Source of the DNA: a virus
DNA length: 64,000 nucleotides
Direction: 5' to 3' (one strand)
IMG/VR virus record: IMGVR_UViG_3300045988_074608
Of the stretch, positions 1 to 64,000 are shown piece after piece (positions within the stretch are counted from its first letter, which is position 1; each line of letters starts with the position of its first letter). The translations under genes were made by a program, and so were the position numbers. Below the pieces are notes generated by a model. The model was not told where the DNA came from, searched no databases, and worked only from the letters and a program-made list of their open reading frames with translations.

Positions 1-2550
1 ATTCATTTTATATATCTCGTCGATAACCATTCTAACAACAGGACTTTTTGCATCAGAAAATAAACCACAAATACGTTCAAAAGAATTCGTATCTCCAAAA
101 TCATATTGTGCAGATACCCATTTTTTAATATTTACAGTTAATCGTTTTTTCATGTCATCCGTAAGCTCTGAAGATTCTTGAGATTCAATCTTCTCTTTAA
201 TCCAAAAATCAAGCATGTGTTCTTGTGCAACACGTTTCATATTTTGAATATATGTAAGCTTTTTTCGTAAATCTAAATCTGAAATAAGACGGCTTATCTC
301 GTCTATAACAGGATTAGAACCAGGTTGTATTACAACCAGCATTCTTTCAATATTAGACAACAGATTATCATAGAAACCGCAAATATCTTTTGTTATATAT
401 TGAATCTCGTCAAAAGAAAAAGGCTGAGTTTGTTTAGTATTAGTAGCTGTAGCGGCAGTAATAGAATTACCATTTGTATCCTAATAAACTCTATTACCAA
501 AATTATCAATATTATAATAAACCATATCATAGTTATTATCTTTAGCATTGATAAGCATTGCTAATATATTATTGATATCTGTATCAGCACGCTCTACAAA
601 CTATAGTACACCTTCTGCAAAAGCAGTCATAACTTCATCAGCACTCTTAGATTCAATTGCTTCAGCTATGGTCTAATGTTGCATCTAAACTTCACGAACA
701 GCGTTCTGATTAAATGCAATCTGTTTTTCATCACCATATATAGAAGATGTCTCTGAGAATTTAGATTTGTATGATTTATCTTTACTTAACGTTGAATTTT
801 CTATACTTTCAAACAAATCCTATATTGTACGTTCTTCTTTAGTTCTGATTTTATTTATTGAAAATCTCTAATCTTTTGCAGCTCGTATCTTTCTTCTAGC
901 CTCTTTAAATCTATCTATATAAGATTGTTTATTAAACCATAACCTGTTAAATTGCCAATTATTGTCTATATTTTCTCCAAGTTCTAAACCAACTTGTTTA
1001 CTATATGAAGCCTATACAAAAATATCTACAAGTTCTTTATATGCTGTGTTGTCATATTGTATACCGATACTTTGTAAGTATCTACTTATGAGTCTAGATA
1101 TAAAACTCTTAATCTTATCCAACCATGTTTGTTTAGTATCATACTGAACCTGTTTTAATTTGTTTATAAATTCATCGTTACTAAGTTCAGCAACCATTTC
1201 ATAAACATTTTGTAAACCTTGTATAGATGGATCATTATTAAATTGTTCTTTGAGTTTAGATAGTAATTTTTCAGCTTTTGCGCGTAATATTTTAGATCTT
1301 TGCAACGCTTCAACAGTAATTACATGAATCATTTCATGGGTTAATGTCTACACTAATGCATTTTTAAAATTATTCTCATTACCGAATGATTTTGCGACAT
1401 TTATAATAATAGTTCTTGTATTAGAATCATATTTAGCAGAATAATTACCAGTACGATCAGCAACTCGTCTAATATTGACACTATTGAACAAACCTGGACT
1501 TGTTTTATTAATGTCTTTTAATATTGAGAGGATAAATGAGAAATTATGATTATCCTCACCTCTTGTTTGTTTTATAATGTATTGTAGAAGATCTTGGGCA
1601 GTGTTTAAAGATTTCTTATTTAAAAACCGATTTAAATTACCCATTGATTCATATTCTTTAGTTTTAATCTAAACTTCAAGTCTTGGATCTTTTTTACCAA
1701 TACGTACTCCTGCATATTTAACTCTTAATCCAGGATCCATATTTTCTATATACTATCTCCAAATATCTTCTTTAACTTTAGCCTTTAATGTAACTTCGAA
1801 TCTTGTTTCATATGTATCATGTACGAGATTATCTATTGCATATCCTTGGTCTTTAATGTACTTTACAGCACGTTCTCTACTATATAGATGACTATCTCTA
1901 TCTTCACCATGTCTTTTGTATATATTATCGTTTATTCTAGAGAATGTTCCTACATTGTCTGTAGCAGATTTAATTTGATTAGGATTAATAGTCAATAATT
2001 CATAATACCCAAAAGTCTTATGATAAACCATACCCCCATCATATTCTTTTGGAAGTTTATCATATTTATTTCCAGTTCCATAATCTGTTATATAAGCCCT
2101 TTCTTCTAAAGAAGGAGAATCTTTTCTAAATAGATTTTTTATATTAAGAAATAACGATATTTTATCATTAGATGTACCAAAATATGGGTTTTCTAGATAA
2201 TTCTATTCTTGAGTTTGTTTTTCAGATCTAAATAATATAGGTTCTCCATTTTCATCAAATACATCTTTATACTATTCTTGTATTTCAAATCCATCTTGAA
2301 ACCATTTACCGTATGTATCTGTGAAATCAGATGTGAAAAGCTGAGCTTTTTTCTACTCAGCTTTATTTACATCTCCTTTATAATACTCTAATAAATCATT
2401 ATAGAGTTTTGATGATTTTCCTTCTTTTGTTTTATCAAGAGTATAACCATTGTTACAACACAGAACAGCATAGGCTCTTTTATAAGAGCCTAATACTTCT
2501 GTTAAGTGATTTAATTCTTCTTCGTATTTACTTTTTATTAAACATACCAT
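1..2550 (-). CDS. Large virion-module protein, C-terminal part cut by the window edge (at least 850 codons, TAG read as sense)
   Basis: ATG at 2550 lies 6 nt downstream of the tandem TAA TAA (2557-2562) that ends the giant ORF. Track ORFs 2353..2550, 1753..2031, 1348..1644 and 1012..1332 share this frame. Every gap codon I checked down to position 1 is sense or TAG, never TAA or TGA. No family recognised. Confidence 0.7.
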
Positions 2551-2559
2551 AATAATTTA

Positions 2560-5500
2560 TTATTTACATTGTTCATCTATTTCATCTGCTAATGTATCAA
2601 GAGCTTCGTTTGTAGGATAATCTTTTAAAGATTTCTCAATAAATTCCTATCTAGCTTCCAGATTCTATTTCAACTATTCAACAGTAATACCAACAGATTC
2701 TGCTAACTTAGTAAGTACAGACTAATCATTAAATAATTTAAGCTAATTTTCATCTATAATGTGTTTTTCGCCATATAATGCTTTATTTATAGTACTTCCT
2801 ATTTCAGCATTACCGTCCTCCGTGGTCATCTTATACAAGAATTCCCCTAAATTATAACATTCGAATACGTTTGCAAAATCCTAGTTCTAACTATCTTTCT
2901 ACATGATAGCTGGTATTTTTTTCAAAAGATTAATTACGTTAAATACCGCTTTACTTTTAACAACCATTGATTTTTTAGACTTATCATAATATATTACATT
3001 TTTATCTATATCTTCATAAGACAAACCTTCATAATCATGAACAGCTTCTTTAAAATCATTTATTATTTCGGAAATAAACCCTTGCTTGAAATCAGAATAC
3101 TTGATATATTGAGTGGTTTTGTCAGAATCTTCGCCTAATACATCCTCAGTCACAAATGAACTAATATTCTACATTATTATTTTTAGATCTTTTACAGAGA
3201 CTCCTTTTATAGGTTTGCTATTATAGTAATAATACTTTTTATTTACAGATTTCTATTCTGTTTTCTATAATCCAGAATCTGTAAACCTGTTTTTCTTCAG
3301 TGTTCCATCTTCATTATAATAATTTAACATTTTATCACCATTATGGTGAGCATAACAATATACACAAGAAGATGCACAATTACTATTATATTTTAACAAA
3401 TCGGTTTTTCCACCATAACAAGAACACAACTATCTAAATCTATTATTCTCGGTTAGTTTATTAGGTATTTGTGTACCAAGCATTTTATTAATAGCATCTA
3501 CACTTAAACAACCTTCTATACTTATACCATCCATTCTACAAGGTTCTGCGCATGTTGACAAGTCTAAATTATATTTTTTAGCAATATTTAACATCTTTTC
3601 AGCTATACCTTTTATAACATCCATTCTGGCATGAGTAAAATAAAATCCGGAATCATTCTTATCGAAGTATTTAGAATAATCATATCCTAATTCTTCCATA
3701 AATTTAGAAGTGGTTTTATAATAATCTAACACTGAAAATCTTACATGTTTTACACCTAATTCACTAGCTCGTTTCATCAATTTATCCACTTCAGATATTT
3801 TAGTAACGCCTGGTATAATAGGATCTATTCGTAATGTAACATATTCTGGATCTAATCCTTGTTTTATAAAGTCACCTATTCTCTCAATCATGTCTTGCCA
3901 TTTCATAACACCAGGCTCCCATTTAGTATTGCCTAAAGTAGTAACGCTGAAATGAATTATTTTAGGTTTGTTTATCTATAACAATTCTCTCATTGGTAAA
4001 CCATCGTGTTTTGTTATCAAATATAATGCGTCTATATCCTCATATCGAATAGGGTTCTTACTATAATCTAAAAATGTATGATTTCCTTTAGCCCAATCTT
4101 GTATCATTTTTGAGAAGAATACTGGATCAGTGTGTTCTGACGCAACTGCAATTCTTGGTCTAGTATCATCTCCAGTAAACGGTTTTATAGCAAGTATTTC
4201 ATCATTAGTTAATATTGTCTTATCGGAATTCAACGTTTTAACTTGTTCCAAATAAGTTCCGAATCTATCCTCATCATTCGCATCTATACTATCCTGCGTA
4301 TCTATACTGTTATCTGGTTCAATAACATAACCTTCTTTTTCCTATAATCTAGTTCTTATTTTGGTTAATATATTTGCGAATCGTGATTCTCCTGTAGGTT
4401 CACCTTTTTCCATAATTTCATCAAGGATTTCTCCTTTTCGATTAATATGTGTGAATTTTACATTTCCTGTATTAATTAACAATTGTTTAGCTTCTTCATT
4501 TTCTACAAATGACTAATACATGAGAGCAGACAATATACTGTTACTAACTTTTCTCCAGATATTTAACCCTTCGCCAAGATTAACACTAGCACCTTTAGCT
4601 TTTGCTATTTTAGGATCTTGTTCTGTTATTATAGAATTAAATATTCTAATCTTATCATCAGTTGACAATGCAGTAGAATATAAAACCTTAATAGCCTAGA
4701 ATGCATTTTCAACAGTATTCGCGGAATGTTTTACAATAGATTTAATCTTATCAATATCTTTAATATATGATAATTCCTCTCCAGACAATACATTAAATAC
4801 ATCTGTTATATGACGTGTTGCAAAGTTAGACAACATTAGATTATCACCACGTTCATAATGTATATTTATAGAATCTTGTTTCTTATAAAGACCTTCGATG
4901 GCAGTTATAAATGCATTTGGAACTTTATTGTTATTAATCAGATCATCTTTTGTTATAAATCCAGACTGTCGTATTGCGTTTTCAATAGATCCTCTCTGTT
5001 TATTTACATAATCTATTACACTTTGTAATTGTGTATCAAATGTCTATTGAGCAGATTGTACAGTTGGAACAATTTTATTACCCTGCTTATCAAATTTGTC
5101 AAAATACGTCTTATCGTAATCGTCATCTATTTCACATGAATAGAATTGATATGTCTAAGAACCTATTTTCATACGTAAACCTTTTGGATTTACAATTTTA
5201 TATATAGGGTATTCGAGACTAGTTCCATATTGTGATATTGATCCGACTCCAACTAATTTATATAATAAAAATCTATCGTTATCTGCATATGTTGTACCAT
5301 TTCTAAATGTTTTTATAAACGGTGGGAATTGTCCATTTTTATTTTTAGATATAGGTGAAGAATATTTATTATTGTAATATGATAATCCTATTATTGTCCT
5401 AGGTTCTGTTCTTAATGTAACAGTACCATCATATCCTACCTATTTATATGTAAAATTAGATGTTATAAATCTACTATAACCTTTTTCAGTCTTTGTATTA

Positions 5501-8500
5501 GTAGTCGGTATTATATTATTATCTGATGCAAAGTTTAATAACAACTCGTCTATGTTTATGCTATAATCTCTATTGGATTCAAGATTACCTTTATAATAAT
5601 CAGAAGCTTCTTTTATATATTTACAATATCCAAAATCTTTTCTCCACTGTAATGGTACATATTTAAAGAACTTAACAAATCCTTTACTGTCTGCAGAAGA
5701 CATAAATGCATATATTGCCAAATCATTTGCAATACCTCGCATAGCTTCTTGTAGTTTAGGATTCTTATCGTTTGTATAATTAAGCATATCTTTCCAAGCT
5801 TCTATATAATCATTACTTACAGCTGAATCATCTTCTGAAGTATATGTCATAGAAATTATATCATAATGAGGTTTACCTTCTTCTGCAAAATAATGTACAG
5901 AATGTAGTTTTTCGATAAGTGGATTTATTATAGTTCCATTTTGAGTAAACTGTTTTAACTAACCAGACTCATCTGATCGTAACAATCTCTATAACATTGT
6001 TATACGTTTAGCTAACGTACGATTGCCAACAATTAGTTGCTTCCAATACGAATATATCGTATGATTTGTACCGTGTTTTTTGTTATATTTATCAACATAA
6101 TCCTAAAAAGCATAATTAAACGCTTTCTATTTTATGTAACACATCATCGCATTATTAACTGCTGTTCTAGTAGCTTTAGATTTATTATTCAATATACTTA
6201 AAATCTCATCTCGTTGTTGTTCAAATGATTTTTGCATATGAATCATCTAATCTCCCAAAACCATATGTATGAATTCTGTACCATAATAAGTTTTATCGTC
6301 AATATAAGAATCATTTAACATCTATTCAATATTACTATTAAATAATGTACTCTATTTAAGATTATTATATTTCGCTAAATACTACTGCTAATCTTGATAA
6401 TTTATACCTTGTTTCTTAGTATCAATTTTAGTATATTGTACAAGATCTGACAGACCCTGTGCATATTTCTCAAACTCTTTCGAAGCGATGTATATCATTT
6501 GTTGGATTTCAGATACTTTTATATTTTTATCGCGAATCTTAATAGTTTTATCTAAATCTAAACTTGAAACAGAATTTCCAGCTTTCTTATAATAATTTCT
6601 ATCCGTTGCGAGTATTTGTAAAATAGTCTTTTTTACTGTTTTACCATTTTCATTAACTTCTACTCTAAAACCATCATTGCGCATAGGGTCTCCAAATATA
6701 TCTACAATAGTAGACATTACATCATGTGCAAGCTAATCTTTATCAGATAGAGAACCATTTGCATATATTGCAGCAATACTTTTTGTACCAAAAGTCTTAT
6801 TTATATATTTTTTTTCAGCCTCTTCTTTTCTCTATTGTGGAGATAAACCTGGATTATCAACTATCTAACCATCGCATTCATTATAAATCTATGCTAAATC
6901 TCTAATCACAGGATTATTTAAGAAATAAAATGCATGTCTACCAAAACCTAATCTTATTAACAATGAACTTATATTATAAGTAGCTTTATTGATATTCATT
7001 CTCAAAACATAAGGATCTTTAGCAACATCTACGTGACCATTGATAAGTGCTGATATCCAAGATAATATAAATGATCCATCACAGTCAACACTTCTTGCTA
7101 AAGATAAAGCTCCTAAATTACTTAATATTCCACCATCTGATATAAATCCAACATCATATAATTGTGTCAAGATATGGTTATTATTGTTCAAAGCGTAAGG
7201 TCCGATACCAGTTTTACCTGTTGCGAAAGAACCTCTTGTTTCTACCTAAGTACTAAGCATTTCAAATTGATATGGTTCGTATGGTTTTGCAACAACTCCA
7301 CTCTCAAGTTCTTTCAATACATTTTTAACAAGAGATGTATCCTAGTCAATAGATCTTCTTAAAAGATGTGCATATCTTCCACCTTGTAATTCACCATTTT
7401 TATCAAGTGTTCCACAATCCTTTAATAGTGATATATATGTACGTAAAAGATCATTAGTTAACTATTTCTTCTTATCGGAAAGATTTTCAGAAGTTGCTGT
7501 ATAACGGGATTTTCTTCTAATCTGACCTTCTTTATCAATAAAATCAACATCGTGTTTTACAAGTTCGTAGAATAATGTAGACATGTATAATTTATCAATA
7601 TCGAAGTCAGAACCTGTTTGAGCTGTAAATTCTTTAGGTAAGACAATAGTATCTCTAACAATAGGTAATACATCTACAAATCGTAAAGCTCCAATTGAAG
7701 ATGTAGCCTGTGTAGGAATACGATATGACATAGTATTGGCTTCAGCATTATGCCACTCAGTTTCTCCAGTTTTTACACCAGATATTATATCATTATCGAT
7801 CAGCCATTGTTTAGCCTTTTTAAAGTTATTCTACAATCCTTTTGGAATGATATCCATAAAATAGTCTATAGATACTACAGCATCCATTGAACCTTCTTCA
7901 TTGATCATACGTAAAGGTTTTCCACCGTTCAGTTTACTTTCAATATTTTCAGAACTAATAACCTTATACGGACTATCCATTCCAAAAACAGTTCTCTGAT
8001 AAAATGCATTACCTTTAGTACGAATATCGATGACATCAGTTCCTACTTTAGATGACAATATACTTTCAACCCAAGCCATATTTGAAACGCTGTTCAAATC
8101 TACATTAAAACCATCTCCGGCTTCATTTAATTCTAAAGCTTCTAATATATTTTCATCAGCATTTCTATCTCGTAACTACTGTACTAAAAATTGTTGTAGA
8201 TTTTTAAAGTTTACAGTACCGTCCTAGTTTGTAAATTTATTTTTCAGTTCATCCCAACTAAGTTTAGCAATCTCACGCATCGTGGACATTATCTTATCAC
8301 GAACCTCGTTTGCGGACATTTCTTTTACTGTACCATCTGATTGACGTATATTATAAGTATCACCATCACGTAATGTACCCATACAAACCTTTAAAACCTG
8401 TGTACCTGCAGCCATTATTTCATCTACACGTGGATCTGTGTTCAACTGTCTACGAATCCATTTATATTTCTATGTATAAATATGACCTGCGAAAGAAAAT

Positions 8501-11500
8501 TTATTTATATCTTCAGCAGACATGTCTGGGTCAAACCTCTAAGCTCCTTGAGAGCCTGCTTTTACAGCAGACTACATCATACACATATCAACTCCATTTT
8601 TAGGATCGTTCATCTTATCATAAAGATGTTTTAAGAATCCGTATGATATACCTTTGAATATTGGGAACAATGCAAACTTATTATAAAAATGGACAGGTGT
8701 TCCATTTTGCATTCTATAACCAAAAGCAGAATATTTCTAAGTAGATATAAGAGCATTGTGTACAATTTCATAAGCTTTTGCATCTGATAAATAACTATTA
8801 TTTTTACCACGTAATATATCAAAAGCCTCTTTAACATTTTCTGTAAATGCACCGCGTTGTTTCAACAAGTTTTCAGCCATCTTGTCGGTTATGAAAGCAG
8901 TACCATCAGTAACATTAACACCTTCCAAATGTTTAGAATCATCGTATACATAACTATTTGTTTCGGATTGAACTTTCTTATCGATGATTTCCAAAATACC
9001 AGCTTCTTTTAACAACTCTTTCTGTTTTTCAACATCCATGTTGTTTACAATCTTGTATATTTCAGCTTTTTCAGCTTTGGATATATCTCGACCTTCGTAT
9101 TCTTGTTTACTTAATAGTATGTTAACACAAGCTTCTCTATATTCACCTCTTTGGAATACTGTTTTTAAAGAATTTACCATTTCACTGGTAATCTACCAGT
9201 CATTTATTTCCGCAATTCTATATTCACTAGGTATTCCAGGTATATCTTCTCTATTGTTAGATCCAGTAGAACCAACACCTCCATAACGTTTAGTTTCATC
9301 AACACCAAATGTTACAAGCTATCCTTTATCATTGTAATTAGTCTTGAAGAATTGTGGCATTCCTGTTACAAATCTTCTACCCTCTTCCATAGACATTAAC
9401 TGTTTGCACATTGTGTCAAATACATAAGCTACTATAGCCTAACCTTCTATTTCTGCTTCACTCTTTAATGAATTATAACGCCTCTCTGTATTACCTATTC
9501 TAGAATTTCTATATGCGTTGGCAATAAGTGCTATTTTATTAACATCTAAGTAGTTATTTTTGTAGTTGAAATATTTAGCATTTTCAGCAGCACTTGACGT
9601 ATTTGTCTATACTTCTATAATACCAAGATCTACAAGATGTTTTAACTCGTCGTCTAATCTATGTCTCAATATATCAGCCACTATTTTTCGTTTTTCCTCA
9701 ATAGGTCGACTAAAATATTTTTCAACTGCTTTATTATAAGATTCGAGTATTCCGTTAGTTGGTGTACGATGTTTTTTTGCATCATCTGTAGATACATCAT
9801 CTTGAAAATTGAATGATATGAAATTATCACCTTCATAAATACCTGCCAATGATGTAAACCTTGCTCCGTTTTTACTACCTGTATGATAGTTTTTAATCAT
9901 TTGTTCGGCAGGAAGTTTATCTTGCTCGCCATTTGGACCATAACCTAATTCACGAATAGTTTTCTCAACATTCCTACGTTCGCATTCGAAATACTCTATA
10001 AATTGATCTAATACATCGTTTTGTTGATATCCTTTGCTTAAATCCTCTAAGTTAAAGAATATCTAACCTGTAAAATGATTAAACATAGGCAGTTTTCCAA
10101 ATGCTGATATCTAATCATCAGTCATTTGACTACTTACTTTAATATTATAGTCAAATCCTGGTAATTTAAATCCTCGTACAGACATGTATGTAGATTTATC
10201 AGACAATGTTGGCATTATTATAAGACCATCAGATAGTTTCTACATTCTTGATATTTGATCTTCACGTTTTCCCATTTCTGAGAATTTAACGCTATCCGAA
10301 CTATACTTAGATCCAGCATCGGTATCAATAGATATTTCGTCTTTTACTTCTTTATTTAATAACTGCTTAGCTATAACAGATCCTCTTTTCTAACCGTCTT
10401 CATCTTCAAATACAACATACTCGACATCTTTCATATCATCCAAAATAGAACCTTTTCTAATCGAACCATCTGATTCAAAAGAAGTGTTCAAATCATCTAC
10501 AACATCTGATACTGTATTGTTTTGAGCATACATATACATTTTAGTATTTCCAGCACCCAATGTCATCATTTCTGATGTTGCCATTTTATATTCAGATGTT
10601 GCTTCTGCAAGCATTGTTATAAATTGATTTTTAGCATATAAGAACGCTCCTGAATATTTACCGTCTTTATTAGAATCTCTTGTAAATACATTTAAATCAC
10701 CTGATTTTACAGCATTATTTAATTTGTCAAGAACTCCGTCTTTTGATATAAGTGCATATATACTAACACCTCCACTTTTACTACTTGTCATCATTTCACG
10801 TAATGATTCTATATAATCAGTACTGTCTGGATTTAATTTGTGCAGTAAATGATAAAATGCAGGTTTTGTAATCATTACACCTATAGAATTAAATGCGTTA
10901 ATTATATTACTAACAATGAAATCAAAATTAGCAACATCATTTATATCATATATTTTACCATTTATATCAATCTTAGTACTATCTCCAATTAAACCTTTTC
11001 TTATTTGATTCAATGTTGTAGCACAATCTGCAAATGTCGTATAATTTCTGTTTATATTGTCATCTTTATTATATAATCCGGTCAAACCAGACCTTACATA
11101 ATCAAACCATGCGATTGGATATTGTCTAGAACTCTAATTAGTATTTGTCTATCTATATCTATATTCGTATCCTTTTTTATTACCTTCTGATTCATTTATA
11201 AACAAGAAGTTAAAGTTAAGTTTTTGTGATTTAATACTCTAAAACAATAACGTAGTAAGTGTCTAATTGTTCTGATTCTATGCGTAAGTAGCACCTTGTA
11301 ATATATCACCTGCTTTACATATAACTTTTCCGTTTTTACCAACAAGGTCTTTAACAAGACGTACTTCAGTAGGATACATAGCTTGTTCACTTCTATCTTC
11401 TGTATTACTTATATAATACTCTGGTTTTACAATAGCTCCATGATAATATACTTTTGGAAAACCTGCATATTTTTCATATTGTTTTTCTGTAAAACGTAGA

Positions 11501-14500
11501 TAAGATTGATAACGTAATCTATACAAAGATTGGGCTATTCTTTCGAACATGTAATCGTTTTCTCCAAGTCTCCTTAATTGATTATATAAATCAGATACAT
11601 TTTTAACATCGTGTAATTCTGATAACAATCTCTGATGTACTGATTTGAAAGATAAAAATACAGGTCTACCCATAGAGTTTACTGTCTAAGGTATTGTTGC
11701 ACGTTTTGGCTTACCATTTTCTTTGACAACTTTTCCATCTTTATCTAAAACGTACATACTTTTAACTACACCAGATGCTACATCTTCTTGTGTTACATAT
11801 CTAAGATTAGGTATAGTACTCAACATCCATTGTATAGGAGCTGCAACATCATCAGACATAGAATGAGAATAGAATTCGTCTGCGTGTCCTTGAATATCAT
11901 CAGAAACAGCACTTGTTATATCACTATCAAGATCTTCTTTTCTTTGCGCGTCTCTGTCTTTTCTTTTGCGAATACCCATCTATTGCAATTTAGATTCCAA
12001 TAATGGTTGAGCTATCTACCAATTCTAGAATAATTCACGTATAATTAATGCATTATCTCGTGTCAATGCAGGTAATTTACCATCTTGTACAAGTTTATCA
12101 AGTTGTTCTTTTGTAGCAGAACCTCCTGTAATCTAAACATACCATTTAGCAAATGGTGAATCTTTTGCTAAAAGTGTCTATCTATCAAATTTAAGCTTTT
12201 CTATATTATTACCGAGAATATCAATACCTTGTTTTTGAACAATTACTGGTAATAATGTTTCAACAACTTCATTTAATTGTTTCTAAGTATATATGTATTG
12301 TAATTGATGATCTTTACCTTCATTGTCCTATATTGTCATGTTAAGACCTTTTGGGAACAATCTGTTAAAACGTTCCATATTTTCTTTCGAAGCTTTACGA
12401 GAAGAGAATTTACCGTGATCTATTGCTCTAAACGTACATGCCATCTTAAGATTACGTGTTCTTATAAAAGCGTTCAATGTATTATACAACCAAGCAAACA
12501 TTCTTAATATTTTATTTTTAGGTTGCCAGTTGTATTTAGAATATGCATAGAACATATCAGCAAGACCTTCAGCAATCTACTCTTCTGATAAATCTTTATT
12601 TTTACGCTTTTTCTTATACCAATTATAAAGAACGTTTCTTTCTTCTTCACTCATTAACATTTCAACAACGTAGTGAAATGATTCATGATATTGTGCATTA
12701 TTTTCAGCTTCGTACGATAATTTAATAGCGGCACTCATACAACGTCCAACAACATCACCATGCTATGTTTTTTCTATAATATCTTTTACTGGAAGTATTT
12801 TAACACTGTCTCCGCATATTCTACGCACATCTTCTGTCGCTTTTTTCAGCCCTTCTTCATCTTTTATAGGATGTTTAGCTTTTTCACGTTGTACCATATT
12901 CCAACCGTCATCACCAAACATATCATCTTGAGCAGATAACATATCATCAATAGATACATCTTGACCATCTATGTCATCTAATACAGTTTCATCAGATTGA
13001 GGTGTTTCAGGTTGCGTGTTTATCCAATCATCGATTGCAGTTTGCATTTGGGCAGATTGTTCTATAATTGCACTAGGTGTTGTATCATCTACAGAAATAG
13101 CTTCAAAATCAGATGTACTTACCAAAGCATCGGTTATTCCAGAATATTCTGACTAGAACCAATTATTTTTAATCATCCACGCAATACCACTTATGTTATT
13201 TTCAACATCGTCTCTTGTTATTACGAATTCATCTGAATATCTGATAGATTGTACATTTGGGTTTTTATCAAACCATTCTTTAACACCATTAAACAATCTA
13301 CTAACCTTTGAATTTTTAAAGTTATCACGTATTAATAATGTATTCTGCACATTCAAATATCCATTTGTTGACAATTCCTGACGAAGTTTTTGCAAATCCT
13401 GATCATTTTTAAGATTATATATTGTTTTAGTGTTACCTCCATCGTAACTCATATATACTTTATTACGATCAAGATTACCATCTTCATCTTTTACATAATC
13501 AAATTGGAATTTACTGTCTGTTGCGACAGCTCCACCTCCGAATCTTATAAGATAATGTAACAATTTAGAATTATCTATAGGACCTTGTATTTGATTGCCA
13601 TCTTGGTCAATTACATTAGCTTTTGATTGTTTCTTTCCTGATATATTTGTTAGAATATCAACAATAAGATCTGCTGCAGATTGTGACATTTTACCAGGTG
13701 TCAATGCTATTAATGCTGTATGAGGTACAGCACCCTGTTCAGAATCTTCAGCGTAATCCAATGGTTTCTGAATATATACAATACCTGGTCTTGACAAATT
13801 CTCATCATTTACAGCTTCTCGTTGAGATGTTCCAGATCCAACCTTATAATCATCACTATCTAATCGTCTTAAAGTACCCTATGAATCCGATATCAATAAC
13901 ATTGGTTCCCCGTTTTTATAATCTAACAAACCATTTATCTAATCGTCTGTTAAATCCAAACGTTCTTTTACATTGCCAGGTTTATTATTATACTGATATT
14001 TACCATTTGTCCTACTAAGTCCTTTTAATACAACTTTTATTTTTCCAGATTTTATATCATCTTTATTCTTTTGATAAAAATCTATAAGTTTATTTCTAAA
14101 ATCTTGTTCAACTGCGTATATAAAAGATATTTCTGCAGTAGCTTCTTTTGAAAGAATTTGTCCATTATATGATATTTCTTTAAATTTCAAATATGCACCA
14201 CATGTAGCAGCAGTATCTGAAAATTTTGAAGCTTCAAAATCTATTACAAATTGTACATTTTTAATAAAATCTTTTTTAGTAGTCCAATCTTTAAATACTT
14301 GTAATGCTTTCCTTTGTGCAGGAGTTATTTGACTTCTATCTTTAGCAAGTCTGTTATAATGTTTTACATATTTATTATTATATACTCTAGGATTTGGATG
14401 AAATTTACCTTGACCAGGACCATTACCTTTGTTAGTTTTATCTGCTAAATGTTGTTCTACAATTGTTTTAAATCTTGTCAAAATATTTTTTTCTCCTTCT

Positions 14501-17500
14501 ACCCATTCTAAAGCTTGTTTAAGAACAGATAATGTATTATATCGATCGATATTTTGTTCGAATTTAGTTACAGCATCGATGTGTGCATTATATTGTTGAC
14601 TAATTGTTGCATCTTTAACATTCTACATTAATGTATCAAGAGCATCTAATTGATGTTTTAATTGTGCAAAACTTAGTTTTACATTTTCTCTAGCTTCATC
14701 TATTTGCTGTTGTATATCATGTAATTGTTCAACATATGTAGTATGTACATATTTAGGGTCCTATATTGCCAAATCGACCATTTGTATAGGTTGTACGTCA
14801 GTTATAGCAAGCAATTCACTCCAGTTATCACGTGGACTTTTAGTAGTTACGGTAATACCCATTAATTGTAAATTACAAACGCTACTACCAGTACATTCCT
14901 AAATCATTTGTGCATATGCATTTAACTAATTTGTATATACTTCTCTAGCAGTGTGTTGTTGACGTCTTCCGAATGCTGAGGTTTTACCATAATCCTTATC
15001 AAGAGCCTCTCTTTTCTTTTCTGTCTAAATATTTCCTCCAACAGTACCACTAACTATTACATCTTGTAATTCAAATGAGTATTTAGATGTTTTAAAATCT
15101 ATAAGAGTTATATTACCATCTGGCGCTATTGCTAAAAGGTCAGGTTCACCAGCTATTTTAACTTTAGTTCCATCTGGATTAGTTTTTTCATAATATAAAC
15201 AAGTTGGTCTTGTATATAAAACATAACCCAAAGTCTCCATTTTATCCTTGAATTTCTTAAGATCATCTACGAGTTTATCAAAAACTTCTTCAGGAATTCT
15301 TTGATCCACATCTTCATAATTCAAGGTTTTACCTGCTAATATATCACGAGCTATTCCATCTATTATAGAACCAGATATTACAGAAGCACCAGGTAAGAAT
15401 AAATTTGTATCCGTATGTGCAAATAATTTAGCGATAGAATTTATAGTTTCATCGCTCTTTAATATATCGTCAGTTTGAAAATAACCCTCAGGATTTATCT
15501 TACATCTCTCTGCTAATTCTGAATCAGTACCATATAAACGAACAGCTGTATTATAATAATCATCAGCCATTTGATTTATGGCTTTTATGTATTCATTTTT
15601 GTAACCTTCTATAACATTTGTACTATCATTCCTCTTAATAGAATCTAACCATGCATCTCTTAGTTTTTGTAATGTATTGGTATTTTTCTTTATAGCATCT
15701 TCCTATTCTTTTGTATTACGGAACTGAGGTTCCATCATACTATGAAGACGACTATACATTTCAATCCTACCATTTGTTTCAATGAAATAGTTATTTCCTG
15801 TACGCCATTCGTAATGATATTTACTATTAGACGCAGAATATTCATCTAATACTTTTATAGTTTTAGATTGATCTTGTGTTATTACAACATTACCATATTT
15901 TATATTAGTTTCTGGCGCAACATACGGAGTTTTAGGCTGTTGTGCAGGTTGCACAGGTTGTACTATAGGTTTTGCAGGAGTTGGATTTAATAACTTCTTA
16001 TAATACCTTGCATAATTATACTCACTTATTGTTATTTCCTAATCATTTAAGAAATATTTAAACTTACCATTTTTCTATTTTCTTTTTTCTAATTTTGCAC
16101 CGTTATTTAACAAATTGACGATTCGCATTTCTTTAGTACGATAACCATCATCACTTATAGCTCCAAGATTAGTTACTAACTAATCAAATTTCTTTTGATT
16201 ATATTTTCTGCTATTTGCATAATCCGCTAATCTCTAAATAGAACCTTTATAATCAGATGTTAAACCAGGAGCCTTAGCTGCAGCACTTTCATAAGATTCT
16301 CTATCCATCCATTCTTTTTGAAAATCTTCGAAAAGCTTCATACTAGAACTTCTATAATTATCAAGTCTATTACGTTCTTCGTCAGTAAGTTTATCAAGTT
16401 CAGAATCGTTTAATGCTACATAATCATCGTATTGATCTTTTGTCTTTTTCAAACTTTTACCACGATCATCATATTCATTTCTAGAATCAAACCATTCTGC
16501 CTTATCAAACTATTTGTTAGTTTTGATTAATTTATCATTTTCAGAATCATACTCATAAACTCTACGTATACCATCTATGTCATCACGTACAACATATGTC
16601 TTACCATTTCTAGTATACGTATTATTATCATCGGTTATTACTGCAGAATCTAATTTCTGTCTATCTAACTCGTCGTTATAGAAATCATCTTCAACACTCT
16701 GACGTAACAATTCATCTTCTTTTTTATTTTTCAAATATGCTTCAACAGAACTCTTAGCAAATTTTGGATCTTTTACTAATTTGTTAAGCATTTCATTATT
16801 GAATTGTAACTGTATCGAAGCATCAGAAAGATCGCGTTCTGCTGCAACATAATCATCGTCTATATGGAATCCTTTGCTTTCTGCAAACTTTTTCACATCT
16901 TCTTCGGTGTCTAATGCAATGTTATCACCATATACCTCGTGAATACGATCTTTGGTTTTTTGGACGTCATAATCAACTTTAGCTTTTACAGATTTTCCAC
17001 CTTTCAACTCTTTGATTTTTTGCATATCATTCAACAATTGTTGAGTCTACATTTTACCAATAAGTTGATGTATTGTTATAAGATTACTATTATTTGCTTC
17101 ATAAGCACGCTGTAAATCATCAAACATGTTTACAAACTTAGCATCATCTTTATATTTATCTGCAAGTTTATATCTACCGTCTTCCCCTTTTTCTATTTTA
17201 AACTGTAACTAATTTATTCTAGGATCACTTGCTCTATTTGCATCTAAGTAATCTTCAAATGACTATGTTACATTTAAACCGATAAGATTATTTAATTTTT
17301 CTTTATAAAATTGATCAGCTTCTGCAATAGAATTTTGTCTACCTGCTAATACTGCAATGTATGTATCAAAGTTTTTCTACATCACAGAACGTTCATTTGT
17401 CTTCTTTATAGAAAGATTATCTTTTATTTTCTATTTCCATGATTTATTTTCATCTTTCTCTAAAAATCCAGCACTTGTTGCGGTTTTACGTACATCTTCA

Positions 17501-20394
17501 TTTTGTTGTAATATTCCGACTGTATTTACAAGTTTTCTAAGGTTAGCAACATGATCCGACGGTATTCCATAACTAATATTATCTTTATTACGCTCTTTCA
17601 TATCAGATGTGATACCTTCGTACTAATCTAACATCGCTTTAATTTTAGAATAATTACCTTTACGTAATTCTTTAGCAAATATAGACGCTTTCGCAAGATA
17701 ATCTTTATCTGAAATATCGTCAGCTAATAAATTATTTAATATAAGATGATCGAGTTTAAACTGTTGATATGTATTAGCTGCACCTCGTACAGCTATATTA
17801 GGACCACCTTGTATCAAAGCTCCTAAAATACCACCATGCATTTGTTCCCATATATCACGTTCTTGTGCTGTAGCTTGTTCAGGATCTTTAAATAGAAAAC
17901 TAGACCATAATTTAGCACCATCCAATACGGTCATAGGAAGCTGATTTAAAACATTATAATAAGCATTAGACATCTCTTCTACACGCTCATATTGTTGTTG
18001 TTGCTGTAAACCTTCTTCAGCACCTTCGGAATACATACTTGCTCCAGCTCTCCATCCGAAATCTTTAGCAACCTTACCAGCAGTACCTAAATATCTTCTA
18101 TATCGTAATACTCTTTCTGGTATAGCAGTAGCCATATCTATAACATTTGCAGAATGCTGCAATGATTTTTCTGCCATTTTTGCTAAAGCTTTGTCTATTT
18201 TACCTTGTGCAAAATTTCCTACTTTTTGCATCAAGACAGGTATTCCAGATTCTTCTATAAGATCTTTTGTAATACCTCTTACAAAATTAGCAGGTGCATT
18301 TAAAGTTGTTCTAATACCATTTACAGCATTTGTAACAGCTGCATCTCCACCTTCTGATAATAATTGTTGAACTGCCTTTCTAAGCGATGTTTTACTACCA
18401 TCTGCATATTTGCGTAAAGCCATTTTAAACGCTAACCTGTCTCCTTTTGCAGCTAATTTATCAGTTAGAAATCCAACCTTAGAATTTTTCGCAATACCTC
18501 CCATAGGCATACAAGACACAATAGCATCTGTTAAAGAATCAAGAGTATTAACACCCATTCCTTGATAATATTGTTTTGCAGAACCTGCGGTAGCATCTAA
18601 TAAAGTCTGTCTTATTTTAAAATCATTTGGAACATATTTACCGATATAGAAAGCATGTAATATATCATCAACAGTAGCACCTTCTCCAAGCTCTTTTCTA
18701 CCTTCGTTTACAAATTTATCAAATTGATCATTTTCAATAAGAAGTTTTTTAGCTAATACATCTGTAGCATCTGATACGTTTGCAAAGTTCTCATCTGCTC
18801 CAGCAGCCATAGAAGATGCAAAAGAAACAGCTCCAGATGCAAGTGCTATAGAAGCACCTGCAGTTTCAGGTGCTAATATTGAACCGAGTAAAGCTGTAGC
18901 ACCGGCTCCCATTGAAATTAAAGTTTTCTCTGGAGAAGACATTGATGAAGCGAGAAGACTTGGTGCCATCCACATTTTTGCAGGATTATACCATGCTAAT
19001 GAATTAGCAGCAGCTTCTCGTTTTCTATAATAATTCGAAACTTCATATCCTTTTTGATATTTCTCCAAATCTTTTTTATCAATCTCATAATCATTTCGCC
19101 ACAAAGCTTTCATTTGTTCAGCTCTACTATTGAATTGTTTATATATATTATCCAACTATGTACGAGCTTGTTTTGCTGCAGCAACATCTCCTTTCTCAAG
19201 AGCCGCTTTATACTTTGTGATATTTGCACCAAATCCATGTAGTTTTGAACCAACGCCAGTTCCGAAATCCAAATATCCAATATCGTGTAACAAAGACTGT
19301 GCATCAGAAACTAAATCTCCAGCCCACGTATGATTTTCAAAAGATATTAAATCTTTAAATACGTTTTCTTGTTTTTCTTTCTTTTGTTGGAGTTGATTTA
19401 TTTTTTCTTTAAGATTGTCCCAATTAAGACTCTCTTCCTTACTGATACCTTTTCCGCTAACATAACGATTTCTAATATCTTCAAACTATGCCTAAGTATT
19501 TTTAAGTTCAGTTACAGTTTTTTGATATTCATCTAATGCTTCTGGATTTACCATGTTTTGTTGCTACATTAATGTATTCATTTTACCAAGACTTGTAGCC
19601 ATCTAGGTTTCGTTTTTAGAAATACCAAAAACATGATATGCATCTTGCAACAAAGAATTTTTTCTATTTTTATCGATATTATCTGCAATTTTTTTACCAC
19701 TCCATAATAAAAAAGGAGCTGCTATCGGATTCTAAATACTTTGTAATACAGCATTAGCTATAGGTAACATGCTATCATAATAACCTTTTGGAGCTGTATC
19801 ACCATCGTCCTATTTAAAATCCTCTGGATGCATTGTTTGATACCAACGTACTGTTTTATCAATTTCGTAATCCAATGCTTTTGCCTAACTTCTCAATTGA
19901 GCAGCTGCTTTAGGATTAGATTTTTCAATACTTGTAGCTGCGTCATTATAAGAATCTCTATCTTCCATAAGTCTTCGTACTCTACTTCTGGAAGCTCTTT
20001 TATCTAAATTTTTATTTTGTTCCCGTTGTCTATTTTCAGCATCTCTCTGTTCTTTTGTGAACACTTTTCTTCCAGGAAAAGACCATTTATATTTAGATAG
20101 ATTCGGATTTTGTGGTATCAGAGAAGTAAAATCGGTATTATTATTTTGCTGATTGTTATTCTGCCGATTATTATCCTACTAATCATTTGTATCTGATGAC
20201 AATTCTTTATTTTTACGATCAGCATCTCTTTTCAAACGTTCGTTTAATTGTCTCTCAGCTTCTTCATCTTCTCTCTGTTTTCTTAAAATATCCTATCTTT
20301 TTCGCTCTTCTGATTTTCTCAGACGCTCCATATATTTCGCACGTTCGTCATCACGAACTCGGTACGAACCTCTTATTAAGCTATTTATATCCAT
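2560..20394 (-). CDS. Giant virion protein (about 5,944 codons) containing the crAss-type virion RNA polymerase motif plus nuclease-like and DUF1848-like domains; TAG read as sense
   Basis: ATG at 20394 lies 2 nt after the TAA (20397-20399) of the upstream gene, and the nearest upstream in-frame stop is TAA at 20434-20436. All 23 track ORFs from 17623..19155 down to 2899..3153 are in this one frame. My codon-by-codon check of every gap found only TAG (about 95 by hand count) and no TAA or TGA until the tandem TAA TAA at 2557-2562. Confidence 0.75.
3340..4155 (-). other. DUF1848-like (putative Fe-S, TIM-barrel-like) domain inside the giant ORF
   Basis: The translation runs from IAVASEHTDPVFF to LRIDPIIPG to CAEPCRMDGISIEGC to RFR(TAG)LCSCYGGKTDLLKYNSNCASSCVYCYAHHN. 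This matches my recollection of the DUF1848 layout (N-terminal S-x-R/H-T-D-P-x-F-Y/F, C-terminal CxC...C...CxYCYA cysteine cluster). It is a motif-level call only. Confidence 0.45.
7594..7608 (-). other. DxDxD (DFDID) putative catalytic metal-binding motif of the crAss-type virion RNA polymerase
   Basis: Track ORF 7462..7731 reads ...TAQTGSDFDIDKLYMSTLF. The five codons GAC TTC GAT ATT GAT map to 7608..7594. A DxDxD loop in a very large virion protein is the signature described for crAss-like virion RNAPs. Confidence 0.55.
14914..15141 (-). other. PD-(D/E)xK (RecB/Cas4-like) nuclease motif set inside the giant ORF
   Basis: GEPDLLAIAPDGNITLIDFKTSK supplies D...DxK (D codon 15139-15141, K codon 15091-15093). 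It is followed by REVYTN(TAG)LNAYAQMI. If the TAG at 14926-14928 is read as Gln, this gives the family QxxxY motif exactly (Q-L-N-A-Y). Confidence 0.5.
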
Positions 20395-20396
20395 AA

Positions 20397-22160
20397 TTAA
20401 TATATCATTGATGCCGACCCCTTGTCGGTTGTTTTAATATGATAACTATCTCTCAGATTAGCTTCTTGATAATCTATATTAGGTGCATAAGCTCCACTTG
20501 TAACATATGTATTACGGTCAGCCTTACCGTCTTTAGCTGCAATAGATGTATAATTAAACGGCATATAAACTGTACCAACGTTCACAGCTCTATTGTTTTC
20601 ATCTCTTACATACAATGTTCCCACTGTAGCTTGTACAACTTGTCCATTTCGTTTAACAGTTGTTGCAACATTATTACCTGTTCTAGGTACAAATACAAGG
20701 TGTCTATTAGCTCCAAGAACTCTATCAGACTTACCATGTTCATTCAATTTTCTACTTATATCTCTATGTAATGGAATATGTCTTTGCATTATATGATGTG
20801 AACCACTTGTTTCTGCTGCCCATCTATCACCATCTATTAATCTAGACGCCTCTTGTTTACTAATAGTAAATCCATCTACTATTGAAGTTTTAATAACATC
20901 TTTATCACTACTTTTTCCTACTTTTGCCACCACATTTAATTTATATTTTCCAGCATCTCCAGCTTTTCTTTGATGTCCAAATCGTTTATAAGTAACTTCA
21001 AACGGTTCACCGTGTGTGATTGTAGCACCTTGTACTTTTGCAGAATATATTTTCGATTGTTTACTATCTTTTATTGTTTTTCCAGTATATGGTATTTTAC
21101 TAACGGTTTTCTCTAATACTTTTTTAGCTTCTGATGTAGCTTCTGCGAATGGTAATAATAAACCATTAGCTTTGTATTCATCGATATTTAATCCAATCAA
21201 AGCACCCAAACCTCTTAATAATTGCGTCTAATGATAATTGAGATTAATATCTTGTTTTTCTTTTGCAGCAGCTTTCTAACTTTCATATTGTTGTGCTTGC
21301 TTTTGTTTAGCCATATCATGCTGGAATCTTATATTTTCAAGAGCATATTCATTAACCTTCTTCTCTTCTCTAAGATAATCACTGTTTCTATTTACAATAT
21401 CATCTGTAAGATACTGCATGGCTAATTTATCAATATCTGCTTCAGAAGCTTGCGGGTTCACAGCTCTTACTTTATCTTTAGCTTGCGAATAATAATATTT
21501 ACCGTAATCACTACTTAAGAAATCATTAATATTACTTTTAAGCACGCCACGTATATCATTTTCGTCAACTGTGTAATAATCATAACCGTCTTTTTTCTAA
21601 TTGGTTAATTTCTCATTGAACTTTTTATCAAGATGTTTAAACCAATCATCTGTTAGATCATGCAAATTTTTATATTCTATAGGCGATACTCTATCAAACA
21701 AACCATTTTTTAATGTATCCCAATCTTTAAATTTATGTTTCTGAAAGAAATCTTCCATCTACTAACTGTATAAACCCTTAGACTGTAACTGTGCCATTGC
21801 TTGAAGATAAGCTTGTCCTGTTTTCGATGATTGTATAATTTGATTTATTTTATCTCTAGGTGTAGTTCTTATAACTTTAGCTATCATGGCACGACCCTCT
21901 GCTGTTCGCAGAGGATCTATACCCATTGCTTCCATGTTATCTATCGCATCATTTAATCTACCATATGTTAACTTATCATAATTTTCAACATCTTGTTGAA
22001 AAGGAGATGTAAAATCACTGTATTTAGACAGATATTCATCCATTCTTTTTTCTCCAGATTCATACTGATCTTTTACAGCATTTAAATAAGCATTCATAAT
22101 ACCAGTATCATATAGCTCTGGGATAGGCATATCTACTGGCTAATCATATCTATATATCAT
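20397..22160 (-). CDS. Virion/cargo-module protein (587 aa), unknown function
   Basis: Track ORFs 21762..22130, 21276..21545 and 20397..21209 share a frame and are separated only by TAG. ATG at 22160 follows the in-frame TAA at 22173-22175. The stop is TAA at 20397-20399. Confidence 0.65.
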
Positions 22161-22165
22161 AATAA

Positions 22166-24268
22166 TTATTGTTTATACGGATTAATAAATGGAATTGGTT
22201 GAGGAATATTTACTAATGATTTAGCTAAATCCATAAAGTTCGGCTAGAATGGTTTATACGGATTTATAAACGTTACGTTTTGAGGAACATGTACCAACTA
22301 TTTAGCAAGATCCGTAAGATATTTTTCATTTGGCATAGATACAGGTGGATTACTAAACAATCTATTAATTCGATTTTTACGTCCTGCTTTACTCATTAAA
22401 TCTTTACGTTTTATATCTAAATCATCTTGATATAATTTAACAGTATCACGCCATCTACTATCATCTACGCGTTTCTTATCCCATCTGTAGATATTCTCCA
22501 TAAAGTCTTTTCTAGCTTGGTTAGCCATTGCCAATTTAGCAGCATGTGCTTTTTCAAACGCATCTTGATCGTATCTCATAGCATTTGTTCTATTCTCTCT
22601 ATCAGCTTCACCTGCACGCATTAAAGCGTCGTAATATTGCTGCTTATATTTATTATTCTACTCGTCAGCTATTCCATAAAGCTTTGCAACATTATTTATA
22701 TAACTATTATAAAGATCATTTCTAGCAATATATTTCTAACCTGCAGTAAGACCTCCTGTTTGGTCTATATTATATTTATTCTATCTAAGACTATCTCTAT
22801 ACTCTTTAAGTTGAGGATATATATTATATCTAAGACCAGCTAAACCATTTAATGCTCTATTAGCGTATTGGTTTTGACTATATGTATTATACTTAGGAAT
22901 ACTTTGTTTATTGATATTTGACAATCTAGAAAGTGCTTCTGTAACTCCTAAAAGTGATGGAAGTCCAATCTGAAGTTCATTCTACCAATCTTTACCAATT
23001 GCATATTGTCTTCTGTAATTATTCATTTGTCCTTCTATATTATGTTGTTTTGCCTATTGTTGTGCGAGATCTTTGAGCTTATTAAAAGATTCTTGTTTTG
23101 ACTGTTGTATATTTTTATTATACAAATCACTTGTAGCTTTAGATAAAGAACTCAATTTACCATATCGTCCAACTTTGTTCTAAGCTTCATTCATACTTTG
23201 AATCTGCATAGTATACGGTGCAGCTTGCCTTGCGAACGTATCACCAGTTCTCCAATCAATATCATTACCAAGTATTACATTACTATCATCTTCTCTTACA
23301 GACGATGGTTGGTTATCAACACCAACTGTACCTTTGTCAACAATAGTTGCACTACTATTATTAAAATCTATAATAGATTCTCCTTTACCAACATTACTTT
23401 CGTGTGGTCCATTTATAACACCGTATGGAGAATATACTTGTTTATAATTACCTTCGGATTTACCATTATTATAACACTTAGAATCTTTTCCTCTATTAGC
23501 TACTAATATTCCACCTTTAGTATTTCCATAATCCTACAAATAATCCTATTGTAATCCTGTGGTTTGAGCACCTGCTTTATTAAACGTAGTGATAGCGTTT
23601 GCTTTCTGTTGTGCAACAGCCATTCTGTGTTTTAGAATTCTTTTCTTACGTCTAGCAGCAGCTCCTCCAAATATACCTCCTATAAGAGATCCTACAGCAG
23701 CTCCAATACCGGATCCAATTGGACCACCTATCATACCTATCGCAGCACCTGCTCCAGCACCACTTCCAATAGATTTCATTGTATTTCCAGATGTTTGTGC
23801 TTTAAGGTTTGCAAGTTCTGCATCTTCATCAATACCATTTTGAATATCATAACCAATTCCATTTATCATACCTTGTGAGGTACCTGCGTTCGATAACAGT
23901 TGTGACTAATTTGCAACAGGTTGTTTATAAGCATCTATAAGATTTCCTGCAAAAGCAATTCCTTGCTGAACCATTGCACCATAGTTAGCGTTTTTAAGAT
24001 TTGTTTTAAAAGCACTAGGACCTTTTGGACCTTTTTCTTGAGGACCTTGAGGACCTTGTGGAGTTTGTTGAACTGGTGTTTGTGAATAAGAATTGTTGTT
24101 ATATGCATTTTTCCAATCCCAACCACTATTTATTTCATCTCTAATATCTTTCAACTATCCCCACTGCGGTGGTTTAGGTGGTATATAACCTTGTGATGAA
24201 TTATCATCTACACCGAATACAAAATTTGGTTTCTAATTACGTATATATTTAAAAGCTGTTAAATCCAT
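22166..24268 (-). CDS. Virion/cargo-module protein (700 aa) with a Gly/Ala-rich hydrophobic segment
   Basis: ATG at 24268 follows the in-frame TAA at 24281-24283. Track ORFs 23906..24154, 23546..23869 and 22298..22621 share the frame, and all gap codons I checked contain TAG only. The stop is TAA at 22166-22168. It contains GSGAGAGAAIGMIGGPIGSGIGAAVGSLIGGIFGG. Confidence 0.65.
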
Positions 24269-27200
24269 GATTTTCTAAATTTATTTATTATATAAGAAAT
24301 CGAAGCGTTCTTTAAATTATCTATCTCACAAATCATATATTTACCACGTTGTCTATTTCCATATTCAACGTTGCCATATCTTGGTATAGAATATCTAAAA
24401 TTACCTTCTCTATTTGTAATACCAATTTCACTTCCAGATTTCTATACTTCTGAATTTAAATTTGTAGACCATTTAAATATACAGTTGTTATAAGAATAAT
24501 CTTTTGTTAATTGATCGTTTGTTATTATTTCTTGATTATCAAATACTTTTGTTTCAGTAGGTGATGCATTTACTACATATTTTATAATAGTATTTGGATA
24601 TAATGTACCATTTTTAGTATTCCATTTGTTTACAACTAATTTACCATCTTCACAAGACATTAAGTATATATCGTTGTCAAATGTAATACTTTCTTCGAAA
24701 TCAACTGTATATACAGATGTAAATGCTCGTAATAAGCTACTAAACGCTAGAGATTGTTCTTCTCCGTTTTTCAACAATACTTTTGAAACAAGTTCATCAT
24801 AACGTTTATCATAGAATAATTTTGGATGTTTTATACCACATCTCTCATGCATTATATTTTGTGTACCAAACATCTTATTCATTGCAACGCTACCGTCTGA
24901 TGTCAGCTATTTCAATTCATTATTATGTGAATCAAACCAGAATAGAGCTGTAGAAGATTGTGCATCACAGTATTGTTCTCTATGCATTCCTGTTTTTGTA
25001 TCCAAATAATCATATCTTGATAAAACACCTCCAGTTCCTAATACAAGTGGTTTTCCAGAATCATCTGTTATCTGAGATCTTTCATTCACGCTAAATTGAC
25101 CAAATGCGTGTTCCTACCAAAAGAACAATTGATTATTAAATGTTCTAAGGTTTGTTATTTCACCATATCTGTCATCTACATCTAAGAAGTTTGCAGGTTT
25201 GAATACACACCACGAATCACTATTTTCATTATTAGTCTTCTTATCTGAATAATAACATCTGTAATCTACGCTTGTGAGTGTATTTGAATCTTTTGATAAA
25301 TCTGTAGATTCTATTGATTTAATCTGAGGTTGTATAGAATATGCAGAATTGTACTCATATTGTGGTTTTTCCTAAGCCCATATTGAATTAACCTGTGCAG
25401 GATCTTCTTGTATATTGGAAGCTTTACCATCTGTCTATGCACTAAACTCTACTCCTGATGTATATGCGAGATTTATGCTTGTTTCAACAGGTATTGAATA
25501 AACAAGACATGCAGTTACAGACATTCCTACATTCTTATCATAATATTTATGACATGATACATATTCAAATGGTTGTATGTAACAATCACCATCAAACACA
25601 TTTGCTACTTTCTAATCTGCAGCAAATACATCTCCATAAGATACGTATGTATTCAAACATCTTGCTGAATAATCATATCCTCCATAAGGTGTAGTTCTTT
25701 GTCGTAAATTACACAAATATGTTCCAGATATACTACTTCTATATATATTTACAATATTTCCATCTGCACCCTTGATATAATCTATATACGAACTATTCTA
25801 TCTATCCTCTACAGAAAGAGTTGATTTGAATATTTTATTACTATCTTTGTTTGCACCAGGTATTACTTCAAAATCACCTGTTGTAAATTTATCTGGAACT
25901 TTATAATCATCATCTGTAAAACCTGTAGCTTGTACTGTAGTCGTATTCGTATGAGGTTTCTATATAACATTTGTGCAAATATTTTTATAAAATATATTAT
26001 TTGCGTTTTCTAATTTCAACAAGATACAAGATCCTCCAGTACCCATTAATGCAGAACGTCCATCACAATCATCAAGTCTATTACGGTATTTATCATCAGA
26101 TACAAATATACCAAAATCATTATCAGTACTCAGTACTTTATTAGTATTATTAAACGTACCGCTATCTACAACATTACAGTATTGTAAATTACCAATTGTA
26201 ACTGTATTATTTGTGTATTTTGCAGAATATGTTGTAGTTTTATCTACAGTTTTAGAATCGAACAAACCATTCCATGGTATTTGTGAAACAACGTTACAAG
26301 CCTATATTTTATAAGAATATCTGTTCATTTTCAGATTGATAGTATCATAATACGTATCATCTCCGTATTTTGTTTTAACACCTGCCGACTCATATTTTCT
26401 GTTAAATACAGTATTACTCTATTCGTATAACTTTGTATACCCAAACTGATTGTAATTATATATGTTATCAAGACCGCCAGCTTTTCCAAATCCACGTATA
26501 TTGCATGTATTATCTGTATCACCTATTGTTTGATATGAAATAAATGATGGTGTTTTACCAACTGTCCTAAAAACATATTGTTCACCTCTATAGCTATCAA
26601 GTCTATGTTCATTTAAACAAGCAGGGTATGCCTAATAATATGAAGGGTTTGTTCTACCGTATGGTTGACATATAAACATTGACTACAAACCACTTATCAG
26701 CTTCTCTTCATTACTGTTCTCATCATCAGATTTATATACTCTATATGTAGATAATTTGTTTTCTGTACCATTGGATAATCGTCCATATAAATCTTTATAT
26801 ATTATTTTATTATTCTCGGTGACAGCTTTTGGAGGTAGTGCTAAATTATGACCACATACAGAAGATCCTATATAATCATACTTTAAAGACGTACTTAAAT
26901 TCAAATTTGGATTAATAACATCTGCAGAAGCTTTCCACGGACAATCAAAATTACGCATTTTTTGTGGATATGTTAATTCATTCGTATTAGCATGATGTCC
27001 GAACAAATAACTAACACTATTTAAATATGTCTAAGTATTATTTACAACCTATTTAATGTAATCTGTATTATATACAGCTTCTGGACATATAAACTAATAT
27101 AGATCATGATTATCAAAATTATCAGCTTCTGGTAAACCAACCAAATTATCATTTGTTGAATCGAACTAAGGACTTCTTGCAATCCATATAGAACCTGTCC

Positions 27201-29385
27201 AGAATTGTTGTGTAGTTAATGTACCTGTAGGAGTGTATACATTGTCAATATTTGTATCGTGATCATCTTTGTGTTTGTTTCTACAAATAGGTCTTGCTAA
27301 CACACCTTGCGCTATATTTTGAATATCGTTTACAGATCTATGACATCTTACAATTTCATACGAAGTAATCTTATATTTTTCATACTCATTATCACCGTAT
27401 ATCTGTTTCAATTTCTAATTGAACGAATTGATATCTACTTCAAATTGTATTCCTAACGGATAAACTGTTAATTCTGTATTATCGTCTTCTAAAACACCTT
27501 CATCATTATAATGTTGTCCATTTGCACAAAATGTTTCAAAACCAGGATCATTTATAGAAGGAGTTCTAATATCATCTATCCATAAAGCAGAACTACTTTC
27601 TCCTTTACCATTATATAGTACAATTGCAAATCTATATAATTCATCCCTTCTTAAAGATTTCAAACCGTATGAAATACAAGGGTTCGCGTATGTACCATTA
27701 TTATTATTAGGTATATATTTATCTTTTAAGTTTATTCTACCCAAACTTTCAAGTTGTACTTCCCTATCATTTGTAACCAGATCATAGTGTTCTTTTACAA
27801 CATTTACAATTGGTACATTAGTACATTTTGACCATTTTCTAGAATCATCGTTAAAACCATCTGGATATTCTATTCTAATACCTGATACTCTGGAACCAAT
27901 CTATTTTGGATAAGATCTCGTATAATCACCTATAACTGATGTTATAATAAACTACCAGGATATATATTTTCCGCTACCTCCGTATATATGATAATATTCA
28001 TTAGGAGTTTTAAACTTTTTATACTTACAAAGATTTTCAGATATAATAAATGATCTTGTTACATCGTTATAATCATTAAAGAAATCACACTTATCATATT
28101 CAAGACGCTCTTCTGTAGACATAGCGTCTCGTTCTTTCATGAATTCAGAATATTCTTTATCTTCATATATACCATATGATTTTCTAAATTTTACGTGGTT
28201 TTTATTGTCAACTCTAAATGCACGAGCATCAAATTCTTTAGCAATATCATCTAATTCTGACTAATTATCTTTTATATTAGCTGCGAATAATATATCATCT
28301 TTAGCTTCTATAGTCTTAGGTATTACATATACACCTGATAAATTATTAAATTCACTTAATGGTATTATTTGTAAAGCTTCTTGACCACTGTCTGTATACT
28401 ACATAAATTTAGTAACCTCACCAGCATCATCCTCTTCTGAAGATTCTATTATTGATCTATCATATATAAGAGATATTTCAGGTTCTTGACCATTTTGTTT
28501 ATAAAATATTCTATAAATATATACATGGTCAAATAAACTCTAATCACTTTCTAAAGGTATTCTAAGTGATACTCCACAATTTATAGTATCTTTCTCTAAA
28601 CCACCTTTTGATTTTTTACTTATGATGTCATCATCAGTATAACCATATCCTAAATATATAGGTTTTGTAGGTGCTGATAACGGAGATACGTTACCACGCT
28701 TTTTATAAAATCTATAAGCATATTGTACAGTACCTGCTTTCAAACTACCATATACCAAATCACAGAATATAAAAGGTTTTATAACTACATTTGGAAACTA
28801 ATCATACAACTATACATTTCCAAAGTTATTAGCATTAATTTTATCATCAGCTTCTGCAACATTTATAATTTTCATAAAATGTTCACCATCAGCTATGTAA
28901 AGTTTAATATTATCTTCAGTTTCCCATGTTAATACAGTACTTACTTTATCACCGGATAACTGATTTTTTAATTCTGTATTTTTGGTTAAGTTTAAGTCTT
29001 TTGAACAGAATATAAGTTTGCAATATTCTATGTCATTTTCAGCACTATTTTGTTTTATTCTAATAACAGCCCAGTTTTTATGTTCATCTTCGGCTACGAT
29101 TATTCCAATATTACGTGTACTACAAGCTGATAATATTTTATTTACATTAAATGTAAATGTACTAGATAATACAAAGTTTACTTTAGCTATATTTTTAAAT
29201 CCTTCTATAGCACGAATTTCACCATATGAATTAGTTGCATCTGTTTTATTATCGCCATTATATGAACTTACACGTATATTTTCACCATAAAGATACTATC
29301 CTTCTTGTATATTACTGTACGAAACATCTGTATTCATTCCTTTATTAAAGGATGTTATAGATATATTGTTGTTATTAGTAGCCAT
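24259..29385 (-). CDS. Very large tail structural protein (1,708 aa; tail hub/muzzle-like by position only)
   Basis: ATG at 29385 follows the in-frame TAA at 29404-29406. Eight track ORFs (28540..28758 down to 24442..24882) share the frame, and every gap codon I checked contains TAG only. The stop TAA at 24259-24261 overlaps the next start. The N-terminus is MATNNNNISITSFNKGMNTDVSYSNIQEG. Confidence 0.7.
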
Positions 29386-30232
29386 AATAGTAATCGTTAT
29401 AATTTAATTGTTTTCTACCAACATTTTTGAAGAATGTATCATCTCCATCCCATTCTGGGACAAGTTTATTCCATTCATTTTTAATACTACGCATATCTGT
29501 TTCTGTAGGCATCATAGCTTCTGCATAAGCTTGAGCTCTAAAGAAATTCCATTGTTGTTGTAGATAATAGTAAACATTTGCAGAATTTCTTACACTACCA
29601 CCAAGAGAACCTTTCAGATATTTATTGAACGACAACTTCCACATTACATACCAGTATATTGCTTCTTGGTATGATGCTGAGTCTGGTATCAAAGGGTATC
29701 CTCGTTCATCTGTAGCTATTGCTTTGTATGCGAGTTTTATATAACCTTCTGGTTTATTAAATACAAACCAACCTGGTTTTGTAAAATATGTAACATCTTC
29801 ATCTGAATTAAGCTTATCTTCTGCATATTTTACAAGGTTGTTACCATAAAACTAAGACTATGCTGTAGGTAATTTATATCTCATTGGTTGTTCTGGTTCA
29901 TGATGTGTAAATTTATGTTTAACAGGTTCTTTAAAAGTAGCTATTTCAGATCTAACAGGGACCCATGGACCATTTGGATTATTTGAATAAGCTATACCAT
30001 TTAAATCATGCATATCATCCGGTATAGGGACTTGATTTTCATGTATTTTTAATATGGGACACCCTTCTTGTCCTGACTCTTTCTATATATACTACATCGG
30101 TGCCCCAATGTGTTCTATAGCTTCAAATATCCATTCTCTTATGTCGGTTATTCTCATATTTTTCTCCGACATATCTGAATCTGCAAGTATTTTAGCTATA
30201 ACAGATTCACATTTTGTATATTTGTATATCAT
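29375..30232 (-). CDS. Tail-module protein (285 aa), unknown function
   Basis: ATG at 30232 follows the in-frame TAA at 30239-30241. The frame is continuous with track ORF 29375..29692, interrupted by TAG only. The stop TAA at 29375-29377 overlaps the start of the next gene by 11 nt. Confidence 0.65.
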
Positions 30233-30287
30233 CTATATTTATATAATCGTGTTTGTTAAATATAAGCTGTGCCAATGCTCGTTTATT

Positions 30288-30659
30288 CTACCTTACTAGA
30301 TTTAAACTATATTTGTACATATCTGGGAATGTTTTTTTCTGTTTTGACCAGAATAACCTGTATTTATAGCCGTCAGAATGTTCATTTAAATGATAAATAC
30401 GTTTACCATATTCTGCAGAAGCTTTATAATCTACAGATAGGCTCTTATCAGTAAACGTTTTAGGTTTGTATTTACATATACATATGATACCTAATCCAAA
30501 AGGCATTTTAAACACTTCTGAGCGGTTTAAAATTATATCTAGTATACTCTTATTACATTCGTCTAATATGCGCTTAAAACGAACGTAAGGCACGTCTTTG
30601 TTAATCTTATGATATGTTTTATACATATCACGTATAGTGTATGAATTTTTATTTCTCAT
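30288..30659 (-). CDS. Small basic protein, tentatively HU/IHF-like DNA-binding
   Basis: This is an intact track ORF of 123 aa. The motif FKMPFGLGIICICKYKPK resembles the beta-arm region of HU/IHF-like proteins that crAss-like phages carry in the tail module. It ends at TAG; read-through would extend it to TGA at 30207-30209. Confidence 0.5.
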   Translation of the reverse strand: MRNKNSYTIRDMYKTYHKINKDVPYVRFKRILDECNKSILDIILNRSEVFKMPFGLGIICICKYKPKTFTDKSLSVDYKASAEYGKRIYHLNEHSDGYKYRLFWSKQKKTFPDMYKYSLNLVR

Positions 30660-31332
30660 CTTGCTGTGGACCCTTAGGTTTCACACTTGCTAATGTGCTA
30701 TTGTTATCATCATCGCTAGGCATATTTAATATAAATGCTAATTCGTTCTTCATTATCATAGCTTTTATATCTGGTATCATCCATCCTGGAATCTTTATAT
30801 CATCTTCATCACCGTCTTCATCAGAATCTGTAAAAGCACCAGTAACCCATATAAACCTAAGTCTATTCAAATCCGTAAGACCTTCAAGATATATATATTC
30901 GTTTTCATACCACCATCCTAACTCTCCGAATGTGTATTTTCTAAAAAAGTGAAAATGTCTACGTTTCTCATTCATTTTCTGTATAGGACAACCTTCCTGA
31001 TCCTGTACACTAGTTATACAGCTGTCACTAGAACCAGATAATTCTGGTAATTTATCCTTAGTTCTTTTTCTATATAGACATGTATCATCTAATGGTTGTT
31101 CATCAATTAACTCTATAGGACCTATTGTCTTAAGTATATCATCATCGTCCTCTTCATCTTCTTTACCATCTTCTTTATCTTTTTCTTGTTTCTTTTTCAA
31201 AATGGCAGCTTTATATGCGAGAATCCATAATGCTATCTAAGCTCTTGAGAAATCTTCACTTTCACTTACATTATTGTTTCTAATCATGAGTAGAACATCG
31301 TCTATCACACTACGTAATGTAAATAATTTCAT
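30649..31332 (-). CDS. Structural-module protein (227 aa) with acidic tracts
   Basis: ATG at 31332. One in-frame TAG joins it to track ORF 30649..31200. The stop is TAA at 30649-30651. It has D/E-rich stretches (KEDEEDDDD, DSDEDGDEDD). Confidence 0.6.
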
Positions 31333-31333
31333 A

Positions 31334-31765
31334 TTATTCAGATTCTATTATTCTAACATCTTCTCCTTTTAATAAATCGTTTGTATTTACAATTTTATAT
31401 TTATATCGTACAACCTTTTTAAAATCTAATGTAAACAAACGTTTAAAGAAGTTCTTTTTGTTTTTATACTCTTTTTTCTTGTATATGTATAAATACTAAG
31501 TATTACGTACATCTAATTTTATAGATATACTATCTTTACCTATACTGTAATATACATTTGTAAGGTCATTGTATTTAATACTATCTGTAAATATAGTATC
31601 TTTAATAACTGTAACCTAACCCCCTACCCCCTTACTAGTACTAACGTTTAATACCTAGGTTTGGGTTGCTGCTGTAGTTAAACCTTTTGAAGAAATTTTA
31701 TTTTCTTTACGTACACTGTCTATTTGTTGTATTAATTTATCATTAGATTCTTTCAATTTAGACAT
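31334..31765 (-). CDS. Hypothetical protein (143 aa)
   Basis: ATG at 31765, three in-frame TAG codons, and stop TAA at 31334-31336 immediately before the next ATG (TAATATG). Confidence 0.5.
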
Positions 31766-31785
31766 GTCTAGCTATAAAACATTAC

Positions 31786-31824
31786 AAGCCTACTAAGAGT
31801 TGTTCAACAACCCCTAATAGGCTT
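31786..31824 (-). promoter_or_regulatory. Long imperfect stem-loop in the 181-nt gap between the holin and the next gene
   Basis: The sequence is AAGCCTACTAAGAGTTGTTCAACAACCCCTAATAGGCTT. It has an outer 7-bp stem (AAGCCTA/TAGGCTT) and an inner GTTG/CAAC stem. It lies 21 nt upstream of the ATG at 31765. Confidence 0.4.
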
Positions 31825-31946
31825 CAATGTTATTTTGAGCTGTTTCCAAGCGTTCTGAGAGCTTCTAATTCTATTTATGCATAGTTATACCAAACGAAAT
31901 AGATAAAGCTACACAGAGGCTTAAAAAGGCTTCTACAGCGATTCTT

Positions 31947-32459
31947 TTATGACTTAACATCCACGTTATTATCGACTGTATCATTTTTATCATTTATATT
32001 CATTCCTGTATATTCATCACCCTTTTTTCTTAAAAACACGCCTATAGACTTCCATGGACCATTTGGGTCCAATGTATTCAAGTTTTCAAGTATAGACCAC
32101 ATTTCTGTCAAACAGATTATAACAGTAGCACCTCCTGTAAGAACTAAAGGTACACCATCGTTTAATACTGTATATTCCAACAAATGTGCTAATAATAATA
32201 TGGTGAATTCATCTTTTATTTTCTAGAGTGTACCACGCCAATTTTTCTTACTAGTGATTTTTTGTCCAAGCTTTTTTGCAACTTTGATACCGTAAATCAT
32301 ATCTATTACAGTAAATGCAAAACAAGCGACTAATAATCCAACTACAGGGACAATATATGCTGTGAGCAACGCACTTACTCCTAACCATATCTTAGCCCAT
32401 TGGCTTTGTCCACATATAGAATTGAACATATATCCAATCTAAGTAAGTATATTATTCAT
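31947..32459 (-). CDS. Holin (Phage_holin_4_1-like)
   Basis: Track ORFs 32223..32429 and 31947..32183 share a frame and are joined by TAG. There are hydrophobic helices (WLGVSALLTAYIVPVVGLLVACFAFTVIDMIYG), and the motif TEMWSILENL resembles the E-x-x-S-I-x-E-N signature of that holin family. It lies directly downstream of the endolysin. Alternative start at 32429. Confidence 0.65.
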
Positions 32460-32460
32460 A

Positions 32461-32892
32461 TTAGCTTCTCCACATGCTACACTCCCACTATCTTCTTTTA
32501 ACTAATCCTGGTAGTACTCTACCGCCACCTCTAGTCCAACGCATAAACTGATTGCAAATCATATCATCTGATTTACCTTGTTTGATGTATTTGAACAACG
32601 TTGATTTCTAAAAATTACCAACTCCTAAATTGAATATGAAACTAACTAAAGCTCCGAATTGTCCTTGTGTCTTGCACACGCCAAGCTTATTTAAGTATGA
32701 TACTATAGGCTATACATCCTATTTCAAGTATTCTACAGCTTGCTCTTTTGTTATCTTCTATCCTTTTTTAACACCTTTAGTATGTCCATATCCTATTGTC
32801 CAAACACCTGCTGGGCATTTATATGCAGTAAGTACTAAACCTTCAAAATTACATATCCCTTTGATAGTGGTATTGTCAATATTAAATATCAT
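32461..32892 (-). CDS. Endolysin, GH24 (T4/P22 lysozyme-like) muramidase, five in-frame TAG codons
   Basis: My translation gives NFEGLVLTAYKCPAGVWTIGYGHTKGV...QGQFGALVSFIFNLGVGNF...GGGRVLPGLVKRR(TAG)WE. The ATG at 32892 overlaps the upstream TGA (ATGA). The stop is TAA at 32461-32463. Confidence 0.8.
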
Positions 32893-34007
32893 ACAACGTC
32901 CTCAAAATATATACGGAATCCGTTAGAACCTATATCTGAAGTTAGTTTATAAAGTTTACCTCCTGAGAAAACATAAGATCCAGCTTTTACAACTGATGGT
33001 GAAAAGAATCCAACCGATCTAATATTTCCTCCAATATATTCCGGAACAGTATCTTTATTATACCAAGATGATGCTGGAACATTATGTATATTATATACAT
33101 TATTTGTATTAATTCTTTCTGGCTTTATAAGACATGGGAATCCAGCTTCAATATTAGTAGTAGTATCAAAATAAATCTTTTTTTCATCACTACCAGATAC
33201 ATAATAAATTTCAGTATTAGCTCCCCATATTTCTGATATTTGCTACTAAGTCATCGCAAAAGGTAGACACAGAGAATTCTCTTGTCCTGTTTTCAATGCA
33301 CGCTTTAATGTTACATTTGAATTTTTTGCCAACAATATAGGTTTTATATACTATTTAGTTTCGTCCAAAACAACCTCATCATTTGGAAACTCATATGAGT
33401 GTACTGTTCCCCAATATCTATCATGTGAATATTGAACATTTATCTCATAGTGTTTGTTTGCTTCAATTACTGGTTCTACGTTCCACGTTATCTCTTTGGG
33501 GAAGGTTATCGTTGGAATAGATGCTCCGATGTTTATTGAACATAAATATTCATTATTCGTTGTTTTATCAGAAGGTTCTGCTAACATTAATGTTAATGTG
33601 CTATCGACAGTAATATCATATTTTTTGTTAGGTTGTAAAGTTACAACTGTGTCGGTAGAAGTTATAATAGGAGTAATATCAGCTTTTCCATTCATTATTT
33701 CCTATACACTTTTTATATTAGAACCTCCTTTCCCAGAAATGATCACAGAACCGTCTCCTTTTACTTCTAACGCGTTCTTTCTCTCGCCCTTTGTACCATA
33801 TCCAACAGAAAATAAAGTAGCCTTAGGATCGCCTACAACGCCTTCTGGACTATTTGGATTATCACCCTTGGTAGATTTATTCAATATACCAGTAGCAATC
33901 TCCCCATAGTTCGTAGTCTCTGTAGCATAACCTGCCGCGATAGAATTTGCATTACCACACTTGGTACCGAAAAACTAAGTTTCTTGTTTTTTATTATTAT
34001 TTAACAT
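32889..34007 (-). CDS. Tail fiber/spike-like protein (372 aa)
   Basis: ATG at 34007 follows the in-frame TAA at 34020-34022. Track ORFs 33702..33884 and 33351..33695 share the frame, with TAG only in between. The stop TGA at 32889-32891 forms an ATGA overlap with the endolysin. Confidence 0.6.
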
Positions 34008-34009
34008 AA

Positions 34010-34507
34010 TTAAAATAAATTAAAGTAATGTCTCACCCATCGTGGTCGATCAGCATCTTTAAGCTGAGCAACAGACATATCATAACAAGCAATAATATAA
34101 GCATTATTATCATTGTTTACCAATTTAGATATAATATCACCTTGATCTGAAGCGAATTTACACATCGTTACATACAATGCATATTTATTATAATAAGGAG
34201 CATAATCAACACACTTATTATTATGTTCTAATTCGTCGATCACAGAAAAATTAAAAGGTGCTCCAGAGCTACCATCGTAGTTTTTAAAATCTTTTAGAAT
34301 ATTCCTAGCTTCTTTTTCTGTTAAAAAGTTATTATATTTGTATAAACCTTCGGTGCAATTTAATAACTCTTCTATTACATTCGTATCACATTCCGATAAA
34401 TATGACATTACTGTTTTTACTATTGCGCACCTTATTTCAGAATTACTATGCTCATCAATAATAGATGAGATTCTTTCAATATGTGTTTTTATTTTAGACT
34501 TGTCCAT
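34010..34507 (-). CDS. Hypothetical protein (165 aa), no TAG
   Basis: Intact track ORF with ATG start and TAA stop. It is tightly packed between its neighbours. Confidence 0.6.
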   Translation of the reverse strand: MDKSKIKTHIERISSIIDEHSNSEIRCAIVKTVMSYLSECDTNVIEELLNCTEGLYKYNNFLTEKEARNILKDFKNYDGSSGAPFNFSVIDELEHNNKCVDYAPYYNKYALYVTMCKFASDQGDIISKLVNNDNNAYIIACYDMSVAQLKDADRPRWVRHYFNLF

Positions 34508-34979
34508 TGTTATTAGTATTTATAGTGTTTGAAAGATTTGAAATCATATTTTTAATATCCTCGACAGAAGATTCTAACTTAGAGAATCTTTGTTCTGTTT
34601 CTTTCTTCTCCTTAAACACTGGATTAAACTCGGACAATATTTTATTACATTTCTCTACTGTTGTTTTATGTAGATCAATTTGGTTAAGAACTTGTTCAGA
34701 TTGATCTTTGATAGATTCCACCTCACGTAATATAACTTCTCTATTTGGAGATATCACAAGATTTTCAGCATACCCTATCTCAGTATTATCTTTGAATGTG
34801 TATGTTTTTATATTATCCCCTACTTTAATAGTTATGTCGGTTACCATCTGGCTTGTAGTATTATGTAATATGTCAAAATGAGGTAACCCTTTGTTTACAA
34901 CTTTACCTTCTTTAACAGATACTTCTGCTTTATCAAAGATAAATATTGGATAATTAGGATTCAAATCTTTAAACAACAT
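34494..34979 (-). CDS. Hypothetical coiled-coil protein (161 aa), no TAG
   Basis: This is track ORF 34494..35003. I prefer the ATG at 34979 (MLFKDLNP) over the TTG at 35003, which would fall inside the upstream terminator. Confidence 0.55.
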   Translation of the reverse strand: MLFKDLNPNYPIFIFDKAEVSVKEGKVVNKGLPHFDILHNTTSQMVTDITIKVGDNIKTYTFKDNTEIGYAENLVISPNREVILREVESIKDQSEQVLNQIDLHKTTVEKCNKILSEFNPVFKEKKETEQRFSKLESSVEDIKNMISNLSNTINTNNNGQV

Positions 34980-34993
34980 AGTTTGTAAATTTA

Positions 34994-35032
34994 AATAAAA
35001 CAAAAAAGGGAAAGGGATACTGTCCCTCTCCC
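34994..35032 (-). terminator. Rho-independent terminator
   Basis: The minus strand reads GGGAGAGGGA-CAG-TCCCTTTCCC, followed by TTTTTTGTTTTATTT. It lies 14 nt after the TAA of the gene ending at 35046. Confidence 0.75.
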
Positions 35033-35045
35033 TTCGTTAACCATT

Positions 35046-35882
35046 TTATGCACCAGCTGCAGGTGTTGTTTTGAGTGCTGCTATTAAAGTAGCGTTCTGA
35101 CGTTGCTGACTGAGCTCTAATCTAGCATCGTTATACCTTTGCTGTAAATCAGAATTCCAATGATTATTCAACGTATCTATAATGCGCTGAGTGTTATCTT
35201 GATTTGCACGAATTATATCGCACTTATCTTTGGCATTTTGGAAACTTGATGCAGAGAATCCTCGTTCAACGCCTGTTGCAACGTACTGGATTGCATTCTG
35301 CAAAATATTCGTCTGATTACATGTTGCAAGCTGCTGCTCATAACCCATCTTGATAATGTTCTGTTGGGTCTGGCAGCAACAATCTTTAAGTGATTGAATA
35401 ATATTCATATCACCTAAGTTTGCCGCATTGATGACTCTCTCGGCGCTATATCCAATTTTACCTCCAACCTGTTCAATTGCTGAACGAACTGCACAAACAG
35501 AGTTTTGCAATTGATTAAAATCGCAATTGAGATTAGAAGCAAGAGTTTTAAGATCACAGTTATTACCCTAAATAGCTCCCATAAGAAGGTTACTATTCTG
35601 GTTATCTGCCATCTAGCTGCGTAAAGAATCAAGTTGTGATTGGATTTCGGCTCCCTGGAGACCATTTCTGTTGCCCCAGAAACCCCCATTTCCAAACATC
35701 ATGAGGAATACCAAATAAATAAAAGGATTATTCATCCACTAGTTGTTATTCATCATTGATGCCATTGCCAACGGATCTTCATTATTGCGTCCTGCCATAG
35801 CTGCTATAGCAAGAGCATCGTGGTTATTGTATGCGCTCGGATGATCGTAACAATAAACCTTCTCAGTTATCTTATCTTCCAT
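35046..35882 (-). CDS. Cys- and Gln/Asn-rich protein (278 aa) in a GC-enriched island
   Basis: ATG at 35882 follows the in-frame TAA at 35931-35933. Three TAG codons join it to track ORF 35046..35510. It has a hydrophobic N-terminal segment (PFIYLVFLMMFGNGGFWGN) and motifs DCCCQTQQN and NNCDLKTLASNLNCDF. No family recognised. Confidence 0.6.
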
Positions 35883-35960
35883 AGTAAAAAGAATTAAAGG
35901 ATTAATAAAATGGTGTTCGAAATACGAACCTTAATAAAATAACTTGCAAGTTAATAGGCA

Positions 35961-35986
35961 GATTTAGGTGCACCACCACCTAAATC
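35961..35986. repeat. Perfect 10-bp inverted repeat (hairpin) in an intergenic region
   Basis: GATTTAGGTG-caccac-CACCTAAATC. The 12-nt palindrome AACTTGCAAGTT (35941-35952) and the hairpin GTTCG-aaata-CGAAC (35915-35929) lie in the same 190-nt gap. Confidence 0.6.
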
Positions 35987-36071
35987 CAAGTAGAAAAGTC
36001 TACTATTTATATCCGTAACGGATATTTTGATAATCATGGTTGCACAAAAAATGCTAAATTTTGATAATTTA

Positions 36072-36800
36072 TTACATATGAGTGAATATATATGTACCAT
36101 TTTGAGGGTATGGACCTAGATCTACAACCCAAGAACCGCTTTGACCAGCTGTAAGACACATGTTATCAAACGAATAATACGACCCTTTTTTAAGCACAAA
36201 CTGTCTTGCGGAACTGTCTTTATTTGTAGCTGTTATACGCCATTGAGTACGTCCATCAACCATATGTACGTTTTTCTCAACCTTTGTGATATAATTAGAC
36301 GAATCAATAAAAGGAGTTATGCTGTTGATAGTAGAAGAAATATTAGGATATAATTCAACCCATTGTGGAGTTGCTTTATAAATATCATTCAACTCTATTA
36401 AATTTTTAACGTCATCGTTGTAAATATACAGTTTACCTGTTGTTTTATCTTTATATATTACATTATTATATGGAATTTGTCCAATGATTCTTTTAACATT
36501 GGATATCATTGCTGTATTAATACCACTTCCATATACAGTATCGTTGTTACATACATATAAGTGATTTGGTACTGAATTATTTGCCCATGCCTAACTCATG
36601 CTTACAAAACCACCACAAAAATCACTATTGTTATATGTGAGTCTTAAAAAATACACATATGATTTAAGCGTTGCTGAAGTTGCCTAGTGTGGATAACCGT
36701 AATTTAATTCAATTATGCCATCAAACTCTACAATTATATTCTGCTCTTTAACTTTATCAACCAGAGTTGTAAGCCCTTCATAATTTAAATATTTAACCAT
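36072..36800 (-). CDS. Fiber-like protein (242 aa)
   Basis: ATG at 36800 follows the in-frame TAA at 36810-36812. Two TAG codons join it to track ORF 36072..36509. The N-terminus MVKYLNYEGLTTLVDKVKE resembles that of the next gene upstream. Confidence 0.6.
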
Positions 36801-36820
36801 GATTATAATTTATTTATATT

Positions 36821-37681
36821 TTATTTGAATAAGTTCTAAATTTCAGTATCTGTGATTGCTTCAAACGATGAAAGTGCTCCCAATTGACTTTCTACAGTAT
36901 CCAATCTACTTTCTATATCTGTAATACTACTATCAATATTATCAAACTTAGTAGTGAACGGCATAGATGCAGCGCTGGCACTATCTGATGTTTTATATGA
37001 ATGTGCGTATTCTGCTTCAGTTGGTTTTCCTATAGTAATTGTTCTAGTATTACCGCTATCAGAAGACGTTGCATTCATATATTGAGATGAAATTACAACA
37101 TCTTTCCAAGGTACGTTTACATAAGCTTTCTCATTCTCAAGCTTCAGGCCGTATTTTCTATTATTAGGTGAATCAGTATAACCAATCTAAATACCACCAC
37201 GAACACCAGAAGCTGCTAATGGAAGTGAATATGCAGATGGTGTCTGATATACGTGTTTTGTACCATTCCAATACAGATAACCTGCAGATGGAGTAAGACC
37301 CTTAATTGTTTTTCTACCAGAACCAACCACAACATGTTCGGCTGTGATATCAGCAGTTGCTGTAACAGCACCATTAATATTAGCCTGTACAACTGCCCAT
37401 GTTACAGAAGGGGTTGGTGTTGAAGTAACAGTCTGTGCAATAATCATATCACCAGACTCAACGGTCTGTCCGCCTACAGAGAAAGCACCTTTACTTGTAT
37501 CTGCAATATATACATCACCTACTTTTGCAGTAGCAGTATTCAAACTATTAGCACTATTAGCAACTCCTCTGAATACAAGTGCTTGTGAAAGAGCGCTGAC
37601 AGTATCTTTTGTAGCATATTTACCATTAATCTATTTAACAAGTTCTGTAAGACCTATTAGATTTAAATATTTATTTGTCAT
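36821..37681 (-). CDS. Fiber-like protein (286 aa)
   Basis: ATG at 37681. Track ORFs 37187..37543 and 36836..37078 share the frame. The TAG at 36836 is followed four codons later by TAA at 36821-36823. The N-terminus is MTNKYLNLIGLTELVK(TAG)INGKYATKD. Confidence 0.6.
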
Positions 37682-37683
37682 AA

Positions 37684-38028
37684 TTAAAATAAGTTTTTAA
37701 TTTCTTCAACTGAAATATCATTTATATCAGTTTCAAATTTTTTCCAACCTGATGCAGATCGTCTATTAGCCCAATTTTCGAGCATATAATAACAATCTTC
37801 ATCTTTTACATACCACATCTAACCTATTGCAGTATCTCCAGTAGTATCATTGTTCTATTTTAACTACCAATCAAATACTTTCTAATTTTCACCAGTAGCA
37901 ATCAAATCGTTAAATGTGTCTACACGTCTATGTCCAATAACTTCATCAGCATATACAATACCGTAACCGGTATTAGAGAAGTTATTAGTACGCATCGTTC
38001 CAGATTTTATCTGTCCTTCTTTTGCCAT
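37684..38028 (-). CDS. Hypothetical protein (114 aa)
   Basis: ATG at 38028 is preceded by AAGGAGG. There are four in-frame TAG codons. The stop is TAA at 37684-37686. Confidence 0.5.
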
Positions 38029-38039
38029 AATAAACCTCC

Positions 38040-39590
38040 TTATTTTATTTCTAATGAGTTATTATTAAATGCTCCTTTATTCATACTGACATACACATAG
38101 TAGTTCTAAGCAGCTCCTGTGCTATTCTATATAGATACCTATATCGGTTCTTTAAAGTTACCAAGAATCGGATCTGAACCATCTGCAATAATCGTAGATA
38201 ACTTACCCATATTAGCAGGGTAAGCGTAACAGAAGTACTGAGAATTATCAGTAGTTACTGTTATCGTAGATGTTCTATTATCTGCGAGTTTGCTATTCAA
38301 TGATGTTATATCTGAAGCAGTTAAATTCTAAGTAAGAACGTTACCCCAATATATATAATCACTAAATTTACAAGATACTGACACAGATGCTGTATCCATA
38401 CCAGATGCAGATACTATCTTAGAACCATTCAACATTAATCCTTTTTTAGGAGCTGCTACAGTGACACTAAATGTTTTAGTTCCTCTTGTAGCACTTGTAA
38501 ATGTCTAAACATCACACTCTTGACTAAGTACGCCTGATTCTGGTAGAATAAATCCCCATAATGTTGTAGTACAAGTAGTAGGATCTTTATAACCATCTGC
38601 CCTAGTCCATTTCCACTATCCTTTATAAGTAACTGTAGAACCAACAGGTACTATTATTGAAGTGGCGGTACTTGTAGCAGGTGGTTGTTGAAATCTAGTA
38701 TATATCCATTGATTTACCGCAATTTGCGGATATATGACAGGTTTATCTCCATTTAATATAGCATCAAGATCATCTCTATTTTCTCTATAATGAGCATCAC
38801 AATACTATTTATCTGCAAAATATTTCTTTAATTCACCTGTATATGTAGACAAGCCTGTATCATCTAACAATGGTTTTAGAACATCTGTAGTAGGATCTAA
38901 TACATATGGTATAAATGTATCTTTTGCTATATATATAGTCTATTCAAATGGTTTTCTAATTCCTACTGGAAGTGGAGCATTTGCATTTACGCCGATATTA
39001 TCTAAAAGATTATCTGCTGTAGCTATATAGTATTTATTTTCATACTAAATCATAAAACCTTTCTTATCAGTACTATATACCACTCGTCTTCCATCTATCG
39101 CTCCAATACTCTATTCTTGTGGATTTGGAAGTACTGTTGTAATATATTGATCAAAGAATAGAATGCTGCCAACACCAACTGTAGAAAGGGTATCAAGTTT
39201 ACGCTTATCCTAAGCGGTCATGAGACCCGCATGTTCAGAATTTGCACCTGTAATAATCACAGCTGTTTTTATAGGATTCTAAGAATTACCACCATTTGAT
39301 GTTCCTATTTCAACACTATTTTCTGAATAGTTCAGAACACCTTGTTCATTTGTAACAAGACCATTCTTGATAAGTTTTAGGTAATTGAGAACTTCTCTAT
39401 CTTCTGCAGAAATGGTTTCGTTCTTTAAATCAATCTGTTCTTTCAAATAGTTATTTATAACATTCTAAAATGCCCCAGCTCCCTGATTCCAATCATAATC
39501 CTTAACCTATTCAGCACTAGCAATTACACCAGACTGACTACCATTAACAAGTCTTGAAAAGAATTTTATATCGTCTTCTAAATAATTCAT
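38040..39590 (-). CDS. Tail fiber-like protein (516 aa)
   Basis: I checked the frame line by line and found TAG only between the ATG at 39590 and the TAA at 38040-38042. It contains GANSEHAGLMTA(TAG)DKRKLDTL, which resembles the GLMS-x-x-DK-x-KLD motif common in phage fibers. Confidence 0.6.
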
Positions 39591-40471
39591 GATATTGTAA
39601 ATTTAAAGGTTGTCTAATCTAGTTTCTAATACGACCTATAACAATATTTATAATCAGGTCTTGTAAACTGTTTCATAGGTTGTTCCTGACCAGCTATAGT
39701 AAGACTATTTATCTCAGTATTACTAAATATCCATAAATATGCCCAATCACCAGTTATATTTGCTATAGAATGTTCTCCAATAAGTGTAGTTTCATTGTCA
39801 AGTAAAAATGTATCTACATCTTGTACTTCTTCTACAGCTTGAAATCCAATACAATGATTAGATGTATCTTGTGTTTCTCCAAGATTTATTATAATATTAC
39901 CACTATCTGAATCAGAATCTTCCGACAATTCAAATATTGTACCATAATCTATTGTATAAGTATGTAGATTTTTCTTACACCATCCGTCTTCATATGTTGT
40001 CATAACAACAATCATTTTATAAATACCACATTTCTATTGACAAGCTGGGAAATATGCAGCTATTTGATTCTGTTCTTTTTCTATTGTAAATGGAGCCATG
40101 TATTCTTTACATTCATGCTCACAACAACAATGACAACAATCGTCAAACTTTTTAGGATTTATACCAAATCCATTGTAATTAGGCCAGATATGATAATCAT
40201 GAAAATTACCCATACATACAGCATATTCACATTTGTTATATGACGGATTTACATTATATTCAAATTTACCACAACCATGTACTGTATATTTAGTAGGCTC
40301 ATAAAACTATGGAAACGGTTCTTTTGGAAAACGTTTTACACAACAATGTGTTTTAGAAGAATTATTTACAAAATACACACGCAACTGTTTCATATTGACA
40401 GTGTCTGTAGAGGCAGGACCCTTAATTGTAAATATGACTTTAATATCGTTTCCTGTTCTTATTTTTTTCAT
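39587..40471 (-). CDS. Cys-rich structural-module protein (294 aa)
   Basis: ATG at 40471 follows the in-frame TAA at 40490-40492. The frame is continuous with track ORF 39626..40015. After two further TAG codons it ends at TGA 39587-39589, forming an ATGA overlap with the next gene. Confidence 0.6.
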
Positions 40472-40484
40472 AATAGTGTGTATT

Positions 40485-40516
40485 AAACATTAAAAGGGGC
40501 TCTTAAAAAGAGTCCC
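40485..40516 (-). terminator. Terminator-like hairpin with T-tract
   Basis: The minus strand reads GGGACTCT-TTTTA-AGAGCCCC (one A/C mismatch), followed by TTTTAATGTTT. It lies 20 nt after the TAA of 40536..41582. Confidence 0.5.
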
Positions 40517-40535
40517 AAGTAATGTAAGTTAATAA

Positions 40536-41582
40536 TTAAGCTGTAATACCCTCTGCTGTAATATTACCAAGAGCTGTTTCGATTGCTTCAAGGTCGTTTG
40601 AACCAGTTACACCATAAATCTCAACACACTCCTTTGTACGACGAATCTGATCATCAGCAGCGTGATAATGATTTTCAAACATGATTGTAATACCATCGTA
40701 ATTCTTTGTGATATCTGTAACCATATCTGGTTTAATAACTGGCCATGTACCTTCACCACGGTTCAAAATACCCTGGTAACCCATAGCCTGTGCTTCACGA
40801 TCGCGTACAAGTTTAGCATCAGTTGTGCACCACTTACCTGGAATCTTTTTGATTGCAAGGCCTGTAATAGAATACTTGTTCTTAGAAGCAAATGCTGGAG
40901 CCGTAGGATCTGTATAATATGCATTTACACTGAAACGCACCTTATTAGCCCAGTTCAAGCTATCATTTACGTTATCGTCATCATAAGCCATAGCCTTGAG
41001 TGTCACAACACCAGCCGCAGCAGTAGCATAAACACGAGCTCTCTTATACTGAACGTTGATTTGCTTCTTAATAGCCTCTGCAATAGTGTCAGCAGTATCA
41101 CCTGGCTTAGTTATATACTCATAAGACTCCGTCCACTTGCGATAACGAGTAGGCATATCTTTAAATGTAATACGTATAACGATACGACGTTCCCCTTTAG
41201 CAAATTCGCTGATAACTGCAGAATCTACTTTACTAAAATCAATAGTAACGGTATCTTCACTATTATTAAAGTGTGTCCGTTTAACCATTGATATAATATC
41301 ATCACGCTTAATTGTATTTGACCACTTAATAACAGGAACATAAGTAACATCTCCATCCTTTGTACGATGCGCTACATTCTTGCTAGTTATAAATCCAATA
41401 CGGAACTTTTTAGTGTTTGTATTAACCGTATAAAGATCTGACTCTGCAACACCATCCATATTCATCATTATAAACTTACCAGCGTCAGTGCTAGGTGTAT
41501 TCTTATCTGTTGGAGCTGTAGGCTTTGCTGCACATACTCCTGCTCCAGTACCTACAAGTACTGTATTTACATATGTAATCAT
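40536..41582 (-). CDS. Abundant-looking structural protein (348 aa), GC-enriched, no TAG
   Basis: Intact track ORF with ATG start and TAA stop, followed by a terminator-like hairpin. No family recognised; the structural role is inferred from position and codon composition. Confidence 0.65.
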   Translation of the reverse strand: MITYVNTVLVGTGAGVCAAKPTAPTDKNTPSTDAGKFIMMNMDGVAESDLYTVNTNTKKFRIGFITSKNVAHRTKDGDVTYVPVIKWSNTIKRDDIISMVKRTHFNNSEDTVTIDFSKVDSAVISEFAKGERRIVIRITFKDMPTRYRKWTESYEYITKPGDTADTIAEAIKKQINVQYKRARVYATAAAGVVTLKAMAYDDDNVNDSLNWANKVRFSVNAYYTDPTAPAFASKNKYSITGLAIKKIPGKWCTTDAKLVRDREAQAMGYQGILNRGEGTWPVIKPDMVTDITKNYDGITIMFENHYHAADDQIRRTKECVEIYGVTGSNDLEAIETALGNITAEGITA

Positions 41583-41660
41583 AATTTATATATTTAATTT
41601 TTTCTACTCCCTCTATTTATATAATACTAGACCTAACTAGCTGAGGTTTCCACGTTAAAA

Positions 41661-42356
41661 TTATTCTTGAGTATTCACTTCATTTGTAATGGTTTCATAA
41701 CGTTTATCTTGCTGATTTTCGATATACATCTATGCAGCAATCTTAATTATTTCATACATTACATTATCATTGAAATCCGTATACTCAACAACCGGATTTT
41801 CAAGAGAAATCTTATTAGGGGTTCTTAAATAACCTATCTTATAAGATTGTATTTTATATTTCTTATCTGTTAATAACTAACAACCGTCGACAATTCTAAT
41901 TCTAAGAGGTCTTGCTTTATGTCGTGTATAATGAAAATCTGTCAAAGAATTATTTATTCTATGCATATAACTATCTCTAGTACATTCGAATACATGAGTG
42001 TTCATTAAATGCTCATTTGACAAATTTGAAATAACAACATCTTCATTTAAAATGTATAAAAAATCTGACGGATAATTCACCTAATATGAATCATAATCTG
42101 GATTAGAATTTGAAGTTAAAAAATCATCTTTTCCATATTCTCGTTCTTTATACAGATTAATAAGATCCTCTCTTCGTTTTTCAGTTTGTTCAAAAGATGT
42201 TTTATGTATTAAGTCTCCATTAAATCTAAGCTTTACAAACTTAGAAACAGCCTGGTTCAACCAATACATAGAATCGTCTGTGTTTGGCTTATTAACAGCA
42301 TCGTTTATCTTATTTATCTCTGTTTCAAAAGAAACTAATATATTTAATGGTGTCAT
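41661..42356 (-). CDS. Head-tail connector region protein (231 aa)
   Basis: Track ORFs 42081..42356 and 41877..42080 share a frame and are joined by TAG. By hand, the frame continues to TAA at 41661-41663. The ATG at 42356 forms an ATGA overlap with the upstream gene. Confidence 0.55.
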
Positions 42357-43141
42357 TGTTCAGTCTGTTCTTGTTGTTTTTGCTATTGTGGTTGTTTCTT
42401 ATTACCACCAAGCAATAAAAATTTATATTGACTTATATACATCTAAACAGCTCCATCTACAATATCATTAAAAGCAGAAAACGGCAATGAACAAGTACTA
42501 TGTATAGCACCTTCTGACATGTCTTCATCATTGTAATTCTATAGATTGAATCTATAAGGGTACGCATAATACACTAAATCTACTGATTTTATAACTGTAT
42601 AATTATCGTGTATTATTTTTATACAAGAATCATTATTTATAGTACTTTCAAATACTACAAAAGGATATCTTAAAATATTACCACTATTAACATAAGAAGT
42701 CATAATACTAGCAACATCTTCCTACTTTATCAATTGATTTGGTGCAGTATTGGTAGATGGTTTTATAACACCACTTGTTCTAGGATTCTTATAATTATAA
42801 GGCATAGAACTAGTAGATCTGATATATCTGTAATAATCAGATGGTTTTTGAATCGTTGTACAAATATCCATACTATCCAAATCTGATATATTACTTGTAT
42901 ATATATTCTTATGTCTAACTAATGATTTTAACATTTCCACTGCTTTGATCGCAGGTCCTGTTCCGTTTTCTAATTTATCTTTTGCGAGAATCAAACCGTC
43001 GACATATTTTAATACATATTCACTTAAAAATGAATATATTGTATCTGTATCCAACTTTTCTTCATTTGCAAAAGATGGATATATTTCTATTATTCGCCTT
43101 TCGAATTCTATGGCGAGTTGTCTTGTCTATTCTCGTGTCAT
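42353..43141 (-). CDS. Head-tail connector region protein (262 aa)
   Basis: The ATG at 43141 overlaps the upstream TGA (ATGA). The frame is continuous with track ORF 42722..43054 through TAG codons to TGA at 42353-42355 (ATGA again). Confidence 0.6.
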
Positions 43142-43803
43142 GATTCAAAACTGTTTAATGAAGCTTTCGTAGAAAGTCTTGGCGATTCAACTATTTCTGC
43201 AGACATTATGATTGCCATATTTATAACTTCTTCAGCAACATGGTCTGGCAGTTCAAATAAAGTATCATCTGTATTACCTACAAACTTCTCAGGCTTTTTA
43301 ATATAAGTACATCTGAATTCTTTTAAATCATCTAAAGTATGCATATACGGATCGAATAATAAATGTATTTTCTAACCTCTTATGTATATAACTGGATTCG
43401 GGATCCAAGGTACATTTGTAGAAGTTTGTTTAAATTTACGAGCAATATCGTTACTTACAAGTTGTACCATTTCTCTAGTATCTGGGGATACAAGTTGTTC
43501 TCCTTGAATGAAAAACAACATAGATGGTGGAATATTGTAAGTAACTTCATTAAAGTCTTTCGGACCTACTCTGTTCAAAGCATCTGTCTATATCAAAGCT
43601 CTGATATCTTCAATTGCTTTATTATCGCCCTCAAAACCAACTTTTCTCGTATTATTACCAGTAAACTTATTTGAAACAACAGCTAAATACGCTTTGTCTA
43701 AAATTGTTAGTATTTCATAATCAGTAAGCGACGGATATGACGATGTAGTGGTCATCTTGTCATATTCTATCAAAAATTTAGTTTTTATATCACCATGCGT
43801 CAT
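43138..43803 (-). CDS. Head-tail connector region protein (221 aa)
   Basis: Track ORFs 43588..43803, 43372..43578 and 43138..43344 share one frame and are joined by TAG. The stop is TGA at 43138-43140. Confidence 0.65.
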
Positions 43804-43819
43804 ACGTCGTATTATTTAA

Positions 43820-44572
43820 TTATTTACTTTCTACTTGGTTTATAATCGAAAGTTTAAGGTCTTGATTTTTCTTTGCATCAAGATAAGCAATAGCATCTTG
43901 TTTAGAATCTGCAAACAACTCACTACCATAATAATAATGAGTTTTATCTTTGCGGATAACACCTTTTGCAATAGCACTCTCAAGCAAGAATTCTGTTTCC
44001 TTTGATTTATTGTTTACCCAAACGTCAAAGAACTTCTTAGGATTCTTATCAACAAGACCAAACAACGTAGATTCAACAAGCTCATTTGATAATGTATCTG
44101 ACTTAAGACCAAACAAACGCAAACATTTACGCATCTGATCCAATGACAGTTTGTCGAATTCTTTGATAGCATCTCTACGCATCTTATTAATCTTGTTCTG
44201 CTCAATAGCCTCTGCCTGCTTATTGATTAAGAGATAATCCTTACTAGCTGCAAGTTTATCCAAAGATGTAGCAACACGCTTATGACCTGTCAAGAACTTA
44301 ATAATCATCTCCTGTCTAGGATATGTATCATCAAGCAACAATGGTCTAGAACCAATCTTTACTACAAAGTTCTCCCAATAAGGACTGCTCTTAGCAAGAG
44401 TTCCTTCCGCAAGACCTAGAACTTTCTCATAATGTTTCTCATCTTCTGGGGTGAGACCCGTATATATCGACCCGGAACGAGTAAGGTAGGGTGCAATATA
44501 GTCAAAACATGACTTATATTTAATTAAACCCGCCCAGGGATTTTTCTTCATTATTTTTAATTCAACTACCAT
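43820..44572 (-). CDS. Head-module protein (250 aa), no TAG
   Basis: Intact track ORF directly downstream of the MCP, with a TAA stop. Confidence 0.65.
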   Translation of the reverse strand: MVVELKIMKKNPWAGLIKYKSCFDYIAPYLTRSGSIYTGLTPEDEKHYEKVLGLAEGTLAKSSPYWENFVVKIGSRPLLLDDTYPRQEMIIKFLTGHKRVATSLDKLAASKDYLLINKQAEAIEQNKINKMRRDAIKEFDKLSLDQMRKCLRLFGLKSDTLSNELVESTLFGLVDKNPKKFFDVWVNNKSKETEFLLESAIAKGVIRKDKTHYYYGSELFADSKQDAIAYLDAKKNQDLKLSIINQVESK

Positions 44573-44593
44573 AATTTAAAATTAGTATGTTGT

Positions 44594-44632
44594 AACGTCG
44601 GACATTGGGGATAAATCCCCAACTCGATCGTT
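44594..44632 (-). terminator. Strong stem-loop after the MCP gene (terminator or processing site)
   Basis: The core is TTGGGG-ataaat-CCCCAA, flanked by additional pairing (AACG...CGTT). It lies 19 nt after the MCP TAA, and TTTT follows about 12 nt downstream. Confidence 0.45.
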
Positions 44633-44650
44633 AATTATTATATATTGTTA

Positions 44651-46450
44651 TTAGGCTGCTACGTTATAAGCACCTTTATTCGTAATGTCTGTATCCTCAG
44701 CATCACAGTACAGAATACCACAAGACAGCGGATTACGAAGCATAATACCCTCCTCACCGAGGAAGTGAACCTGGTAACCATCACGGCTGTTAGAACGTAC
44801 TGTATTAATACTATTGCTATATCCAGCTGGAGTTACAGAACCTGCTGTACACCACTGTACAAACTCACGACCCTTACGACAAACCTTAACAACGTTTGCC
44901 TGACCATCACGCTGACCAAGATCAACAAACAAGAATGTGTATGACATCAATGGTTTACCTGTAACCGGATGCAACTGACGGAACATTTCCATATTATCAA
45001 ACAGAGCACAACGCTTAACTGTAAGCTCAATACCGTTAGTCATCTTATATGTAGTAAACTGACCACCGAGTGTCAACTCCTGACCAGAACCAGTGATAAA
45101 CTTAGTATCAGTAAGCTGGAATCCAGCTGCCTTCTCACGAAGTACACGGTCAAATTCTCTAATCATTTATGTTTAGTTCATATCGTTAATACAAACCGGT
45201 TTTTATTGACCAAATAAAAACCCTCATATTTTCATATGAGATCAGACTATATCTTCAACCTATAAAAAGGTTGTCCACCATTTCGATTTCACTTGAAACC
45301 TACTCCTTTCGGATAGTCGTTGAACGTTCTTAACTAAATAAGTTAAGCTTCGCTGCTGATTGCCTCCAACTTAATGGTAAGGTTTTCCAGCAATTAGATG
45401 GATTTTCAAGTAACATTACTGCTACAGGGAGCTATGTTGTTAACCCATTTCTCCTGTCAAAGCGATAAACTTACGCTCCTGTGTACCGAGAATATTATAA
45501 CACAGATCGAACAGATAATCCTCAAGCAGCTCAGCTGTCAAATGTGTATAATAACGTACATTAGCAGGACTAATCTGCTCAAACAAACCTGCAGAGATTG
45601 GCACAGGTCTTCCATTTTTACCTCTAAGAGCATATGTACCATCAGCATTACGGTTAGAACGAGAGAACAGAAGGAACTTCTCCTCACGACGTTTCCACTC
45701 ACGAAGAGCCAACCAATACTGATAATCAGACCACAAATAAGAAGTCTTACCTGTCTCAGGATCCTTCAATGCGATAGCAAGTACTGTAGAATAAGCATCA
45801 CCTGTAATATCGTAAGAAAGACGAAGAGTTGTAAGGTTATTACGCATCTTAAATGGAGTCTGATAGCTGATGATATCTGCCTCATCACTGTACTCCTCGT
45901 ATGCAGAACCAATACGGCTTACCTGACGACCAGGAAGAAGGAACTCACCAGGAATATATGCTCCTGCGAAACCATCTGCTACATAGCATTCATATACCCA
46001 TGTAGAACCATCCTGATAAGGTACACCATTTACACGTACCTGATAGTTTACATTATCGAAAGCAAGTACAGCACCAGGACCGAAAGCTTTTTCCTCAAGT
46101 CCAATGTAGATAGGAGCTCCATTCAAACCTGGAGTAACAGTATTCGCATTGTTAGAAGTAATCTCTGCACCATCAGCCTTAGCCCAACGAATATTTACAG
46201 CCTTCTCCTGGTCAACCATTACTGACCACTCGTACTCACGATTCTCAATAGTCATAGTCTTACCGAGACCACCAGTAATCATGTCGATAGCAGTAGATAC
46301 ACCATCATCCTTAGTACCAAATACCAAAGAAAGAAGACCACTAATCTCATGAGGTCTTGTAAGAAGTGCGTTTGAAATCATGTTCTCATCAACCAAATCA
46401 GAGAATTTACGACCTCTGTAAAGCTGAAGATTATTTAAAAGTGTATTCAT
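44651..46450 (-). CDS. Major capsid protein, two exons (46450..45443 and 45163..44651) joined across a group I intron; 506 aa, no TAG
   Basis: Track ORFs 45440..46450 and 44651..45166 are in the same frame and are separated by 279 nt of ribozyme-like sequence. The predicted junction is ...LTGEMG/IREFDRV... It is a GC-enriched gene placed after the scaffold-like gene, as in crAss-like head modules. Confidence 0.75.
45164..45442 (-). mobile_element. Group I intron (IA2, T4 td-like), ORF-less, 279 nt
   Basis: The canonical P, Q, R and S elements occur in order on the minus strand: AATTGCTGGAAAACC, CAATCAGCAGC, GTTCAACGACTATCC, GAAGATATAGTCTGATC. The 5' exon ends in GGU, followed by UAA. The intron ends in ...AACAUAAAUG. 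Several stretches (AACGACUAUCC...GGAGUAGG...CAAGUGA...UCGAAA...GACAAC...AGAUAUAGUCUG) match my recollection of the T4 td intron. Confidence 0.85.
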
Positions 46451-46478
46451 AAATTATTTATTATTTGATTAATTGTTA

Positions 46479-47621
46479 TTATAGCCACCTTGACGCAATG
46501 TCAGCTACTGAACGTTTCTTGTCATCTATATTAAAACTACTATGATTCTTAGTCTAATATCTTAACATTTTTCTAAGTTTTTCTGCAGCAGTCGTTTGAC
46601 CAGTGCGCTTGGCTTCTCCAATGAGGGCGTCGCCTTTCATAGTGAAGTACGCAGACTCTATGAGATTTTCTATCAAGTTTTTCTGGAAATCTCTTTGATA
46701 CTGAGTGATTCCTTCTGAATCAACTTTTGTAATGTAATCAAACAATGCTTTTCTATCTTGTTTTGGAATAGCGACACCTCTGATATTGTCTAGAGATGAA
46801 ATAGTATTGTTCAAATCTGTTACAAATTGTCTAGCTTGCTCTTGTTGTGCCATTTGCTGCTGTTGCTGAAGCTGTTGCTGTTGTTGCAACTATTCTTCTT
46901 GATATATTTTCAATCTTTCAACAGCGTCGTTAGCCTCATCTTCAAGCATATCAGCATCTTCATATCTTTCTATCTTCTTATTAATCTACTCATCGGAGTA
47001 ACCGGATAGTTTTAAATAATCACGAACTGCCATCTTTTGATTAGATTCATCCTCCATATCCATATTATCATATTCAATAGTTTGAGACATTCCATTATAG
47101 AAATCTTCAAACTTTCCACCATTCTTAACATATGCGTCAAGTTGTGCTATACGATCGTCTGCATATTGAGGTTTGGAATTCTCAGCAACCGTATCTTCGA
47201 TATAGTTGATAAGACCTTCCATTGAATCTGGTTTTTCATCGTCTGCTACATCCCATCCTAATTCTTCAGCGAACGCGTCAAAGAACAATCTAACATTCTG
47301 TGTTTCAAGCTGATCTGCCTCATTATCTGTTTGATCATCCTGTCCATCTGAAATATCATCAGGATTATTATTCAAATCATCCTGATTTGGAATAGGAGTA
47401 GTATCATTATTGTCTGGATCAATTACTTGATCATCGTCTGATCCACCAACGTTGTTGGGATCATTATTGTCGTCTAAGTCGTCAATATCATCATAGATTG
47501 GCGTATCTTGTATAGTTTGGTCATCATCCATGTTAGATACAGGATCTGTTACATCGTTATCATAACCAAGCTTACTTAAAGCATTATCAAATGTTGATAG
47601 ACTGTTTTTCTTTCTTGCCAT
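46479..47621 (-). CDS. Scaffold-like protein (380 aa): acidic N-terminus, poly-Gln coiled coil
   Basis: Track ORFs 46986..47621 and 46554..46889 share a frame, with TAG in between. The TAG at 46554 is read through to TAA at 46479-46481. It has D/N/E-rich tracts and QQQQQLQQQQQMAQQEQ. It lies immediately upstream of the MCP. Confidence 0.6.
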
Positions 47622-47664
47622 AATTATATATAATAATTAGTTAAATTAAATTAAAATTTAAATT

Positions 47665-47748
47665 GCTGCTCAATGTGCGAAATTTCTCGCAAAATTGGCA
47701 CGTTTGCGTAATGTTGAGCTATATTTTCCTTTGGGTGCGCTCAACACC
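47665..47748 (-). promoter_or_regulatory. GC-rich structured intergenic element with mutually exclusive helices
   Basis: On the plus strand the segments are GCTCAAT (47668), TGCGA (47676), TCGCAAA (47687), TTTGCG (47703), GTTGAGC (47713) and GCTCAAC (47739). TCGCAAA can pair with either TGCGA or TTTGCG. GTTGAGC can pair with either GCTCAAT or GCTCAAC. Confidence 0.45.
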
Positions 47749-50012
47749 TGTCTAGCAAACTCCTAGACACCCATGTTATGCTCATTAGCGGCTTCAGTAA
47801 ATTTACCTCTATTTGCCTTCTTTATATGTATATCTTTTCCAGAGTTGTGATTTTGTGATTGTTGTAATCCCAAATCTCTCCATTTATTAGGAATATGTAT
47901 ATCCGCACCTTTTACAAGATTACCTAATGTACCATATGGTTCTTGTGTCATATGACCATATATAGCCATGATTTGTTCGTTAGTCGCATCCGGGAACATC
48001 TGTCTTATTATAGACGCACCATACGGTCCATGACCATCTCCTGTCCATAGTTTACCTGTATCATGCATTAATGTTGGAAACAATGCTTCATCTGGATAAC
48101 CAAACTTTAATGCTCTTCGATAAGCATCTCTACTATGTAAAAATGTATTCCAGTCGGTTTTATGCCATTTCGTATTTTCTAATCTATGTTGAGGTGTATA
48201 CCCATTAGGTATGTTTTTCAAAGCTTCTCTGTATACTTCTTTCAACTTATCTACATTGATACTTTTATCTTTGTTTATAATATCTGAAATATTAAAATGA
48301 CGTCCTGTATACATTTGATAAGTTGGTTCGTTAAATTGCATACGTGGTTGTTTAGTATACTATTTACCTAAAAGTTGTATTTTCTAATTTAAATCAATAC
48401 GTTTATCTGGTAACACAACACCTTCATAACTATATCTTCCATTTGGAAGTTGTTCAAACCACGAAAGATTATCTGTTGGCATTTCTCCAGTTTTAAATCC
48501 TATTCGCTAACCGGCACGTAATTTGTTAATGGGCTTTGTTATATAAAAACTGCGGTCTATTCCGGTTGGTACTTCTACACCAACTCCACCTTCTAATACA
48601 CCTATGTGTCCTATCCCAGATGTAGACGTTCCTCCATCCCATAACGTACCGTACCCAGCCTATGTTCTATTACCATGAGAAGATCCTTGTTTTCTTTTAA
48701 GTTTAGTTATTTTTTCCTCCTAGTTTAATTTTTTATACCAATAACCATCTTTAGACCAAATTTTGTTTTCCATAGCATTGCGTCTCCATGCATCAGGAGT
48801 TCCGCTGACCAACGAATTTTTAGAATCTTCTGTTGTTATATTCATACCGTACCTTCTTAAAGATTGTATTTCAGGCGTTTCTGACCATCTATACCAGTTA
48901 TACGGAGAATTAAAATATTCTGGCCCAACTGTACCATCCCAAGCTTTTACATTTTTATTTAAGGTGTTAGACAATGCTTTATTGCGCAACCAATTTCCAA
49001 CTTTTGTATAACTAAAATCTTTAACAAAATCATTCACCAATTGTTTACCTGCCTATCCAACACCTTTAAACAAAGGATAACCTGCAGCTGTTTCTACAAT
49101 CATTTCTCCAACAGGATCTACTGGAGAAACTGGTATTATCTTCATTTGCCGATGTTCTTTTCCAGATCTATCTATCCAATTATAAAACTCGGATTCTGGT
49201 GTATTCTAACTGTATAATTGTTTTAACTGATCATCAGAGTATTTTGTCGTATATAACTTGCCCGAATCATCAATAAAATCCCATGTAGATTTATCATTTG
49301 GGAGTCGTTGTATATATGGAGTTACTTTAGTTGTCGCAGCGTTTATATTTGGACCTGCAAAATACTAATCACCATCTTGATAAATCATTTGCTATCCATC
49401 ATCAGTTCCTATATCAAAACAATCCTTACCTCTTTTGTATCTTTTAGGTTTTACGATAACTTGAGGTAACTATCCTTCGTATCTAGTACCATCGTCCATC
49501 CATAGCGGTTTGTTATCAAACGTTCTAAGTTGTACACCATTATCTTCACCATCTATTATATAATTAATACGATCATCCATTGATATAGGTGTTTCTTTAG
49601 GAGAAATATACTTATGATCACTTACCCAATGGCCACCTTTCAACCCTTTCGGATTAAATCTTGGATCTATTTTACCAGAATATATAGAAAGATCACTAAA
49701 TGTAGGATGATATACTGTTTTATAAGTATCATCAAAATGTGCTCTAGGATCGTCATTTAGAAAACGATACGCATTCTCTGGATTAGAATTATACCACCCT
49801 TCATAATCAAAAGTGTTATCTTCGTCAATTTTTAAATTTTTATATTTGGCTGCTTTTGTTTTCCAATCCTAATAAGACATATCCTTACCATCATCAAAAG
49901 ACTATAATATTCGTTTACCCTTTCTGCGTAAACCTCTTATCGTTTTCTTGCGCACATAGTCTTTCTTTTTCTACCATGTTCTCTTAGGCTTCTGTATAGT
50001 CATCATATCCAT
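47670..50012 (-). CDS. Large post-portal protein (up to 780 aa) with a C-terminal HD-domain-like motif
   Basis: I followed the frame codon by codon from the ATG at 50012 through track ORFs 48720..49040 and 47763..48341, finding TAG only. The C-terminal region reads LMHDTGKLWTGDGHGPYG...IYGHM (H...HD...H pattern). The TAG at 47763 may be the real stop; read-through adds 31 codons to TGA at 47670-47672. Confidence 0.55.
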
Positions 50013-50784
50013 AATCTTTTAAAGTTGTCATCTATAAAGGCATCTGTCCATTAACCATAGCATTATATGCCGTCATAATATCTGGCAAATTAGATTTATA
50101 CTGTGTAACTTCACTCTCTTCTGGTTGAGGTGTTACGTATGCATGAGGTATTTTATCTGGGACAATCTGAGGTTTTTGAACATTTGTATTATCTGCAGGA
50201 ATAGTTTGTTTCTAAGACTGTTCTACTTGTGGACCAAAATCAGATAATTTCATAAGAGGATCTTTATAGAACATCTATTGATTCTTTATCTCATCATTGA
50301 TCCACTTATCAGCCTGTTTCATCTAACCTAACATACTTATATAATGATCTGGAGAATCACTATAATATCCATGTTTACCTAATGTACGAGCATAGTTTGA
50401 AGTATTAGCTATACCTAATGCACCCATCTTGTTTATAAGATTTACATATGCTTTATAGAAAGCCTCATCATCTGCAAATGTAGTATATGTTTTACCATTA
50501 TAACCATAACCACCATAATTATGTTGTTTTAAAGCTATATTAGATCTTCCATAGTTAGACTCATATGCTAACTAACGAACCATATTATCCAATGCAGCTA
50601 ATGGTAAATTATGTGCTTTCAAATACCTATATAAACCTCTACGATGCGTTTTTACAAACTCTTGATACGGATTCTTACCTCTTTTAAAATCTGGAAGTGG
50701 ATTCCCGATCATATCCCAATAAGACTCGCCAGTTTGTTTTTGTCTGGCGAGTAATTCTGATGGTTTATTATAATTATGTATCAT
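49984..50784 (-). CDS. Peptidoglycan hydrolase-like protein (glucosaminidase/FlgJ-like domain), 266 aa
   Basis: The ATG at 50784 lies 2 nt after the portal TAA. The translation ...LAYESNYGRSNIALKQHNYGGYGYNGKTYTTFADDEAFYKAYVNLI... resembles the mannosyl-glycoprotein endo-beta-N-acetylglucosaminidase fold motif (E-S-x-x-G...N-N-x-F-G). There are four TAG codons. The stop is TAA at 49984-49986. Confidence 0.5.
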
Positions 50785-50786
50785 AA

Positions 50787-53267
50787 TTATTTTTCTCCTG
50801 TTACTTTATTCTTTAATGCCGTTCTTGCTTTCAATTGCTCACGCTCCATTGCAGCATCATCTTTCTATTTTTGTAACTTTGATTCATGCTACATTTGCTC
50901 TTTAGCAAGTTTTATTTTCTGATCCTCTATATCACGTTTCTGTTTAATCTCGTAATCTTTTGTATATTGATCAGCACGAATCTTCATCTCGGCTGTCGCA
51001 TTTTTTGCGATTTCCATAGGATCTGGAATATTATTCATATTAGCATCCTTATTTTCTGTACCACGGTATGCACTAATTTCAGCTACTGCAATTTTAGTAG
51101 CATTATCTTGATCAATCTGATAACGTGTAAGATCCATCTGAGCTTCTTGAAGCATGAGTTCTTGCTCTTTAGCTTGATTCTGCATTTCTTGAATCTTCTG
51201 TTCTTGTTCTGCTTGAGCTTGTTGCTGCTGCTGTGCTTGTTGTTCTTGACGAGTCTGCATATCTTTGAGCTTCTATTTAATGATATTAAAGTTATCATTT
51301 GTAAGAATCTCTGCTGCTTCTAACAACGATGCACCATTTTGCATAGCTGGTTGTATAAGTTGTTGTAATTTCTATATGTTTTCAAGATCTTTAGATGTAT
51401 CTGATACAAACACATCCATATCTTCATAATAGAATTTCTGTGTCACATTCAAAAAGGCACGTTCTCCATTATCAAATATATATTGTAACTTATCTTTACC
51501 TGTAGCTTGCCATGCACCTTTTGCTGTATTTAACAACATATTCAATACATGTCTTTTAACCTAAGCATGTACCCAGAATAAAGGTTCTGTAATATGTGAA
51601 GATTGTGTAACACTGCGTTCTACATTACCTACAAGTTCTGATGTACTTATTGCACCCTAACGCTGTTCTGTAATACCTGATATAGTTCCGGCAAGTTGTT
51701 CTATCTTATCCATAAGCTGTATATATTCAGCTATTACATTTGACATTGTAAGATCAAGAGCTGTTATCTGATTAAACTGCGCAGGTTTACCACCTTCACG
51801 ACCTGGGACATTCCATTGTGTATCATATGGGTTTATAAAATTAACACCAACACTTGACAAATAATGCATCCATTTATCAACTGTAATACCCATAGATTTA
51901 GGTATCTGTGTAACGTCCATATTTACAACCTTACCTTTATCTCTAGCTATTGCAAGTTCTAGTCTATACCATAATACAATATACATATATTGCAAAGGTT
52001 TAAGAATACTTACAAGAGATCTCGGTCTACTATTTGTATTACTATATACAGCACCACAATAAGGTAGTTTCTAACTATTAGGATTATCAATACTTACATG
52101 TTGGTACTCAATAGGTTGTATACCAAAATATAAATCATTACTGCATCTATAACCCTCCCAAACTTCGATAACCCAATCTGGTTCTATAGATATTTCATTT
52201 CCTGTAGGTTGATATGTTTCATCAACAATGTCTACCTACATCTAACCCTATTCGTCTTGTGTTGTCACATAGTTTATTTTCTTAAAAGATTTCCAACAAC
52301 AGTGCCATACGTTTACATTATGATTACCTTTTTCATCATATATAGGATTATCATAAAAATGTAACTAAATACCTCTGAAATCATCACGAATACCGTGTTC
52401 TCCTAGATTATTTGCAGGTACAGCGTTTATTAACTCTTCAAGCTTAATAAGATCTTTTTCTGTAAACTTATCATAATATCTATCATAAACCTCTGTAATA
52501 GGTAAACGCATTCTTCTACAACACCATGCTCCATCTTCTATAAATTCCAAATCAGGACTTTTATCATAAGAAAAATACATAGGGTTCACTCTTTCCATAT
52601 AAGGCTCTGAATTTAAAACACCAACATAATATACTTCCTAGCCGCTAATGAGTGCATCTTTCCAGCCTTTGATAAACTCGTTATCGATGCCTAATTTTTC
52701 ACGCAAATATGTAAGTGTATGATATGCAGTGTTTTCTACAACATCCTTATAATCTTTGTCCATGTATTTAGCAATCTATTCTGGAGGCATTATCTCTCCA
52801 TTTTGAAGCTGCTCCTAAAACTATTGCTATTCTTCAGGACCCATTTGTGCCATTACTGCAGCTTGCATGTATTGCATTAATAGCTATTTCTAAGTTTCCA
52901 TTAATTCGGAAGTAGCTTCTTGTGATGTACGAACTACTCTAAAATTCAATGGTCTCTTAGTTTCCTCTCCGATTAGAAGATCTATTTTTGGTCTAATGAT
53001 ATTAAAATCCTAAGGTGTTGCAGGAAAACCTTCTTCTACCTTAAACGGATTAGTTATTTTCTTAAAATCTTTTTCATCGAAGATACTGTTATACAGATTA
53101 TAATAAGTCTGTATCTCTCCATGTGCAGTATGCGTCTATCCCCCTGAAACGATATTGCCTTCGCCAATAATATAATTTACGCAATCATGCTGCCATTTCT
53201 CATTTTTCTTCGATAGCGGTAATTTCTGCTAAGGGAATCTCGAATTATATAAATTATCTTCTACCAT
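50787..53267 (-). CDS. Portal protein (826 aa), Gln/Glu-rich C-terminal tail
   Basis: The ATG at 53267 lies 3 nt after the TerL TAA. Track ORFs 52365..52598, 51657..51995 and 50889..51260 share the frame, and the gaps I checked contain TAG only. The stop is TAA at 50787-50789. The position after TerL and the size fit a crAss-like portal. Confidence 0.7.
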
Positions 53268-53270
53268 TTG

Positions 53271-56200
53271 TTAAAAATTAAATATTGACGAATCTTCTTC
53301 CTAAGGACCGTCGTCCCACCATTGACTACTAAACAATGGTTTTTCAAAGAGTTCGACTTGTTTATTCTGTTCTTTAGCACTAGATACTTTTACTTGATAT
53401 AATTCTTCTCTATAAATCATAACCATGCATAGTGCTATAACACGGTCTACATTACGAACCTAATCATCCATTATTAATTCTTCTATTAAAGGTTCGCTAA
53501 ATATTCTTTCTATATTTGGATGTCCTGGTTCATATTCTTCCATCATCCATTCTAGTATTAAACCTTCGCCATATGCTCTTATTTGTTTTGTCATATGACA
53601 ACCTTTTCTACGCTATACTGTAGAGTTTTTAAACAATTCACTAATTACTTTATCAGGCTAATCAGCTAATAAGTAATCGCAATGTTTATTTGTAAAATAT
53701 GGGTATATACCTTTACGTTCGTTCTCAAATAATAACCTAGCGTTATAAAATAATAACAACTTACGAACGTTTTCATAATACTCTTCTGCTGTATCTGGTC
53801 TACCAGAATATTCGGCTACTATTACATCTGTCCAAGCTTCTCCTGCTTGTACACGTTTAAATATAAATGTAGACCCTAATGAATTTGTAAAAGATTCATC
53901 ATGGTCATAAGGGTCACATCCTCCTATATATAATCCAAACGGAGGATCCTTTACTGGGTACTCCCATATAACAACTGATCCTGCAGGTTTCTAATCTTTC
54001 TTTAGTGGATAATTAGTAATATCTCCAGTTTTCTTTTCTATTGCTATAACTCCACCGTCACCATCCCATTGCAAATCAACTATGTGTTTCATACTCTATA
54101 ATTTTTTATTAGTACGAATTCTTGTAAGTTGATCCATTAATAGTTTGCGCGGAAATATGTTTTTACCAAGCTCTAATATAGCTTCTTGTGGTTTTATCGG
54201 ACGTTCTGATATAAATCTATCTATGGATTGCTAACTAGCACCACCATCTTTAATAATGTTACGTTGTTTTATAAGTTCCTCAATTGTTTTTTCACGAAGA
54301 CTGTTTCCATCTTCATCCATATAGATATATTTACCATCATCGTCAAACGATTCAAGATTACTCCATGCAGGTACGAAAAAACCACATTCTGTTTGTTCTG
54401 CATTATCATCCCATATATTTGGAAATGATAGAACATTATAAGCTTTTGGTTTATAAAATAATGCTTTCAAACCATCGAACGACGCACCTTCTGTTCCGCC
54501 TGTGTTATGTGTAACAATACCGTTGCATATATAGTTATGTTGTTCGTCTGCTGTAAGATTATATATATCTTGTTCACCAATATCTTCAATATTTACAATT
54601 TTTTCAGCATGTACCCCAAGTACGTATTTATGATATTGAGCAACATGTTCTTGTGTGTATAACATCATCAAATCTAATGCTGATTGTTTATATGTAACAG
54701 CACACGATATACATTTTGCGAAATTTCCAATACTTGTTATATCATTAATTGTCAATCTCCAGTGTCCTGGTCCATCTTTTATAACTTTACCATTAGAAAC
54801 GTGCTTTCGATATTTAGTTTTAATAAAGCGTATGCTACAATGAACACCGAAATGTATCAACACTTCCTCAATCTATCGTAATAATGGTTCCTAACACTAT
54901 GTTAATGTTATACGAGGTTTTCCGGATTTATCAATTTGTATATATCCGTCGGTGTCAAACAAACCACCTATTAATTCCGCTAAAGATTCTTGATCATATT
55001 GATGTATATTTACTGGTAATCGTTTCTTATCTTTTACCTGACCATAAATACCGAGTTCTCGTAATTTTGGACAAATTCCTTTTATGCGAGTTTCTTTATA
55101 AATTTTACCATCTTTAGTAATACGAACTGGTCTATCTAACGAAGTATTAAAATGTGTTTCTATGTATTCATTTATTTCGTTATCACAATTTGACAACCTT
55201 GGCGTTTTATCAAAACCATAACTACCATCGCCAATTAACCAACCAACAACTCTAGGTTCCCACATTTTTTTAGTTCCAAAGAACGGAATGTTGTCGATAA
55301 CGCCGACCTATTCACCAATTTTACATTTCGAAGCTTCATGCCACTTCCATTGTTTCATTGTTTGATTTTCTTTACGTTTTCCAGGAACTCTTTTTGTCAA
55401 ACCGGCATGTGACCATAAAATCGGGTGGTCCGTACTACATTCTAATATTCTTCCAGTGTTTGTGGTTATTCTAACACATGGTTTTTTAGCCGGTGGATTG
55501 AAATGTGATATATGTTGCTAAACAGCCTAATAAGTATCCCAACCTAAAATACCATCCTCTTTATGTAAATCTTCAATATTAACACAATTTCCAGAAGAAG
55601 TCCATACTTTTGTACCTTTACATACACATCCAAAGGATATCATCAATCCAAATGCAACACCATCATCCGTTTCTACAGCAGGTTGTTCAACACGCCAAGC
55701 ATCTAATAAACTTGGGAATTTACCACTTTCTTCCCACAATACTAATCTACCACGAGTACCACGAATACGTTCAGGATCGTTTTTCAATGTAATACCTGTA
55801 ATACTTGATAGATAACCCTATTCTGTCTATTTACCAAATTCGTCAGTAACTTTGTAACCAGATACTCGTTCCATTCTTGTAGATGTCAAACGTTGTTTTG
55901 CCCATGCTGTATTCTTATCTATAAAATCCATGATCTGCCATGCTTTTGTAAGCAATCCATCTCCGATTAAGAATTTTTGTTCTGATGCAACTGCAAAATT
56001 TTTAGAACCTGGTATGAGTTCGTAATTACGAACTAACATTGAAGCACCTTTAAAGCTATATCCACGTTGTCTACATTTTAACACTGCCATGTGTTTACCG
56101 ACTGTTTCTGCTTCTTCTACAGCATTAAAATAATAATAATCATAATCCCAAAATTTAGGGAAGTCAAATATACGCTCTCTTCTTTTTCTTGTATCACCAT

Positions 56201-56453
56201 TTCTATCAACATATTCTGTTTCTATTAATCGCATAATTGGACAATAGTTTAAATAAAAATAATGATAACCTGTAATCTAATCTCCATCTGGAGCAGTATA
56301 CCCATTTAAACATCTATCTGTTTCTCGCTCCCAATATTTAACATAATCTGTAGTACCTCTGGGAGCTAAGGTATAACATTTATGCACTTTAAAGAATTCT
56401 GCAGCTTCACAGAATTTTTTTGTGTTTTTTATATGCTAATTAAAATCAACCAT
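53271..56453 (-). CDS. terL: Terminase large subunit precursor (1,060 aa; about 685 aa after intein removal)
   Basis: The ATG at 56453 overlaps the upstream TAA (TAATG). Track ORFs 55827..56234, 55527..55787, 54897..55265 and 54231..54863 share the frame. I translated from 54231 to 53271 by hand and found TAG only, ending at TAA 53271-53273. The nuclease motif is GLYIGGCDPYDHDES. Confidence 0.85.
54504..55628 (-). mobile_element. Intein (375 aa) with a LAGLIDADG homing endonuclease domain, inserted in TerL
   Basis: The N-terminal splice junction is ISFG/CVCKGTKVWTSSG, a Cys-1 block A-like sequence. The C-terminal junction is NGIVTHN/TGGTEG, an HN followed by Thr+1. The two LAGLIDADG motifs are VVGWLIGDGSYG and ELIGGLFDTDGYI. 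Its length is divisible by 3. It contains six in-frame TAG codons (55527, 55518, 55308, 54897, 54891, 54873). Confidence 0.85.
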
Positions 56454-56650
56454 TACAAATCCAATTTATTTTCGTTGGAAATTATTATTCTGTCTCCGTC
56501 ATCATTTGTAAACAAATAATGATACATTTCGTCATGCAATACAACATTTTCTTCTCCCACTTTTGTTATATTTCCAACTGTTTTCCAATCTGCAGAAAGT
56601 GACAATTCTTTATATTTATTGTCATTTTTTCCTTTTATACTTACATTCAT
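56453..56650 (-). CDS. Small protein upstream of TerL (65 aa)
   Basis: Intact track ORF whose TAA overlaps the TerL ATG. Confidence 0.5.
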   Translation of the reverse strand: MNVSIKGKNDNKYKELSLSADWKTVGNITKVGEENVVLHDEMYHYLFTNDDGDRIIISNENKLDL

Positions 56651-56652
56651 AA

Positions 56653-57171
56653 TTATTTAGGACTTTCATAAAGACCTATAATACCACCACCTTTTACACG
56701 ACCAGTTTCAGCTTGTTCAGCCTTCGCTTGTTTCATAGCGAGATCTAAGGATTTAATAATACCGCTTATGTCTTTCAACAGTTTCGATACTTTAGTAGCA
56801 GTGTCTATATCAAGGTCTTCTTGTGAATAATCGTTCATTACATTCATTATCGCCTCAGCAGCATGTTTTGAAGACGTTAACAATCGTGTCATAGGTGTTT
56901 CTTGAAACTCGTTGAAACGTTTAGCTAATTCTTTAATTTCAGCTGTTGGTTCATAATGTTCATCTTTAAAAACATCTTTTGCAACTCTCCAAGTTCTTTC
57001 TTTTTCTGGATAAGCCTCATAAGGTGTATTCCATTTATAACGCCATATTATAAATTCTATTTCTTTTAAAGCCTATGCTTTATCTTTAGCCTTATTATAA
57101 TAATCTTTAAATGGAGGTATTGCAAGTTCGTCTGTTTTTAATATAATTTTATTTCCTTGTATATCAAACAT
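56653..57171 (-). CDS. Hypothetical protein (172 aa); first gene downstream of the tRNA that contains an in-frame TAG
   Basis: The ATG at 57171 is in frame with track ORF 56653..56892. There is a single TAG at 57073-57075. The stop is TAA at 56653-56655. Confidence 0.55.
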
Positions 57172-57246
57172 ATTTGTATATATGTATAAACACGATAAGG
57201 GGGTACCCAAGTGGATACTCCCTTATCAATGCAGTTGTATAATTAA

Positions 57247-57780
57247 TTACGCATCCGCCTCAGCTACAGACGACTCTGTAACCGCCGCTTGAGTCTTTAC
57301 TTCGTCGTCACGAGTAGGTTGCTCTGCGCTAATATTGTCATTTTTTGTACCTGTGGAACCATAACCTTTATCACCACGCTCTGTTTCACTTAATTCAGAT
57401 GCTTCTACTACTGTAATATCCGGAATTGGGACAATTACCAATTGGCAAAATCTCTCACCTTCTTGATACACTGCAGGGATAACATCAGTTGTATTTCTGA
57501 ATATAGCCTTGATTTCTCCACGATAATTGCTGTCAATAACACCTACACAATTCGATTGTATCAAAGATGTTTTAAACACACTACTACGTGGAAACAAAAG
57601 ACCTACATGTCCTTCTGGAATCTCTACAGCAAGTCCTGTATGATACTCCAAAAGAAGTTGATTACAACTATTACGTACAGGTATGATTTCTGTACATGTT
57701 AAATCTAAACCGGCGTCGCCTTTGTAATTTTTGATTGGCATAATAGCCTTATCGTTCAATCTTTTAAATTTCAGTTCCAT
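57247..57780 (-). CDS. dut: dUTP diphosphatase (trimeric dUTPase) with a C-terminal acidic extension
   Basis: All five dUTPase motifs are present: GDAGLDL, PRSS, GVIDSNYRGE, RFCQLVI and RGDKGYGSTG. I prefer the ATG at 57780 (MELKFKRL) over the track start at 57846. Confidence 0.9.
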   Translation of the reverse strand: MELKFKRLNDKAIMPIKNYKGDAGLDLTCTEIIPVRNSCNQLLLEYHTGLAVEIPEGHVGLLFPRSSVFKTSLIQSNCVGVIDSNYRGEIKAIFRNTTDVIPAVYQEGERFCQLVIVPIPDITVVEASELSETERGDKGYGSTGTKNDNISAEQPTRDDEVKTQAAVTESSVAEADA

Positions 57781-57920
57781 ATATGCTTTTTTTATTATTT
57801 TTAATAGCGCAGTATTTACGAATCGAACGTAAATCTCTGTATTCATTCCATACAGCGAAATTCCATTATTCCAATACCGCTGGTAGCCCCACTAGGATTC
57901 GAACCCAGACTAAAAGGGTT

Positions 57921-58907
57921 CAGTAAACTCGACTGTTGCATCCAATCCTAAGATCAGTCTTCTCGTTCAGTCTGTCACGCTGCTTTCGCTTGCGCCTCGT
58001 CAACATTGTCTTCCGAGTCAATTAGAGAAGATTCTAATAACGGATTATTTATTATCCCGCTATCATCCAATATTTTCCAATGACTGTTCAACCAAAAATT
58101 ATCTTTGTTGTACATGATAGTTCTAGTACATGTTTTCACACGTTTTGTTTTAACTTCATTATTCTCTATTAAAGCTTTTGCAGCTTCTACAAGAGAACCA
58201 TATCTTGCTAACTCATTCCAATTTTCATCATACCTTATTATATATTTTTGATTGGAATGTTTTTGACCAGATTCGTTAACTATTTTTGTAACAACACATC
58301 TACGTATTCCAAGAATTGATGATACTTTTTTAACATTTTTAACTTCGTTATATTTTTTTTCAACTATGTTTCTTATTTCTTCCGAAATATCATATTTAGA
58401 ATTATTAAGTTGTTGATTTCTACTACCATATGTAGAAGTCTGACTATGACAATTAGGACATAGAAATCTAAGATTCTCTAATCTATTGTCATTATTTATT
58501 CCGTTTATATGATCAAGTTCTAAACTTAACGTTTTCCCTTGCCATTCGGTACATCCACATATTGCACATTTATATGGTATTAAGTTGTTTTTAATTATGT
58601 ATCTTCTCAATACTGTACGTTGATGTTTACAATTTTCTTTTAGTATATCTTCTTTCTTTACATTGTTTAGCTTGGTAGTTTTTATAATAGCAGATCTCCC
58701 TTTGAATATAGAATGGTCTAAATTCAGATCATCCATTCTTCTTTTTACTTGAGAATATCCCCAAGAGTTTCCTTTAACTGTATAACCAAGTTTAAACAAC
58801 ACTTCAGATATTGTTGAACTTTTCTTGAGTAACTCAACAAACTGTTCGTCTGAGAGTTTATATATTTTATTTTCCATTATTATATATTCAATTATTCATT
58901 GGACAAA
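57921..58907 (-). mobile_element. Intron in the tRNA anticodon loop (between nt 35 and 36), probably group I, carrying an HNH homing endonuclease ORF
   Basis: The 5' exon ends in U and the intron ends in G, and this is the only junction that gives a 7-nt loop. There are only 30 nt upstream and 54 nt downstream of the ORF. The GC-rich 3' end contains weak P/Q/R/S-like strings (AGCGGGAT, AATCCGTT, GACAGACTGAACG, ACAGTCGAG) and a GC-GAAA-GC tetraloop hairpin. I could not find a convincing P1/IGS pairing by hand. Confidence 0.5.
57975..58877 (-). CDS. HNH homing endonuclease (300 aa), no TAG
   Basis: Intact track ORF. The HNH motif is CAICGCTEWQGKTLSLELDHINGINNDNRLENLRFLCPNCH. A helix-turn-helix-like segment (VKKVSSILGIRRCVVTKIV) follows. 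It lies entirely inside the tRNA intron. Confidence 0.85.
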   Translation of the reverse strand: MENKIYKLSDEQFVELLKKSSTISEVLFKLGYTVKGNSWGYSQVKRRMDDLNLDHSIFKGRSAIIKTTKLNNVKKEDILKENCKHQRTVLRRYIIKNNLIPYKCAICGCTEWQGKTLSLELDHINGINNDNRLENLRFLCPNCHSQTSTYGSRNQQLNNSKYDISEEIRNIVEKKYNEVKNVKKVSSILGIRRCVVTKIVNESGQKHSNQKYIIRYDENWNELARYGSLVEAAKALIENNEVKTKRVKTCTRTIMYNKDNFWLNSHWKILDDSGIINNPLLESSLIDSEDNVDEAQAKAA

Positions 58908-59009
58908 AGAGCCTTCTGTGCTAACCGTTACACCATAGGGCAATATGAGGCATTTTAACGTCGGAGCCTCTCGACGGTTTATACAATGAAAGTTTTCAAT
59001 AGCTTATTG

Positions 59010-59058
59010 TAGTAATTCGGGAATCGAACCCGAGATTTGATATCCTCCAAGATTACTT
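59010..59058 (-). other. tRNA-like minihelix (acceptor stem plus T arm only), a possible tRNA remnant
   Basis: The minus strand reads AAGTAAT-CTTGGAGGATATCAAATC-TCGGG-TTCGATT-CCCGA-ATTACTA. It has a canonical T arm and a 6-7 bp acceptor-like stem, but no D arm or normal anticodon arm. Confidence 0.35.
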
Positions 59059-59065
59059 GTTATTG

Positions 59066-59395
59066 TTACTTCTTACGAGTAACCCAATTCCAAAATCTCT
59101 TAAAGATATTTGGTTTCTTTTTGCAAATACATTCTTCACAAGGATCCTCAAGTTGTATTTTATTATTCTCAAGGTCTGCCATGTAATCCGCCATAGCACT
59201 ATTGATTTCATCTGCAACTTGTGCAAAATATGCATTTACTGCATAATCACGTATAATATTCATTTCAACATCGCGCATCGCATTAAACTTAGCGAGAACT
59301 ACACACTTATACGGATCTGTAACTTGTGTAATTTTTGTAAGATCTATAACGATCTTCTTACTTTTATCGTTTTTCTTCATCTTCTTCGTATTCAT
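59066..59395 (-). CDS. Hypothetical protein (109 aa), no TAG
   Basis: Intact track ORF with ATG start and TAA stop. Confidence 0.55.
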   Translation of the reverse strand: MNTKKMKKNDKSKKIVIDLTKITQVTDPYKCVVLAKFNAMRDVEMNIIRDYAVNAYFAQVADEINSAMADYMADLENNKIQLEDPCEECICKKKPNIFKRFWNWVTRKK

Positions 59396-59398
59396 AAT

Positions 59399-59539
59399 TC
59401 AATTATGCGAACAATATTTTAAAGTTTTATTGTTTTTATATCGACGTTTTAGTTTAAATTTAAATAATTCGTTTAATAGAATATCATAATTGAAATCTAA
59501 ATCTTTCATTTTATCAACTATATCCTTAAATTGAAACAT
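59399..59539 (-). CDS. Small hypothetical protein (46 aa)
   Basis: Hand-found ORF with ATG at 59539 and TGA at 59399-59401. It fills the gap between neighbouring genes. Confidence 0.3.
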   Translation of the reverse strand: MFQFKDIVDKMKDLDFNYDILLNELFKFKLKRRYKNNKTLKYCSHN

Positions 59540-59603
59540 TATTATTTGATGTACAATCTATTCGTCTTCATTTAAATTTAAACTTACTTGTTTGCATACA
59601 GTA

Positions 59604-60002
59604 TCAATTGTTGACTACGGCTACAACATCATAAATGCATACGATTTGTGTATCTTTTACTAAATCGAAATACTGTGCAGCTCTATTTGGGTAGGCTATC
59701 GTATCTCCGACTTTGATATCTGTATCTTTATACTGATGTGGTACTTTTAACACTATTCCTTCTCTATAATCACAATCAACTTCTCTAGTCTCAGTTTTTG
59801 TACCTTCGAAATCAATTGCCTCAACACCGTCTTTATCTTTCTTCGGTTTCTTATCGACCGGAATAGGAACGACGAACTCTTTCTTTACTTTCTTGAGAGG
59901 TAGAGGTTTTACGAGAAATTTAGTAAGTGTTTCGTATTTAATGTGATCACTCACACTTTCAGCAACTTTTGTCTGATCTGTAACTTTAACTGTATTCATC
60001 AC
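59604..60002 (-). CDS. Hypothetical protein (132 aa), no TAG
   Basis: Intact track ORF whose ATG forms an ATGA overlap with the upstream gene. The C-terminal beta-rich segment (REGIVLKVP...IKVGDTIAY...YDVVAVV) is faintly GroES-like, but I am not confident of that. Confidence 0.55.
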   Translation of the reverse strand: MMNTVKVTDQTKVAESVSDHIKYETLTKFLVKPLPLKKVKKEFVVPIPVDKKPKKDKDGVEAIDFEGTKTETREVDCDYREGIVLKVPHQYKDTDIKVGDTIAYPNRAAQYFDLVKDTQIVCIYDVVAVVNN

Positions 60003-60397
60003 TTCTTAAGAGATCTAAGGTAAGAAACTGTTTTAATAAGATTTCGAAGAACTGTCTCTTTCTCAATCTTTACACAAGCTGGAAGATTTTTCATATCCTC
60101 ATCAAGATTATCAAGATCGGCATGATAAGTCTCCAACATTGAATCCATTGTATCAAATACATTACAAAACTTATCAACTGGCTCAGAAAGATAACCATCT
60201 TCAATTAAAGCTTTTGCAAAATCTGGTGATATTGAATACACTGTTGTAGCTTTACTTGTAATGTCATTATTCTTACATACTGAGTTATATTCAGTTGTGT
60301 GTGTATTTGTATACATCTTTCCGTCTTCGGAGAGCTCAAACGTTTCGCCGGGCTCCATCCAACCATACGGCTTAATAACTGTTAATGTTTTATTCAT
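59999..60397 (-). CDS. Hypothetical protein (132 aa), first gene of the minus-strand transcription unit
   Basis: Intact track ORF with ATG at 60397, next to the divergent intergenic region. Confidence 0.55.
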   Translation of the reverse strand: MNKTLTVIKPYGWMEPGETFELSEDGKMYTNTHTTEYNSVCKNNDITSKATTVYSISPDFAKALIEDGYLSEPVDKFCNVFDTMDSMLETYHADLDNLDEDMKNLPACVKIEKETVLRNLIKTVSYLRSLKK

Positions 60398-60713
60398 ATT
60401 TTTTAATTTTATATTTTAACAAAATCCTCACTACTCACATATCATTTTCGTGGTATCTGCATCTGTAACGGAATTTTTTATGCAAAAGGTTGCAACAACA
60501 TAAAATTTTTTATAAAAATGCAACTTTTTTATGTTTTTTACGTTATATGTATGTAAAAAGAAGGAGAAGAAGGGGGACTATAGGGGGTTATTAAGGTAGT
60601 TTAAGCTGAGCTATATAAGTAATCTAGTAATATTGTAATCTATGTAATATTATAACCCTATAGTACTATATAACCTTTTATTGTGTAGAGTAATATATAA
60701 ATATATACAACAT
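60398..60713. promoter_or_regulatory. Divergent intergenic control region (316 nt)
   Basis: It lies between oppositely oriented first genes. It contains repeated TGCAAC and TTTTTTATG strings, the inverted repeat ACTATAGGGGGTTAT (60577-60591) / ATAACCCTATAGT (60652-60664), and a tandem direct repeat. Confidence 0.5.
60619..60651 (+). repeat. Tandem direct repeat, 16 + 17 nt
   Basis: GTAATCTAGTAATATT (60619-60634) is followed immediately by GTAATCTATGTAATATT (60635-60651). The pair is enclosed by the inverted repeat noted above. Confidence 0.7.
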
Positions 60714-60983
60714 ATGGATAGAATAAACCCTAAGTATTATAAAGAACACCCTAGTGGTGTAGAATGTATAGATATAGCTAGACATTATTGTTTCAGTATA
60801 GGTAATGCTATAAAATATCTATGGAGAGCTGGTCTAAAACAAGAAAACGGTATGGACGATATTACAAAAGAAATAGAAGATCTTAATAAAGCCGTTTGGT
60901 ATATACAAGATAGAATAAAACAACTTAAAGAGATACAAAAACAATCTGTCGATGAAAAAGAAACAAAAGAAGATAATAGATAA
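60714..60983 (+). CDS. DUF3310-family protein
   Basis: The translation MDRINPKYYKEHPSGVECIDIARHYCFSIGNAIKYLWRAGLK...DLNKAVWYIQ matches the DUF3310 pattern (NPxHY...E-x-I...GNaiKYl-x-R...K-A-x-WY). I prefer the ATG at 60714 over the track TTG at 60681. Confidence 0.65.
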   Translation: MDRINPKYYKEHPSGVECIDIARHYCFSIGNAIKYLWRAGLKQENGMDDITKEIEDLNKAVWYIQDRIKQLKEIQKQSVDEKETKEDNR

Positions 60984-61350
60984 ATATGATCCTGTGATAT
61001 ATCCAAGATTATTATATGTTTGTAAGAACTGTACACTAAAGGATTTACGAGATCGTTTTACTACAAGAAACTATACAGAAATATCTGATAAATGGGATCC
61101 TTCAAGTGAAACATTTACATTATATGCTATTGATAAGAAAACTAAAGATTATGTAATTGTAGTTTGTATAGATTATGAAAATAATAGTATGGAAGATTAT
61201 ATATCTGATATCTGTCATGAAGCAGAACATGTAAAACAATCAATCTTTGAGGATATAGGATTACCTACAACAGTAGATTCACAAGAAGCAGATGCCTACT
61301 TAGTAGGATGGGCTGCAAAATGTATATACACAACTTTTATAAAGAAATAA
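60952..61350 (+). CDS. Hypothetical protein with an HExxH motif (possible small metallopeptidase)
   Basis: Intact track ORF. The motif is CHEAEHV. It overlaps the previous gene by 32 nt. Confidence 0.45.
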   Translation: MKKKQKKIIDKYDPVIYPRLLYVCKNCTLKDLRDRFTTRNYTEISDKWDPSSETFTLYAIDKKTKDYVIVVCIDYENNSMEDYISDICHEAEHVKQSIFEDIGLPTTVDSQEADAYLVGWAAKCIYTTFIKK

Positions 61351-61351
61351 T

Positions 61352-61990
61352 ATGAAATTAGCATCACACAATAGTTTAAGTTTTGTAAAACCAAAGAAAT
61401 GGTGGGAGAAACTTATAAATTTTACAGCAAAATGTCAATCACATGATATACAAACACAATACACAAACGGTGTACGTTTATTCGATATAAGATTACGTAG
61501 AGATTGGATTTCTTGTTATTCGCGTGAATACGATGCAATAGCTGCTCATGGATTGATAGAATATAGAGATATTATTATTCCAGATGTATTGGATTATCTC
61601 AATGAAAAATCAACAAAAGATGATCCTATATATGTACAACTAAATCTTGAAAATCTCAAATATGATGGTGGTAAAGATTATGTATGGTTTAAAGAATTAT
61701 TTAAAAATTGTACAGAAACTTACAAAAATTTAATATTCTGTGGTGGTTATGTAAAATACCCTTGGCATAAAATTATAGATTGTGAAGATCCTTCTATATG
61801 TCAAAAGAATTGGGAATTTTTTAATTATAAAGATCAACCTACTACACGAAAAAAGATAAAGTGTTTCTTTTCAAATTTATTACACTTTACCCCAGAATAT
61901 TGGGCTAAAAAGAATAACCAAAAATATAAATCTGATGGTACGTCTGCTGATTTCTTAATGTTAGATTTTGTACAATATGGGGACATTTGA
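61352..61990 (+). CDS. PLC-like phosphodiesterase (PI-PLC X-domain-like)
   Basis: Intact track ORF. ASHNS near the N-terminus and QTQYTNGVRLFDIRL match the H-N-S ... G-V-R-x-F-D-I-R catalytic-barrel motifs of PI-PLC-like enzymes. Confidence 0.45.
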   Translation: MKLASHNSLSFVKPKKWWEKLINFTAKCQSHDIQTQYTNGVRLFDIRLRRDWISCYSREYDAIAAHGLIEYRDIIIPDVLDYLNEKSTKDDPIYVQLNLENLKYDGGKDYVWFKELFKNCTETYKNLIFCGGYVKYPWHKIIDCEDPSICQKNWEFFNYKDQPTTRKKIKCFFSNLLHFTPEYWAKKNNQKYKSDGTSADFLMLDFVQYGDI

Positions 61991-62510
61991 TTTCTTAAAA
62001 GCTGTAAGTTTGAATGCTGTGTTATATTACGCAGATTACTTAAGTTTATATTATACTTCTATACCTGTAACAGATACATGTAAATATTTTATAATTTATG
62101 GGACACCAGTGAATGCTGCATATATGGATGGACATTCTCCAATATATGATGAAAATAATCAATATTATAAACAAGCATTAGATGAATTATACAAAATTCA
62201 AAATAAAACAGGTAGATCTGGTATGATTTCATTCTTACAGAATTTATGCAATGTATTTGCTAGAGGGTGTGTGAATGGAGAACAAATGTTAGACTGTATA
62301 TTGTATTATAAATCAAAGCGTGAAAAGAAAGATGCTAGGGCTAAATATAAAAACTATATGTCTAATATACGATATGAGCTACAACGAGAAGAAGACGGAG
62401 AATTGTACACCGTAGAATGTACAAAATATTTAAAACATAACGGTATCAAACCTAATTACGATGACTGCGAAAAGATTAATAGACTATTTAAAGAATCCTT
62501 AGATGATTAA
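61968..62510 (+). CDS. Panacea (DUF4065/SocA)-like domain protein
   Basis: Intact track ORF. LNAVLYYADYLSLYYTSIPVTDTCKYFIIYGTPVNAAY resembles the Panacea consensus (K-L-x-K-L-L-Y-Y-A...P-l...A-W-x-y-G-P-V...Y). Confidence 0.35.
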   Translation: MYNMGTFDFLKAVSLNAVLYYADYLSLYYTSIPVTDTCKYFIIYGTPVNAAYMDGHSPIYDENNQYYKQALDELYKIQNKTGRSGMISFLQNLCNVFARGCVNGEQMLDCILYYKSKREKKDARAKYKNYMSNIRYELQREEDGELYTVECTKYLKHNGIKPNYDDCEKINRLFKESLDD

Positions 62511-62521
62511 AGCAATAAAAG

Positions 62522-62743
62522 ATGCAACCGAAAGAGAAAATAAACGTTATAGATCAGGAGACTACAACATCTCTGATTACACGGGACAAAGTGGTGAGAT
62601 ATGATTTCCAAGGTTGGCCAGAATACCAAATAAGGGTTGTAGATCTCTTAAAAGTATTAAACATCCCAATAGATAATATATCTAAAGATATATTAGAAAA
62701 ACACATAGAAATACTCGAAGATGATGGGATGGGCTATGCATAG
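62522..62743 (+). CDS. Hypothetical protein (73 aa; 93 aa if the terminal TAG is read through)
   Basis: Intact track ORF ending at TAG 62741-62743. Read-through runs 19 more codons to TGA at 62801-62803, which forms an ATGA overlap with the thyX ATG at 62800. Confidence 0.5.
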   Translation: MQPKEKINVIDQETTTSLITRDKVVRYDFQGWPEYQIRVVDLLKVLNIPIDNISKDILEKHIEILEDDGMGYA

Positions 62744-62799
62744 AAGACGTATAAAGCTGTAGATTGCGGAGTAGATAATGATAAAATAAATATTTGGAT

Positions 62800-63699
62800 A
62801 TGAGACTTATAAAATCTAATGTAGAACAAATAAAACAGAAAAAAGGTTTGTCCGGTATTAAAAAACAGATAGAAATAGCTGGTAGAACATGTTATAAATC
62901 TGAAGATAAAATAACAAATAAAAGCTGTGAAGAGTTTGTACAACGTATGATAAATTCTGGTCATACTGCAATGTTAGAGCATGGAACAGTATATTTAACT
63001 GTACCTGCAGAAGATGCAAATAATGGTTATAAATATTCATTTAATAAGTATTCTAAAATTAATTTCGATCCTACAGGTAAAGATACCAACATATACGTAA
63101 CAACAAACTATAGAGTTATAACTGAAAATAAGTGGGAAGATGACCTTAAATACCTTACAGAACCTACAAAAAACCACGAAAAGCGTCTGACTTTTAGGTT
63201 TATATGTGACCGTGGTGTTTCGCATGAATTAGTAAGACATAGAGTATTATCATTCGCACAAGAATCTACAAGATATTGTAATTATGTCAAAGATAAATTT
63301 AATGGTGAGATAACTTATGTAATCCCAACATGGTTAGAAGATAAATTACCAGAAGGTCAATATGTAGAATGGGATGGTGATTGGTGTGATATTGAAAAAT
63401 TTACAATACAACATCATATTGATAACAGTATTGAAAATGAATTTGTACAAACATTACAAAATTTAGAGTATTCATACATGTATTTCATAGAAAGCGGATG
63501 GAAACCACAGCAAGCACGTAGTGTTCTCCCAAATGCATTAAAAACAGAGATAATTGTAACAGGATTTATATCAGATTGGCTTAGATTTATAGCTATGAGA
63601 ACAGCTCCAAATGCTCATCCTGATATACAAAAATTAGCAAATATGCTATTGACAGATAAAGAGATTAAAAAGTATATAATAACAGACAAAAAGAAGTAA
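62800..63699 (+). CDS. thyX: FAD-dependent thymidylate synthase ThyX
   Basis: The ThyX signature is SHELVRHRVLSFAQESTRY (RHRxxS), and the N-terminal region has TAMLEHG. I prefer the ATG at 62800 over the TTG at 62794. Confidence 0.85.
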   Translation: MRLIKSNVEQIKQKKGLSGIKKQIEIAGRTCYKSEDKITNKSCEEFVQRMINSGHTAMLEHGTVYLTVPAEDANNGYKYSFNKYSKINFDPTGKDTNIYVTTNYRVITENKWEDDLKYLTEPTKNHEKRLTFRFICDRGVSHELVRHRVLSFAQESTRYCNYVKDKFNGEITYVIPTWLEDKLPEGQYVEWDGDWCDIEKFTIQHHIDNSIENEFVQTLQNLEYSYMYFIESGWKPQQARSVLPNALKTEIIVTGFISDWLRFIAMRTAPNAHPDIQKLANMLLTDKEIKKYIITDKKK

Positions 63700-63700
63700 T

Positions 63701-63790
63701 ATGGGAGCAATAATTATAACAATAGTAAGTTGTATAGTAGCATTTACAGTAGGTTATTTTATAGGCTATTGTGATGGTGTAAGATATTGA
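63701..63790 (+). CDS. Small hydrophobic peptide (29 aa)
   Basis: The ATG lies 1 nt after the thyX TAA. MGAIIITIVSCIVAFTVGYFIGYCDGVRY forms a single predicted TM helix. Confidence 0.3.
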   Translation: MGAIIITIVSCIVAFTVGYFIGYCDGVRY

Positions 63791-63793
63791 ATT

Positions 63794-63871
63794 ATGATAG
63801 AGAGTACATTCCTCCTAGTAGGAGTTTTTATAGGGTATTATGTATGTTTGGTGTTACATAAAGATAAATAA
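63794..63871 (+). CDS. Small hydrophobic peptide (25 aa)
   Basis: The ATG lies 3 nt after the previous TGA. MIESTFLLVGVFIGYYVCLVLHKDK forms a single predicted TM helix. Confidence 0.3.
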   Translation: MIESTFLLVGVFIGYYVCLVLHKDK

Positions 63872-63880
63872 TATATGATC

Positions 63881-63926
63881 ATCGGGGTTGACTTTGTCGA
63901 TCTCGATTTTTTTTTTATTTTTTTTT
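63881..63926 (+). terminator. Rho-independent terminator of the plus-strand block
   Basis: The 12-bp stem is ATCGGGGTTGAC-ttt-GTCGATCTCGAT (three G-U pairs). It is followed by T10-A-T9. Confidence 0.8.
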
Positions 63927-64000
63927 ATTATAAGTATATATAAACGCAAGACTAGGATTTTATATTATGAGTGTAAAAATGAGAGACAGCTAGATTCGAC

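Follow-up and report, generated by a model that had tools for sequence, protein, structure and literature searches.

An amber suppressor tRNA stands at the boundary between TAG-poor and TAG-rich genes of a recoded crAss-like gut phage, and its gene is split within the anticodon by a predicted group I-like intron that harbors an HNH homing-endonuclease ORF. As the overall explanation of this arrangement, we regard as rather likely a combination of the junction layout and its TAG gradient with suppressor supply from the upstream side and a selfish intron. The sequence analysed, termed the window, is the whole 64-kb stretch of a genome of about 95-100 kb, and the labels "early" and "late" are assigned from gene content and position only.

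The recoded junction and its TAG gradient

The window belongs to a phage in which TAG is recoded to glutamine (Crassvirales, Suoliviridae-like). At the DNA level it matches Suoliviridae/Oafivirinae genomes best, sharing with them the gene order dut, TerL, portal and capsid, and its in-frame TAGs inside conserved co-linear proteins align with Q or ordinary sense residues in the homologues (EFqETP versus EFQETP; VCqHV versus VCQHV). The features of code-15 (TAG=Gln) crAss-like phages are thus present, including sense alignments of TAG, Crassvirales synteny, a tRNA(CUA) and recoding biased toward late genes. The region under study is the divergent junction of this genome together with the first part of a long leftward operon, i.e., the head of the late-gene operon. 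The minus-strand order is four small genes, tRNA remnants, tRNA(CUA), dut, a terminator-like hairpin, and then the packaging, structural and virion-RNAP genes. The protein-coding and neighboring features are as follows.

62522..62803, plus strand: replication-side gene
59999..60397, minus strand: first leader gene, DUF7399 (Pfam PF24132, E=2e-31), no TAG
59604..59999, minus strand: second leader gene, 131 aa, no TAG (limit 60002 in the first-pass annotation); relatives keep an ORF of about 135 aa here
59399..59632, minus strand: small conserved leader gene, about 70 aa, from alignment with eight relatives
59066..59395, minus strand: leader gene, 109 aa, no TAG; relatives keep an ORF of 104-117 aa
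59010..59056, minus strand: tRNA remnant, acceptor stem and T-arm only, from sequence reading and a partial tmRNA/T-arm match
57807..57880, minus strand: odd tRNA-like element, called Ile(aat) by ARAGORN, with G32 G33 in the anticodon loop
57247..57780, minus strand: dUTPase gene dut, 177 aa (Pfam PF00692, phrog_135), maximal ORF to 57846, no TAG
57194..57227, minus strand: strong terminator-like hairpin, then GUGUUUAU, between dut and the first late gene
56653..57171, minus strand: first late-module gene, 172 aa, with co-linear 172-aa homologues in the relatives L017, L005 and cr130_1
53271..56453, minus strand: large terminase gene (TerL) with a LAGLIDADG intein at 54504..55628 (Pfam Intein_splicing, LAGLIDADG_3)

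The leader ORFs, the HNH ORF and dut had been described as containing no in-frame TAG, which is exact for the six ORFs as drawn and fails for one of them upon extension. The 46-aa ORF 59399..59539 represents the C-terminal part only of the small leader gene, and it was cut short because TAG had been taken for a stop. The 25 residues preceding its ATG are co-linear with the N-terminus of a TAG-free homologue in L005 (E=2e-6), and this N-terminal half, which lies upstream of the tRNA, holds an in-frame TAG at 59558-59560, with further TAGs at 59615-17 and 59621-23 should translation begin at the ATG at 59632/59629. The same TAGs occur in the relative L064, sense TAGs are found in the gene in many relatives, and those of other lineages align with CAA/CAG Gln codons. 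Since this gene carries TAG, the leader block is TAG-poor rather than TAG-free, and the supposition that no TAG-containing gene precedes the tRNA within its unit fails, both in the window and in the tight gene string of many relatives. The remaining ORFs (59999..60397, 59604..59999/60002, whose start overlaps the stop of the first, 59066..59395, HNH and dut) keep their limits when TAG is read as sense and have no in-frame TAG; dut is free of TAG in every relative, and the HNH ORF has 0 TAG among 146 Gln-type codons over 13 distinct copies. Out-of-frame TAGs are plentiful in these leader-side ORFs, for instance 9+8 in HNH and 7+4 in dut, and there is therefore no general TAG depletion in them.

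TAG use was measured as the TAG share of Gln-type codons (TAG+CAA+CAG). In the window this share is 0.29 in the late genes, which hold 281 TAGs in 18,780 codons, compared with 0.10 in the leader and 0.03 on the plus strand. The leader ORFs as first drawn have 0/24 against the late value (Fisher p=4e-4), while the corrected gene models have 3/29 (p=0.03). In the complete relative genome cr130_1 the replication module has a share of 0.07, the leader one of 0.05 and the late module one of 0.28. When 67 distinct related loci are pooled, the share is 0.11 in the same-strand 3 kb upstream of tRNA(CUA) and 0.31 at distances of more than 1 kb downstream of it. The sharp rise just downstream of the suppressor tRNA accordingly recurs in cr130_1 and the 67 loci, where tRNA(CUA) is located at the TAG-poor/TAG-rich boundary with or without the intron. 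Gln-coding TAG is strongly depleted, though present, in the replication-side genes and the leader, and abundant in the late module. Leakiness of the code boundary is seen in the TAG of the conserved leader gene and also in the plus-strand gene 62522..62803, which, if its in-frame TAG at 62741-62743 is read through, ends in an ATGA overlap with the next gene; the homologue of this gene in L017 is an uninterrupted ORF of 93 aa that has Gly in place of the TAG codon and a conserved C-terminus.

Downstream, the first TAG (57073-57075) does lie in the gene next after dut, as had been stated, and it is the only one in 56653..57171; in the alignment of this gene with its homologues, the TAG of the cr130_1 copy aligns with Q. 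TerL, whose homologue is annotated as TerL in cr130_1, carries 17 TAGs in total, and the contrast drawn earlier between the two endonucleases is exact in its counts, with 0 TAG in 300 codons for HNH and 6 in 375 for the intein. The claim that TAG is frequent from there on is true of the late module at large, which is TAG-rich, and not of six late genes, capsid exons included, that have no TAG and are the GC-richer, CAG-preferring ones. Because of these six genes, TAG density also tracks another factor, probably expression level. TAG positions vary between close relatives, where they interchange with CAA/CAG.

The true start of dut is probably the ATG at 57780, as judged from relatives (MELK...), which would render the tRNA-like element 57807..57880 intergenic. 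This element sits in a 77-nt insertion absent from L064, and it was not detected by the Rfam tRNA model; in the complete genome PV686213.1, the position of the remnant 59010..59056 is occupied by an intact tRNA-Met. Beyond dut, the hairpin-bearing 96-nt stretch 57165..57260 has an MFE of -30.2 kcal/mol (z=-3.8), and relatives possess, at the same position, a hairpin of different sequence with TGTTT. The hairpin of the window is followed by UGUUU, its tail GUGUUUAU is U-poor, and a consensus terminator scan makes no call there. The hairpin fits a tRNA placed in a separate upstream transcription unit.

The split suppressor tRNA and its intron

The elements of the split gene are listed below.

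58908..58942, minus strand: suppressor tRNA 5' exon, ending ...CUCU, through U35 of the CUA anticodon
57921..58907, minus strand: group I-like intervening sequence, 987 nt, the exact stretch absent from L064
57975..58877, minus strand: HNH homing-endonuclease ORF, 300 aa (Pfam HNH; phrog_10822, E=6e-46)
57931..58063, minus strand: structured RNA core, hand-drawn structure of 34 pairs, overlapping the 3' end of the HNH ORF
58031-58025 with 57964-57958, minus strand: core helix P3 of the hand-drawn structure
57972-57968 with 57935-57931, minus strand: core helix P7 of the hand-drawn structure
within 57931..58063, minus strand: a P2-like hairpin, a 4-bp P4-like helix, a P6-like hairpin with a GAAA loop, and P8
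57881..57920, minus strand: suppressor tRNA 3' exon, A36 onward, with encoded CCA

The split tRNA-CUA recognized in the first-pass annotation is real. Once joined, its exons adopt a tRNA fold with a CUA anticodon, receive the ARAGORN call tRNA(cta) and match the uninterrupted L064 tRNA at every position, while default ARAGORN on the window missed the tRNA and found it only once the 987-nt insert was removed. The D-arm and T-arm are near-identical to those of the phage tRNA-Gln(TTG) of cr130_1, the amber suppressor is tRNA-Gln-derived, and its anticodon stem shows a compensatory change relative to MT836720.1. With the intron inserted in its gene between U35 and A36, a working suppressor would require RNA splicing.

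The insert is predicted to be a mobile, HNH-carrying intron of group I-like type, and 15 homologous copies of it were found. In the hand-drawn model of the core, 99.3% of cells are paired versus 36-48% with the partners slid, and five pairs are compensatory. P7, at whose edge the HNH stop codon is located, and the J6-7/J7-3 junction motifs resemble the Rfam group I consensus, while the Rfam model RF00028 gave no match to the tRNA intron at E<=10. For P1 or a guide sequence, a search by eye and regular expression only found no conserved complement to GGCUCU. A U before the intron and a G as its last base are seen in the window, L017, L005 and L006/8/14; in ten copies, namely nine L001-type loci and L013, the last base is A, not G.

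L064 is 95-98% identical to the window and lacks exactly these 987 nt, and its layout and TAG positions are the same despite the absence of the intron, which is thus an optional mobile element and not a built-in gate. In IMG/VR, 53 contigs bear intronless alleles and 11-14 bear split ones, so that about 80% of the related loci are intronless. The intron is best taken as a putative selfish add-on and not as part of the control logic.

Possible origins of the layout

In the explanation preferred here, genes translated before the suppressor has built up could not tolerate TAG, while later-translated genes could, in agreement with the published model; location of the tRNA in the upstream unit would supply the suppressor before the demand, and a mobile HNH group I-like intron may have invaded the suppressor, making splicing necessary for a working tRNA.

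The gradient might instead be a passive by-product without gating function, in which TAG drifts in from CAA/CAG wherever read-through suffices, and its scarcity in the leader, replication and capsid genes is due to purifying selection, which acts on genes that are early or expressed at very high levels. This is an appreciable possibility, and it is not really exclusive of the preferred explanation. The graded, leaky gradient, the GC-richer, CAG-preferring nature of TAG-free late genes such as the capsid exons, and the unconserved TAG positions that swap with CAA/CAG among close relatives are all in its favor, but it leaves unexplained the consistent place of the tRNA gene at the boundary and the published TAG enrichment in lysis genes.

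It is unlikely that an endonuclease insertion has left the split tRNA as a dead gene, with suppression coming from another tRNA in the unseen ~35 kb or in the host. The failure of Rfam to recognize the insert as group I, the P1 that was not found, the many relatives' introns ending in A instead of G, and the degenerate suppressor 3' exons of L005 and L006 would agree with this idea. However, the exons in the window are intact and near-identical to the uninterrupted allele, the conservation of the RNA core includes compensatory changes, and the complete genome PV686213.1 contains the split gene, no second tRNA(CUA) and yet TAG-rich late genes.

Quite unlikely, in our estimation, is the stricter proposal of a TAG-free, standard-code leader in which production and splicing of the split suppressor serve as a built-in timer for downstream translation. 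The 0/24 of the ORFs as drawn versus 0.29 downstream, the TAG-free HNH copies (0/146 over 13) and dut genes of all relatives, and the need to remove 987 nt for a functional tRNA speak for it. Against it stand the conserved TAG-bearing gene that precedes the tRNA within the same string of genes and the intronless twin L064 with its shared layout and TAGs among related loci that are mostly intronless, and splicing is accordingly not upheld as an integral gate. Moreover, the tRNA acts in trans, so DNA order alone gates nothing, and the splicing of group I introns is normally rapid and unregulated, which counts against a splicing timer.

Chance, by which a lack of TAG in short, glutamine-poor leader genes would mean little, is extremely unlikely: the window-only test with corrected models is weak (3/29 versus 0.29, p=0.03) and single ORFs of 46-132 aa would often have no TAG anyway, but the depletion recurs in 67 distinct loci and a complete relative genome, is upheld at the family level by pooled counts that refute chance, and coexists with abundant out-of-frame TAGs in the same leader genes.

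Comparison with known systems and implications

Group I introns in the anticodon loop of bacterial tRNAs are known from cyanobacterial tRNA-Leu(UAA), tRNA-fMet (endonuclease I-Ssp6803I) and Azoarcus tRNA-Ile. The phage intron resembles them in its anticodon-loop site, a 5' exon ending in U, the terminal G in the window, a compact predicted core that includes a P3/P7 pseudoknot and the P7 ACAGACU...AGUCG, and presence/absence polymorphism among close relatives. It differs in that the interrupted gene is a phage amber suppressor with insertion between positions 35 and 36, that a 300-aa HNH ORF takes up most of its length, overlapping P2-P6, and that it has no Rfam match or identified P1 and many copies ending in A.

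Like code-15 crAss-like phages, the window represents a low-GC Crassvirales genome with its own suppressor tRNA(CUA), in which TAG is concentrated in structural, packaging and lysis genes while replication genes are essentially in standard code; as in the Delta group of these phages, there is a TerL intein and a group I intron in a capsid gene. Unlike in those phages, the suppressor is interrupted within the anticodon by an HNH intron. The tRNA introns of Lak megaphages (Devoto et al., 10.1101/356790) are likewise presence/absence-polymorphic inserts in tRNA genes of TAG-recoded gut phages, but they are short, ORF-less, of unknown type and located in Thr/Phe/Gly/Tyr tRNAs, not in a suppressor. 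Agate phages (Borges 2021, 10.1101/2021.08.26.457843) also carry a homing endonuclease within a self-splicing intron of a stop-recoded phage, self-splicing being predicted here; the recoded codon is enriched in the Agate endonuclease ORF, and this was proposed to make the enzyme appear later, while the HNH ORF avoids TAG (0/146).

The general idea of gating is not new and is a published hypothesis, since a late-gene TAG bias and gating by the suppressor were proposed for recoded crAss-like phages (Yutin 2021, PMC7886860; Borges 2021, 10.1101/2021.08.26.457843; Peters 2022, PMC9523058). No statement on a tRNA at the TAG-poor/TAG-rich boundary was found in these three papers. They report suppressors to be undetectable in about 60% of TAG-recoded phages and do not offer a split gene as the explanation. 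An HNH intron inside a suppressor anticodon appears to be previously unreported, and it hides the suppressor tRNA from gene finders, the GenBank annotation of PV686213.1 having missed it as well. The odds seem to us evenly balanced that, in about one-fifth of the suppressor-family loci, the only suppressor is split at U35|A36 and its mobile HNH group I-like intron must self-splice, with a terminal A in some alleles, before TAG-rich late translation, which would explain part of the missing-suppressor problem. If true, the split suppressor ties a selfish element to a genetic-code switch.

Recoding of the phage and its split suppressor tRNA

The window has a GC content of ~0.30; minus-strand genes occupy positions 1 to about 60397, and plus-strand genes take over from 60714. 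Among public sequences it lies closest to crAss-like phages of the Suoliviridae/Oafivirinae, namely Bohxovirus PV686213.1, Dulem virus 42, cr130_1 and cr272_1, with which it shares the gene order dut, small gene, TerL, portal and capsid. Long ORFs are restored once TAG is read as sense, as in 2560..20394 (minus strand; 5,944 aa, 96 in-frame TAG), and co-linear homologues display Gln or ordinary residues opposite the TAG codons in alignments. Synteny, restored ORFs and aligned residues together identify the phage as TAG-to-Gln recoded, like those reported by Yutin et al. 2021 (PMC7886860) and Borges et al. 2021 (10.1101/2021.08.26.457843). The counterpart of the giant ORF in the complete relative genome cr130_1 measures 5,801 aa.

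Default ARAGORN returned no suppressor from the window, only an odd tRNA-like element at 57807..57880. When 58942..58908 is joined to 57920..57881, the product is a canonical tRNA of 75 nt that has anticodon CUA and encodes its CCA; its expected ligated exon junction with allele-specific flanks is exemplified by CACAGAAGGCTCTAACCCTTTTAG. Uninterrupted homologues occupy the same genomic place in MT836720.1, Dulem virus 42 and cr130_1, with a compensatory change in the anticodon stem, and the D-arm and T-arm hardly differ from those of the cr130_1 tRNA-Gln(TTG), which supports Gln identity. The decisive sequence evidence for the predicted split suppressor is the uninterrupted allele of the relative L064, which is 95-98% identical to window 56000..60700 and lacks exactly the 987 nt of 57921..58907. 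With introns allowed, ARAGORN proposed a tRNA-Ser(tga) that places the 987-nt intron 2 nt away; this was rejected on account of the short variable loop of the tRNA, shifted boundaries that break the U...G rule and intronless alleles that read CTCTAAC.

Several other tRNA-like remains were encountered in this region. The element at 57807..57880 (minus strand), called Ile(aat) by ARAGORN, has a non-canonical anticodon loop (G32 G33) and no match to the Rfam tRNA model; it lies within a 77-nt insertion directly after the CCA of the suppressor, which is absent from near-identical L064. At 59010..59056 (minus strand) a remnant retains only acceptor stem and T-arm, where PV686213.1 has an intact tRNA-Met. 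In two related loci (L005 and L006) the 3' exon of the split tRNA keeps the anticodon-stem complement and the canonical GGTTCGAATCC T-arm is missing; these copies may be decaying tRNA genes.

The intron of the window, preceded by U and ending in G, carries an HNH endonuclease ORF; its last ~135 nt, which overlap the ORF end, are highly conserved in 15 copies. A hand-drawn core consists of hairpins resembling P2 and P6, the latter with a GAAA loop, a short helix resembling P4, and the helices P3 (CUUCUC/GAGAAG), P7 (GACUG/CAGUC, with ACA before it) and P8. Over 13 distinct sequences its pairing holds in 99.3% of cells vs 36-48% with slid partners, with compensatory changes in five pairs. Around P7, the segments ACAGACUGAACG and CAGUCG are close to the group I consensus of Rfam, and they also match the Tetrahymena intron. 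On this modelled core the intron is called group I-like, and we infer that it is self-splicing. Ten related copies (L001, L004, L007, L009-L012, L013, L015 and L016) end in A, which runs against the expectation of G for group I introns, and their P7 G-binding motif is unchanged. The search for a P1 or internal guide sequence turned up nothing but GGGGAT, which lies within the ORF and is not conserved. Rfam, scanned at permissive thresholds over the tRNA region, matched neither a group I intron nor a tRNA or self-cleaving ribozyme. The only element recognised by Rfam is an intron in a capsid gene:

45223..45452, minus strand, group I intron (Rfam RF00028, 108 bits), flanking ORFs 45440..46450 and 44651..45166

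Distribution of TAG between leader and late genes

The first-pass annotation had described a TAG-free leader block around the split tRNA, followed by recoded genes. Downstream of dut this description largely stands: the first TAG (57073-57075) falls in 56653..57171, which encodes a conserved 172-aa protein, and the LAGLIDADG intein (54504..55628, 375 aa) within TerL (53271..56453) does carry 6 TAG. Between the first late gene and TerL (56453..56650, minus strand) the window carries an insertion of 200 nt, holding a 65-aa ORF, that L064 lacks. TAG is indeed frequent in the late genes (281 in 18,780 codons, 29% of the Gln-type codons TAG, CAA and CAG), but six of them contain none. Among the six are both exons flanking the group I intron, probably of the major capsid gene, which, unlike most late genes, are GC-richer (0.41-0.43), favour CAG over CAA and have 0 TAG; further TAG-less genes of the module are 34010..34979, 40536..41582 and 43820..44572 (all minus strand). 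The equivalents in cr130_1 (45307..46374 and 48593..49345) are likewise TAG-free, so that avoidance of the recoded codon is a consistent trait of some late genes.

In the leader, 59999..60397 (DUF7399), 59604..59999, 59066..59395, the HNH ORF (57975..58877) and dut have 0 in-frame TAG, and out-of-frame TAG is frequent in these ORFs. The remaining ORF, 59399..59539, is not a whole TAG-free gene; it forms the C-terminal portion of a conserved gene of ~70 aa, which in all relatives follows the second leader ORF and precedes the next, often with ATGA-type overlaps. The residues before the ATG first chosen, STIDTVCKQVSLNLNEDE[TAG]IVHQII, are co-linear with the N-terminus of TAG-free homologues, and these 25 residues by themselves match one of them with E=2e-6. 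This N-terminal homology argues that TAG 59558-59560 belongs to a real gene upstream of the tRNA, an arrangement that the first-pass annotation had named as contradicting its gating idea; TAGs 59615-17 and 59621-23 possibly belong to the same gene. That the gene is a nonsense-mutated pseudogene in the window was rejected, as its TAGs are shared by 95-98% identical L064, and in other lineages 1-4 TAGs occur elsewhere, opposite Q of the window (VCRqIG vs VCKQVS, MHqFqF vs MFQF).

With the ORFs as first drawn, TAG accounts for 0/24 Gln-type codons of the leader (p=4e-4 vs late genes), and with corrected gene models for 3/29 (p=0.03), so the leader block is TAG-poor rather than TAG-free. Calling ORFs with TAG as a stop truncates genes and thereby creates artificial "TAG-free" blocks. 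Horizontal acquisition as the cause of the TAG lack is plausible for the mobile HNH ORFs (0 TAG in 146 Gln-type codons); for dut, which keeps its syntenic place and lacks TAG in all relatives, it is unlikely. Near 59405 the window is without about 388 nt (a ~125-aa leader ORF) present in L064 and most relatives.

In the plus-strand genes, TAG accounts for 1/39 Gln-type codons (p=7e-5 vs late genes). The single codon, at 62741-62743, lies in the replication-side gene 62522..62803, whose read-through end produces an ATGA overlap with the next gene and whose homologue in the related locus L017 is a continuous 93-aa ORF.

The code boundary in relatives and the gating model

Pattern scans of IMG/VR revealed the intronless tRNA in 53 contigs and the split tRNA in 11-14. 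Across 67 distinct loci the TAG/Gln-type ratio was ~0.11 in same-strand genes <=3 kb upstream of the tRNA vs ~0.31 >1 kb downstream, and in complete cr130_1 it was 0.07 for replication, 0.05 for leader and 0.28 for late genes; therefore the tRNA consistently marks a TAG-poor to TAG-rich boundary, whether the intron is present or absent. cr130_1 replaced PV686213.1, the intended complete-genome comparator, because both TAA and TAG interrupt the late genes of the latter in frame.

A strong hairpin followed by UGUUU at 57194..57227, between dut and the first late gene, has equivalents of different sequence in relatives, and suggests that leader and tRNA belong to a transcription unit of their own, upstream of the late genes. 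A sigma-70 promoter scan was uninformative (55 sites vs 45.5 expected) and is unsuited to promoters of the Bacteroidota type.

In the published model, TAG would have to be avoided by genes translated ahead of suppressor accumulation, but not by late genes; the TAG gradient fits this model and may reflect either an adaptive gate or a passive constraint. The layout is already known: it repeats what has been published on recoded crAss-like phages (Yutin et al. 2021; Borges et al. 2021; Peters 2022, PMC9523058) and so adds little. Gating by splicing, as first proposed, is not supported, because the intron is optional in otherwise near-identical genomes and the tRNA acts in trans. Under correct gene models the early-to-late boundary is leaky, which strict gating models must accommodate, and near-identical phages with and without the intron provide a natural pair for testing suppressor supply as a limit on late gene expression.

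Split suppressors and phage annotation

No description of a suppressor tRNA interrupted by an intron with a homing endonuclease was found in the literature; the tRNA introns of Lak phages differ in being short, ORF-less and located in other tRNAs. Recoded phages without a detectable suppressor have been noted repeatedly (PMC7886860; 10.1101/2021.08.26.457843). A homing-endonuclease intron in the anticodon makes the suppressor invisible to standard tRNA finders, and split suppressors would account for some of these phages, such as PV686213.1, whose GenBank record uses code 11, with late genes shattered and the suppressor not annotated, and in which no other tRNA(CUA) was found.

The late genes of PV686213.1 (loci L018/L019), including TerL and the portal gene 45581..48055 (4 TAA, 12 TAG), contain in-frame TAA besides TAG. 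Six of its TAA codons are TAG in the 94%-identical locus L012. The in-frame TAA reflects either systematic sequencing error or TAA read-through, and the IMG/VR relatives are without it. Recognising split suppressors would improve code assignment and the annotation of gut phages.

Follow-up and report, generated by a model that had tools for sequence, protein, structure and literature searches.

A probable amber suppressor tRNA gene of a TAG-recoded crAss-like phage, split by a putatively mobile group I-type intron

In bacteria and their descendants, group I introns of subgroup IC3 interrupt the tRNA-Leu(UAA) gene of cyanobacteria and plastids, the tRNA-fMet gene of cyanobacteria, the tRNA-Ile(CAU) gene of Azoarcus and the tRNA-Arg(CCU) gene of Agrobacterium. 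The intron in the tRNA-fMet gene of Synechocystis PCC 6803 was reportedly found by Bonocora and Shub in 2001 to encode a homing endonuclease, I-Ssp6803I. Phages, too, carry group I introns with HNH homing endonucleases, as in SPO1 and SP82 (I-HmuI/II), Twort (I-TwoI) and T4 nrdB (I-TevIII). Structures have been reported for the Azoarcus pre-tRNA (PMC13168695). Uninterrupted tRNA(CUA) genes, with an inferred role in reading TAG as glutamine in late genes, occur in TAG-recoded Crassvirales and other gut phages (PMC7886860; 10.1101/2021.08.26.457843). Among genomes recoded at TAG, only about 40% had a detectable TAG suppressor (10.1101/2021.08.26.457843). Missing suppressor tRNAs in recoded phages have been noted elsewhere as well (PMC7886860; PMC12386605), and a 2026 preprint describes a Crassvirales phage with reassigned amber codons in which no CUA tRNA was found, and cites a Suoliviridae phage as a parallel case (10.64898/2026.08.21.746148). 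A literature search returned no description of a suppressor tRNA with an intron in recoded phages.

In this study I analysed a 64-kb stretch of phage DNA (hereafter the window), and I consider it very probable that it holds a functional amber suppressor tRNA(CUA) gene of a TAG-recoded crAss-like gut phage, split by a mobile group I-type intron. The tRNA and its presumed role are those of the uninterrupted tRNA(CUA) of other Crassvirales; the gene, unlike theirs, is split. Like the bacterial tRNA introns, the element sits immediately 3' of a U in the anticodon loop, has a small core and a very short predicted P1 and P10 with anticodon-loop bases, and would allow a mature tRNA only after splicing. 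In contrast to them, it sits in a stop-codon suppressor tRNA at site 35/36 and carries a 300-aa HNH open reading frame in its P1 loop that overlaps P1 to P6, while its clade lacks P9, goes undetected by the Rfam model RF00028 and includes members ending in A. With the Synechocystis intron it shares the anticodon-loop position and, as far as can be predicted, a homing endonuclease targeting the intron-less anticodon region, but I-Ssp6803I is a PD-(D/E)XK enzyme from a cellular host and an ordinary initiator tRNA, whereas here an HNH enzyme, a phage and a suppressor are involved. The introns of SPO1/SP82, Twort and T4 nrdB are similarly phage-borne and sporadic, with an HNH reading frame looped out of a peripheral helix, and in ORF-carrying phage introns the 3' end of the frame can likewise run into the core; however, they interrupt protein-coding genes, have a fuller periphery (P7.1/7.2, P9.x) and are detected by Rfam.

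In its default mode, ARAGORN found no tRNA(CUA) in the 64-kb window, as tRNA finders miss a gene that is split. Its intron mode calls a single tRNA, at c[57881,58942], interrupted by 987 nt; on 640 kb of shuffled sequence (ten versions of the window) the same mode produced one false positive. The initial annotation had recognised two fitting tRNA halves 987 nt apart, and the program agrees: the halves of a 75-nt tRNA(CUA) lie at 58942-58908 and 57920-57881 on the minus strand, where all parts of the element are located, on either side of a 987-nt insert. Joining 58942..58908 to 57920..57881 in silico, as had been suggested, gave a 75-nt cloverleaf with the anticodon CUA (ARAGORN: cta), a U1.U72 mismatch, the anticodon stem GAAGG/CCUUU, A73 and an encoded CCA. 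The 5' exon (58908..58942, nt 1-35), delimited by the intron mode of ARAGORN, the join and an intron-less allele, ends in GAAGG-CUCU, of which the final UCU (58910-58908) is the predicted exon strand of P1. The 3' exon (57881..57920, nt 36-75) runs from AAC-CCUUU through the T arm and the acceptor strand to A73 and CCA, and is 97.5% identical to the same allele. A second apparent tRNA intron reported by ARAGORN, of 512 nt in a tRNA-Ile(UAU) of two loci (L253 and L256), proved to be an artefact in which two neighbouring tRNAs were joined.

The exact junction follows from this intron-less allele, which is found in MT836720.1 (L002, 3966-4040, ...GGAGGCTCTAACCCTC...). Its agreement with the window runs through CTCT in the 5' exon and starts again at AAC in the 3' exon, which puts the junction at CUCU|AAC, and the 987-nt intron occupies 57921..58907, between the anticodon bases U35 and A36; the predicted ligated junction reads ...CAGAAGGCUCU|AACCCUUUUAGUC.... 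The initial annotation had proposed this very junction on the grounds that no other gives a 7-nt anticodon loop. The junction stands, but the argument does not, as a 7-nt loop can be obtained from any of eight split points, and the junction chosen by ARAGORN itself yields the anticodon UGA.

The reading frame within the insert (57975..58877, 300 aa, stop codon TGA at 57977-57975) encodes a putative HNH homing endonuclease, which matches the Pfam HNH family PF01844 over residues 104-146 (22.0 bits, cut-off 21.4) and phrog_10822, 'HNH endonuclease' (E=6e-46). It is free of TAG and thus readable in the standard code, and it is intact and TAG-free in 63 of 64 complete loci. As anticipated from the letters, it fills all but 84 nt of the intron, leaving 30 and 54 nt uncovered, and a catalytic core had to be sought in an overlap with its 3' end. 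This is where it was found: a compact group I core, P1-P8, with a P3/P7 pseudoknot, is formed by the final ~165 nt of the insert, most of which lie in the reading frame, and the last ~33 codons of the frame overlap this core (42 if the strand of the P1 extension is counted). In the Bohxovirus group the stop codon lies in a different frame although the nucleotides there are conserved, suggesting that selection acts on the RNA.

The core is preceded by a long-range pairing. The 5' strand of an extended P1 helix (58886..58903, UCCAAUGA ... AUUGAAU) lies just upstream of the start codon of the reading frame, and the 3' strand (58076..58100, UUUGGUU ... UCAUUGGA) closes a loop of ~800 nt with the frame in it. 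Each of the family's 33 distinct 5'/3' combinations is predicted to form this duplex (dG -8 to -17 kcal/mol). It is predicted in every subgroup, with compensatory changes between subgroups. The internal guide sequence, 5'-AUU|GGA-3' (58066..58071), was read from the sequence; it has the general form 5'-RUU|GGA-3', stands directly 5' of P2, and is part of a UUGGAUG that is invariant in all loci. In the predicted P1, GGA (58068-58066) forms three base pairs with the exon UCU, with a U-1.G wobble at the 5' splice site, and in the predicted P10, UU pairs with the AA of the 3' exon AAC, relatives with GUU gaining a third pair, G-C. Both partners are invariant, so P1 (3 bp) and P10 (2-3 bp) are beyond covariation testing. 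Where the initial annotation had seen no convincing P1 or guide, a candidate is thus present at 58071-58066, inside the reading frame, with about 840 nt separating it from the 5' splice site upstream, a distance due to the frame sitting in the loop of the extended P1. Two other candidates were considered. The only conserved GGRG-type guide, GGGG in 'SWG' codons near +150, was rejected, as protein conservation accounts for it and it adjoins no core helix. UUAGA in J2/3, Watson-Crick complementary to UCU|AA, comes after P2 and lacks the U.G wobble, which makes it a highly improbable guide.

Downstream of the guide, the P2 hairpin (58037..58063, AUAGCGGGAU-AAUAAAUA-AUCCGUUAU) shows compensatory changes in 5 of 9 pairs, and the 5' strand of P3 (58025..58031, UCUUCUC), which pairs with 57958-57964, in 6 of 7 when the divergent clade B is included. 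P4 (CUCG/CGAG) encloses a P5 of three base pairs (GAC/GUU) at 57996..58017, with compensatory changes in 2/4 and 2/3 pairs, respectively, and with P5 flanked by an A-rich J4/5 (GAA) and J5/4 (GA). P6/P6a (57977..57995, GCGC-AA-GC-GAAA-GC-A-GCGU) is the GAAA-capped hairpin that had been noted earlier; it is 100% paired, with a change from C-G to U-A in P6a. The 5' strand of P7 (57968..57974), C-A(bulge)-GACUG, contains the G of the guanosine-site G-C pair and has its partner at 57930-57935, the stretch from J6/7 through P7 to J7/3 reading UGA-CAGACUG-AAC. Within P7, GACUG/CAGUC changes to GACUA/UAGUC and C-G with a bulged A to A-U with a bulged C, while in the guanosine-binding site (CAGACU/AGUCG) the G-C pair beside the bulge is invariant in all 46 + 6 sequences. 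The 3' strand of P3 (57958..57964, GAGAAGA) stands between the 5' strand of P7 and P8, and hence P3 and P7 form a pseudoknot. P8 (57944..57955, GAUC-UUAG-GAUU) occurs in five stem variants, with 2 of 4 pairs compensatory, and is followed by J8/7 (GGAUGCAA) and the 3' strand of P7, CAGUCG (together 57930..57943). A 3' tail of 9 nt without a P9 hairpin (57921..57929, AGUUUACUG) ends the intron with the terminal omega G at 57921.

Across 46 cores, 99.6% of the cells of this model are paired, and compensatory changes affect 11 of its 39 pairs, with every helix from P2 to P8 represented, whereas slid controls reach 31-48% pairing and none of 500 shuffles attains the observed value. When clade B is added, compensatory changes rise to 20/39 pairs (P3 6/7, P7 2/6), with 98-99.6% of cells paired. 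Group I introns are defined by the segment order P3-P4-P5-P5'-P4'-P6-P6'-P7-P3'-P8-P8'-P7' (PMC3679873), and the paired segments P3-P8 of the intron core follow this order, including the P3/P7 pseudoknot. P4-P6 are very small, and after P7 the window's clade has a tail of 8-10 nt only in place of P9, whereas the clade B relatives retain a covarying P9 hairpin at the tail position. P9 is usual in group I introns, though it falls outside the catalytic definition. Moreover, the P7 of clade B, AACGACUA/UAGUCU, is the same as that of a bona fide RF00028 intron in the window, an ORF-less one at 45223-45452.

The RF00028 search that had been recommended came out negative: neither the 1.7-kb region (57600-59300) nor the 226-nt core (57900-58125) gave a match at E<=10, nor did five clade B loci at E<=5; the same model gives 108.5 bits on the intron at 45223-45452. 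The other Rfam families yielded only chance-level matches to unrelated families on the region, the core and the clade B loci. A search of IMG/VR with the pattern TGGATGYAACAGTCG returned 99 stretches, of which all new ones were chance matches without the rest of the core. The group I assignment, put forward in the initial annotation as an inference, now has behind it a P2-P8 model backed by covariation, the P3/P7 pseudoknot and a canonical P7. What speaks against an ordinary group I intron is the failure of RF00028, the loss of P9 in the window's clade together with the very small P4-P6, the shortness of P1 and P10, and the terminal A of about a fifth of the relatives.

The proposal of a suppressor tRNA split by an HNH-bearing intron is borne out by ARAGORN, by the intron-less allele and by the family itself, as about 100 loci carry the same element. 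In all 64 complete loci the insertion lies at CTCT|AAC (or AAA/AGC) of tRNA(CUA) genes, which represent 38 distinct tRNA bodies, and throughout these bodies the exons remain perfect cloverleaf halves with complementary anticodon stems. Intron-less alleles sharing the anticodon arm GGCUCUAACCC number at least 81 in IMG/VR, in addition to L002, and tRNAs that are almost the same exist in both states, interrupted in L003 and L007 and uninterrupted in L002. Alleles of one target with and without the intron, and a spread over diverged targets, are thus both present in the sequence distribution, and this sporadic occurrence would be expected of an element that moves by homing.

The window shares its terminal G with 52 of the 64 complete loci and with all clade B loci. 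However, 12-13 of the 64 (about a fifth, in 6 distinct tRNA bodies) end in A instead, with P7 unchanged, and compensatory changes maintain the ribozyme structure within this group too. Of the alternative junctions considered for the A-ending loci (shifted sites, 8-nt loops, other anticodons), none gives both a 7-nt CUA loop and a terminal G. Genomes that carry a terminal-A intron include complete, TAG-recoded ones with no tRNA(CUA) besides the split copy.

A suppressor appears to be needed in these phages. Reading TAG as sense raises the stop-to-stop ORF cover of the window from 34% to 90%, in agreement with the earlier claim that its late genes depend on TAG read-through. TAG codons of the window align in Bohxovirus with TAG (22) or with Gln (19), the latter about 6-fold above the Gln background of 3.3%, and the weak first pair U1.U72 is one that I take to be Gln-like. 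In other crAss-like phages, TAG was assigned to glutamine by proteomics (PMC9523058). The tRNA(CUA) is therefore probably a glutamine-type amber suppressor, as judged from these alignments and the acceptor stem. It is the only visible TAG-reading tRNA in the 64-kb window, where relaxed ARAGORN thresholds gave 84 obvious false positives, including two low-score 'cta' calls within coding regions. Bohxovirus, whose genome is complete, is TAG-recoded too and has the split copy as its only tRNA(CUA), no second one appearing there even at relaxed thresholds.

If the gene is expressed as proposed, the first ~25 bases of the intron would pair with the segment about 800 nt downstream to form the extended P1, looping out the HNH reading frame and bringing the 5' splice site onto the guide 5'-AUUGGA-3'. 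The GGA of the guide would pair with the exon UCU as P1, and its UU would then pair with the AA that starts the 3' exon as P10. The core would cleave the 5' site in a guanosine-initiated reaction, after which the exons would be ligated at the terminal G (57921) to give the 75-nt tRNA. The HNH enzyme, in turn, would be expected to cleave tRNA(CUA) genes that lack the intron, close to GGCTCT^AACCC, and so spread the intron by homing.

Alternatively, the core may derive from a group I intron and not be self-splicing, with a protein cofactor needed for folding or exon ligation, such as the HNH protein as maturase, a host chaperone, or an RNA ligase acting after hydrolytic cleavage. I regard this as rather unlikely, as all helices of the catalytic core and the G-binding pair are conserved and covarying, and nothing points to a maturase function of the HNH protein. 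Still, the core is very reduced, with P9 missing in the window's clade and present in clade B, the family escapes RF00028, and the terminal-A variants, which should perform the second step poorly, nevertheless persist. The P1 of only 3 bp would also fit a dependent intron, but the group I introns of Azoarcus (~205 nt) and similar small ones in bacterial tRNA genes self-splice with an equally short P1.

The perfect cloverleaf halves in 38 different tRNA bodies and the compensatory changes in the ribozyme, also in the terminal-A group, make it very improbable that the gene is dead, i.e. a selfish insertion whose halves are never rejoined while another phage or host tRNA decodes TAG. It is true that the case for a split gene comes from DNA, that about 35% of the ~100-kb genome lies outside the window, and that surveys deem host-encoded or undetected suppressors possible (PMC7886860; 10.64898/2026.08.21.746148); however, the complete, TAG-recoded Bohxovirus has no other tRNA(CUA). 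Standard-code hosts are not known to carry amber suppressors, which also argues against a dead gene. Removal of the insert by proteins, either in the archaeal or eukaryal manner (bulge-helix-bulge endonuclease and ligase) or by some other non-group-I route, is hardly conceivable. The default intron model of ARAGORN does put the intron at the canonical 37/38 in several relatives, but this placement gives the anticodon CUU and contradicts the intron-less allele, which has the site at 35/36. The junctions show no evident bulge-helix-bulge motif, the structure that is conserved is a group I core, and Bacteroidota hosts are not known to have a tRNA splicing endonuclease.

Two further, linked readings of the proposed group I intron are possible, though I hold them only tentatively: that splicing gates the switch to TAG=Gln, and that P9-less ribozymes can ligate exons with a terminal adenosine. 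The guide and P2-P6 lie inside the HNH reading frame, and therefore translating ribosomes would unfold the ribozyme. If the gate is real, synthesis of the endonuclease and production of the suppressor would be mutually exclusive on each transcript, and this would determine when the late genes are translated. Ligation at a terminal A, if it takes place, would be an exception to the supposedly universal omega G.

An intron-split tRNA(CUA) offers a concrete and searchable explanation for part of the suppressor gap. It would place an RNA-processing step before the code switch, which could serve as a timing device. For ribozyme research, the family provides a group I core of roughly 165 nt that escapes present covariance models, two natural clades of which one has P9 and the other does not, and natural variants ending in A. 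The conserved target predicted for the HNH enzyme, the suppressor anticodon arm, would mean that a selfish element exploits the one gene that a recoded phage cannot lose. At the corresponding site in Bohxovirus PV686213 (Suoliviridae), GenBank annotates only a 'hypothetical protein'.

Default-mode ARAGORN detected no tRNA(CUA) in the 64-kb window, and a tRNA-Ile(AAU) (57807-57880) was the sole tRNA that it reported. When introns were allowed, a tRNA with a 987-nt intron was called at c[57881,58942] (false positives 1 per 640 kb in ten shuffled windows), and joining 58942..58908 to 57920..57881 in silico yields a 75-nt cloverleaf with the anticodon CUA, a U1.U72 mismatch, the anticodon stem GAAGG/CCUUU, A73 and an encoded CCA. 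This confirms the split tRNA(CUA) gene of the initial annotation. The accompanying claim that only one junction restores a 7-nt anticodon loop was incorrect, as eight junctions do so, and ARAGORN's own choice leads to the anticodon UGA. An allele without the insert, in the phage scaffold MT836720.1 (L002, 3966-4040, GGAGGCTCTAACCCTC), decides between these junctions: it matches the 5' exon of the window as far as CTCT and the 3' exon from AAC onward. This places the intron between U35 and A36 and gives a mature CUA anticodon, as first proposed. Directly 5' of the 5' exon, at about 58943-58990, a short hairpin (e.g. GAGGC...GCCUC) is followed by AUAUU; hairpins of varying sequence occupy the equivalent site in many related loci, and may be processing or terminator elements.

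The insert contains a 300-aa open reading frame (58877-57975, minus strand), and its previously noted identity as an HNH endonuclease is borne out by matches to PF01844 (22.0 bits, cut-off 21.4) and phrog_10822 (E=6e-46). An intact, TAG-free version of 291-309 aa is present in 63 of the 64 related loci with both junctions. TAG makes up about 1.4% of late-gene codons, a rate at which some four TAGs would be expected per 300-codon frame; the HNH ORFs have zero, resembling early genes. Nucleotide conservation reaches its maximum in the final ~150 nt of the intron (mean pairwise identity 0.91-0.93), and it is kept in the group of Bohxovirus, a complete relative, even though the ORF terminates in another reading frame there, which points to a constraint on the RNA.

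Read as RNA, this 3' region shows both the element order and the sequence signatures that mark group I cores. On the minus strand, its elements are a putative internal guide sequence (IGS), AUUGGA (58071-58066), a P2 hairpin (58063-58037), P3 (58031-58025 with 57964-57958, UCUUCUC/GAGAAGA), P4 (CUCG/CGAG, within 58017-57996) containing a P5 of 3 bp (GAC/GUU) with an A-rich J4/5, a P6 hairpin (57995-57977), J6/7-P7-J7/3 (57976-57965, GA-CAGACUG-AAC), a P8 hairpin (57955-57944), J8/7-P7' (57943-57930, GGAUGCAA-CAGUCG) and a 9-nt tail (57929-57921). Among 46 distinct cores, standard pairs fill 99.6% of cells and 11 of 39 pairs have changed on both sides, at least one per helix, while none of 500 shuffles matched this and slid controls were 31-48% paired. 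Adding six cores from the divergent clade B raises the compensatory pairs to 20 of 39 (P3 6/7; P7 2/6, among them C-G with a bulged A replaced by A-U with a bulged C). The clade B P7 (AACGACUA/UAGUCU) equals that of a bona fide RF00028 intron elsewhere in the window.

The initial annotation missed P1 and the IGS because their predicted place is inside the ORF, about 840 nt downstream of the 5' splice site rather than near it. The motif UUGGAUG, directly 5' of P2, is invariant; its GGA is complementary to exon U-3 C-2 U-1, including the canonical splice-site U.G wobble (predicted P1), and the preceding RUU is complementary to the 3' exon AAC (predicted P10). As these exon pairings are short and invariant, the case for them is one of position and complementarity rather than covariation. 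In every subgroup, intron positions ~+4 to +25 are predicted to form a helix with the 20-30 nt immediately 5' of the IGS (dG -8 to -17 kcal/mol in 33/33 distinct combinations), with helix sequences that differ between subgroups: UCCAAUGA/UCAUUGGA in the window, GUAAUUCGAUGA/UUACUGGAUUAC in the L008 group, AAUUCAAUAACUA/UAGUUAUUGGGUU in Bohxovirus and AAUUUGAA/UUCAAAUU in clade B. An extended P1 would thus close the loop that contains the ORF.

The core departs from textbook group I introns. The suggested RF00028 search was negative: even with permissive thresholds, neither the window core nor clade B was detected. P9 is absent from the window's clade, whereas clade B keeps a covarying P9 hairpin. 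The window intron terminates in G (G57921), but 12-13 of the 64 complete loci (the Bohxovirus group, L014, L019/L127) end in A, and no alternative junction restoring a terminal G was found for them. The A-ending introns (L001, L003, L007, L009-L012, L014, L016, L019, L127, L137 and L147; termini ...ACA/AAC, ...AUA/AAC or ...CUA/AAC) have an identical P7, intact ORFs and compensatory P2 changes within the group.

Three scans returned about 100 related loci: 18 in IMG/VR with 20 nt of the 3' intron region, 60 metagenome contigs plus 3 contigs from metagenome-derived genome bins with an IGS-P2 pattern, and 28 by protein, including clade B (HNH identity 55-60%). The element is also present, at 76% identity, in the complete GenBank genome of Bohxovirus PV686213 (Crassvirales, Suoliviridae). 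In all 64 two-junction loci, the insertion is in a tRNA(CUA) gene, at CTCT/AAC in 61 and CTCT/AAA in 3, and these loci comprise 38 distinct tRNA bodies; L127, dropped from this set, has CTCT/AGC. IMG/VR also contains at least 81 alleles that share this anticodon arm but lack the intron; a homing-endonuclease intron would be expected to be scattered in this way over a conserved target.

In several intron-bearing tRNA(CUA) genes (L004, L005, L017, the L106-L161 group), the T arm is non-canonical (one is GUGGG-GGAGGCA-CCUAC, lacking UUC), and ARAGORN misses these genes even in intron mode. The 162-kb IMGVR_UViG_3300045988_076858 carries two intron-bearing genes with different tRNA bodies (L251, L254) ~105 kb apart, either two split suppressors per genome or a chimeric or concatenated assembly. 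In L273 (CAVBBU010000004.1, a contig binned as Bacteroidaceae), the anticodon-stem strands CCGGG (5' exon) and CCUCU (3' exon) cannot pair and the exons come from different tRNA bodies, as would result from recombination, co-conversion or mis-assembly.

Reading TAG as sense raises the share of the window covered by stop-to-stop ORFs (150 aa or longer) from 34%, the standard-code value, to 90%, and the minus-strand block at 2.5-56.5 kb holds hundreds of in-frame TAGs. The tRNA(CUA) gene lies upstream of this block on the same strand, among neighbours that have few in-frame TAGs or none. Window TAG codons align with TAG (22) and Gln (19; background 3.3%) in Bohxovirus homologues, and in reverse, Bohxovirus TAG codons align with Gln (29) and TAG (22), in agreement with proteomics that demonstrated TAG=Gln in crAss-like phages (PMC9523058). 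Bohxovirus, whose genome is complete, is likewise TAG-recoded; no second tRNA(CUA) was found in it, relaxed thresholds included, so that the split gene, with an intron ending in A, is its only one.

I therefore consider it very probable that the locus is a working gene for a Gln-type amber suppressor, and that a mobile group I-type intron, which would be removed at the RNA level, interrupts it. A dead tRNA gene fits the data poorly and seems most improbable; splicing by protein enzymes, also a poor fit, is next to negligible. That the reduced core depends on a protein for splicing, as opposed to acting unaided, appears unlikely.

Both bacterial group I introns in tRNA anticodon loops and phage group I introns bearing HNH genes are already known. 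Neither full-text literature searches nor the main recoded-Crassvirales papers turned up an intron within a suppressor tRNA; these papers instead report suppressor tRNAs as missing, without explanation. Compared with the known bacterial tRNA introns, the host gene is new, a suppressor tRNA, with a specific biological consequence; further distinctions are the predicted P1-loop ORF overlapping the core, the P9-less core invisible to Rfam and the natural A-ending variants.

The window holds other elements. The bona fide group I intron (45223-45452, minus strand; RF00028 108.5 bits, E=3e-27) is ORF-less and splits a late gene, which looks capsid-type, into ORFs 45440-46450 and 44651-45166. The 74-nt tRNA-Ile(AAU)-like gene (minus strand), with its odd A34 anticodon, adjoins the last base of the suppressor CCA and extends into the listed dUTPase-like ORF (57247-57846), overlapping its upstream part; the true start of this ORF is likely the internal Met of MELKF... 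at ~57780. In the closest relatives, L020 and L161, the tRNA-Ile-like gene is absent and the suppressor tRNA runs directly into the dUTPase leader. Another tRNA-like element (59009-59084, minus strand) combines a well-formed acceptor stem and T arm (UCGGGUUCGAUUCCCGA) with a poor D/anticodon region; ARAGORN calls it tRNA-Pro(UGG) only at a lowered threshold, and Rfam matches only its T arm. Finally, an insert at ~55527-55787 (minus strand, FGCVCKGTKVWTSSGNCVNIEDL) appears intein-like, within a large ORF (53271-56465, 17 in-frame TAGs) that looks like a terminase large subunit by its flanking motifs.
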